Part shown: one piece after another, positions 1 to 64,000 of the stretch
How the letters are laid out: each line of letters starts with the position of its first letter
How positions within the stretch are numbered: the first letter of the stretch is position 1
From: Antedon mediterranea
Lineage: Eukaryota > Animalia > Echinodermata
NCBI RefSeq assembly: GCF_964355755.1
Contig: NC_092671.1
Span: 37,086,304-37,150,303 of the forward strand
Length of the DNA: 64,000 bases
Direction: 5' to 3'
Made by a program: the position numbers and the translations under genes
The notes under the pieces: generated by a model
What the model was told of the DNA's origin: nothing
The model's database searches: none
The model's input: the letters and a program-made list of their open reading frames with translations, nothing else

Positions 1-816
1 ATTTTAATATATGGGCACTTCACATTTTTTTATCACATAAAGTTTGATAGTGTAGACAGACCTTAACACTCTGTGTGATTATTATACTATAAAATTATAT
101 TTTAATACAGTATCTCCCTGTTTCATTGTGGAGTAGTTTTCACTTTAATCGGAACAATGCTTTTCGTAATAATATATTATACTATTACTTGTGAGCCGAT
201 TAATAATATGTTGTAATACCTATTAGTATAATAACATTATTCAAAGTTGGCATGAAGAGTAAAACAACATCAGAATGCAGTTTCAACCTGAAATGTGTTG
301 TGCAGACTAGTTTAGTTAGTTTGTTTTGAATAGCGGGAAGGAAGTTCACTATATTAGGAAATATTGGCAATAAGTAGAGGATTTAAATTGCTGTATTTAA
401 TGCTGCCAGCTGTACTGTTATTGTCAATTTATCTTTTTTTTTGCACAGAGGTACAAAGACCCTGGCCTTTCATAACAATACATTGACCATATGACTACAC
501 AACTATAAAAATGTACTTACAGTATTATAGCCTACTTTATAATAAGAGAGACTTGTTGTTGGTGTAGTATAAAGAGAGGGCAGGATCAGTATTAAGTTAT
601 ATTTAAATCAAGGTTTAATAAATAGATAAATCAAGGGTATTCTACCAGTTGATTGTGTATACAGTACATGTATATGCCAAGATGGGTTGATAGATAATAA
701 ATAAGTTATTGCTCATTATTACAGAACTATCAAATCATAACAGCAATAATTATAAAATACTGAGTTATTGCTGTTAGGTTACAGAACTATGAAATGGTAA
801 CACTAAACAGCTATAA

Positions 817-974
817 AGCCTTTTCTACACTATCAAACTTTAAGTGTCAAAAAAATGTGATGTGCCCATATATGGTACTAGTGCTATGCTTAAATATGGT
901 AGTGATATGACATCATAGTGTCCATATATGGGCACAACACATTTTTTTGATAGTTTGATAGTGTAGACAAGGCT
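817..974. mobile_element. Harbinger/Tourist-like MITE family (~160 bp), representative copy
   Basis: TIR AGCTCTGTCTACACTATCAAACT with 3-bp TAA/TTA flanks and internal ATATGGTAGTGATATG repeats. Other copies at about 1-65, 1296-1434, 6790-6925, 8679-8819, 19571-19745, 20125-20280, 22225-22355, 31263-31421, 33534-33666, 58007-58165 and 59068-59190. Superfamily is inferred from the TWA TSD. Confidence 0.8.
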
Positions 975-1201
975 TAAGGATAAAATACTGATGTATTATT
1001 TTATTTGATAATGTTATGGAAGTGTTTACTATACAGTTAGTAAATTTGTTCCTGTGTATTATTCCTAAGCGTAAACTAATACATACAGAAATAGCTTTAC
1101 AGTAATATTAAAAGTTTTACTAAAATATTACTAATTTAAGAATTAATAATATTTGTAGGCTATTATTATTAATTTGTTTAATGACATTTTGTTTATTTTA
1201 G

Positions 1202-4200
1202 ATGCCTATGATAGCGCAAGATATCTGTGTGATCAATATTATCTCGCTTCACCCGAGCTTGAAATATTCACAAAGAATGGTAAGTGAACGTGTAAAGCTC
1301 TGTCTACACTATCAAACTAGTTGTTTGACAACAAAAAGTGTGATGTGCCCAAATATGGTAGCGAAATGCCTACATACTGTATGGTAGTGATATGGCATCA
1401 TCATTATTTTGTGACATAAAGTTTGATAGTGTAGGGATATTCCCATTGTGCCATATCACTTTGATTATTTTAAATGCTACTAAATTTAGAGTAATATACT
1501 GTATACAAGAAGTATCACATTGTCTATGTAGAAAATACAATAGATTTACACTGTACACTAACAGATATGTTCAACTAAAAACAACTTTACAAATCCAAAC
1601 ATAAGAATACAATATTATAGTGAGATTTTGTTACAATTGCAAGGAGGAAACAAAAAGTTGTGTTTTTCGTATTGTCGTTTTTTAAGTGTTGAGGGCGTCA
1701 TGCATGCCAGCCTCAGCTGTTTTGAGTCACCCTCATTAAACAAAGTTTAATAAATAAATTGTAACAATTTTTCTAGTATGGTATTTATTGTTTTGTTATT
1801 AATTTCGACCCTGTACCAATATTTACCATGATAAATTTGGAATTTGACTGTAGAAATATTGACTTAATTAATAAGATATGTCTCACAGGTTATCAGTAGG
1901 TTGACTTTGTACAATTTCAGAAGGTCAAACTAAAATTAATAATACAGTAACAAACCAATGTAAAGTACTGGAAATGTTTGATAATGTTGTAAAGTGCAGA
2001 CTTCAAACATGCATTATGTTATAGGCGTCACTTTACTGATATCGTTTTTCTCTTTAAGTTATTCAATTCTTATATAATTAATACTGACAAGTTATTTAAT
2101 ATTCGTAATCCACAACGTGTTACTCGTAGCTCTTCTTCTGTTGGTACTCTTTTTGATATTCGTCGCTGCAGAACTGAATCTTCTTTTCAATCATATATCC
2201 CACGTGTTACCAGAATTTGGAATAACTTACCCAGTGAAATCCGCAACTTAAATATTTCTGTTAGTTCTTTTAAAACCAAATTACTTAATTATCTCAATAT
2301 TTATTTTTTAAATAATTTTGATATTGAAAATGTGTGTAGTTGGTCACTTTCTTGTCGATGCTTTTATTGTAGAACGTAATTTATTTATTTTTCTCTGTTC
2401 TGGGTTGACCAACTAGCATAGCTGTTTAGCACCTGTTTGGTCTTTCCGTGCCTCCTTTTATAATTGTTTTGTCTTCTTTGTTATGTATATGGCAGAAATT
2501 GAATAGATAAATAAAAATAAATAAAAAGTGCTATTGCTAGAATAATTTTCCTAAAAAGAACTTTATCAAAGTTTTTAGCTGTTTTTGTAATTTCAAATTA
2601 GAATAAACTAGTATTATAATAATTAACAGCTTTCTTTATGCCTGTAATTAACTATGATAGAACCTTTATTAAAAGTACACCTTTATGTTTTAATGCACAT
2701 ATATACACATAGTCCCTAAGTTGTTCACAGGGTGGAATAAATGTGTTCTAATACTCACCAAAAAATGTGATGTAAATAAGTATCTTGTTGTGTAAAATAT
2801 ATATAAAATTAATACCTCTTGTCTGATATACTGTACTTCATTGTAAAACATTTAGTGAAACTAATTCCTCTGACTGACTTTAACAAAATTCTTTTCTGTA
2901 CTTTTGTAGGAAGTGACCCTACAAGTGGTATACACATGGTGTATGTACCATCCCATCTCTACCATATACTATTTGAAATTTTCAAGGTGAGTTATTCAGC
3001 TTTTATCAACATATAACAATAATAATAATAATATCCTGGATTTATAAAGCGTCTAATGTTGTGAAACCTCTAAGCGCTGTACATATTACCTTGTTCATTT
3101 TTTGATCAAACATGTATGGAAACATACTCCCATAATGTAGCTAGTAATCAGCGCAAAGTTGTGTTCTGGCCTTACCAGGTACCCATTCGTACACCTGGGT
3201 GGAGAGAGGCAAACAAAAGTAAATTGTAAAAGCAATGTGATGAACGTTGGATTCGAACCCATGATTTCACAATCAGTAGTCCAAACACAGGCCATAATAA
3301 CGGAATTATTAAAAAGCATACAGGGTTGTTGTAGAGATACAATTTGAGCAAAGCAAGATTGTTAAAGAATTGTGCTTTTGCAGAATAGTAATTCTCTCAG
3401 ATCATAGAGCAACTAAATAAACCAACACATATTGCATCTTACCACATAATAATTTCTATTCGTAACACCCACTGAGTTTAAAAATCAACATCCAATCCAT
3501 TCACTTATTTTCTAAAGAATTCGATGCGTGCTGTGATGGAGCACCATGGAGTGGCTGCGGAGGAATTCCCAAAGATCAAAGTAATGGTTACCAAAGGCAA
3601 AGAAGATGTTACAATCAAGGTAGGACAGTGTGTACACAGATGTGTAATGCATTGTAAAATATAATGGCTTAATATTTTTTCCACAATATAACATACATAT
3701 ATTATACAATAACATAATGACATTTAATTAGAATTTATTTATATTTGGATAGTAAATGTTTATTTTATTTATATGTACTGGATGGATAAGCAAGCCTGCG
3801 AGCTACAGCGATTTGAATTGATTTTGCTTAATCCTTCCCTCCTTAGATTTCCGCCTGTCTTGTTTTTATGTTTGAATATATTTCGATTTTGAAGGCTAAA
3901 TAAAGAATGAATAAATGATAAACTAGTTTGTTAATAAATAAAATTGCATATAAATACAATGAAAAGTAGTCATGTGAGGGTAGAGTCATATAAGTCAGAA
4001 AGACTTTAAGTTTGACCCACCCAAAGATATAACAATAAATATGAAAAAGAAAACAAATTACATAAACTAATAATATATAAAAGAAAACAAAGCTACAATT
4101 TGCACAATACTGTGTGTACAAAGAGTAAATGAGAAATATTAATTTTTGCTGTAGTAGAAGCAGGCTCTATTATTTTTTGAACAAATCATAAAAAGTAATT

Positions 4201-7200
4201 TAATATACAAAAATAAATGTATGACAAGTTGAAATGCCCAGTGGTGTAATGTAGAGGTAAAAGGCCCCAGGTTTAGCACTTGAGGGCCCTCCAACTCTGG
4301 GTTAAAGGATCTTTCAGACCTGTTCCGGCACGGTTCCGGCCTGGCGAAACGAGCGTCAATGTTTCACAATGCTCCACAGGGCTATGCGTTTTATTTTGGT
4401 GCAAAGTTTGTCACTAATTATTTTCTGTCTTCTAGGTATCTGATGAAGGTGGTGGTATACCAAGGAGTGTGACCGATGAAATGTTTAACTACATGTACAC
4501 AACAGCGCCCTCACCACCTAAACCAGGAACGACAACTATTCCACCTCTTGTAAGTTTACAATTATTATTTGATAATTGATAAACACAAAGTTTAACTTGT
4601 GATGTATCGCATAAAATAGTAAATTAAATAAAGGATATTCGGTAGATGAGTGGAGTAAGAACGTAAAGAAAAGAAGGCTGACATGGTATGGTCACCTGCT
4701 CCGTTTAAATGAAAACACACCAGCTAAGATCGCACTGGGAGAGGCTCAGAGAAAGACCAAAAAACCAAAAGGAAGACCAAAAACAACATGGATGGCAAAC
4801 ATAAAAAAGGAAACAGAACTTTTCACACGCGGACCTATACACATGCTAGCTCAAAAACGTACTGAGTGGCGAAGTGAGACGCGCAATGTCTAACGACGAT
4901 TAGCGTTTTAGGAGAGATTCGGTAGACACCCTACAGGAACACCTTCAGGACCCAACAACGTGTTCCCTTAATAGAGGTGTCGCCTGAATAGGGTTGGCCG
5001 TAGTGTTAAAACATATCTTTCCCCTTGTTTGTCTCATAGGCAAATGACACTACCCTAAATACAAGTGAATGGCCGTAGTGTTAAAACATATCTTTCCCCT
5101 TGTTTGTCTCATAGGCAAATGACACTACCTTAAATACAAGTGAATGGCCGTAGTGTTAAAACATATCTTTCCCCTTGTTTGTCTCATAGGCAAATGACAC
5201 TACCTTAAATACAAGTGAATGGCCGTAGTGTTAAAACATATCTTTCCCCTTGTTTGTCTCATAGGCAAATGACACTACCCTAAATACAAGTGGATGGCTG
5301 TAGTGTTAAAACATATCTTTCCTCTTGTTTGTCTCATAGGCAAATGACACTACCCTAAATACAAGTGGATGGCTGTAGTGTTAAAACATATCTTTCCCCT
5401 TGTTTGTCTCATAGGCAAATGACACTACCTTAAATACAAGTGAATGGCCGTAGTGTTTAAACATATCTTTCCCCTTGTTTGTCTCATAGGCAAATGACAC
5501 TACCCTAAATACAAGTGGATGGCTGTAGTGTTAAAACATATCTTTCCCCTTGTTTGTCTCATAGGCAAATGACACTACCCTAAATACAAGTGGATGGCTG
5601 TAGAGTTAAAACATATCTTTCCCCTTGTTTGTCTCATAGGCAAATGACACTACCTTAAATACAAGTGAATGGCTGTAGAGTTAAAACATATTTCCTCTTC
5701 TTTGTTTTATGTGAAAGTGTCTCCTTAAATAGGTGTCTCCTGTAATAGTATACACCTAAAGGCCGTGTTTCCGCAGCCATAACAAAATCGGATAATTGTT
5801 TAACCAATCAGATATTTAATAACAAAATAAAGTGCGCATGATCCGACCAAAACAACCAAGTGCCCAATCACAACGCAATGATGTGTCCTTCAGGTCAAAG
5901 GTTAAAAATTATCGCATTTATCAGATAATTAAATTGAATAAGATAATTATCGGTTTTCAAGTGAAATCGGTTAAACCCCATTTCCACATTTTTACTGGAA
6001 TCTCTTCCTTCTAATTCATTTGCATTGTAAAAAATAGACTCCAGATGGCAAATTATTTTCTGGTTAATTGGATTAATAGTGATCTTGTGTTTTTTTTTGG
6101 TATCCATAATTCTATTCATATTGTACATATTTGTGAATCTGTTGTGAATAAATTCTATAAATATTTTTCATTGTGCATAATTTTTCAATTATGTATCTAT
6201 CATTTTCAAGGATCAATTAAAAACAAGGTTATAGTATATATTAATATATATATATTAATATTTCATATTTTTATTTTGCAGGCTGGTTATGGATTTGGTC
6301 TTCCAATTGGTCGTTTATATGCAAAATATTTCCAAGGCGATTTGCAGGTGTCATCAATGGATGGCTACGGGACGGATGCTGTTATATATTTAAAGGTATA
6401 TTATTCAAAATTAAACATTTGGTTGAGTGATTCCATCGCATCATCGCATACGTCATGTTTCTAGGTACTCTTTCGAGCCGAAAATTTCTAGTAAATAAAT
6501 TTTTTCAATAAATCGTAAAAAATACAAATGTTTTTTTTTATTTCTTTTGCCAATTGGGATAATGTTTCTTCAAAACAACACACTGAACATTTTGGCAAAT
6601 TTAATGACAGGTACCTATCTCATGTATGTTAAAAACAGTGAAAACTCATGAGGTAGATTTTGCTAAGCACACTTGACGTCACACACACTTAGATACATTG
6701 TTTTAGGCACTATATAAGACTACCATTATTATTATTACAAGAAAATTGTCTAAAAACATATTTTTTCACAAAACAATGGCCATTCTAAGGGTCTGCCTAC
6801 ACTTTCAAACTTTAAACAAAAAAATGTGATTTGCCCAAATATTGTAGTGATATGACATCATCATGTCCATTTATGGACACATTACATTTTTTGTGACATA
6901 ACGTTTAATATAATAGACCGGGCTTCACATAGATGAATGACTAAAGGGCAGTTAAATGTATGCGAGTGTGAGTATCGGTCATGCAGCTTAGGAGGAGATA
7001 GAGGACAAAAATATTTCTATAATGATTATTTTTGTTTGTTTTCAGAAATTATCAAGCGAGGCGAATGAACTTCTTCCAGTGTTCAACAGCAGTGCTTCAA
7101 GACACTACAAGACACCAGCCATCACTCACGACTGGAGCCGGGCTGGTAATCACGTCCGCCCCTACCACTCTATATACCGCAGTATGTCACGATGCTACAA

Positions 7201-7234
7201 GACGACCTCCATCCCAGTATCATTAGCTAAATAA
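1202..7234 (+). CDS. PDK: Mitochondrial pyruvate dehydrogenase kinase, last 6 coding exons (5' part lies upstream of the window)
   Basis: GT-AG exons in continuous frame: 1202-1279 ([21 protein letters not shown]), 2910-2986 ([17 protein letters not shown]), 3518-3619 ([11 protein letters not shown] box), 4436-4549 ([20 protein letters not shown]1 box), 6282-6395 ([29 protein letters not shown]2/G3), 7046-7234 ([15 protein letters not shown], stop). These are diagnostic PDK/GHKL kinase motifs. Confidence 0.96.
2015..2526 (+). mobile_element. 5'-truncated CR1/L2-group LINE 3' end in a PDK intron
   Basis: Translates as ..[63 protein letters not shown], the typical ORF2 C-terminus (WNxLP). Ends in an AATAAA-rich tail. 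Confidence 0.75.
3015..3310 (-). mobile_element. tRNA-derived SINE (same family as 34660-34937)
   Basis: On the - strand: B-box GGGTTCGAATCC, core CTCTCTCCACCCAGGTGTA..AATGGGTACC, 3' end GCGCTTAGAG..CGCTTTATAAA..(TAT)n. Confidence 0.65.
4647..4916 (+). mobile_element. 5'-truncated RTE-like LINE fragment with 10-bp TSD
   Basis: Encodes [41 protein letters not shown], the RTE-type ORF C-terminus. Flanked by the direct repeat ATTCGGTAGA at 4637-4646 and 4917-4926. Confidence 0.8.
4996..5692. repeat. 75-bp minisatellite, ~9.3 copies, in a PDK intron
   Basis: Unit GGCCGTAGTGTTAAAACATATCTTTCCCCTTGTTTGTCTCATAGGCAAATGACACTACCCTAAATACAAGTGAAT starts at 4996, 5071, 5146 ... 5671. Confidence 0.95.
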
Positions 7235-7684
7235 TGTTAGTTATTTATCCTGTCTTTCTCGCTGACTTTAGTTGCATAGTGGCACTGTGGGTTGGTGCTT
7301 GCTTTTTAATCCGGTATCCTGGTTCAATTCTTGGGTGATACTTTCTGAATACGTACTGGTATATCTCATGGCAAATTGATGGGATGGCAACAGAATTGTA
7401 CGTTTATCACATATATTTTGTCCAATATTTTCACATACTTTAAATGTGAAAATCTTTATTATTTTCAATACTGTAATGATATTCATTATGTATATATATT
7501 TTAACTTGAAAGAAACTGTTTTAGTTGTAAATAATTTATGATAAGATTGTTTTATTTGGGAAAAATGCATTCCAATTTGTTTTATATTTAAAATGAATGA
7601 ATATGGCATGATCTGTACAAAGTTGTTGGTCAAGTTGATACGACTAAGATGTGGTAAATTCCACTTTATTTTGTTACGTGGGTA

Positions 7685-7934
7685 AAAAAAAAGGTGAGTC
7701 CCGTGTTCTCTGAACGTAGGGGAATGAGCTGTTAGGAGCTCATTGTACTAAGCCTCGGCATTATGTGGTAGGGTGGCCAGTTCCTTTCCACGCCGCCTTT
7801 TTTCTCCCTAGTATTTTCAACCAGGTACTCATTTACAGCTGAGTGGACTGGGAGTTGTCGGGAATTGAACCCGGGTCTATCTGTATGACAGTCAAGTGTC
7901 CTAACCACTCCGCTATCCAACTCCAACCCACGTC
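7685..7934 (-). mobile_element. tRNA(Asp)-like SINE with 13-bp TSD, downstream of the PDK stop
   Basis: On the - strand: A box TAGCGGAGTGG, anticodon-like loop CTGTCAT, B box GGTTCAATTCC, 3' CACCTTTTTTT. TSD TGTTACGTGGGTA at 7672-7684 and 7935-7947. Confidence 0.8.
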
Positions 7935-9082
7935 TGTTACGTGGGTACATATTATATATTGATCAACCCTCCATGTGTGCTATTGCTTGTGTTTAAACAT
8001 ATGGAGTAACACAATACTTACACCTCTGTTACAGTTGAACCTCTTCTATAGTTTAACCCAAGGAAATCTAACAACAGGATGCTGAGCTCCGAAGATCAAA
8101 GAGTTTATCTGTGTCTGTAACATGATCAGTTCTGAACAGACACCGTAGGCTGCTGATAATATGTAATACTGTATTTGTCGCAGCCATACATAAGATCAAG
8201 GCGAGCTCAGTGTCCCATTGTTAGATTGCCTGGTTTTTAAACTAAACTATTGTAATATGATTACTATAGAAAAACAAAACCAAGCTTGAAGCTGGTGATA
8301 TACAAATCACTTATTGTAAACTAAAATGTGTAAATAATTTTAACTTAGAGATTGTGAAAAATATCATTGGGTTATACCAATGGAATGACAATAACCATTT
8401 GTACATACACTTTAATGTTTCGATTTGTTGGAACACTATAGCAATCATACATTGGTTATGAAATAGAAAAGGTTATAATATAAAGACCTTTATTAATACA
8501 ACACATGCCATGAATATACAGTAACTGTTCTAAATCGTTAAAACTGCCATGTAATGCATTTTATATAATGAAGAGAATTATCTATAGTGTTGTACAGTTT
8601 ATTTGTTTTAGAAATATTTAATGGATTTAGTTCAAATGAATATTTTATTAAAACTGTATTGAAATTCATAGAATCTTAAGCTCTGTCTACACTATCCAAC
8701 TACTGTAGTTTGACAAAAAAAAGTGTGATGTGCCCAAACATGGTAGTGATATGCCCAAATATGGTAGTGATATGACATCACATTTTTTTGCCACATAGAG
8801 TTTGATGGTGTAGACAGCTTTACATGAAGTTGGGTGAAGAGGTGGGCTAATCTGGATTATATAGTTGAATACAATAGACATTGTCAATTGGAGGATTTTC
8901 CATTGAGTATTAACAAGACTAAGTTAGTACTCAACAAACCGGCTTTAGTTAATTAATGTTATACAATTGAATAAGAAAAGAAGTTTATAAGTCATTCTTT
9001 TAAAAGGCTGCATTTCATCAAATCTCGTTGATGATTTTTGTATGACCTTATAAGGTAAGTTTATTTACCACTGCCAACCAGA

Positions 9083-9085
<3 letters not shown>

Positions 9086-9134
<49 letters not shown>
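9086..9134. repeat. (TA)n microsatellite
   Basis: About 24 uninterrupted TA units. Confidence 0.95.
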
Positions 9135-9137
<3 letters not shown>

Positions 9138-10877
9138 ACAGTGCTCATATATATATATAAATGTCACTGCTGCCAACTGAACAACTATTAGTATTACTTT
9201 AGTATAAACAGTACAGCAATCCTTGTGTTTTAACATGGATTCAATTGATAAAATACAGTATAACCCCCCTTTGGGACACCCCCATTCAGGGGACACTTTT
9301 GTTTGTCCCCTGAATAGAGGTTCAACTTTCTATCATTGCATTTTAATGAAGGAGTTAATATTTAAATATATATTTGATTGATGACAATGCATATAAAGAT
9401 ATTTAAAGTTTGGAGTTGAATTTAAAGTTCTTTCTAGAACTATATTTAAAATATAAGTGTATATTTAAAGTCAAATATATTATATTCATATTATTTATGG
9501 GTTTTAAGCACTTACCTAAACTTTAACAACAGTCATTGAAATTGAAAAAGCTAAAAGTTGAAAATAATTTTAGACAGCCAAATAGTTTGTAAGCGAATCA
9601 CCTAATTTTTTCAGTTTGTGTTTTTTTGTCAATGCTAATTTAAATTGACTTGCAAGAATCAACGTTGTTATTATTTATTGAAAAGTTATATTTTTTTATT
9701 CTGCAAAATAAATCAATTTATTGAATATTCATTAAAAGTTCCGACCATCCGTTGCATTTGCTCATAAATTATTCTTGATTTTCCCCAAAATTTGTATTGT
9801 TTTATCAAATTTTAATTTCTTTGGACAATACTGTAAAACAAATGGAGTTTAGGTATGTGCAATATTTTGTTTATTTGTATTTTAGAAAGAATTTCTAGTT
9901 GATGTAACTTTTATCAGTTAAAACCTACCTCTCTTTTTTTGTAAATTTTCATTGAAAAACAGGAAAAACAAAAACCAAGAATGTAAGTGTATCCTTGGTA
10001 CATCGTATGTGATTGTATGAATCCTAACTAATACAGCCTTTGTATACCAACTGGTTTATTGACCATGTAAATAAATGATGTTTAACGAAGTTAAGAGCGT
10101 TTTGTATTATTTTTTCCTTTAATTTTCTGCGTAGAGGAAATCTGTACAGAACTACACCTACACCCGGTCGGGTCTATTGTAGAGGAGATTTTGTCAAATA
10201 AAATGTCATTATTGGTGGCGTAGTACCACTCCATGTTTTGAAACTGGTCAACCGTAACAACGTGACAGCAGAGTGTGTGTGCTAACCTAGAATATGTGCT
10301 TGTAGAGAGTGTGAACATTATGCGCCGTAAAAAATCAGCATTGTATGTTTTTTAAATTATTAAAAACGGTAAATATTAATACAACTTAAGCACTACAAGG
10401 CATACAATTAATTATTTTTGTTTGTACAGTAACAGATAAACGCTTGGCTTTGCTATCATCTGACCGAAATTGTTTAGAGAGAGGAGGTCGAATTCATTAA
10501 CTTGGGTGTCTGTTTTTTCCATTAACTTTAACAACCTAGCTAGGCCTAGCCTTAGGCTAGGCTAGGCCAGGGAGATGTATTTTAGGCCTAGTACTAGTAG
10601 ATAGTAGGTCTGCCAACCTAGTTTTGGCCCTGGGCAACTAACACACGTAACAGGGCTAGGCATATTGAACAAAACCCGAACAAAGGACTGGCTATGATGA
10701 GTGAAAGTAATATATATTAGGACTAACTTATTTCCAATTATTTATATAAAGTTACTAAAATTAGAATAATTTAATTTAAGTCTAAAATACAGATAAAAAT
10801 TCTTGTTTTACAGTTTTAAAATGTTGGTATGAATTTGTGGATTGTGGTATGTGTGATATTGAATGGAAGTTGCAAAA

Positions 10878-13800
10878 ATGGCTTTAACAACTCCAAGAAA
10901 AGTAAGTTATGTTTCTAGAATTGTTATTTACAATTTACCTAATTGGATTCCAGAAATTAACAATTAAATATAGATATTATTATGTAACTATTGTTTCCAC
11001 AGTCAGCACCATACATCCCGTCGTGGCCTTTAATCCCCCCGGAGGAACCTTGTGTTCGATTCTTTCTCCTGGAATGGAATGCAACGGATCCCACTAATGC
11101 CGGAAGTATGCAGGAAGAAAAGGAAAGAGTAATGCAAGTATGGAATGAAATGAAAAATGAAGAGAAGGAAGTCTACTATAAAGAGTATGAACAGGATTTA
11201 GTAAGAACGCATTTAATTACCGTACTGACGCGGGTATAAGCCCATACTCGGGTATAAGCCCACCCCCGACTTTTGACTAATTTTCATGAAAAATGAGGCA
11301 CTCGGGTATAAGCCCACCCATTAATTCGAAGATCTACAGTGTGTGTCGTAATACATTATTTGTATTTGGCGACGTCCATACACCGAATACACCTACCTTT
11401 GATCATAACAAAGCTAAGCTAACATACGCTAGGCCATATGAGGCCTAGCGGTCCTGTTTTGTTTACACTCCATCGCGGTCGAAGATCGCTTCACACACGA
11501 CGCTACAAGTCGCCAAAACGGAAAACCACTATTTGGTATCGGCTGCCATAAACAAGCTTATTAAATTTCTTTGGTACATTTCTATTTAACGAACATTGTA
11601 TACTTGTTTTTCTGCTTGATAAATTCTTGTTCAATTGATGTTTAAAATGAGATATTCTACGATAAATTACACAAACTATAAGCTTAATTTTCCGACACTC
11701 TACACCTCGTGTATTTAGAGGCAACGTCGTACACGTGAGGGCGCTCGCTCGCATGGTAGAATACACAGTGTACATGTGCTGTTTTTGACGATCTGCATTT
11801 TTGGATCCTCGGGTATAAGCCCACCCCCCAAACTTGACGTGATTTCATGTTCGAGGGGTGGGCTTATACCTGCGTCAGTACGGTAATATAAAAAGGACAT
11901 TTCTATTCTTTGGGTTCTTGATATATGATATGTTTAAAAGGTCTTTTCATTCATTCATTCATTTATTTACACAAAGCAAAATTCAAAATTTCACACATGT
12001 TCCGACACGGTTCCAGTCCAACTTTGTCAAACCAAATCAAACGTCGATGTTTTGTTTGCCCATTACATCGATTGGTGCATAGCCCTGTGGATCATCATAG
12101 AAACAAAACATTGCTGTTCGATTTGATATGCCAGCGCCGGACCAGAACCAAGCCAGAATAGGTGTGAAAGACCTTTAAAGATGTATTAAATGTTTTAATG
12201 TCACATATTATAGTTAGTTTACCTCCGCCAAGGAGGTACTGTATGTAGTCGGTAGCGTGTGTTTGTTTGTTTGTTAGCAGAATTACTCAAAAAGTAATTA
12301 CACGATCTTTACCAAAATGAATATACAGATAGATATGTGGTCAAGGACCATTCCATTAAATTTTGGGACTATTTGGGACCATGGTCCCAATTCTGGACCA
12401 CTTTTTGAGTATACTTTTCAGACCTGCTAGTGTTAAAAGATAGGACAGAATTTTTCAAAAGCTGGCGAGCAGTCTTAAAGTAACAAGTAAACTGAAATTG
12501 CATTTTCTCGAGAACTACTTGTCCAAAAAACTTCATTTTTGTACAAGAGGCAAGAGTTATAATTTGTGATTTGTAATTTTAAAACATAATTTGATTTAAT
12601 GTGCACGTTTTTTTATGCGAGTAGTAAACCTATTTCTTTTCAAATTTACTCGTTTGATTTTTGCGTTGCTGTTCTATTGTTAGTCAACTGAAGCTATTGT
12701 TAATTAAAAGGCTTGTTACATATCCATTACACCAAACTCGCATACACATGCTTGTAGTGAAATTAGCCTCAATCACAAACAGCATTAAGACACGCACAAA
12801 TATATATATATGTATTTTTACCGGAGAAATCTTATGTAGGAGAATGTTACAGTAGACGGAGGTCGTAGGTATGCACTCTCTGAGTGGCTTTCTAGTTAGT
12901 TATATATTATAGTCCACTTTGACAAAAAGTGGGGAACAATGCATCTTTTTTTCAAGTCAAAGTTATTGAGAACATTTTAATTATGATTACAACAAGGAAG
13001 AAAGAGTATAAACCTATTGCTGAAATATTGCTGATTGATTGCATTTAAACTAATGTTATCTGTTCACAGACCATTTATTGGAGGATGCAAATGGTGATAT
13101 GTGGATGCCATACCTGTAGGCAAGAAATTCAAAGCCACAGTAGTAAGTAACTAAGTTATAATTGGTCACAAAATAAATGATAAATTTATAAATATTGCTA
13201 TTAATATAATGAAATAAATTATTGGTATATTATAAATGATTATAGTCTATTTTCAATAAACCAACGTTGGCCTATTCTCTCTGGGAAGAGAGCTACAACT
13301 CAAATACTGTACTGTATATAATATTTTATTAAACACCCCTATCAGATAGTGGTACATTCCATGAACCCTGCCCTTAAGTGGGAGCATCCAAACACCAAAC
13401 CATCATCATTATGATAGACATGGTAGAGGTAACAATTTGGCCCTCAGGCTTAAATTCTAAAATTAAGTCTGAATTTAACCTTCATTGGGCATTATTTACC
13501 TGAAAAAAAATGTAATTCAAAGCAAACAAATACCGTACTGACGCGGGTATAAGCCCACCCCCCTCGAACATGAAATCACGTCAAGTTTGGGGGGTGGGCT
13601 TATACCCAAGGATCCAAAAATGCAGATCGTCAAAAACAGCACATGTACACTGTGTATTCCACCATGCGAACGAGCGCCCTCACGTGTACGACGTTGCCTC
13701 TAAATACACGAGGTGTAGAGTGTCGGAAAATTTTAAGCTTATAGTTCGTGTAATTTATCGTATAATATCTTATTTTAAACATCAATTTAACAAGAATTTA

Positions 13801-16581
13801 TCAAGCAGAAAAGCAAGTATACAATGTTCGTTAAATAGAAATGTACCAAAGAAATTTAATAAGCTTGTTTATGGCAGCCGATACCAAATAGTGGTTTTCC
13901 GTTTTGGCGACTTGTAAATGTAGCGTCGTGTGTGAAGCGATCTTCGACCGCGATGGAGTGTAAACAAAACAGGACCGCTAGGCCTCATATGGCCTAGCGT
14001 ATATTAGCCTAGCTTGGTTATGATCAAAGGTAGGTGTATTCTGTGTATGGACGTCGCCAAATACAAAATAATGTATTACGACACACACTGTAGATCTTCG
14101 AATTAATGGGTGGGCTTATACCCGAGTGCCTCATTTTTCATGAAAATTAGTCAAAAGTCGGGGGTGGGCTTATACCCGAGTATGGGCTTATACCCGCGTC
14201 AGTACGGTACTTAAATTGTCTGTCAGACAATAATTTTTGGTTACAATTAACTGTTTCTTTTGTCTTTTTATAAGTGAAATACTGATTTTTTTTTGTTTTC
14301 TTTAAAAAGAAGTCAATAACTTATTAAAACTGCAAAATGGCCTATTCAAAGCCTGATTTTATTAATCTTCATTTTTCATGTTTTTTGGAACAAAACATCT
14401 TGAATTATTAATTTATTATTATTATTTGATTATTTATAGGTATACTTGATGTTACTCATTTTGTCAATAAGCTGAAACAAAGTCAGGATAGAAAAATTTC
14501 AAAAGAAAGACAAAAACCAAAGGTTGGAATAAATACAATTGAACATGGTGCTCAGGTAAAACAAAATCTTGTATCCACTTGTGAAGTCATAGCAAAATCT
14601 GTAAATTCTGTGGAACAAAATGTCCACACAGAAGAGCTGCAGCAAGTACCTCAACAATGGTACAAAAACAGCAATGAAAAATGTTGTGAAACTAATCAAA
14701 ACACATCGATAGAGTTTAAAGAGGAAATGCCGATTGATTTTCATTCAGAAACATGCAATACAGCGGAACATGGTTGTTTAAGACGTGAGAACAATTACTC
14801 TAAATTTGTTGATAAAAAAACTACCCAACTGATAAACATATCACCTGATAATAACTGTAAGTTACCACTGTCAAAAAATTCCAAAGAGAACAGTTCTGAA
14901 GTCAGTAATTCGTCTGTTGTGACACGTGGATACCCATTTACTACAACAAACTGTATGGATTTCTCTGATAATGAGTCTGATGTGTCAGAAGAAGTCTCTT
15001 TACAAGATTTAGTAAGAAACAATTCTTTTGTCTGATGATCGTTCAAGTCCCATTCACCAAGACTCTCCTGGCGCTTCCTGTCCATCAAACACAAGTGCAG
15101 AATTTTCTACTCACTTAATATGTTCTACCAACAGTGGTCTTTCAGTATTTCCTGCAGACTCTCTTGTAGCAGTTCCTTCAAAATCTCTTGTAGCAGTTCC
15201 TGCAGACTCTCTTGTAGCAGTTCCTTCAGAATCTCTTCTTGCAGTTCCTTCAGAATCTCTTCTAGCAGTTCCTTCAGAATCTCTTCTTACAGTTCCTTCA
15301 GAGTCTCTTCTTGCAGTTCCTTCAGAATCTCTTCTAGCAGGGATAGAAGGAAGTCATTTGCAGTCAAATTCAGAATTTTCTTCAAATTCTCATTTACCTA
15401 AACCATTGACTTCCAAAGATTTGCAATCTGCAACTGACATCTCCAATTCTCCAGTTGATCTTTTGACAGATTCTTTGAATAATGTGCTACTACCTGATGC
15501 TATGTCATGTCTTCCAATACCAGATTGTCATTTAGAGAGGTCAGTTCCATTAAATAAAGAAATTAATGATTTAAAACCAAATGAAGTTGAGTATTCAGAC
15601 ATTAAAAGGATTACCGTTGAAATGATCCTTAAAAAGTTGAGACATCTTAAGTCACAGGATGAGAAAACCCAAGTTGACAGTGGAAAGAATATTCCAGATT
15701 CAACAACAATGTCCGATGTTGACCACATAAAAAATGACATTGATAATAATTGGTCAGATTTTGCACCAATTAAGAATACCTTCACTCAATGCACTTGGGA
15801 ATTCTTCATTGAAAATGAGGCTAGGAGAAACTATAACAGAAAGGTGACTTTAAAATTACGTTGGAATTCAAAAGGCGGAGAACCTATTCGATGCGTCGAT
15901 AACAAAGGTGCAATATTAGACATACGCAGTATGCAGCCGTTTGTTAGATTAAAACAGTTAAAGTCGCTTACAACTCCCATTGTGCTAAAAACCTGTGATA
16001 ACAGTCCTCTTTCAAGAATAGGAAAAAAGAGACCACCGATATTTATACGTAAGAGCAGATTGTCAACGTTTCGTCAATTCCGTTCCAAAGAAAATGTAAT
16101 CCGACTTGGAAATAGACAAGTTATTGATAAACCTGTTGTTTGCAAGGTGTGTAATTTTGGTTTCGCAAAACAGGAAACTTTTAGAGTTCACATTGCTTCC
16201 TGCAGTAAACCAATTCATCTAAAGAAAGACAAAGCTTTAAAATCATTATTTGATTGCTTACCGTCACCAGTAGATAAAGACAAGAATTTAACCAGTATCG
16301 CACAACAATGTACGTTATGCACGGAAACATTCACTGATCGCGTTCAACTTAAGATTCACATGTTCACTGTTCACAAGGCACGTGTCTTGGAACACTTGCC
16401 AAATCGACCGTACGCATGTTCTATTTGCCCGAAGCGATTTAAAAAAAAGGGTCACTTAGTTGGACATGTGTGGACGCACATGCCACATGGATATAAGTGT
16501 AGTGATTGCAGAATGTCATTTCCGCGTCCTCATATACTTAATGGCCATATTAGAAAATACCACCGTACTGGAGTCCGATAG
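10878..16581 (+). CDS. HMG-box-like and C2H2 zinc-finger protein (apparent +1 frameshift at ~15027)
   Basis: Exons 10878-10901 (MALTTPRK), 11003-11200 (PPEEPCVRFF..VMQVWNEMKNEEKEVYYKEYEQD, HMG-box-like), 13070-13142 and 14440-16581. The last exon reads open to TGA at 15035, while the overlapping frame from 15028 carries C2H2 fingers (CTLC..H..H, RPYACSICPKRFKKKGHLVGHVWTH, YKCSDC..H..H). Confidence 0.75.
11220..11883. mobile_element. Non-autonomous Tc1/mariner (pogo/Tigger-like) element, copy A
   Basis: TIR CCGTACTGACGCGGGTATAAGCCCA, TA flanks at 11218-11219 and 11884-11885, internal repeats of CGGGTATAAGCCCACCC. Confidence 0.85.
12218..12897 (+). mobile_element. Helentron-associated (HINE/DINE-1-like) non-autonomous element
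   Basis: Starts TTTACCTCCGCCAAGGAGG, contains a (GTTT)n microsatellite, and ends with sub-TIR CGGAGGT, hairpin CACTCTCTGAGTG and CTAGTT. Confidence 0.6.
13533..14207. mobile_element. Non-autonomous Tc1/mariner (pogo/Tigger-like) element, copy B, inverted relative to copy A
   Basis: Same TIRs and TA flanks; body is a near-identical reverse complement of 11220-11883. ORFs 11503-11775(-) and 13570-13917(+) share their peptide for this reason. Confidence 0.85.
15151..15338 (+). repeat. Coding 24-bp tandem repeat (AVPSESLL-like, ~8 copies)
   Basis: GCAGTTCCTTCAGAATCTCTTCTT-like units inside the zinc-finger ORF. Confidence 0.9.
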
Positions 16582-16969
16582 AATTTCATATACGAGAGAA
16601 AAAATGAGACACAGAATGTGCAGAAGATAAATTTGTATTTGTTCATAATAAATAAAAACATTAGTCAGGACCAGACTCAAATTATATATACATATATATA
16701 TTTTTATTTAGCAACTACAGTAGAGTATGTATTGTTCTTACATACAACAAACAAACAGTATTCAAAATATTTTATTTATATCTATTTTACAATACATATA
16801 TGTATAGATATTAATATATAATTATTAATATATTAATATAAAGACATTTTTTAAAGAACTTTGCAAATTAAAGCAGTATCAGTATTTTATTATAGGCCTA
16901 TTTTAATCTTTTTAAATAGTAATTTATTAGCTATGTATAATTTTTGTAGTTAAAATTAAATTTGATTAG

Positions 16970-17276
16970 TTTATGATAAACTCAATATTGTTAAAATCTA
17001 TAATTAAGAAAGGTTTTTATTAGTACATGCTAATTAAATATAATTATTTTATGATAAACTCAATATTGTTAAAATCTATAATTAAGAAATGTTTTTATTA
17101 GTACATGCTAATTAAATTTAATTATTTTATGATAAACTCAATATTGTTAAAATCTATAATTAAGAAATGTTTTTATTAGTACATGCTAATTAAATTTAAT
17201 TATTTTATGATAAACTCAATATTGTTAAAATCTATAATTAAGAAATGTTTTTATTAGTACATGCTAATTAAATTTA
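16970..17276. repeat. 78-bp AT-rich minisatellite, ~4 copies, between convergent 3' ends
   Basis: GATAAACTCAATATTGTTAAAATC recurs at 16975, 17053, 17131 and 17209. Confidence 0.92.
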
Positions 17277-17629
17277 CATGTGTTCTTTTTTGCCATTTGG
17301 CGTACATTCTGTTAAAGAATTATACATTCTAAAAGGATACAATGTTACTGTAAGTTGCAGTATTTGATTAGTTTTGCCTTGAATTTGAAAAATTACTGTT
17401 ACTTTGTTATCTAGTATTATGTTTAGAATATTTAAATAAATTATGTTGACGTGTTAATTAGTTTTTAATGAGATACCTTGTATTAATTTAAAGAATTTAT
17501 TGATTTGTCTTTTAATTGATAATAATAAGCATTCATTAACTAGTATTTTACACCACCCAAACGATCACTTCTACAATGGTTGCGGTTACCACCCCAATTA
17601 TAGTACTGACTGCCACCACCATAATTGGA

Positions 17630-17860
17630 ATGCGGCCACCTCTGCTGCCACCACCCTAATTGCGACCACCTCTGCTGCCACCACCCTAATTGCGACCACC
17701 TCTGCTGCCACCACCCTGACTGTAGCCACCACCCCGACTGCCACCACCCCAACTGCCACCACCCTGATTGCTACCACCTTGCCTGTAACCTCCCTGACTG
17801 CTACCACTCCGATTGCTATTACCCCTACTTCTACCACCCCGACTGCTACCACCTCGACCC
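17630..17860 (-). repeat. Gly-rich 15/30-bp coding repeat (GGGSRGG..) spanning the RdRP-helicase stop codon
   Basis: GGTGGTGGCAGCAGAGGTGGTCGCAATTAG units on the - strand; the repeat continues past the TAG at 17688-17686. Confidence 0.85.
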
Positions 17861-20800
17861 CTTTTTCTCCTACCATGCTCAAAACTATCTCTTGTATCCC
17901 CCTGTTTCTCTGTCCTGATATTTTGTGATTCGCCAGCCTCTTCACCCCTTCCAGATTTGGTTGTAGACTCCATATCTGCTTCCGACACCATTGCATTCAT
18001 TTCTTTGACCCAATTAATCCAATGGCTCCACAGGGCACTACTCCTCAATGTACTTGCATTTCCAACTATGATTAAACCTCGTCGTGCCCGCGTTAACAAC
18101 ACATTAAAACGTCGTTCATCGTCCAGGAATCCTACAACATTACCAGGTAAATGGTTTTTTTGTGAGTATTACTTTGTTAAAACAATAAATTAATTTAATT
18201 TTTGTATAAAAGTGTTCAGTAATAATGATAAAATTATAACCATATATTCTTTTTTTTTATATTCATGCATCATAGTTTTCTTATATCCATTGTTGAATAG
18301 TTAAAATGTACTAACCAATAAATTGATCTTTATTCGACCGAACAGCAGAAAATATGATCACTTCTCTTTCCTGTCCTTGAAAACCATCCACAGTGCGGAC
18401 GTCAATTTTCTGTTTGAGTGTTTTCTTGATTAAATTAACCTACGTACCAGGTATGAAAACTTACATTAGATAGATCAAAGCAATCTATTGGATACATTTG
18501 TGTTCTGTTTATGTTTCAGGTCAAAGTTTACACAAGTCAAAGGTCAACTGGTTGAGAAATTTAAATTAATAGCATATACGCATGTTGTGTTCAATTCGAA
18601 TGCAAGTTATACTACATTATGTAAGTACAGCATATATTTTTCTATCACATTGTGATATGTATTATTTTGTACCTGAGCTGTATATGGTGATATGATCCCT
18701 ATTTCACTTTCCTTGATCTGTTTTGCGTTTAACAATCCAGCAACAAGTGTCTTGATGCGGTTGGCTTCATCAATATTAGACTTAGAAGAACCTGTCGTCA
18801 TTTCTTTACTCTACAATTGAAAGTAAAACATGCTAAAGTGTATAGAAGACTACACAAAAAGTAAGTATCGTATATATCCTCGAGTATAATCCCACTTCGG
18901 GTTCTAATCCCACCTTATACTTTATGTCTGATTTCACAAACAGGCATATCCCCAGGTAGAGTCGGTCCCAGTATTAACCTTTGATCTAGATGTAGGCCTC
19001 TCTCTAGCCAGTTTAGATGAGTTTTTACAAGAAATGGTAAACAATAATTTTTTTTTTCTGAACCAGGCTTTCCCTGGTACAGTCTCGCTGATCGGCCCAA
19101 TTTCGTGTTAAGTGGAATTATAGCAGAGGATATACGGTAGTACAAGAACATAAAGACGATGTATTTCATTTTTCAAGTTTTTTAGACATTTAGTAGACAT
19201 TGACAATCACAATACTACTTAAAAGCAAGTATGAACAGAGTATGATACAATGAAATCAAAATAGTTGTTCTTTGCTTTTGTTACAAGAGAGTTCTTTGTA
19301 CTAATAGCTTTTGAATTATATTACCTTAATATCTAAGAAGATTATAGGCTGGCCTTTTTCGTGATAAGGAAATCCAGACGGAAGAGGTCTTCTTTTTGCC
19401 TCTACTCCGTTCAGTAGTTTGCTATCATAAAATTTCAGAGATGGGAACTCTGCGAGCTTTGGATGCATTCTGTACTGGGTGTTCAGAAGATGTGTTGGGA
19501 AGCTCCTTCTTAACCTTTATGCAATAAATAAAATGTATTATTTTTTGTTCAAATCAATAAAAGAATTCTAAACTCTGTCTACACTATCAAATTTTATGTG
19601 ACAAAAATATATGATGTAGCCATATATGGACATGATGATGTCATATCACTACACATAATGGGCATACAGTATCACTATCATACAGTATTTGGGCACATCA
19701 CACTTTTTTGTCAAACTAGTTAAGTTTGATAGTGTAGACAGAGCTTAATCATTTTCTATGTCGTTTACATGATTAGAAGACATTAGAATTTCATATGAGA
19801 ACATTTCAAATATTTACCTTTCAAATATAGACATTTTGAGATTGTCTGCATTAGAGCTCTTCACCAGTGGAGGTAGTTGTTTGTCATCTCCAACAAGACA
19901 TAATCGTATGCAGCCATATTGCAGCGGCACTATGGCTGCTGGTTCTGTAGCTTGTGACGCCTCGTCCATCAGAACATGTGGGAAATGTTGGTCTGTCATA
20001 TAGCCTACACCCGCCCCAATACAGGTAGTGAAAACGATCTACGAAATTGAAACAGATATTTGATCTATTGAATGGTTAAATCAACTTATAAGCTAAAAGA
20101 TCCACAATGAATAGTTAGTATTTAAGCTCTGTCTACACTATCAAACTTGATGTGACAAAATAATGTGCCCATATATGGACATGATGATGTCATATCACTA
20201 CCATATTTAAACATATCACTACCATATTTGGGCACATACTTCTTGTTTTTTATCAAACTAGTTTGATAGTTGAGAGAGCTTTACAGTACCTTAGCCCGAT
20301 GTATAATATCTTTTGCAACAGCAAAGTCCATCTGCATAGCATGCATCTTGTGTCCTCCAGCCGAGTACTTTGCCTCAAGAGTTATGCGTTTCATATCGTC
20401 AGTCACTTTACTAACGTTTCCAATTCGAACCATATCATCTGGAGATATGAAACCAAGTGTTAACACTTTCATAATCAAGTTATTTACGCCCTCGTTTGTT
20501 TCCGCACATGCTAGAATCGGTTTAGAATCCCAGGTGTCCACCCATCTCTTGATAATCTCAGTGGCAGTAAATGTCTTTCCAGTTCCAGGTGGACCTTGGA
20601 TGATAGTTATCCCATCATTCATTGCAGCATCGACTGCTTCCATTTGGCTTTCATTCAGGACTCTTGCCTCACCCCTTTTTGCTGGTTTACGACGTGTAGA
20701 CGAGGCAGCTCCAGAAACAGCTGATTGTTCTAAAGTGTTAGAATTATCTGGAACTTCTCTTTCATGTTCTGGTTGTTTTGCATTGTCTGCATTTACGTCT

Positions 20801-23800
20801 GAATGATGAAATTCTGGTGAGATTTCTGATGCGATTGGACAGGTTTCCTTAACGGTATCACTTGAAAGAGCACATATATTTTTCAGAGCATCTATCATGC
20901 GTCTATATGAGACAAGGCTGGCAAATCTGTCAACACGCCAGTAGCTGTTGCGTGGGACATCTTGAGCGGTCAACTCATCTGGCGACGAGCCAACTTTACA
21001 GATGAGATTAACCTGAATCATAAGACCTTTAAAGAACAGAAAACATAATTATTAAATATAAACTCACTCAAAGGCATAAAAGAACTCTAAACCACCTGGT
21101 GATATAATGGAAATTAATTACTTTTTTAAATGTTAAGGTGAGGAAATCTGTGAGGATAAAAAAACGAATAAAAAAAAAAAAAAATTCTTTGAGAATGAGA
21201 AAAATCTGACCCAACCGAGAATTGAACCCAGAATGTTCTGCTTGCAGACTTCCTACTATTAGACCACTGGGACTTTCATATGCATACATTTGAGACAAAA
21301 ATCATTAATTTACTTATACAGCAACATGTACGTAGACCTACTAAAATACCAAAGTCACAAAATCATAATAGAAATACATGCAAGATATTATGTCACAGGA
21401 TACCTACCTGTTCTTTTTGATTGCACGCATTCAGCAAAGTATTTTGGTTGAAACAGCAGGTTTTCATCCATTTGATGAGATGGAGTAAGTGCCATGCCAT
21501 CTTGAGGCAAAAACGTCTGACGTGGAGCCTGAATGTTCAACCATCTTGCCAGCTTGCTTTCTGGGAAGGCATGTGCTTTTGAGAAATTGTCTGTGTTGAT
21601 GGCAGTCTTCTTAAACACCTTGGCTTCCTCTAAGACTTCTATTGTCAAAAGACTGGTCCATCTAAGAAAGTATGTCTTGGCACCTTCCGTTTTGAAATCA
21701 GTTGGATCCAACGGAAATAAACCTGAAAACAAATTTACTTTTATATCAAAAACTTTTTAAATTATTTTATCTATTTCTACAGTACAATATTTTAGTAACA
21801 AACTGCTGTTAATATTAATATTGGGCCAGATACAGTCAACTCCCCCAAAACCGGAAAATCTCCCAAAGGTCCCAAATTCCTTTTTACCATTAAAAACACG
21901 TTCTGAATACCAGACTTTCCAGAAAACCAGACATATTTGGCCAGCCTAAAGGTGTCGGCTTTTTGGGAGAGTTGACTGCATCGTGATAATTATCATTACA
22001 TTAGCTCTTTATACCTACCAATCTCAAATTGTTTGAGAAGATCCACAGAATGTGTTTCCACTGCATTCCCATAGATCAATAGCTTTAGGAAATTTACATA
22101 TGTGGCTACTCGAAAAAATGTACATTTTCTCTCCATGCTTTCCAAAAACCTGGAAATCATAATATTATTAAATAATAATATTTCAGGACTTGTATTTTTA
22201 AAATTGTAGGTGTTCTACAAATTGCCTACACTATCAAACTAGTTTGACAAAAAAGGTGTGAAGTGCTAAAATATGTAGTGATATGCCCAAATATGGTAGT
22301 GATATGACATCATTTTTTGTCACATAAAGTTTGATAGTGTAGGGTAGACAGAGCTTAATAAATGTGGTGTTTGTATCATAAAAAGTGTAAAAGTTTGCCA
22401 AATTTAAGTGTGATGTAATTTGCACCACCTTAAAGGTCAAATTGGCACATGACCTTTCTAGATTTTTTTAGTTTTAATGATTATAGGATATAGAGCAATC
22501 TCCATATACATCTGTACTTATTTCTCCATGGAATAAATATTGCCAACAAAGAATGTAAGAATGTGCACAGCAGTAACCTTGATGTCTTTGGTACAGCAAA
22601 ATTGCGTTCCATTGCAAGAAAGCAAAGTAACTTGTAATACGGGTCATCAGTGTAGTCATTGCTCAGTTTGGCATTTGTTTTCGAAAAAAGTATTTCTGTA
22701 TAACTTGCTATGTAAGCACCATTCTGAAAAGAACACAGTTCAGTAACAAATTAAACTAACTGTGCAGTTGTTGTATACATTTGTAGGTCTATAGGCGGAC
22801 CCCCCCCCCCCCCCCTCTCAAAAATGTCTGGATCCGACCCAGATAGCTAAACTTTGTCTCCCCCTCCCAATTTTCACAAACTCTCTGTAGTTTTTTAACA
22901 ACCCACCTCAGAGTCTCCCTCAGCCATTGCAAAAAATTCCTGTAGTTGAGAATCCAGTAAAGTTTCATTGTCTGCAAAAACCTTCAATTCATCAAACTTC
23001 TTATCAACCTCGTCAAACCAGGTCTTTTTGTGTTCAGTATGTTGTGAATGAGAAACCACTGGAAAATCATCTTCATTGTACTCAAATTCTGGAACTTCAG
23101 AATCATTTAGAACTGGTTCTACATCCGGAGGATCTGTATCTGCTATGTAATATGTCGGTAACATTCTAATGTCTGTATACCCTAAAAATAATTCACAAGA
23201 CATTACAGGTTCCCGTCTTAGATACGCATTACGATGTCTACTCTTAAACCCAGTGGAGAAATTCTGGAGGGCGACGCTCATTACTGTATGTCCATTTTCT
23301 TCCATGATGTTAATGAACGTGTTTCCTGTAGATTGATCAGCTGGATAGATTTGCAGCCTGCTACGGCGTACAAGCACTGCTTGGATAAATTGGCCTTTAT
23401 CAACTATGCAGTTCTCTGATTTGAAACCGTGGATGGAAACAAACGCCCTCAAACCAGGAGATGTCGTTGCATCATTAGACATTTGCGATAGTTCAAGTGC
23501 TCCGGGTATAAGAATAGTTATTATCCATATTCCACCGAGGTCAAACTTGCAGATCAGTAATTTTGGAAGATCTTCAGCAACTTTGCTTATTATTTCTTCC
23601 CAAGAAAATGATTCTTGAGTATGGTCCGCCATAGTGTACATCAAAGACCATTTAGTAGGGGATATTTCGGAGTCAAGAGTAGCAATATCTTCTTGAGACA
23701 ATATAGACGAGTGATTGAGGCCTGAATGTTTTGCTTTGATTACGTCTGTGCTATCTGGACAATCAACCATTGCAAGATCTCGCTGCAATCTGGTGAACGT

Positions 23801-26800
23801 TTTAAAGTCGATCAACTGACAAAACTCTGAAAGAAGATCCATTTTGTCATTCCTACAGCACCACTTAAACATCATTCGAAACAGTTTAAAATTGTCGGCC
23901 GGCCAGTTGTTGCTTCGTAATAAAGAAGAAATTGTTTTTTCGTCCTCGTTCATAAGATCATGTGACAGTATAGTAGATTTTTCACAAATTTCTAGATTGT
24001 ATCGTATCATCAGAAGCTGTATGATTCCACTTCGTTGTCGTTGCAGTATGTTGCTATCGCCCTCGTAACAATGTTCTGTTCTTACCTCATCACCTGCTTT
24101 GTAAACAAGTGAAGCGGCCTCTTTAAATGTTTTATATTCTTCTGAGTTCTCCCCATATTCTTCCATCATCTCCTTTTCAATTTTGGAGATACTGTCTTTC
24201 GTTTCACCACTCAGTAATTTCGCGTTACTCACCATTTTTTGACAAATAAATGCATTTTCTTTTGGACGGCCAACTTTTAACAAGCATTTTGGAATAGTAA
24301 CATTTTCACCAGTTTTTGCTGAATCAATTGCATGGTTGAATAGGTTAGCCAGGGCCATGCATTCTGGTGAATCAATTCCACCCATGTCTGCCCATTTTTC
24401 AAGTAGATTTGAGAATCTTGCCACCAGTCTGACATCATATCTAGCAAAGTAATCTATGAGATGTGTTGTGGTTATATTTGCTTGCGTTTTTGCCTTACAA
24501 CCTTAAAAGACAAACATTTAACAAAATCAGTAAACCGTTTCATTCATTATATTCACTAATAGATTCACTTCGTGACTTGTTATGCTATTGTTATTTTACT
24601 ATTTATACTGGGTAGCCTCTTTAGTCAAAGACTGGTCTCCTAGAGGGCGCAGTTATGATCAGTGGCTGTGTGTGTCTCTTTCGCGATGTACGAGGTAACC
24701 CCTATTCATCTCGAAAGATGTACTGTACTAGGTTCTTTTAAGTGCACAGGACCTATGTTTTATAGTCTTTATCCGAGAAGACATTTGTGAATGTCAAATG
24801 TGAATATCTATAGAAGTATGTTACCAGTACCTTGATATGATGTTGGTTGCCAGTGCGTTTTTGGAACCAGAGTTGGATCCCAACAAATCAAGTATTTATC
24901 TCCATCCAGGTCACTTCCAGCAATTTCATCGCAATGGGGTCGGCTGCCTATAACATAATTTGGATTCAAACTAATTAGAATTTGTGTGACATGCGGCCAT
25001 ATACTACTATACCATAATATAAAACATACTGTACTACTTATATGAGTAACCAGTAACAAAACATCACTCTTTTAAACGAAATATAATTACTTGGTAATGG
25101 TTCGTGTGCTTACCTTTCACTGGGAAGACTACACAGTCAACAAGATGTCTGATGTGTTTGTTATCCACACAATTAAGTATCCTAATATCGCCAGGATAAT
25201 AACTTGGGCTCTTTGCGACAAACACTCTACCCTTTATTACCTGTGATTTTCCACGTATAGTCGGTTGAAAAAACACTGTTCCTTCCTCAAGGGTCTCGGA
25301 GATGTCGCATACACCAAAGACGTTACGCGACATCTCTGCTCGAATATTGAGGCCTTCAGCTTTAGATTTCTTGATTCGTTCCAGCTTATCAGAAGCACCG
25401 ATTTTTCGGTCATCAAATACTTTTCTTCGAATGCTCTTCAAAACCTCTCTGATTTCTCTACTAGAGCAGTAATCACCTCCCTCTGTTGCTATCACCTTCT
25501 CTGCAAGGTCACTCCGCCCATTGATATACAGATGTTTTACTGCTATCCACTTGTCTTTTTCCAGATTTTGCAGTTCATCAAAGAATGTTGTCTGAAGCTT
25601 TAGGAACGCTTTATCAGGAATGCCCAAAGCTGAAAGAATTCTGATAAAATGCTTTATGAGGTTACCATACGCATATGGTTTGGCGATACCATCGTCGACC
25701 ACTCCAAGAATGTGTGGCTCAACCAGCTTCCATGAAAATTTCTCCTGTAAGACAAATACATACATCAATACAAGCAGAAAGTCAATTTTTCATGATTATG
25801 TAAACTATACTATACATTATTATACAAATAATGAATATTCATGAGTGGGTCATTAAATAGTATGTACTATTCCATGCCATAGCGTACATCAATACAAGTA
25901 GAGAGTCAATTTTTCATGATTATGTGCACTACACTATACGAGTGGATCGTTAAATAGTGTGTACTATTGCACACCATGTGACACACAATCAAATGACAGA
26001 AATTTATTTAGGTGTTTTATATAATATACAAATAATGAATTTTTATGAGTGGATCATTAAATAGTGTGTCTATTGCATGCCACCAAATCAAATGACATGA
26101 ATTTATTTGTTTCAAACCTATACTATTAGGCTGTATTATCACTGCTGTATAATGTATACTTACCAAAGAGTCCCTTAGCTTGATTCCTTTTTGGAGTTTT
26201 GGATCCACAACCAATACACCTTTACATCCTTTCAGTCTAATTTGGAAGACTGAGGGTACTGGTGGGTACTGGTTCTTGTATAGCTCTGTTAGACCCTTTG
26301 ACTCTGCAACCCTCATTGCGCATTCAATCGATATTGTTCCGCATCCATCCGTAAAGTTATACCCATCTCGTTCAATATCGCCTTCCTTTGAGATTTCAGC
26401 ATCTTTCAATCGGAGGACTTCGTTTGCGGTGGAAAGTAACAACCCAATGCGTGCAGCCCGCTTAGCAACATTATTGATGCTACTGAAGTCTCCAAACAGG
26501 TTGATGATATCATTGAGGTTCCCTAGCTTCTCGTTGTACATATAACACGTTCGATTCCTAAGTTGGGAAGAACTGTGTCCGAAAAACATGTACCGAGAAG
26601 GGCTGGTTTTTTTGTTGCGGTAACTTACAAGTAGTCCATTTGACAGACATTCAAATAGTTCTTGTCCCGGAAGATCAACATGAACATGAAGGACTAAGAA
26701 GTCACGATGGTTGAAGTTTGGATGTCTAAACAGGTTACACATCTTTAATTCACTTCCTTCTGGATGCGGATCAAGGACGAAATCTTCACAAGTCAGTTTT

Positions 26801-26958
26801 GGTCGTTTAGACGGTGGCGGTATTTGAATTTTTTGGGGTTTACGTAAAATATCTACAGATTTCATTCGCTTTTCTGATTCTGCTCGAAATTTTAAAGAGT
26901 CCGTTTTGATACGACTCATTTCAACAGCATTCTTTGAAATTTTGGCCACAGACGCCAT
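17686..26958 (-). CDS. RNA-dependent RNA polymerase (eukaryotic cellular RdRP) fused to a Upf1/DNA2-NAM7-like SF1 helicase with Gly/Arg-rich C-terminal tail, ~1881 aa
   Basis: 13 GT-AG exons with matching phases: 26958-26164, 25744-25114, 24947-24831, 24501-22907, 22723-22518, 22149-22019, 21722-21408, 21026-20290, 20038-19818, 19514-19325, 18810-18673, 18439-18316, 18131-17686 (5646 nt). RdRP motifs: [70 protein letters not shown]. Helicase motifs: [54 protein letters not shown]. Confidence 0.9.
24595..24785 (-). mobile_element. SINE-like dispersed repeat (related copies ~30670-30855, ~32420-32620, and + strand ~57330-57550)
   Basis: Shared core GTAACCCC..TCTCGAA(A)GATGTACT..AGGTTCTTT(T)AAGTGCAC..TTTATAGTCCTTATCCGAGAAGAC. 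The 57330 copy has a degenerate tRNA-like head. Confidence 0.6.
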
Positions 26959-27541
26959 TTTTATTCTATAAAGAGATATATAAGCTTTTAAAATAAACTC
27001 TGAAAAATACATGGAAAAAATAGCCAAATTATCTGTCAAATGGTTCAGCATTTATATAAAAAATAAATTTTAATTATAAAAAAACTCTGTTTTTGGTCAG
27101 AGTAGTTAAATAGTATAAATAACACTTGGACAAGGCACAGCAGAAACCATGGTGAACTACTGTATACATATATATTATATATATCCAATCTGCAGACAGT
27201 ACTGTTTCGATCTTATTAGATCTCGTCAGTGCAGCTCAGGTTTCGAAATGAAATGTACAGCAAAACTGGCACAATATATAGGCTGAGCCAGGTATGCGGG
27301 ACATGGTACACCGATTATGAACACAAAGAGTGCACAAGCTCAACGAGCGTGCTTTGCAAAATGCTAATAGTATTCACAACAAAAATGCACCGTTTCGAAA
27401 TAAATATATATAAATCCAAAGGCAAATTACTGAAAAAAAATGACAATGCTGTGGGTATCTCAATGGAGATACAAAAAAAAAGTGAAAAGCTAAATCAAAA
27501 CGATAAAGTAAACAGCCAGAAATAATTATATATATATATAA

Positions 27542-27572
<31 letters not shown>

Positions 27573-27979
27573 TAAAACAGCATTCAAACTTTAATTCTAT
27601 GAAAGGTCTTCATATTATATATTTCAACCAATAATGAGTAGCGCGCTTGGAGGTTTTGTCATTTTATTCAATTGATTTTTTTTGTACAGCACTACGTGTA
27701 TATACTGTATATGTACTAAATGTACAAGATAGAGTTTTCATGTAGCTAATGTTTTATAAAAAAGTATCATTCATTAAACAAATTTCATGTCTATTATTAC
27801 TAGCCTATTATGTGTCTTTAATTGGTAAATTTTAATAGCTGAAACATTTTAAAAATCACACCATTGAATAAATACCTGTGTTTGGCGTCTCTTTTGACAA
27901 ATTTCAAGAACTTATAGATGTTTGTAAATCAGAATAATGGACTCAAAACGTCTTGAAAACTGGGAACTCTTCTTAAAAT

Positions 27980-28008
27980 GGAAAATCCCCACTAACAAGG
28001 GAATTTCC
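27980..28008. promoter_or_regulatory. Two tandem NF-kB (Rel) consensus sites near the putative 5' end of the RdRP-helicase gene
   Basis: GGAAAATCCCC (27980-27990; reverse complement GGGGATTTTCC) and GGGAATTTCC (27999-28008) both fit GGGRNWYYCC. They lie ~105-130 bp upstream (- strand) of a candidate non-coding first-exon donor (CAG|GTATT at 27876/27875). Confidence 0.5.
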
Positions 28009-28279
28009 GGCCAACGCGTCATAATGTGGTAAAAAAAACCGTCGATTGGTGGCGCAAATTGAATGTTAAATCAAAACAACGATTTAACGATTTATAAATA
28101 ACCGTATTTGCTTTATAAATTAGGCATAATTGAACAAAATGATTAGTAGAATAAATCTAAATGTATGTTAATTGTGTGTCAGGATGATTTGTTACGGTGT
28201 GGATTTTTAGATAAAAACAGAATACAAAATCGTTACAAACCTGAGACAACTAATCCAAAACTTTGAGACTGATTTAACC

Positions 28280-28500
28280 CGTGTGGGGGCGGAGACTAAA
28301 AACTTCTCTCACACCCCGCGCGTGTCTCATCATGTGGAAACAAACTTTGTTCATGACGTAATAACAGTGACGTTATTAGCCAATCAATGAACCGCTTGCA
28401 TTTAGTTCGCACACAAAAACCACCAGTGACGACACACTATACGTCACGTACACTGGACTCGACACAACCGGCCGCCAGCAGGAGGCGTGCGTGTGTGTAC
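28280..28500. promoter_or_regulatory. CpG-enriched probable promoter between the divergent RdRP-helicase and SQOR genes
   Basis: GC box GGGGCGGAG (~28286), CRE/ATF-like TGACGT/ACGTCA (~28354, ~28368, 28441), CCAAT (~28380), raised CpG density relative to flanks. Confidence 0.5.
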
Positions 28501-29044
28501 GTGTTATACGAAAAGTAACTTTTGTTAGGCCTAGTTTTTAGTATAAAAATAAGTTGTAACACGTTGATGTTGTAACAAGATACGTATCCTGAGATAGTTT
28601 ATCTTTAGAGTACGTTATTACTACTAATAACTTGTTATTTAATTATACGTAACATGCTGGTGATGATAATTAATGTTTAGTGCGTGAGAGGGAATTTAGG
28701 TACTTGCACTGGCTGGCAGTGTCTGTAGGTACCTGGATGAAAGGTCTCGCACGCCTGTATGTATGTGTAGAGGTCACCTTGCTTGTGCAGTGAGGGCCTA
28801 GGCTAGCTATTAAAAGATTGTTCTCTGACCTAAAAACTGCTGCAAAACATAGATAAATTATTCCCCTTTTTACTCCCACCATGATACTCTTTTATTGTAA
28901 TTTTCTATGAAATAGTGTGTGGCTACCTTGTTTTTAAGTTCATAATTATTAACATAATAATTATTTTGTAATCAATTCAAAACGACAATTAAAATTTTAA
29001 AATTTATTTACAGAAAGCAATTAGAACTAGGACCAAGTAAAACA

Positions 29045-34127
<5,083 letters not shown>

Positions 34128-34659
34128 AGGGATGGTAATCTGTATCATTGATACTGAAATATAATAGCATTTTATTTTATAAATAAGATTTTTTTAATCT
34201 TACATAGTATATATTTTTATGATAAGACTTTATCAGTACTCGGTTACTATGTATCTTTTACTCAGTCAGAAATTTGATTTTTATTTTCGTTAAATTAAGT
34301 TTACAAATGAAAGTAATTGCAACACAATTTTAGATTTTATAAAAATTTTAGATTTTTTACATAAGCCCTTAACATAGCCTTGTCCTCTCTGACTTAAATT
34401 TTAATAAGTCAGTTTTTAAAGCTTTGCTTAGTTAACGTTTATTGATCCAATCATGAACATCCAACTAACTTTATTTTTAGATGACTTTTACAGTATTAGA
34501 AATATGTATTCCATTTCAAAATTAGGTAATTTTTAAACTACAGTATTCCTATTTGTACAAGAATGTTAGAAGTATGAAACTATATTAGCATAACTAGTTA
34601 ACACATGACAGAATATCATGACATCTTCAAACTAATCAGAAGTGTTTTTGAAAAAAAAG

Positions 34660-34937
34660 TGTGGTATGTGGCACAGTGTGTTGGACTTTGGATTACTGAT
34701 CGTGGTTCGAATCCAACTCGTGCCGCCTTGCTTGTATCCTTAGGCAAGACACTTTACTTACACTTGCCTCTCTCCACCCAGGTGTATAAAATGGGTACCC
34801 GGTTAGATCAAGCTGATTACCAGCTGCATTATTATGGGAGTATGTTTTTATACGTGTTTGACCGACACATAATATGCAGCGCATTGAGAGCTTGCTTATA
34901 TGCGCTATATAAGAATGAACTACAGTATTAATATTAT
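34660..34937 (+). mobile_element. tRNA-derived SINE with conserved core and L2-like tail
   Basis: A-box-like TGGCACAGTGTG, B box GGTTCGAATCC, core TCCTTAGGCAAGACACTTTAC..CTCTCCACCCAGGTGTATAAAATGGGTACC, tail GCGCTATATAAGAA..TATTA. Confidence 0.75.
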
Positions 34938-35385
34938 ACGTTTCTTTACTAAACCATGATGCCTTAACTAGCTTTTGATTACAGTATTCATTTTTTTAAG
35001 TAAGATAATCAGTATAATTATAGCATGAAATGCAATAAAATGGAATTAGAAATGCATATTTGTATTGTATTAATTAAGCTGATGAGTCTATTAATACTAT
35101 TGCACATATAGATATATGATATATTCTGTATATATTTCTATATAATATTTATAGCCTTTAAATTGTACAGTATTCTACATCACATGAAATATCAGGCGCA
35201 GATTTTGGCCGGGGCTCCCCCACCCCCCATCTAAAATTAAATAGCCATGTCTTTTGCAATCTAACAGATTTTTTTTTATCATTTATGAAATGTTAAATCT
35301 CCCCCCCCCCCTCCCCGTAATCTATAATGCTTGATCTAACCCCGAATAAGTTTACTCTGACAGCTTGATGTTGCATCCAACGTAC

Positions 35386-37251
35386 TTAACTAGATTCTTC
35401 TGCTTTTATTAGTGTAAAAGGAGGGCCTAGATATTTTAAGCCTGCAACACATCCATGGAAACATAGTCCTTCTGGCATTGATGTCTCCCCTGACCACTTA
35501 TCAAGAACAGGGTCAAAAGATTCAACTTTTTTTACATGTTTCTGAAGCTCGCCGCCGGTCACAAAGATCTTTCTACCGACAACTGCTGCAGACGGACAAT
35601 TGCGTTTGTATCTCATTGGGTTAGCTGTACACATGGACATCATCTTGGGATCCAACACTGTCACCTCTTTCATTGTACAGTTACCCATAAGATACAGGTT
35701 CTCATTTAAAGAAACGGCAGGAAACATTGCTCTCGTCATACCAGATGTTAAGATCACATTGCATTCTAAAGTGTCCAGATCAAAAACTTGAACGGAACAG
35801 ACTCGAGTGAAACACAAAGGGCCTATGATGTATAGCTTATTACGCATGGCCGCTAGACTTGCGTTACTGTTTGTTGGATTAATATGTCCGATGATCGACC
35901 AAGATTTGACCTCTGGGTCATACACCTCGATACTCGTTAATGTGTTGTTGTCATCTTCACCGGCTACTACGTAAATCTTCCTGTTGAAACTCGTAGAAGC
36001 ATGATTGCACCTTGCCCTTTGTAAGCCTGTGACTTGTTGCCATTCGTTTTTCACTAAAGAGTATTTCCAAACATGGTCGCACACATGTTCCTCGTGGAAA
36101 CCACCGATTACATAAATATCTTGATTGACGGAAGTGACGCTGTAATCTGTGTGCGAGAACGGAAGTTGCGTAAGGTTGTACCAACAGGCTTCATGGTAAA
36201 ATATAACATCTTTTTTCCATTTTCTGTCAGAGGTCATACCGCCAACAACTATAAGTATATTGTGAAGCATTGATGGTCTTGGATATCTGACCAGCTTCCC
36301 CTTAACTATCATCTCCTGAAGATTTAAAGCCTCCTTCACCATATCTTTACATTCCTTAACAGCTATAAAAGCAAAATTGGATTTCAGAATATCGTTTATA
36401 ATTGACTTGTCAACGAATTCTAGCCTCACACATTCTAAGACGGATTTAAAACATTTGGCTCTCTGCGGTTCAAAGTTGACCCATTTTATACATGCCTTTA
36501 AAACGGAGTCTTCTTTACTAACGTACAGTCTTTTATCGGATACTAACTGGACTAGCTTGTCTTCGCTTATGGAAAGAAACTCTTTTGTTAGTGAAATTTC
36601 GTTGAATTTGACCAAGATATAATCCCAGGCTTCCGACATCAGGTTCTGTTGGCTGTATGAATCTGCAATTTGATGGATTCTGAGACAGTTGGACGGTTGT
36701 AGATGCGTCATCAGAAAAGATTCACATTCTGCAACGAGCCTAGGGTACTGTAGAAAACAAGCAGTCGCTAATAAGTCACCTGCCGTCGACAATTTGATCT
36801 CAATTTGTCCTAGGTACAAGTAGTCGATGATTTTCCCCAGCATGTCTGCTTTAACATCATGGAGATCAATAACGCTTTGAGAACTTTCTCGTAAATCGTC
36901 GAGGAACATAGCTTGAAAGAACGGACTGCTTGCAGCTAGGATGCTTTTGTGGCAGTGGATCATCAGGTCTCCAGATTGCAATACAACATCTGTCAATTTT
37001 CCAAGTTTTCTTTGCTCCTGTAAGACCAGCAAAAGGTCTGTGGCAAGGGGTTTGTTTGTGAAAGTAATAGTAGCGCCATGGTCCATGTAATGGTCTTCTA
37101 GCGTATTGCCACATTGTATGCCTTTTTCTTCTTCATACACTACGGTATCTTTGTGTGTTATTGCTTTGTACTCTATAGTTGTTCCATGAAACCCCTCCTC
37201 CTCCACTATGAGAGCAATGTCACTGCATTCTATTTCTAAAGCTGCTGCCAT
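35386..37251 (-). CDS. Kelch-like protein (BTB-BACK-Kelch), single coding exon, 621 aa
   Basis: BTB (LTDVVL..HCHKSILAASSPFFQAMF..LRES), BACK (FLSISEDKLVQLVSDKRL..EDSVLKACIKWV) and about 6 Kelch repeats (VVGG, VIGG, VVAG, VTGG..W). A splice acceptor lies just upstream of the ATG (~37268). Confidence 0.95.
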   Translation of the reverse strand: MAAALEIECSDIALIVEEEGFHGTTIEYKAITHKDTVVYEEEKGIQCGNTLEDHYMDHGATITFTNKPLATDLLLVLQEQRKLGKLTDVVLQSGDLMIHCHKSILAASSPFFQAMFLDDLRESSQSVIDLHDVKADMLGKIIDYLYLGQIEIKLSTAGDLLATACFLQYPRLVAECESFLMTHLQPSNCLRIHQIADSYSQQNLMSEAWDYILVKFNEISLTKEFLSISEDKLVQLVSDKRLYVSKEDSVLKACIKWVNFEPQRAKCFKSVLECVRLEFVDKSIINDILKSNFAFIAVKECKDMVKEALNLQEMIVKGKLVRYPRPSMLHNILIVVGGMTSDRKWKKDVIFYHEACWYNLTQLPFSHTDYSVTSVNQDIYVIGGFHEEHVCDHVWKYSLVKNEWQQVTGLQRARCNHASTSFNRKIYVVAGEDDNNTLTSIEVYDPEVKSWSIIGHINPTNSNASLAAMRNKLYIIGPLCFTRVCSVQVFDLDTLECNVILTSGMTRAMFPAVSLNENLYLMGNCTMKEVTVLDPKMMSMCTANPMRYKRNCPSAAVVGRKIFVTGGELQKHVKKVESFDPVLDKWSGETSMPEGLCFHGCVAGLKYLGPPFTLIKAEESS

Positions 37252-38434
37252 TGTCTCTTAACAATTTCCTAAAAAATAAAATTAAAACAACATTTTATCC
37301 ATATTGCTTTATTTCATCAGCAGATCCAGTGGGTAGTGCAAGCTCCCCTTTTGACAGCCTTTTTAATATATATTTAATACATCTATCTATATATCTGAAT
37401 AGCATTTCTTTAATCTTACTGACGACATGCATTTTGGTTTACCAACCCTGACTGAATGATCACATATACAAAATAATATATCATAAATAAACACAATTAC
37501 ATTTAGCAAAAGTTAATAAACAGGAAACCAATACAGTACAGGCAAAAACCATAAGGACAATACTCCACCTGTCTGATCTACTCTAGTTGTATGCGATTAC
37601 CCCATTTAAATAGTTACCGGCGGCGGGGTACACCCATTCTGCAGACTACATTATTATGTGCACATCACATCCAGGGGTCAGTTGTCAGCACATCATTTGC
37701 AGCAGCAGTGATAATGGGTTGACCTAAACAGCGTTATGGTTTCATATATAACGATGTACATATTTCATTTTTAGCCTAAGGTCCTTTATAAACAACGTTT
37801 ACGTGGGTACGTGCACTGTACCTCAGTTGTCATACCTACCTTGTTTAGTAAAGATCAATTTTGTTAGGAAAATTAACAGGGCTGCTTCTTGTCTCCAGGC
37901 CATTTGTTTATGTTAAATTGCGCCCTCAAACGATACAGACAGAAAGACGATGTTCAATACATTTATTATCAGAACCGCGTTCTGTGACGTACTACTTCAA
38001 TTATACGGTAGTCATATTAAATAGGCCTTATACGTTATAGGATTCAATATGTCGACAATCGCTCTACAAACTGCAACCAAACTGAAGCTTGTAAATAAAT
38101 GAAAGTTATTTTTATTTTGACATATTTTATTTAATAAAAAAAACACGAAATATTAAGTACACGATTCGGCATCACCATTTTTTAGGGTCATATGCTGCAT
38201 ACCGTACAATTGTTTTAAAATGTTCAAATTCAAATAGAACATAGACAGCTAGTTGGCCTTCCTTCTATATGAATTGTAAGACAAAACAATATGCATATTA
38301 TATAAATGAAAACTAAAACTTGAACACAAACGCAACACTAAAGGATTGCGCTTTTTTGCAGCTACGCACATCCTTATAAAAATGCTCTTATGAATGCAAG
38401 TTATGTTTATTCCTTTGAGTGGTAATTATAATGT

Positions 38435-39763
38435 TTAAATAAGACCAGGTGGCATATTTGTTTTATTCCTACATGACTTGAACCAAGCTCGTGAATTTAA
38501 AGCCTTCTTGTTTTTAGTACCACTTTTCGGTCGTTTTAAAGTTGGTATTACATTACAGAAAGAGGAAGACTTTAAAATAGGATATGTACTCTTAACTTGA
38601 TCCTTCGTCTTCCATCCGAAAAACTTGTTGTAGAGGTCGTCGTTCCTGTCTAAAAGTTGAATAAAATCTGCAAGATGATTGACGTTCGCAAAGTCACCGA
38701 TGTGTATAAAAGAATAGCGCGGTAGATAACGTAGATAGTCTGTCTTCGGCGCCCCATACACAATTGGAACGATATTTTTGGACAAACTCGTAAGCCACAA
38801 CTTATGCGTGATGTACTCATCGCACTCGGCGTCTTCTAGCGCTAAATTAAATTTATATTTTGACATTAATTCAGTACAATTTTCTAATGATGAACATCTG
38901 ACGTCACCGCATTCACCGAACGTGTCTACGCCAATTAGACGATCTAGTTTTGCTATAAAGTTTCGCATTGGCCAGAAAGCAGATTGTTTACAATCGTTCA
39001 CTAACCACGATAAAAGTTTCGTCTTTTTTCTGGCTACGTTATAACCACCGGATTCTGGACGCGGCTCGACGAAACCAAATGGTTGATAGATATCTGCTGA
39101 GCTATGATAAGACCAAATGTAATCTACATTGAAATCGTCTAGGCCTATTCCTTCTACCAATGTAGCCATCCTCAATGGCGATTCGTAACCAAAAAGTATC
39201 CATCCTTGAGTTGTGTATTTATATCTTAGCGTACGTATGTGTGCTGAATGTTTAACAAGTGTATCCAGCGTTATGCCGAACACCGTCGCATCCTGTCTTT
39301 CCATTAGTTTCAAGTCAGACCCTAAAGTCAAACTTATTTTCGCATTTTGTTCATGACAAGTTATTGTTGCCTTTAATGATATGTTGTCGTGTTTTTTTAA
39401 TACTGATCTTAATTCAGAAAATCGATCAAGTTTTTGAACATCGTACAAATCAGCGAATGCAAGGATTTTCCATTCGTTCCGTTCTTCGTTGTTTGTTTGA
39501 TGTATGTCTGCACTGTTCGTTTTTTTGGGGTAATCTCGCTTCAATGGTGGTAACTCGATTAGTTCAAGCGCCGCCACCGCCGGGTTGTTATTCACGTACT
39601 CCTTGTCCATAATCCGTCCAGATTCTTTGTCATTGTTGATTAGTGGTGGTTGTTCGAAGGATTTATATCCTTTAACAACGTAAATTAAGTTTGTAATGAT
39701 CATTCCTGATGCTAATATAAACATAATGCAGACAACATGATGCACTCGGCAGTCTCGTATCAT
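38435..39763 (-). CDS. GT10 alpha-1,3-fucosyltransferase-like type II membrane protein with divergent motif, 442 aa
   Basis: ATG directly after the acceptor TTTAAAG; N-terminal TM (VVCIMFILASGMII); YESP, WSYHSSADIYQPFG, VDTFGECG, YKFNLALEDAECDEYITHKLW, VPIVYGA, SFIHIGDF, YNKFFGWK. Confidence 0.9.
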   Translation of the reverse strand: MIRDCRVHHVVCIMFILASGMIITNLIYVVKGYKSFEQPPLINNDKESGRIMDKEYVNNNPAVAALELIELPPLKRDYPKKTNSADIHQTNNEERNEWKILAFADLYDVQKLDRFSELRSVLKKHDNISLKATITCHEQNAKISLTLGSDLKLMERQDATVFGITLDTLVKHSAHIRTLRYKYTTQGWILFGYESPLRMATLVEGIGLDDFNVDYIWSYHSSADIYQPFGFVEPRPESGGYNVARKKTKLLSWLVNDCKQSAFWPMRNFIAKLDRLIGVDTFGECGDVRCSSLENCTELMSKYKFNLALEDAECDEYITHKLWLTSLSKNIVPIVYGAPKTDYLRYLPRYSFIHIGDFANVNHLADFIQLLDRNDDLYNKFFGWKTKDQVKSTYPILKSSSFCNVIPTLKRPKSGTKNKKALNSRAWFKSCRNKTNMPPGLI

Positions 39764-40957
39764 CTTTAAAACAAAATTAAAATGTAAGACTGTATTATAA
39801 CAATAAATATGTGAATAAATCACTGATCAGAACGTTTTTGGTCGTTTTCCTACAGACAGTGGCCTAACACAGGTCCTTGGTTTAGGAACCAACGCTGGAG
39901 ACCTGATTTTTAGCCTTTTCGACACATTTTAGTGTATGTTTGTTTTCCTCTGGGCACTGGTCAGGGGCCAATTAGAGCTCATAGCCGTTACGCCACTGCC
40001 TACAGACTATATAGTTCAATTCCAGGTGCTGTGGAATTTCTTTTCGGGAATGCAAATAGGCTTCTACTGAAAATTATAGGAGATACCCGGCCTATCTATA
40101 GGTAAACACTTCCATAGTATTTATATTATAGTTGCATTCAGAGTGTGGCTTATCGGTCTAAGTGCGCTCGTTCAAAGAATGGATTATGCATTCGTACTAA
40201 AAGACCACCACTGCTCACAGATAGTATCATACTGCTCACAGCATATATATACAACAGACAACCACAGAGGTACCTCCATGAACAGACCACGGACCTATGC
40301 AATGTTATAGCTACATGCATAGACCACTAATTTATAGGTCCATGCATAAAACATCAACACATAATCCAGTAACAAAAACTATTACCTGAAAAACCATAGT
40401 GAACAGCACATACGTCTGGCTGACAATGCGTGAGTTGCTACCAAAATATAACACTATAGCCTTGTTGTAACCCCTTTTGTGTTTACTATAATAGTTAGTG
40501 CTAATGCTAATCTATCACGAAACTGTTCGGTTCAATCATTACTCCATGGTTCAATCGGTAACCGAATATCATAATGTGTGATGAACATAACAATGCCACG
40601 ATATGAAACTGTTGCTGTTTACACAATTAAGATATACTGAGGGTTTTGTTGAGTTGTTTGCTTATGGTTTGGTATTATTACGACGTAGGCTGAAATTATC
40701 TCATTCTAGTATTGATTCAAGCATACGTTAAGTATTGAAAGCAATAGATAAGTTATGTGCACTTAAGAACCCGAGTCGTGTCTTAATACATAAACATCAT
40801 AAATTTTAATTAACTACTATTCAAATTTATTTCGATTATACCGATAATAAAACTACACTAGTTAATTAAATGAGAGAAAGCTTTGTTTCTATCACGCAGA
40901 AGGCGGCGAAAGGGAGAAGGGGAAGTGGCGTAACGGCTATGATGAGTGCTCACTAAT

Positions 40958-41116
40958 GCTTTGTCCCCACTTGTGAGACGCAAGACAACGACGTAACGCA
41001 ATGTAAGGGATTTGACCAATCACAAGCGAGGGATTTATTCGAATGTTGCTTGTCATTGGTCAACTCGTTTGCGTTGCGTCTACGTCCTTGCGTTGCGTCC
41101 TAGTGGGAACCCAGCT
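40958..41116. mobile_element. Palindromic Harbinger-like MITE nested inside a CAGTGGCG-family MITE
   Basis: GCTTTGTCCCCACT ... AGTGGGAACCCAGC termini, internal inverted ACGCAA/TTGCGT and GACCAAT/ATTGGTC, TAA flanks. Confidence 0.55.
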
Positions 41117-42594
41117 TAACTAACCAGAGTCCCAAAGCTTAGGGGGCCATGTGCAGTGCCCAGAGGAAAAAAACAGGCACTAAAATGCCAAAAAGTCCCC
41201 CAGATTGGAACTTGGAGGGCCACTTATAGGATTTATAAACCAGGGGCCTCGTGCCTCTGCGTTACGCCACTGGAAGGGGTGATGGGGGGGGGGGGGGTGG
41301 GTTGGAGGGTGTTCATTTACATTATTATTCAACCTCGGGAAGATGAGAAAATAAATTACATTACATAGTGCAGTCTGATTGTATTAATTTGTCTGGTAAA
41401 CTTTTTTTTTTTAAATTTGGACTAATTAGGTTGTATTGTCAGGGATTAATTATGAAGTATAATGTAATTATTGTGAAATTTACCTTGAAATTTACCTTGA
41501 ATCGCCACAGTCCATCTTCTTTTGATAGAGTGTGGCAGGGTTAAGGGGGCTTTTTGGCCCATTATAAACCCATGTGTTTATTTATCTCTTTCTTGAAGCA
41601 GAGTAGGTTTGGAGCAGATATTGCACTTTGTGGTAAGTAGCCTATTACAATCATAATCGATTTTCAAACATTACTGATTATACCAATGACAGTATAATAA
41701 GACTTGAGTCGCAATAAATATACAAATAACTATAGATGGTATAATTCGATTAAATACATGAATACAGAATTAATATCGACTATGACTCTATTGGTAGAGT
41801 ACGGTGCCAATTGCCACCCGCCACCCGTATTTCTGACGAATAAACTGAACTCCTACGGTGTCTGTTATATAAAAAGCGACCTGTATAAGCCTACGTTTAC
41901 ACGGTTAACTGGTTATACTGTATACATACATTGTTGGCATTCTTCAACTTCTGTATTGTTTTTATGTTTGTTCGCATAACAATAGAACTTGTTGAAATGC
42001 CCAAAGTCAGGTTTCTCAATAGATTCCCTTTTATAGGCGCGGCCTGCAACGCTGCAGTATCCTAGACACTAACACAATGTAAGTATTCTGTTTTCTTCAT
42101 TAATTTTACGTTAATACACAGACCTCCTATTCATAAAAAGTTATTATTCGCACTGTCTTAGGCCTAGTGATGACGTACGGTAGTGTGCATAGGCTATTTG
42201 CACGTTGGTTTTATATCTAATTAGGCTACAACTCCCTGTATTTTATAGGAAGAGCACAATACACGTGTAAATGATCATGGACCAATAGAGATCCGATGGT
42301 CTGTGTTAACTCTGTAGGCCTACTTATATTAGTGTTTTCTAGGCCCAGGGTGTAGATATACCGTACACAGCGCCAGTGTAATTTTTAAAACCACGTGCTA
42401 TAGGGAATATGGTAATCTGTACAGGTGCTACACTTACACCACCACCTGTATAGAATCGTCGACAGCTCAGTGAAAATCAGAAGACCACATATTTCATGAT
42501 GACGGTATATTTAATTAGTGCATGATTTTGTATACATTTTATTTTATTTTTTTCAGACATTTATCAACGCTTAAGGTTCAACGCATCAAGAAAA

Positions 42595-44392
42595 ATGTTT
42601 GTAAGTACCGTAGACTTTTTTATACGTTGTATTGACCTAGGCTCATTAATTATAATACTAATCTGTACCCTCTCATCTCATGAGATGTAACTACACATGA
42701 AGAACTAGTGTTGCTCAAAAGCTCTGCTAATTTTTCTGGCTGTTTTACTTCATCGTTTTGATTTAGCTTTTTGCTTATTTTATTTTGTATCTTCATTGAG
42801 ATCCAGCCACTGATACCCACAGCATTGTCATTAAAAAAAAGTAATTTGCCTTGGGATTTATATATTCGTTCATTCATTCAATATTGTTTAATCTCGAATA
42901 TACAATTATTTTAATTTTATTATGTGGCCAGTGTGCTTCGTTTGTGGTTTTTTTTATGTGAATTTGAGCTTTGTCCTGTTTTTATTGTTATTTTTTAGTC
43001 ACTTTTATCATGTAAAAATCTATCGCAATTCAGTTTTACTATGAATTTGATCTTGATAAATATACCATATGAATCAAATATGTTTTTAACAATTTTAACG
43101 GTTTTATTTCTCAGAACAAACGTTATTTAACCACGAAAAAGATCTGGATCAGTTTCTTAAGTTTCATTGCAGTAGTCGGTACTGTAAAGTTATTTCATGT
43201 TATCAAAATGGATTTTCCCGAAAAGAGTGACGTCATGGACCTAGTACGTGGCGCTAGTAAACATTTGATTGCTAAAAATAAAGTCGTGAAAGCGAATCTT
43301 CTTCCCAGTAATACGAGTCCGAAAGAGATATTAATATTCGGGGACATTAGTGTCATCGAAAGTTGGTTTGAATTGAGTGTAATGGTCAAATGTTTTAGAG
43401 GCTCAAATGGTGTTAAACAATGTCCAGTATTTTGTCCGAAATATAATTCTTCAATTAATCTATCTTTGGGAAGTAAAACTTCCGATTATAAAAACAAAAA
43501 CGCAATCGTTTTCGGACTTTCGCCGTTCACTCTTCTTCGCAACCACGGTGAAGTTACTAACATTAAGAATCCGAAATTTCCGCCAAATGTTTTGACTGTT
43601 TTTTACAGCATGGAGTGTCCATACAGAATCCATAAATGGATCTGGCGTATTCCGGATGGGAAGTACCACGTGACGATGACCTACCTCACAGGATCCAATA
43701 TAACAGTGCCCTATGCGTATTATAAACCATTTGAAAAGGAAAAAGTTCCTAATAAACGAAATTTCGCTGATGGAAAAACTAAACTCATAGCGTGGATGGG
43801 TAGCAACTGCGTGAAGGAAGTATTCTGGCCTAGGATGGAGTTTATTCACCGTTTGCAGTCGCATGTTCCCGTTGATACGTACGGCAAATGTGGCAACTTA
43901 ACCTGCCTACCAAGACTCTCCAAAAAATGTGTTAACATGCTGCAACAATATAAATTCTATTTAGCGTTTGAGAATTCCGAGTGTCATGAATATTTGACGG
44001 AAAAGTTCTGGGCTAGTTCACTTCAAAACGACGTAGTTCCAATCGTTTACGGAGCTAGTAGAGAAGATTTTAAGAAATTTGCACCCGAAAATTCGTACAT
44101 ACACGTCGGTGATTTCAAAAACGTAAAAGAATTAGCAAGTTATATAAAATTACTCGATGAAAACGATCATCTTTATAATAAGTATTTTGATTGGAAGACT
44201 AAAGGCACTGTTGTCAATGTGTATCCTCAAATGGAACCGTCCTATTTCTGTGAGGTTATACCATTTTTAGATAGAAATTTAGAACGTAAACCGCTTAAAG
44301 ATTCCATATGGTATAACTCGTGTCGATCGAAAATCAAACACAAATTTGACCCTAAAAATATCGGCAGCTTTGATAACTGGTCAAGCTGGTAA
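42595..44392 (+). CDS. GT10 alpha-1,3-fucosyltransferase (intact copy), ~427 aa
   Basis: Micro coding exon 42595-42600 (ATG TTT|GTAAGT) plus exon 43115-44392: NKRYLTTKKIWISFLSFIAVVGTV (tail and TM), MECP, WMGSNC..WPR, canonical YKFYLAFENSECHEYLTEKFW, VPIVYGA, SYIHVGDF. Confidence 0.95.
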
Positions 44393-45382
44393 GTTTGAAA
44401 GAAGAAATATGAAAATAATATGAATTATATAGTTAATATAAAAATAAATATTGATAGTGTTTATGTACTCATGATTGTATTTCTGTTTTAGTGCTGTTAG
44501 TGTAGGTCTTCCTTTATATATTAAACATACAGAGCTACAATTCTCTCTCCTGAGGACGATCAAAGCATATTGAGCGAAACGTTGAGAAACTCAACAGTTG
44601 TTTTTGCTGTGGAAAGCCCGATAATAAATATAACACGTTTTTTATGAGGTACTGATCATTTTTGTGGTCCTTTTTGGAGTTCAATGTGTTGGGAAGAAGG
44701 AAGCAATGTTAAGTATCCCTATTGTATCTAGTCTCAAATTTGGTTTGATTGCTAAGGTTGCATCACATTGACTTGCAGGCTTCGTTATTCTCCATGTCAC
44801 ATGGTAATGTCTGTACCCAAATACATTTTGTCATGTAATTTACACTGTTACTTGTTATCATTGCAAATCTAAAAACTTATATAAAGTTTTTTATCTTTAC
44901 AAAGTTTATGAAATTTAAACAACAAACAATTATAGATATAATTAGATGATTGTTTAGGTTTAGCAATAAATAAAAGAAGTTAAGTAGCATAAGTGAAACT
45001 ATTTGAATATGTGTGCGATTTAAAATTGTTGTATCTTAATCTATCCTTCATGTAAGATGATTTAGACTAATAAAGATTATTCTAAATGTGGGGTTTTTAA
45101 AAATAATTTCATTAGATCACAAACAACAAATAATGACAGAAGACAATAGGCTATCCACAACATTTTTGTTTCCATACTTGAAATAATACATTAGGCCTAT
45201 ATTATAAAATAAAAAATTATATGTATAAATATATATTATAAAAGAGTAGTTTCTTATAAAAAATGTATCATCTTTTGAAGACTGATTTTAAAAAAATAAT
45301 AAAGTATCTTATTTTTAAATTAAAATAAAAAAAAATAACTATTTTATGTTTTAATTAACTTAGTATTTACTTACAGGTAAAA

Positions 45383-46775
45383 TAAAAAATAAAAAAACAT
45401 GGAAGGAATTTAAGGTAAAAGATACTTAATCAGTAATATTTTGAATTTAATTTTTTAAAGTTGAAAGTGTTATAGATTTATGGTTTGATTTGTGTAATTT
45501 GAAAGTTTGTTCCATAATTTGGTTGATCGATATACAAAAGTTCTTTTACCGTGTGTATGTTTCCATGATGGTTCAATAAGTGTATTATTACTCTGACTAC
45601 GTGTACAATAATGAGTGCAAGCAATCATTAAAAATAAATTTGTTTGATAATCATAGAGCATGACACATTTAGACACTTGAATAACATTATAAGTATTTGT
45701 TCTTCCCACTTATCACGAAGTTTACAACAGCACCCCAAAGAACTTAAAATATCTATAACTGGTGTTTTAATATCTTCGGAAAGTAAAATTCTTCTAAGTC
45801 TGTTTAACAGTATTTGGAGAGAGTTTGCAAGTTTTGCATTACAATTTGACCAAACACAGTCTCAGTAGTTAAAAAGAGGTATTACTAAAGCATTAGCTAA
45901 CATTTTTAGAGTATTTCCTGGTATACGTAGTACTTTACACGTCAGATAACACCAACTCGTTTAGAGATTTTACATTTCAAATTGTCAACATGTTCTGACC
46001 ATGTTAATTTAGAATCCAACACAACTCCAAGATATTTGAATGAACAACTCTGTCAATACGAGTTCCATTATAGGTTAGGGAAATATTTAAAAATGTGGGT
46101 AAACTGTGGTTTGTTCCAAAGATCACACATTTAGTCTTCTTGATATTCAATGCAAGTCTTTTTTCCTCAAACCATTTAGCAATTTTGTTTAAATTTGAAT
46201 TTAATTCATTTTGAAGTAGAGTGGGATCAGATGAGTTACATATGATTGTAGTGTCGTCTGCATACATAACACACTTCGATTGAGAGTGACATTAGTACAG
46301 GGGCACACCGATGTTCACTTCCATATGAGTAGATTGTGTTGAGTTGATTTTAACAACTTGAGATCTCCCACTAAGATACGAGATGAACCAGTTCAGAGTA
46401 GATGACTTAACAGTGTCAAATGCCTTTTTTAAATCAATGAAGATAGCAGCAGTTGCTTTACCTCCATTTAAGTTATTTAGGATATAATCTGACACACCTT
46501 TCAGGGTAGTGTTTGTTGAGTGGTTTTTCCTAAAGCCAGATTATATTTAGTTATACAGTCATAATTGCTGATGTACAGCACGTTCGATAATTTTAGTAAA
46601 TAATGGTAGGACTGATAGGCCTATTGGTCTGTAATTATTGGGGTCAGCTTTGTTACCATCTTTGTATATAGGTGTGACTCTAGCCTGTTTCCGTTCTAAT
46701 GGAAAAATTGATGTAGAAAGAGATAAGTTATATATATATATATATGCAAGTGAGTCACAAATTACAGGTGCTGAC
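45383..46775 (-). mobile_element. Degraded CR1/L2-group LINE reverse-transcriptase fragment
   Basis: Frameshifted pieces ARVTPIYKDGNKADPNNYRPI, AIFIDLKKAFDTV, WFISYLSGRSQVV..GVP, YADDT, LNIKKTKCVIF, and C-terminal KLWNKL. Confidence 0.88.
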
Positions 46776-46803
46776 AACAATAGAACTTGTTGAAACGCTC
46801 ACA

Positions 46804-49800
46804 TAGTTAGGGAAAATCAGCACCAAACCTAGAAAAAATTATTTACAAAGCGATTTTTATGGGAAAACCTTTATATGAATCTAAAATACCACCAAAAAAA
46901 AAGTTCTAAGGATTTGGCCCATGGGAAACTTTTTTTTGGCGCCATTTTCAAAATGGCCGCTTACAACTTGACATGCTTGTATCTTGGTAACCATTAATCA
47001 TGGAGACTTGGTTTTGGTCTTAAATTGTTTAGAAGATACATATTCCTATTCTTCATAATGAAACATTTTGTCCAAAAGTGACCAGAAATGGTATTTCTGA
47101 CGTTTTGACCTTTGACCTTAGCTTATTATATCTCAATAACTACTGATCGCATAATCTTCATATTGGTCTCAAATTGTTAAGAACATGTATGTTCCTATTT
47201 AGTATAATGGAGCATTATGTACAATTGTGACAAGAAGTATGGTTTTATTAACTTTTAACCTTATATGTGAAAAGAGCACCAAACTTGAGAAAAAAATCAC
47301 ATTTTAAATGTTTTTGAGGGTGGGGGAGGGGATTATTCATCATGTAATAACACCGAAACTTGGATATTGCTCCCAGTCGTTTACTTACTAAAGATTCCTT
47401 ATTATTGGTAATAGTTTAAAATCTACATGTAATTATAGACGTACAATGATATTATTTTTACCAAATAATCAACTTTATTTAAAACATACACCGTCACTTA
47501 GACGAAAGCTGATGATTTTTTTTTTGTTGAGACTAGCCAGATTATTACTGTGTCAGTAAAGCCTAGGTGTCTTCATCAGAAAAATCATGGTCACTTAATG
47601 AAAAGTTACATGAGCCATTTTCACATTTGCCCATACATCCCCCACATGCACTTAAGCATTTAAGCTTACTCTTTCTACAATTACATCTATTCGTTGTACA
47701 CATCTCATTACCATTTCCAGATTTACAGTTACAACACCTTGTCAGGCTTCCGTAAAAATTCAGAGGTATCATACAGGGATGTTGGTATATGTGTCAGTTC
47801 ATATTTTAATGTTTCACGTAGTGAAAAGTTATCACGTTCACTGAGAAGGACAAGTCTTGTAAATAGGGTTGTATTGTTGACATAAGCATTCTTTCCTCCA
47901 ACTTTCACACATTTTTGTAGACATGATCAGATAATGGTTTAATGTTTCGTGTAGACATTCTGTGATTCAGAGGTTTAGCATCTACTTGTTTCTGTATGGT
48001 GAGACCTATATTGTAGCCATTGTCACAATTTACTTCGTTGACGAATTCAGTGGATAAACCTGTCGACAGTGAAACGATGATGTTACTATTCTGTGGATCT
48101 TCAAATGGAGAACGTTCATTGAACCAATTGAGTACTTGACCGAAGGTAGATGTGTCAATTTTCATTGCACTTTGTGAGCATTCTTTGTGTGGCAGGTTTG
48201 GAGTGTTTCCTTTGTCTTCTAGTAGGTGATGGATCTCAGAAAAATGATTCAAAGTCAGTACCCAAGGCAGGTATGTTGCTCCGCTTGTAGTTGAAGTACC
48301 CCTCATCCGGCCCATATAGACAAACCGCCCTGTGATTTTGAATGTCTCATAAGGGTCTGTTCAATTTCTATGTCACTCCATACACCTGCCCACTGTTTTT
48401 CGTTATATCTGATGGTATGATCCCCATTGCAGAATATCGCCCATGTGACAGGATCATCTTTTTTCAGCTGCAACATAGTCTGAAGGTATATACGGCTGCC
48501 TTTAGCATAGTGAGCATGTCCACACGCTGCAAAATAAGGCAGCATTTGTCCAACTGCCTCAATGTGTAGTTCCCAGTTGTTTTCTCGTTCAGCTCTTATG
48601 AAGTTTCGTACTATTATTGTTACCATATAATGAAACTCCGTCCACAGCTTTGCAGTCCTAGATTTCTTGGATATTGCGTCTAGTTGTTTGCTTAACTGCA
48701 AATTTATGTTTTCAGCATGTTGCAAAATTTCCGTGTTGGCTCATATTGGCCGAATACTTGATCTTCAGCTGGTCGAATGGTTCAAAGACTACAGTGTTTA
48801 GACTGCTGACTGAGGATGAAGGATAGTAAGTTATAGGAATTGCAGCATCCTTTACAATTTTGGTTGTATCTAAATCCTTCATTTGTCTGCGGTGTATTCT
48901 ATAGGTTGTGTTGATAATAATGATGAGCAGGTGTTCCACTATTATCATTTGTCATCTTGATCAACCCCATTGCATGAAATGATGTATTCCCGTGCAATGA
49001 ACGAATGTCCAAATCAAGGTTATCGCCAGCAAACTGAACAATCTTAGTATTATAACTTTTCAGTGTCTGTGTCCTCCCTAGTAGAACTCCAATAATCTCT
49101 TAATATTTCATTTTGGGTACTCTTAAAGCATACAATATCTTTTCTGCCCTTTTCACTAGAAAAGTAAATCTCATTACCAAACTCTTCAAGAAGTAGTTTT
49201 TTCAAATACTTTGAACTGTAAAAGAAATCACTATTACTCCCATCATCTGATAACTCTCTCATTATTTCACATAGGTCTTCAGTTGTATAAGAACCAGTTT
49301 TTGCTATATATTCTATTTATGCTTACCAAAATTGCATTTGATATGCTGTTGCTGCACTCTTTCTAACAAACATTTGAAATGTAGCCTGCTAGATGGCGCT
49401 TCCTGATTGGTCAAAAAGCTTAGCCTATGTACAGCCATGTGGTGGCGGTGTTAATACTTGAATTATATTATTAATAATAATTGAATAATATTGGTTAATT
49501 GGGTTCAACGGTCAATAAATGGTATTTCTACTTGCTTTATAGAAAAATGTGTCATTACTGCAAATATAAAGTTGTACATTATAAACAAATTAAGACCAAA
49601 ACCAACTCTCTAGGTCAAATAGTTATGTAGCTATGAAACTTCCGGTCAAGAAAGGTCAAAGGTCAGAAATAGCATTGCTGGTAATTTTTTTGAAAAATAT
49701 TCCATTATTGCAAATAGGAAATTGTACATTGCGAACAATTTGAGACTAAAATTAAGCATATACACTGTGTGGTTAACGAAGTACTAACTCGTTACTAAAA

Positions 49801-49969
49801 ATAGATTGACCTTTATATAAAAGGTCATAACTCCTTCCCCCATAGAGAAAATCACTAGAACTTTTTTTTGGTGACCCCTGGGACTTATATGTTAAGTTTG
49901 ATGATAAAAATCCTTTGTAAATAATTTTTTCCAGGTTTGGTTAAAAAATGACGTTTTTAACCCTAACTA
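46804..49969 (-). mobile_element. Academ-type DNA transposon (decayed transposase) with 3-bp TSD
   Basis: Termini TAGTTAGGG..CCCTAACTA with long imperfect TIRs (CCAAACCT(A/G)GAAAAAATTATTTACAAAG); TSD ACA at 46801-46803 and 49970-49972. ORF remnants FIRAERENNWELHIEAVGQMLPYFAACGHAHYAK, IEQTLMRHSKSQGG and a C-terminal CXC (CNCKSG..C..RCNCRKSKLKCLSACGGC). Confidence 0.8.
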
Positions 49970-50428
49970 ACAGTCAGGTTTGTCAACGGATTCTCGTTTA
50001 TAGACCTGCAACGCTGATGTAAATATACAACAACCCAATGTAAGTACAGTATTCTGTTTTCTTCATTAATTTTACGTTTAATATAAAGACCTAATGGTAA
50101 ACAGTACTTATTATTTGTACTGCCCGGTGGATGACGTAGTGTGGGTAGGCTATTTACACATTGGTTATACAGTATATCTAATTAGGCTACAACTCCCTGA
50201 ATTATTATAAGGAGAGCACATAATACACGTGTACATGATCATGGACCAATAGAGATCTGATGATCTGTGTTAACAATAGCATCTCTAGTTCTAGAGGCCC
50301 AGGGTGTAGATGCACAGCGCCAGTGTAGCCTAATATTGAAAACCACGTGCTATCACCATGCATGATTTTGTATAAACAAATTTTTTTCAGACATTTATCA
50401 ACGCTTAAGGTTCAACGCATCAAGAAAA

Positions 50429-52408
50429 ATGTTTGTAAGTACCGTAGACTTTTTGTGTACGTTGTATTGACTCATTGGATCATTAATTATAATAATAATA
50501 TATTTTACCATCTTATCTTCTTGAGATGTAAGTATACTAAATGAATGGCTTGTGTTGCCCGAAAGCTTTGCTAATTTTTCTGGCTGTTTTACTTTATCGT
50601 TTTGATTTAGCTTTTTGTTTATTTTATTTTGTATCTCCATTGATATCCAGCCACTGATACCCACAGCATTGTCATTTTTTCAGTGCTTATTTTATTTTAT
50701 ATCTCTATTGATATCCAGCCACTGATACCCACAGCATTGTCATTTTTTCAGTGCTTATTTTATTTTGTATCTCCATTGATATCCAGCCACTGATACCCAC
50801 AGCATTGTTATTTTTTTCAGTAAATTTCCTTTGGATTTATATATTAATTCATTCATTCAATTGTTTATTCTCGAATGTACAATTATTTTAATTTTATTCT
50901 ACTATTCTGTATATTGAGATTTAAATCCATTCCCTTTTGTATGTCACCAGCCAGTGCGATTTTATTTTGTTTGTGTTTTTTTAATGTGAATTTGGGCTTT
51001 GTCCTGTTTTTATTGTCACTTTTATCATGTAAAAATCTCTCGCAATTCAGTTTTACTATGAATTTGATCTTGATAAATATACCATATGAATCAAATATGT
51101 TTTAAACAATTGTAACGTTTTATTTCTCACAGAACAAACGTTATTTAACGACGAAAAAGATCTTGATCAGTTTCTTGAGGTTCATTGCAGTAGTCGGTAC
51201 TGTAAAGTTATTTCATGTTATCAAAATGGATTTTCCCGAAAAGAGTGACGTCCTGGACTCAGTACGTGGCGCTAGTAAACATTTTATTGCTAAAAATAAA
51301 GTCGTGAAAGCGAATCTTCTTTCCAACAATACGAGTCCGAAAGAGATATTAATATTCGGGGACATTAGTGACATCGAACGTTGGTATGAATTAAGTGTAA
51401 TGGTCAAATGTTTTAGAGGCCCAAATGGTGTTAAACAATGTCCAGTATTTTGTCCGAAATATAATTCTTCAATTAATCTATCCGTGGGAAGTAAAACTTC
51501 AGATTATAAAAACAAAGACGCAATCGTTTTCGGACTTTCGCCGTTCACTCTTCTTCGCAACCACAATGAAGTTACTAACATTAATAATCCGAAATTCCCG
51601 CCAAATGTTTTGACTGTTTTTTACAGTATGGAGTGTCCATACGTAATCCATAAATCGAATTGGCGTATTCCGGCTGGGAAGTACCACGTGACGATGACGT
51701 ACCTCACAGGATCCAATATAACAGTGCCCTATGCGTACTATAAACCATTTGAAAAGGAAAAAGTTCCTATTAAACGAAACTTCGCTGAGGGAAAAACTAA
51801 ACTTATAGCGTGGATGGGTAGCAACTGCGTGAAGAAAGTATTCTGGCCTAGGATGGAGTTTATTCACCGTTTGCAGTCGCATTCCCGTTGATACGTACGG
51901 CAAATGTGGCAACTTAACCTGCCTACCAAGACTTTCCAAGAAATGTGTTAACATGCTGCAACAATATAAATTCTATTTAGCGTTTGAGAATTCCGAATGT
52001 CATGAGTATTTGACGGAAAAGTTCTGGGCTAGTTCCCTTCAAAACGACGTAGTTCCAATAGTTTACGGAGCCAGTAGAGAAGATTTTAAGAAATTTGCGC
52101 CCGAAAATTCGTACATACACGTCGGTGATTTCAAAAACGTAAAAGAATTAGCAAGTTATATAAAATTACTCGATGAAAACGATCATCTTTATAATAAGTA
52201 TTTTGAGTGGAAGACTAAAGGCACTGTTGTCAATGTGTATCCTCAAATGGAACCGTCCTATTTCTGTGAGGTTATACCATTTTTAGATAGAAATTTTGAA
52301 CGTAAACCGCTTAAAGATTCCATATGGTTTAACTCGTGTAGATCGAAAATCAAACACAAATTTGACCCTAAAAATATCGCCAGCTTTGATAACTGGTCAA
52401 GCTGGTAA
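50429..52408 (+). pseudogene. Tandem duplicate GT10 fucosyltransferase with 2-bp frameshift
   Basis: Exons 50429-50434 and 51133-52408 are near-identical to 42595-44392. CAGTCGCATGTTCCCGTT in copy 1 reads CAGTCGCATTCCCGTT here (~51882), giving a stop at 51891 before the catalytic motif. An assembly error cannot be excluded. Confidence 0.75.
50615..50820. repeat. ~65-bp tandem triplication in the intron of the duplicate FUT copy
   Basis: TTGATATCCAGCCACTGATACCCACAGCATTGT occurs three times here and once in copy 1 (~42800). A related segment occurs in reverse at ~27400-27520. Confidence 0.8.
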
Positions 52409-53891
52409 GTTTATTTTGAAGATAATGTAAATTATAGAGTTAATATATAGATAAATAGGCCTATTGTAATTGTTTTAGATTCGCTGTTTTAGTGCTGTTA
52501 GTATAAGTCTTCATTTTTTATATTATTATATATTGTTTGAAGGTTTGCACGGCGAAATCATTCATCATTTCTCACTCCTGAGGACGATCAAAATAGGCCT
52601 ATATTGATCGAAACTCAACAGTTTTTTTTCAGAACTTATGTAGGCCTACGTGGTGTAGCCTATCCGCAAACTTATCAACATTATCATATTTAACATATAC
52701 AGCTACAATATACCTGTTGAACCGGGCCCGATAATAAATGTGTAAGACCATTTTGTGGTCCTTTTTGGGGTTCAATGTGTCGGGAAGAAGGAAGCAGGGT
52801 GGGGTATCCCCCGTGGCGTAACGGCTATGAGCGCTCACTGGAACCCAGGGGCCCCGGAGCTTATGGAGGCCCTGAGCAGTGCACAGAGGAAAAAACAGGC
52901 ATTAAAATATGCCGAAAAGGCTAAAAACGCCCGAGGGTCACTTAGGTTTCCTAAACCGGCAGGCGCCTCTAAAAACGCCACTGCTTCATTGTATCTCAAA
53001 TTTACCATAGTAATATTGTTATCATTGCAATATGAAACTTAAATCAAGTTTTGTATCTGTACGTTTACGAAATTTAAACAACAAATAATTATAGATATAT
53101 TAGATGATTTGTTTACTTTCGGCAATAAATAAATGAAGTTCAGTAGCATAAGTGAAACTATTTCAATGTGTGCTATTTAAAATTGTTGTATCTTAATTTA
53201 TCCTTCATGTAAGATGATATTGACTAATAAATATTATGCTAAATGTGTGTTTTTTTAAAAATAATTTTCATTAGATCACAAACACCAAATAATGATAATC
53301 TACAACATTTTTTTCAATACTTGAAATAATACATTATATTATAAAATAAAAAATTATATGTATAAATATATTTTACAAAAGAGTAGTTTCTGAAAAAATG
53401 TATCATCTTTCTTTTGAAAGCTGATTTAAAAGAATAAATATAGTATCTTAATTTAAAATAAAAATAATCATAAGTGTAGAACCATTTTTTTAAATTCATT
53501 AATTTAGTATTTACTTACAGGTAAAATTACCTGAGACAACACACAGTAATTTATTCATAGGCTAATGCAAAAGATAGGTTCAGTTTCAGCACTTAATTTT
53601 ACCATTTTTAGGTCCTGGGTCCATGCCCCTCCCCCTATTTCAAAACCCTGGATCCGCCACTTAATAGTCATGCATAGTTTATTTTGGTGAAAGTTCTTCT
53701 TAAGTAGATGTTTTCATTGGCTTTGCCTCTTTTCTGAGGTGTCTTCTGAGATTTCTTCCCTTCTCATCCTGGGTTTAGAACATGCAGTGTCTGTAATGTT
53801 CTCATTATATCCAAGACCAATAACTATGGCTGGCACCACACTGCGATTCATCTTCAGTAACACATTCAAACGTTGTCTACCTTATACGTTT

Positions 53892-56800
53892 TCAGTTCTT
53901 AGATTTGGTGATATCGCAAACACAGAACTCCATCTCAACTAAATTGTCCGAGCAAGGTTGAAATTTATTGTATGTACTTTTCTGATGAAGCTGTAAACAA
54001 ATATTAAACAATTGTACACATTTAGTACAGTACGTACAGTATTATTCTTTCTACAAAACCACTGGTTAATTGACTAGGTTAGTGATAGTTAACCTGTTCA
54101 TCAACAGGTTAAAATGGTAGACTATTTACTTATAAATTTCTCACTTGTTATCAACAATTGCTAACCATACTTGCTTAGGTGGATAATTGACTAGGTTAGT
54201 GATAGTTAACCAACTGTTTAATTAGTCACCAGACTACTTTATGAATTCCTCACTTGTTATCAACAATTGCTAACCATTGCTTGTTTAGGTGGGATAATTG
54301 ACTAGGTTAATGATAGTTAAACAGGTTATAGTAGACTACTTTATGAATTGTCCAGTTGTTATCAACAGCTGCTAACCCATATTGCTTGACTTGTTTGTTG
54401 GGTTTATTAACTAGGTTAGTGATAGTTAACCAACTGTTTAACAGACTACTTACCTTATGAATTGTCCACTTGTTATCAACAACTGCTAACCATACCGTTT
54501 TAAACTGTTTAGCTTGGAACAGTAACTGGTAGTATATTGCAGTACTTCCATCAGCACCCACTTCTTCCCGTACTTGTATATTTAGTATCTTGTCAAGGGA
54601 AATATTCATACAACTTGTGTCATGTAAGGGATTCCAATCTTTTCTCTTACCAACTTTATAAAGGGTTTTCTGTAAAACAAGAAATATGCAACAGGTGGAG
54701 TAATATTTTTTTGTTTAGGGGTGTGGTAACATTTAGTGAGGTATATTGATTGAAAATATATTTAATCCATCCTGATGATTTATATACAGTATAGTTAAAA
54801 TGATTTACATATTGATTATTGTAAAACTGAACCATGCTTTGAAACTGAAAAACGAAGTGAGGTAAAGTTGATTTTATAAATATATTTAATCCATCCTGAT
54901 GATTTATATATAGTATGATTAAAATAATTTATTGATTATTGTAAAATTGAACCATGCTTTGAAACTGAAAACAGATATATTGATCATAAACATCTTTGTT
55001 TATGCATTTCTAACAAAATCAAAATGATCTACAATGTCTCAGCGGTTTGACGAAGAGATACAAACTGTTACGTGCATATAAGAGTTTAAAATTTGAATAT
55101 TGTTATTATAATTTTTACCTTAGAATGTTTATTATTGATGAATTTGATAACAAAGTTGACTGTTTCATAATGAAGTATTCCCCATTCACTTTTGGCAAGC
55201 TCCTAACAAAATTAAGAACATTTTGTTAATTGTATTCATTTTACGAAACAAACAAGGTGATTCAAGTGGTAAAATTGACAATAATTGATCACGGCCTTGT
55301 AGAAGAACACCTTTATGGTGAAACAAGCTTTTCCGTGTTAAAATAAAGTATTTATTATTATTATTAATATATTACTACTCTTTAAAAGATGCACTGGATT
55401 CTTTTAAGTTTACACAAGTCAGATGGGTTCCACCGATTCTACAACTATATTGTTGAGGAGAGCCTTGAACCAGTGTGCCGATTTTATAGCTGTGATTGGC
55501 TGCTTCTTGCCCTGGACGCGATTTTTTTTTGTACATAAGTTGGAAACCCCATGTAAAAGATAGCCAGACAACTTCCTAAATATAACTAAACCCAACCCTC
55601 TAAATAATCTCTCTCTCTCACTATAAAGTAAAAGAAGTAGCTCATTGGAGTCGAACCCTATACATTGACATGTAAAGTCCATAGCCTTATCCACTCGACT
55701 ACACAGACGGCTCGACAGAAATCGTTTGCACTAGCGAATTGTAGTTAGCTCAATTCTTACGTCACACCTTATGGATATGACTAATAAATATTCATGTTTA
55801 TTTTGTGACGTTTCACGCACCCTGGACACTCTACTAGACAGTCTATTTATTTGTAGAGATATGGTATATTCAAAGATTTCAATAATTATTATATACCCTG
55901 ATTGAATATTAACTACCCACTCATTACAAAATTGAGATAAAAAAACATCCAGCACCTTAATTTTGCCACATGCACAGCTCCATGCTGATATCCCTGCTTC
56001 CTTGCAACTTCTTTTTCTGCAAAGAAACGACCAAATCTCACTCTTTATATTTTTACCTTGTTGTTTAAATGAAATAAAATGAATAAATGGATGAAAAAAA
56101 CTATTATATCCGTCGTATCTCCTTTCAGTTCCAGAAGCTTTGGTCGTTACCTTATTTTTTGGAGAAAGAAGATAACTTGTACAGTTTTTCAAAAGAACTG
56201 ACAATATTAAGAGGACCCTATTTAGTATTAGGATCTGTGTAAAATAAAACCTTGCTATATTGTAATAATAACTGATTCAATTTTTTTGTGTGTGTTTTAC
56301 TATTAATTTTGAGATATTTTAAACCGATTTATCTTGTTTGTGTAATTGAAAAACTCCTACTGGAGTATCACTCAACATGTAGATAGAGGTTGAGGAGGGA
56401 GTATCACTCAACATGTAGATAGAGGTTGAGGAGGGAGTATCACTCAACATGTAGATAGAGGTGGAGGAGGGAGTATCACTCAACATGTAGATAGAGGTTG
56501 AGGAGGGAGTATCACTCAACATGTAGATAGAGGTTGAGGAGGGAGTATCACTCAACATGTAGATAGAGGTTGAGGAGGGAGTATCACTCAACATGTAGAT
56601 AGAGGTTGAGGAGGGAGTATCACTCAACATGTAGATAGAGGTTGAGGAGGGAGTATCACTCAACATGTAGATAGAGGTTGAGGAGGGAGTATCACTCAAC
56701 ATGTAGATAGAGGTTGAGGAGGGAGTATCACTCAACATGTAGATAGAGGTTGAGGAGGGAGTATCACTCAACATGTAGATAGAGGTTGAGGAGGGAGTAT

Positions 56801-59800
56801 CACTCAACATGTAGATAGAGGTTGAGGAGGGAGTATCACTCAACATGTAGATAGAGGTTGAGGAGGGAGTATCACTCAACATGTAGATAGAGGTTGAGGA
56901 GGGAGTATCACTCAACATGTAGATAGAGGTTGAGGAGGGAGTATCACTCAACATGTAGATAGAGGTTGAGGAGGGAGTATCACTCAACATGTAGATAGAG
57001 GTTGAAGAGGGAGTATCACTCAACATGTAGATAGAGGTTGAGGAGGGAGTATCACTCAACATGTAGATAGAGGTTGAGGAGGGTAGAGAGCTAGTCAAAA
57101 TGAGAAATCAGCTTGGAGAAGGTTTAATAATAATTTAATAGCCAACAACGTACTGTACCTGCTAATTTCTTGTGTAAACACATTAATAACATTATCACCC
57201 ACAACTCCAGAAACCTGCTCCATATTCGGAAAATGCATCAAAGATTTCATACTTAGATGTAGATCCATATGAGTCTAATAAAACAAAATTAAAAATTCCA
57301 TTTACAGTATTGATAAACATACATTCATTAAGTAGAGTCGTTGAGCAGTTAAGGCATTGCCGCTGCAAACCATAGCTATCAATCGGCATAGGTTGAAGTC
57401 ACTCCTCGACCATTGATCTGGTGGTAGAACAGGTCTTCTCAGTTAAGGACTTAAAACTGGAGGTCCAGTGTACACATCTGGCTCGTGTGCACTTTAAAGA
57501 ACCGAGTGTATCTTTTGAAGGGTAGGGGGTTACCCCGGTATACAGGTCCATTCAGCCCTTGTCGTTGTGGACAGACGAATGGGTGTCATTTGGTGGCAGC
57601 ACTTGACATGAAGGGACCCTTGGTGGAGAAGAAAGTTGTGGTATGTGTCATCCACGACTATGCAACCTACTACAATTCAGTCCAGTAGAGTGCATAGTCG
57701 TAGTCCCCCAACGTGTTTCTCATTGTTTTTACGTGGGATAACATTCTTACTAAGTATCGTTGCTGGTTCACAAGTAGATTATAGTGAACATCTGGTTTCA
57801 TTTCCAGTAACCATGACGGCATTATGATTGACAGGAATGGTAAAAGTGACTCATACTTTCCCCCAAGATGAGTGATGTCAGAATATGGCTTACCGTGATC
57901 ACCGAGTAACAACTGTAAATTAAAACATACATGGTTGATGAATAAATATTTTTATTTCATTATTTATTTTCATACTTATTAATATAGTGTACAACAAATT
58001 TCTTTAAGCTATGTTTACAATATCAAACTAGTTTGACAAAAAAAGTGTGATGTGCCCATATATGGTAGTGATATGCCCATATATGGTAGTGATATGACAT
58101 CATCATATCCATGTGTGGGCACATCACATTTTTTTGTCACATAAAGTTTGATAGTGTAGACCTCTATTAAAAGGCTACTCCTTCAGGACCGTATCCCAAA
58201 AGAGGGATTTTAATGTCTTTTATATCAATTATTAAAATGTTTACCACAACTAAATTAGCATTATCATTTAGAACATTCTCAAGAAATCTTCTTAAATCTT
58301 CATCCACTTGATTAATTGATTCTGCTTTACGGCTGAAATAATAATAAAATTAATTTTAATTTTGTAATTATTGTTTTTGCACTTTTATACTCGATATCAC
58401 AAGCTGTAGTGAGCCACACCAGATGCAAACTACTGTATTTTGCTAGTGTTCTTGAATGAGACACTGTACTATGTGTGATGGGGTAGCCTCCGGCATCAAA
58501 ATGGATTCAAAATGTCCTCCATTAACCTCAAGACTTAATCTGCATAGCTTAGACTTAAAATAATGGCAGGGGAGATCTTAGAGTATTACCTATGATGAGC
58601 ATTGATACCAATTGCTGCCCACTTGGCCGAGTGAGGTTGTTTAAGAAATCCCTGAGTATAGTTTAAGATGTACTCGTGGAGAAAATGATTCCCTTCACAA
58701 AAACCAGACAGGACACCCGGAGATACCTACCAAGATAAAATATATAATATGATATGATAGAATGCAACAAAGAATTAAGCACAACATGGGAGCGCTACAA
58801 GATTGTAATATGAATTTAGATGGCTGAATAATAATAAATAATAATATGGATTTATACACATACCACTCAAGATTGCTCAAAGCGCGTTAAAATCAACAAA
58901 TGTATGTACATTTATTTTTATAAATAAATATATAATATATAACAATAATAATACAGTAATGTAAGTTTTGTTTACACATTGCTTTCATGATTCTTCATTT
59001 TAAAATAACAGATAAAGTTTTTATACCAGTAGGAAATAAATAAAATCAGATTTAAGTATTTATAAAGCCTTATGTGACAAAAAAATGTGATGTGCCCATA
59101 TATGGACAAGATGATGTCAAATCACTACTATATTTGGGAATATCACTACCATATTTGGGTATATCACTACCATATTTGGGTATATCACTATGTGTGTGCA
59201 TTCTATATTTTAATTGTTTGCTTTATATTGTGAACATATATCTGGTTTTTTTTTATCATACTAATATTTATTTACCAATCTTTAAGAAGAATTTCTATTA
59301 ATTTTTATATAATAAGGGACAAACAAAGCTTTTCAGTATTTTTTTCAGTACACAGAGCTTTATACACTATTTCAACTACATCAACAAAATGTCAATATTT
59401 AATATATAATTATTCCAATGTTGATATTCAATCTTGTTTTTAAATAATCATATGAAAATAAAGGCAATAATACCTGCTCGTTTTCCCTAGCCATCCAACC
59501 ATGCTCCTCATGTGCCATTGCAGGGGGTCTGTAGTGACAGCCCTGTAATAAAAACATTGTATAACATCAGTGTGACATATAACAACACCAGCAAGACCAA
59601 TCAGAATAGGCCACCCAGTGCATTCTAAATTAATAAATAATATCCCGTTTGTCACAGAAGCAACATAGGCCTAGGTAACTTAAATGTAAAGATATAATTA
59701 TTGTCCCCCTAAAAAAATTATTTTTTAAAATTTTTTAAATAGTTATTCACTTTTACCAAAAACTGGATCGAAAAATAAAATTATTTTCCTGAAAAAAACA

Positions 59801-62800
59801 TAATTTAAACCAAAAAATAAAAAAATTGTCTGTTTTTGGTTAAAATTAACTGTTTATTTTGTCTTTTTATAAGTGAAATTTATTTATTTTTGTTGATTTT
59901 TTTTTTCTACAGAAGTGAATAATTTGATTAAAACTGCAAAATGGCCTATTTAAAATCAAATTTGATTAAAGCCCCCTTCCCTACGTTTTTTAGATCTAAT
60001 TTAAGATCACAAACTATATTTAATGTAAAAATAATACTATATGGTCCTATTGCGATAACTTTTTTCGTCTTTAAACGGTTAAAAATGTGAAAAATAAGTC
60101 GATTCTAATAATTATAGCGGCCCGCTATAAATCCCAAAATGCATTGCGCGCGGATTGATATTTTTGTTTTTCACCTGTAATTCACCCACTTTTCGATCGA
60201 TCGTGAGGCCAAAACAAATGGAAGACTCTTAACTTTTCAGCGAAAATACTGGGTTTTCCCCAATTTGTATCAACGGAGTCTGGCAAAAATAGAAAGACAA
60301 TTAATGCAGCAACTATACAACGTCAGGCTAGGTATATAGCTAGCGTATGATGTTCGTACGTTACCAATGTTTACCAGCTAGGCCTACAAAACTAAGCCTA
60401 GCTAGGCTAGGCCTAAGACCGTCCACGAGAGGTCGATCGCCGCGAGCTAATTAGGTAGTGCATAGTTTCTCACTTTTTATCATAATTTACCATAAAACGT
60501 ACATTTAAGACAAGGAATGACATGGTTTAATGTTTTTAAAGTGATATATATGTATTATTTTCCAAAAAACGTCCAAAATTGCAGGGAAGGGGTCTTTAAT
60601 CTTTAATTTTCAGTTTTTTTTTTTTGGGGGGGGGGGGACAATATATCCTTTAGTCTACTATGTATATTTACTATATTATTTATAAAATCTTTTGTTTTTC
60701 TTTTAAAATACAAATCAGTTGATTATTTTCCGGGGTTAGATTTAGGGTTTTTATTTTGTTACCTGCGTCAAAATATACTTTTTCAAATTGAATATTCTTA
60801 TATAAAAGTTGTTTTTAATAATTTAAAAACATCATCTTAATAGAAGATTAAGATTATAGCCTAGGTGAAGTAGGTCTAGATTTGATGTGAACTAGTTGCA
60901 TGACATAACTCAGGATTTATAGCTAAGCTTTGTCACCTGTGACACCATCAATCACACGCAATGTACAAGGTGTTAATGTACCTATGACATATTTATGATT
61001 GTTTAGTGCTGAATCTTGAGTTATCATAACATAACACAAGTAGGTTGAATCAGTTAATTTTGATACTGAAAACCTGAAAGAGCTCTCCTCAATTTTATTT
61101 AATATTGTTGATACTGTACTTGGTCAGATGTCTTGCCCACTGACATAGAACAATATGTAATTTGTAATTTTCAGGTGGGACTCGAACCTACGACGTCAGA
61201 TCACTAGCCTGGGGCTGTATTCACTATCCACACTTAGGCTAATTAGGGAAACACCCTTAAAATTAAACAAATAGTTCTTACAAAAAACGCGTAACAGTTT
61301 TAATTAATGTTCTTTCTTCAGAAGTAATAATGATTTATTATCAATTATCAGTTTCCTAATATGATTTCATTCTCTTGAAAATAACTGCCTAAAGGCGCGG
61401 AGAGAAGAATTTCCTATATAAGGGCGCGTTTATACAACACGCTATTACACGCATATTCTACACGCCTACGAGAAGTGTGTTGTATAACAACAAAGAGATT
61501 CCGTGTAATGAGATTTTAATTGCAAAAAAGGCTACTTGGCTGAATCCTAAAATTTGGTGGATTCCCGGTCGCCGTTACCGTGTTGGAAGTGTCCTCAGGG
61601 TATATTTTGACCTCTTGTTAAAACAGGTCGTAATATCAATCATGTCATGCGACGTCTAACAAGATTGGGCCCATTTATGGCTGCTTCGCTGCCAGCAATC
61701 ATCCTCCTAGTCTTACGCCTAGCCTGGTAGCGCCAACTCGTAGTGGTAGTAGGCCTCTATAGACAATCGTTTCCCACTCCAAACAGAATAAAAAATAACA
61801 TCGCAAAAATGGCATCTTCTTCCATAGTGTATAGATGAAACAATGAAACCCTTAAAATAACTTTTATTAATTTAAATGAACCGAGAACAAAATAAACAAC
61901 AATGCAAACGTGAACGAATACAATAATGAAAACGGTAAAAACCGCGCGAATACATCGGACAGCGAGGAGGCGACGATGATTTGTTGACAACTCAGCCAAC
62001 AATTCAATTCAAGCGATCAACGATTTGACCTTTTATCCTAGCATGCACTGCGTGTTGATGAAACTTCCGGTACAACACGGTATCGTGATTTCTAGTATAA
62101 CAGCAAACGTTAAGGTGGGTTGACCTCGGTCCGAACAACACGCTAAAAATTAAAGCCGTGTTCAAATTTAGGGTGTTGTATAAACACGACCTAAGTGAAT
62201 ACAATTTAAGAGACTTAATATTTAAGGGAAAAATCATTTATGATGCAGTCTATTTTCCTTCCTATATTTTTTCCTGCAACGGATTTGTGACCATTCAACA
62301 ATTGGAGAGTGAAAACTGTAGGAAATTTGAAGAAAATCACAGATTGGTTGTTTTTTTATTTAAATAAAGAAATCAAATACCAAAACTATACATACATTCC
62401 ATTTTGTTTTAGAACCCATCATCATACATTTACTGTTGCCACAACTTGTCAAATAGCCTCGTTTGTTGGCATACTGCCAAATCCATTCTTCAACATAATC
62501 AAGAGAGTTCCTTAAAATAAAGATAATAAATTCCAGATGTGAAAGTATTTATATCATTTAGAATTAATATGATATACCAACACCAGAACACACATTAAAA
62601 CATTCCTTCACATTACAGAGATCAAAGCGGCACATATCTCCCTGAACCATGTAATTAGTTTTATTAGTTGACAAAATCAATGTAAACCTAACCACTTACT
62701 TTTTCGTTTTATACTTAAATTCATCTTTATTCTCAAAATTCTGACCAGAAAATAGCGGAGTAAGGTTCTGAATGTTGTCTGTGCCCGCAGAATTGAATCG

Positions 62801-63622
62801 GTTGAAGAGAAACGAATGAAAAGGACCTAAAATACAAAGAAACTCTATTTATATTATTATTTTGAACTGTATATTGATAAATAATGTTATGTAGTTAAGT
62901 TCTTCTGGGGCCCAGACATATCATGTTATGGTGACTCTGTTGCCGTTTGGGGTCCCAGGAAATGATAATAAATTAATTGAAATGGAACGAAATACTTCAA
63001 AAGTTTTTTATTTGCTATCAACACAAGTAAATGTGGCAAAATACAAGTATATAATTTATTATGTTGGTTGGTCCAGTGTAATAAAAAGTAGTAGGGGATT
63101 ATAGTACGGTGTGCTGACATTGGTAGGGGTTGCATTGCTGGCTGTCTTGGGTTTGTAGAAGGCCTAATTAGAACTTCTTCAGTTTCCAGTTATTAAGTAT
63201 AAGGACATTATAATTAACTTTATATAACAACAGTGTTAATAGGGACGTTTAGATTTTCATGTCGACTATATCGACCGCTTCCCTATTACGTCATTTTATG
63301 ATATGTGCATACACTAGGCGACTGACACTGCCAGTACATTTTTTTTCCCCATTTAATAAAGTTGTACTGAATCTGATATTATTTTATAAACTTACTATTT
63401 TCTCGCTTGAGATTTTTTAGAAATGTCATCGTCTTAGGGAGTCCACATGATCTATGAGCATGTGCTCTGGATAGGGAGTCAAGGGATACAACTAACAGAG
63501 AGATTGGTTGCCAATTTGGTTCAAATAGTAGTTGCTCCTTTAGCTTCTTATGTTGTTCTGTGTTCACCTTCTTCTTTGGTATAAATTGGGTGTGGTAATT
63601 GTGATTGGCTCTTTCTCTCAAA
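53892..63622 (-). CDS. DUF229-like (alkaline-phosphatase/sulfatase superfamily) protein, 3' exons; 5' end outside the window
   Basis: Phase-consistent exons 63622-63396 (VVSLDSLSRAHAHRSCGLPKT), 62826-62700, 62510-62396 (WIWQYANKRGYLT), 59542-59474, 58726-58590, 58332-58245, 57912-57751 (LGDHGKPY..GGKYESLLPFL..NQQRYL), 57274-57159 (THMDLHLSMK), 56016-55956 (RSCKEAGISAWSCAC), 55202-55119, 54669-54496, 53990-53892 (FCVC, stop). Confidence 0.8.
54065..54495. repeat. Degenerate ~115-120-bp tandem repeat in a DUF229 intron, resembling the adjacent exon-intron junction
   Basis: GACTAGGTTAGTGATAGTTAAC..ACTTGTTATCAACAA(T/C)TGCTAACCAT recurs about 4 times. Confidence 0.75.
56362..57083. repeat. 36-bp minisatellite, 20 near-identical copies
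   Basis: Unit GGAGTATCACTCAACATGTAGATAGAGGTTGAGGAG, head-to-tail with no spacers; only two substitutions seen (~56463, ~57006). Confidence 0.97.
59970..60595. mobile_element. Kolobok-like non-autonomous DNA element with TTAA TSD
   Basis: TTAA|AGCCCCCTTCCCTAC ... GCAGGGAAGGGGTCT|TTAA. Inserted into another dispersed repeat whose uninterrupted form is at ~14320-14380. Confidence 0.7.
61428..62185. mobile_element. CpG-rich intronic segment bounded by a 13-bp perfect inverted repeat (probable non-autonomous TE)
   Basis: GTTTATACAACAC (61428-61440) and GTGTTGTATAAAC (62173-62185); no credible ORF; family unassigned. Confidence 0.4.
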
Positions 63623-64000
63623 CTAAATTCGGAAAAAAAAACTAAATGATGTCTATCTATATTGTTTATTATTTAAAATGTTAACAAAATTGATAATTTA
63701 CCTACATCAAATGTATTGTCCTGAAAAAATAATTTGTTTATAATTCTTTTGTTGAATATGCCATTTTAATGACACATAATAGTTATGTATATATAGTTAT
63801 ATTTGACCAACAATTGGATCGGAAAAAAATTATTAACCTGAAAAAACTATAATTTAAAGCAAAAAATAGTCAAATTTGCTGCCAGCCAATGTGTTTTTGG
63901 TTAAATTTAACCGTTTATTTTGTCATTTTATAAGTGAAAACATAATTTTTTCGGGGTTTTTAGTTAGTTAGACTCTATAGTTCACTATGTCGGTCGGTCG

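What the first reader, a model, noticed from the sequence alone, without database searches (positions are those of the whole stretch)
17686..26958. Single-gene fusion of a cellular RdRP with a Upf1/ZNFX1-class SF1 helicase in an animal genome
Seen: 13 exons splice in frame into one ~1881-aa ORF running RdRP (intact DLDGD metal-binding loop), then an unassigned middle region, then a complete SF1B helicase (motifs I-VI intact), then an RGG tail. No stop or second start separates the two halves. The introns carry the same host MITEs as neighbouring genes, so this is an integrated host gene rather than contamination. Established: cellular RdRPs amplify small RNAs and are patchily distributed in animals (absent from vertebrates and Drosophila). 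In several systems they work with a separately encoded Upf1-like SF1 helicase: S. pombe Rdp1-Hrr1, Neurospora SAD-1/SAD-3, C. elegans EGO-1/ZNFX-1, Arabidopsis RDR6/SDE3. Inference: this locus hard-wires that partnership into one self-contained dsRNA-synthesis/siRNA-amplification enzyme, possibly antiviral or anti-transposon. I recall similar RdRP+AAA_11/AAA_12 architectures among uncharacterised predicted proteins (e.g. fungi), so the architecture may not be unique, but I know of no functional characterisation in this kind of animal.
Basis: partly seen in the sequence, partly recalled or inferred. Interest (0 to 1): 0.88.

Follow-up and report, generated by a model that had tools for sequence, protein, structure and literature searches.

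The report
Feather-star RdRP-TLDc-helicase fusion gene
A feather star carries an intact 13-exon gene that likely makes one protein joining an RNA-copying enzyme to an RNA helicase; the design is ancient and already described in a fungus, but its middle holds two domains (predicted BACK and TLDc folds) that we did not find reported, and it likely serves RNA-based defence.

Summary
The gene is real. Thirteen GT-AG exons splice into one open frame. One donor is corrected from RNA contigs (22578, not 22518), giving 1861 aa. Exon 4 is identical to a RefSeq model of the crinoid Antedon mediterranea. RNA contigs join exons 5-9, but the exon 4/5 junction was seen only unspliced; relatives support the fusion across it.

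The fusion is not new. It belongs to one RdRP clade found in sponges, cnidarians, molluscs, rotifers, amphioxus, fungi, green algae and a dinoflagellate; 81 of 82 homologues of 1600 aa or more carry the helicase. Fusarium FgRdRP5 has the same layout and has been knocked out; amphioxus BL02069 was noted in 2019. The window's copy sits in an animal clade, so vertical descent is likely. The helicase is Upf1-like SF1B without ZNFX1 or UPF1 zinc domains.

New here: the 'unassigned middle' folds as BACK plus TLDc (Z 14.8), a module found family-wide and absent from the papers searched. Most likely the enzyme makes dsRNA or antisense RNA for defence. Nematode-style siRNA amplification is doubtful, since amphioxus and Nematostella show none.

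The parts
26164..26958 (-). Exon 1, aa 1-265: start ATG, short N-terminus (no AAA_28 kinase), first part of the RdRP domain
25114..25744 (-). Exon 2, aa 266-475: RdRP
   Evidence: partly covered by an X1 contig
24831..24947 (-). Exon 3, aa 476-514: RdRP catalytic loop
24898..24912 (-). DLDGD metal-binding motif, aa 488-492
   Evidence: DLDGD in 120 of 120 listed homologues
22907..24501 (-). Exon 4, aa 515-1046: end of RdRP, helices, BACK-like, TLDc-like, acidic linker, start of a helical domain
23723..23971 (-). BACK-like helical domain, aa about 692-774 (predicted fold)
   Evidence: KLHL11 4ap2 Z 9.3, rmsd 1.6 over 83 (helical, so modest); KBTBD2 E 0.41; family profile hits the window's own Kelch-BACK protein at E 0.005-0.014
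23177..23734 (-). TLDc-like domain, aa about 771-956 (predicted fold)
   Evidence: Foldseek E 1.7e-5 to NCOA7 TLDc, 11 of 11 hits at E<=0.001 are TLDc proteins; Z 14.8, rmsd 2.9 over 158, top 6 rows all TLDc proteins
22724..22906 (-). Intron 4 (phase 0). Position matches an intron inferred in coral-like relatives. Seen only unspliced in the one RNA-like run; if retained, the frame stops three codons into the intron (after aa 1049)
22578..22723 (-). Exon 5, corrected (146 nt; donor at 22577, not 22517); helical domain
22019..22149 (-). Exon 6: helical domain (aa about 1001-1137 overall, no fold assigned)
21408..21722 (-). Exon 7: stalk helix and start of the 1B beta-barrel of the helicase
20290..21026 (-). 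Exon 8: end of 1B, disordered linker, RecA1 with Walker A GPPGTGKT (20572-20595)
19818..20038 (-). Exon 9: motif II DEASQ and motif III; the RefSeq model P0002 stops here
19325..19514 (-). Exon 10: QYRMHP motif, AAA_12
18673..18810 (-). Exon 11: AAA_12
18316..18439 (-). Exon 12: motif V (VDGFQGQE)
17686..18131 (-). Exon 13: motif VI, RG/RGG low-complexity tail, stop codon; AATAAA/ATTAAA sites at 17516, 17501 and 17469
   Evidence: RG-rich tails in 31 of 82 long homologues
19557..19750 (.). MITE-like repeat in intron 9 (same family in intron 8, about 20120-20270, and intron 5, about 22211-22360); boundaries approximate

Best explanation
This is an intact crinoid host gene of the ancient RdRP-helicase family typified by fungal FgRdRP5; it likely makes one 1861-aa chain (RdRP, predicted BACK and TLDc domains, helical domain, Upf1-like helicase, RG tail) that likely copies single-stranded target RNA into double-stranded or antisense RNA for RNA-based defence. 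Shown: exon structure, open frame, motifs, family membership, joint descent of the two enzymes. Predicted: the BACK, TLDc and stalk/1B folds. Inferred steps: the helicase loads on a target RNA and moves 5'->3' (established for Upf1-like SF1B helicases, from my own knowledge), clearing structure and proteins and bringing the polymerase to the 3' end. The polymerase then copies back along the template. The product likely feeds Dicer or dsRNA sensors (RLR type) rather than becoming a large pool of short triphosphate secondary siRNAs. The RG tail likely binds RNA or granules, and BACK-TLDc likely serves as a protein-docking module. My odds: one polypeptide 0.92; both enzymes active 0.85; this defence role 0.5.
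For: Frame and motifs. One chain: RefSeq joins exon 4 to exon 5; homologues are colinear over the whole length, across intron 4; 86 of 120 listed homologues, and 81 of the 82 of 1600 aa or more, carry the helicase. A 982-aa gene call on a 1.1-Mb contig is 97% identical to a 1764-aa protein on a 5.9-kb contig up to the column of intron 4, then diverges, so the ~960-aa forms are best read as read-through into an old intron. A sponge transcript ORF is labelled complete (P0041). Joint descent: 26 of 28 strong RdRP splits recur in the helicase tree and 29 of 32 the other way, on 79 of 121 rows with both cores. Function by relatives: deleting Fgrdrp5 lowered exon-antisense small RNAs from 27.3% to 18.9% and 5'-U 21-25-nt reads by about 32% (PMC11237814). 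Three Nematostella RdRPs are induced by poly(I:C), and knockout of RdRPa1 was reported at a meeting to lose viral-load control; whether any of these belongs to this family was not tested.
Against: No RNA contig bridges exon 4 to exon 5; the one contig there reads through intron 4 unspliced. No small-RNA or infection data for crinoids were seen. In amphioxus, whose BL02069 has RdRP + AAA_12 and an intact active site, no siRNA-like population was found, and the authors note that short breakdown products of long RdRP products might have been expected too. The Fusarium phenotype is developmental (ascospore maturation and discharge) and the small-RNA effect is the weakest of three RdRPs; its authors allow that it is secondary to the developmental defect and raise rRNA processing or NMD. 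The helicase could instead strip the product strand; the order of steps is untested.
Confidence: 0.5

Rival explanations
1. Classical amplifier of secondary siRNAs: the fused helicase replaces Hrr1, SAD-3, ZNFX-1 or SDE3 and the enzyme makes abundant amplified siRNAs in some tissue or stage.
For: Fgrdrp5 contributes to Dicer-dependent exonic siRNAs. The RdRP is closest in the PDB to plant RDR2. The separate RdRP-helicase partnerships are established (SAD-3 and Hrr1 are named in PMC11237814; the others are recalled).
Against: No siRNA population in amphioxus. No secondary siRNAs by three methods in Nematostella.
Confidence: 0.2
2. Housekeeping or developmental RNA processing (surveillance of aberrant RNA, rRNA maturation, germline or spore development) rather than defence.
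For: The Fgrdrp5 mutant affects ascospore maturation and ribosome-biogenesis genes. The helicase is closest to UPF1 among solved structures. Amphioxus RdRP genes are dynamically transcribed without siRNAs.
Against: Animal RdRPs are patchily kept and often lost, one amphioxus RdRP gene is absent in half of individuals (family not tested), and several paralogous lineages exist. This pattern suits defence genes better.
Confidence: 0.15
3. The TLDc domain anchors the enzyme to the V-ATPase on endosomes or lysosomes, so that it meets incoming viral RNA there, in the manner of the interferon-induced NCOA7-AS.
For: TLDc fold kept family-wide. All five mammalian TLDc proteins tested bind V-ATPase (PMC8608904). 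NCOA7-AS restricts viruses that enter by endocytosis (PMC8329711).
Against: The surface glycine needed by NCOA7 (G815) seems absent. No column at aa 806-815 is more than 21% Gly in 118 family rows, and the approximate G845 position is at most 9% Gly. The mapping comes from range ends and recalled consensus, not from a residue-level alignment. Identity to known TLDc domains is 7-17%. The domain is internal.
Confidence: 0.1
4. Two products from one locus: intron 4 is often retained or an internal start is used, giving an RdRP-BACK-TLDc protein and a separate helicase, with little full-length chain in this species.
For: The X1 contig holds unspliced intron 4 joined to spliced introns 5-7. The Anneissia models are incomplete: one lacks the equivalent of exons 5-8, one has no helicase.
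Against: No AATAAA/ATTAAA in intron 4. RefSeq splices it. The intron position is old and is spliced in a relative. One low-depth contig may be pre-mRNA.
Confidence: 0.05

Closest known systems
Fusarium graminearum FgRdRP5 (FGSG_09076; PMC4515635, PMC11237814)
   Same: RdRP followed by a C-terminal helicase (1277-1478) and AAA_12 (1475-1677), on its own branch among fungal RdRPs. A Podospora protein of 1699 aa with AAA_12 at 1480-1670 lies in the same clade as the window's gene and aligns with it over RdRP (33%), middle (22%) and helicase (37%).
   Different: FgRdRP5's own sequence was not fetched, so orthology rests on layout. The window's gene is in an animal sub-clade. The passages read call the helicase DEAD-like and mention no BACK or TLDc.
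Branchiostoma lanceolatum BL02069 (Pinzon et al. 2019, PMC6396948)
   Same: Complete RdRP with intact catalytic residues plus AAA_12. B. lanceolatum P0007 is colinear with the window's protein (47% RdRP, 31% over the rest).
   Different: Identity of BL02069 with P0007 was not checked. The paper does not mention a helicase (0 occurrences of the word) and found no siRNAs.
Separate RdRP-helicase pairs: S. pombe Rdp1-Hrr1, Neurospora SAD-1/SAD-3, C. elegans EGO-1/ZNFX-1, Arabidopsis RDR6/SDE3
   Same: Cellular RdRP working with an SF1B helicase (partly recalled; SAD-3 and Hrr1 named).
   Different: Two genes, not one. Canonical RdRPs fall outside the family clade and lack BACK-TLDc. The fused helicase lacks NFX1 zinc fingers and scores lower to ZNFX1 (1e-25) than to UPF1 (2e-43). 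None of these helicases was available for a tree.
Dictyostelium RrpA-C and oomycete/cnidarian DEAD-box RdRPs (PMC4791657)
   Same: A helicase and an RdRP on one chain.
   Different: Their helicase is an N-terminal SF2 DEAD-box type; here it is a C-terminal SF1B type.
TLDc proteins (NCOA7/NCOA7-AS, OXR1, mEAK7, TBC1D24, yeast Oxr1p/Rtc5p)
   Same: Predicted fold of aa 771-956; the terminal Glu of the last strand is 97% conserved in the family (its match to NCOA7 E938 is approximate).
   Different: 7-17% identity, below Pfam detection; internal position; V-ATPase-binding glycines apparently missing.

Membership tests
Cellular (eukaryotic) RdRP, PF05183 | Pfam RdRP above the curated cut-off | tested here: met
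   344 bits against a cut-off of 23.8, aa 122-589
Cellular (eukaryotic) RdRP, PF05183 | DxDGD catalytic loop | tested here: met
   DLDGD at aa 488
Cellular (eukaryotic) RdRP, PF05183 | RNA-templated RNA synthesis | not testable with these tools
   needs a biochemical assay
RdRP alpha/beta/gamma clades (Zong 2009) | Placement with named reference RdRPs | tested here: inconclusive
   Closer to RDR2 (5e-90) than to QDE-1 (1e-23) but a separate clade from the unnamed canonical RdRPs. No named references were in the tree, and Pinzon's Fig. 2 could not be seen.
FgRdRP5-like RdRP-SF1B helicase fusions | RdRP near the N-terminus, AAA_11/AAA_12 at the C-terminus, about 1650-2000 aa | tested here: met
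FgRdRP5-like RdRP-SF1B helicase fusions | RdRP domain in one clade with the fungal fusions | tested here: met
   79 of 79 BACK/TLDc-positive rows on one side of a 0.996 branch, with 5 of 37 other rows and 7 of 9 short rows; 23 family rows against 7 canonical rows, SH-aLRT 99 (quick tree)
FgRdRP5-like RdRP-SF1B helicase fusions | Direct sequence match to FGSG_09076 | not tested
   sequence not fetched; Podospora P0347 used as a stand-in
FgRdRP5-like RdRP-SF1B helicase fusions | One transcript spanning both enzymes in this species | tested here: inconclusive
   exons 5-9 joined; intron 4 seen only unspliced
Upf1-like SF1B helicases | Motifs I-VI and AAA_11/AAA_12 | tested here: met
Upf1-like SF1B helicases | Stalk and 1B barrel before RecA1 | tested here: met
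   model pTM 0.78; Z 29.1 to UPF1 (rmsd 6.3 over 328) and 29.2 to SETX (rmsd 4.6 over 356), tied; Foldseek E 1.8e-19
ZNFX1 orthologues | NFX1-type zinc fingers after the helicase | tested here: not met
   the helicase is followed only by a short linker and the RG tail; no such Pfam hit listed for 15 family proteins at E<=1 (two lists cut at 25)
UPF1 orthologues | N-terminal CH zinc-binding domain | tested here: not met
   no UPF1 zinc-domain hit listed; the stalk is preceded by an all-helical domain
TLDc domain | TLDc fold | tested here: met
TLDc domain | Pfam TLD sequence match | tested here: not met
   none listed for 15 proteins at E<=1
TLDc domain | Glycines needed for V-ATPase binding (NCOA7 G815, G845, G896) | tested here: inconclusive
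   no conserved Gly at the approximate G815 and G845 positions; 24-56% Gly near the G896 region; no residue-level alignment was available
BACK domain | BACK fold and sequence pattern | tested here: inconclusive
   best match to KLHL11 at Z 9.3 against 6.4 for the next helical match; weak sequence support; no Pfam hit; no BTB domain precedes it

The most novel reading that the evidence does not exclude
A large share of animal RdRPs outside nematodes belong to an unnamed pan-eukaryotic class of single-chain RNA-defence machines ([AAA_28 kinase]-RdRP-BACK-TLDc-helical-Upf1-like helicase-RG tail) that work outside siRNA amplification. They would turn foreign single-stranded RNA into dsRNA for innate sensors, with the hidden TLDc module placing the enzyme at endolysosomal or defence complexes. 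This would explain why amphioxus and sea anemones keep intact, dsRNA-responsive RdRPs yet make no secondary siRNAs.
Probability: 0.2. Interest if true: 0.85.

Novelty: new member of a known kind. Interest (0 to 1): 0.48.

Why it matters
What RdRPs do in animals other than nematodes is an open question (PMC6396948 calls it an enigma). This locus shows that many of them are members of one old multi-domain family with a built-in helicase and a BACK-TLDc module that Pfam misses. The family is hidden by truncated gene calls and by names such as 'UPF1'. Knowing the domain map makes the question testable by single-domain mutants in Nematostella or amphioxus, and links animal RdRPs to the one fungal member with a knockout phenotype. 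The crinoid gene by itself is an ordinary member.

Tried and rejected
Donor 22518 for intron 5: rejected.

Contamination or recent fungal transfer: rejected. Host repeats lie in the introns, DNA runs of the same organism cover 30 of 30 bins, and the RdRP sits in a 9-row clade whose named members are all animals (SH-aLRT 99), apart from the fungal and algal rows (a quick tree, the careful search did not finish, and no AU test was run).

Stand-alone ~960-aa RdRP-TLDc proteins as a real short form: read as intron read-through, shown directly for one pair only.

A neighbouring AAA_28 kinase gene, as earlier notes report for fungi: none in 1962 six-frame segments of the window (best E 0.48); the rest of the genome was not available.

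Placing the helicase in a tree with UPF1, ZNFX1 and MOV10: not achieved. The search for shorter proteins returned family fragments and then mainly SMUBP2/HCS1-type helicases, many archaeal, at 35-40% (only the 7994 best-sharing candidates were scored; 120 of 974 listed).

No fold was assigned to the helical domain at aa 1001-1137 (it was not folded alone). No RNA holder was listed on record, and missing cover at 22916-22999 in X1 is no evidence either way. The ESM Atlas gave no answer. No complex was predicted, as no V-ATPase subunit was at hand.

The negative control for the BACK and TLDc profiles (0 of 135) is partly circular: its 26 RdRPs were picked after one search showed no hit. The other 109 rows are helicases.

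Literature: 'TLDc' with 'RNA-dependent RNA polymerase' gave 2 papers, and at least 3 of TLDc, RdRP, helicase and BACK domain gave 5, of which 4 were listed. I saw listings only; none concerns this family by title or abstract. Two look-ups of a recalled RNAi review found nothing held, so that review and other subscription papers may mention the architecture. PMC4182546 and bioRxiv 2024.12.19.629480 added nothing on the fusion. Pinzon's supplements were listed but not opened; they may bear on clade placement.
Full report
Observation. Splicing the 13 exons by coordinates gives 12 of 12 GT..AG introns and one frame of 1881 aa with no internal stop. Pfam places RdRP on exons 1-4 and AAA_11/AAA_12 on the exons of the 3' half. 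DLDGD is at aa 488, Walker A at 1388, DEASQ at 1514 and motif VI at 1720 of the corrected model. Exon 4 is 100% identical to a RefSeq protein of the crinoid Antedon mediterranea (P0002), with two relatives in Anneissia japonica. The repeats in introns 5, 8 and 9 recur throughout the window. The gene is a host gene.

RNA evidence. One run, guessed to be RNA by the tool, shows spliced contigs. A 727-nt contig joins introns 5, 6 and 7 (only 26 letters lie beyond intron 7) and another joins intron 8. Intron 5 uses the donor after 22578, as RefSeq does, so the protein is 1861 aa. Equal-depth contigs suggest that introns 9 and 12 are spliced too, against the RefSeq model, which ends at exon 9. The same 727-nt contig runs through intron 4 unspliced and ends at 22894; its 52-nt gap is also in DNA run X4, so the gap is an allele. 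The junction that carries the fusion is therefore not shown by RNA in this species.

The fusion across intron 4 rests on relatives. A search with the RdRP region gave 434 proteins; 120 were listed. Of these 86 carry the helicase, and 81 of the 82 of 1600 aa or more. Amphioxus, coral and rotifer proteins align over the full length, including exons 5-7. The many ~960-aa proteins end at or near the column of intron 4. For one pair this was checked: a 982-aa call on a 1.1-Mb contig is 97% identical to a 1764-aa protein on a 5.9-kb contig up to that column. I infer an old intron inside one gene. Trees of the two enzyme cores agree: 26 of 28 and 29 of 32 strongly supported splits are shared, on the 79 of 121 rows with both cores long enough. 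The enzymes have been inherited together.

Breadth. Named members include sponges (Oscarella, Ephydatia, a Geodia fragment), cnidarians, rotifers, limpets, bivalves, an acoel, amphioxus, three fungi (Podospora, Diversispora, Phellinidium), two green algae and a dinoflagellate. From the 150 best hits of a wider search plus added rows, 125 of 154 had a long enough RdRP domain. All 79 that carry the middle module lie on one side of a 0.996 branch, with 5 of 37 rows lacking it and 7 of 9 rows too short to tell. A quick IQ-TREE run on 30 chosen rows gives the family SH-aLRT 99. It puts the window in a 9-row clade (99) with sponge, coral, limpet, rotifer and amphioxus rows, apart from a fungal-algal clade (95) and a second animal clade (99). 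Both animal clades include a sponge, which favours vertical descent and an early duplication; the tree is unrooted and had no bootstrap. Many members of the second clade carry an N-terminal AAA_28 kinase-like domain (55 of 120 rows); the window's clade has none and none lies in the window.

The middle region. A model of exon 4 (39 sequences, mean pLDDT 72.8) matches TLDc domains at aa 771-956: all 11 Foldseek hits at E<=0.001 are TLDc proteins, and the six top structural matches are too (Z 14.8, rmsd 2.9 over 158). Just before it, aa 692-774 matches KLHL11 where a BACK domain is expected (Z 9.3, rmsd 1.6 over 83); this is a helical match and less secure. Profiles built from the 34-row alignment of close relatives find the BACK-like part in 79 of 85 and the TLDc-like part in 83 of 85 other homologues. 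Retrained profiles find them in the fungal and green-algal members too, and the TLDc part weakly in the dinoflagellate. Pfam lists neither. A second model shows an unassigned helical domain (aa 1001-1137), then the stalk, 1B barrel and RecA1 of a Upf1-like helicase; UPF1, SETX and Sen1 are tied at the top. By sequence UPF1 ranks first and ZNFX1 well below. No zinc domain of either was found. The glycines that NCOA7 needs to bind V-ATPase (PMC8608904, passages) appear to be missing at the approximate positions, so a V-ATPase link is doubtful.

What is known. FgRdRP5 of Fusarium was described with this layout in 2015 (PMC4515635, passages). Its deletion reduced ascospore discharge to 47.6% and modestly lowered exonic siRNAs (PMC11237814, passages and section 21). 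Amphioxus BL02069 was noted as RdRP + AAA_12 with an intact site, and no siRNAs were found in that animal (PMC6396948, passages). Nematostella RdRPs are induced by poly(I:C) (PMC8476169, passages), yet no secondary siRNAs are made (PMC12768352, passages). A meeting report says that RdRPa1 knockout loses viral-load control (PMC12172373, one passage). I did not test which Nematostella genes belong to this family. Bdelloid RdRPs form divergent clades (PMC7943196, passages); bdelloid proteins are among my hits, so those clades may be this family (untested). I also read passages of PMC12373286, PMC8329711 and PMC4791657. Two searches found no listed paper that, by title or abstract, links TLDc to an RdRP. 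Earlier scan notes describe the fungal family and a springtail copy, and a Naegleria RdRP with a TLDc tail; none of the summaries shown mentions the internal module.

Mechanism. The most likely reading is one enzyme in which the helicase moves 5'->3' on a target RNA, clears it and delivers the polymerase to the 3' end, from where it copies back to give dsRNA or antisense RNA for Dicer or dsRNA sensors. Every step after the domain map is inferred; helicase direction is from general knowledge of the class. I give it 0.5, classical siRNA amplification 0.2, a housekeeping or developmental role 0.15, V-ATPase tethering 0.1 and a split product 0.05.

Verdict. Observation confirmed with one splice correction; interpretation partly supported. 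The gene is a new member of a known, little-studied kind. The added value is the family-wide BACK-TLDc module and the link between animal RdRPs of unknown function and a fungal gene with a phenotype. Interest 0.48.

Noticed in passing
window 11211-14216: Element of about 3 kb with inverted arms of about 650 nt at 97-99% complementarity; likely a young non-autonomous DNA transposon.
   Followed up: no
window 38435-39826 (-), 43073-44392 (+), 51106-52408 (+): Three fucosyltransferase (GT10) genes. The last two are a recent duplication about 8 kb apart (94-97%), and the third copy is split over two frames near 51833-51891.
   Followed up: partly
window 35386-37257 (-): Single-frame BTB-BACK-Kelch gene; used as a check for the family's BACK profile.
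   Followed up: partly
window 14430-16581 (+): C2H2 zinc-finger gene tail-to-tail with the fusion gene, in two overlapping frames at 15016-15035, with a 24-nt coding repeat.
   Followed up: no
window 28961-29290 (+) and 6015-6464 (+): Exon fragments that look like sulfide:quinone oxidoreductase (head-to-head with the fusion gene, about 2 kb away) and pyruvate dehydrogenase kinase. Both names are recalled; neither had a Pfam hit at E<=0.001.
   Followed up: no
window 4917-5816, 16876-17343, 56218-57237: Tandem arrays with units of 75, 78 and 36 nt.
   Followed up: no
P0001, P0002, P0003, P0136: Public models of this family are faulty or misleading: the Antedon model ends at exon 9, one Anneissia model skips the equivalent of exons 5-8, another holds two RdRP halves in tandem, and an amphioxus member is named UPF1.
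   Followed up: partly
P0364, P0390, P0410, P0339: Family members with no DxDGD match though the RdRP profile spans the site; possibly polymerase-dead versions, three of which keep kinase and helicase.
   Followed up: no
P0060, P0079, P0098, P0394 and others: A second animal clade carries an N-terminal AAA_28 kinase-like domain, the kind of gene that earlier notes report as a head-to-head neighbour in fungi; some members add CCCH zinc fingers.
   Followed up: partly
P0149-P0257: The best stand-alone matches to the family helicase were mostly SMUBP2/HCS1-type helicases, several named as Poseidoniales or other Euryarchaeota, plus an unnamed group of about 1200-1300 aa at 39-40%.
   Followed up: partly
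window 22724-22894: Intron 4 is polymorphic (12- and 52-nt gaps in X1; the 52-nt gap also in DNA run X4) and retained in the one RNA-like contig; retention would give a helicase-less RdRP-BACK-TLDc protein.
   Followed up: partly
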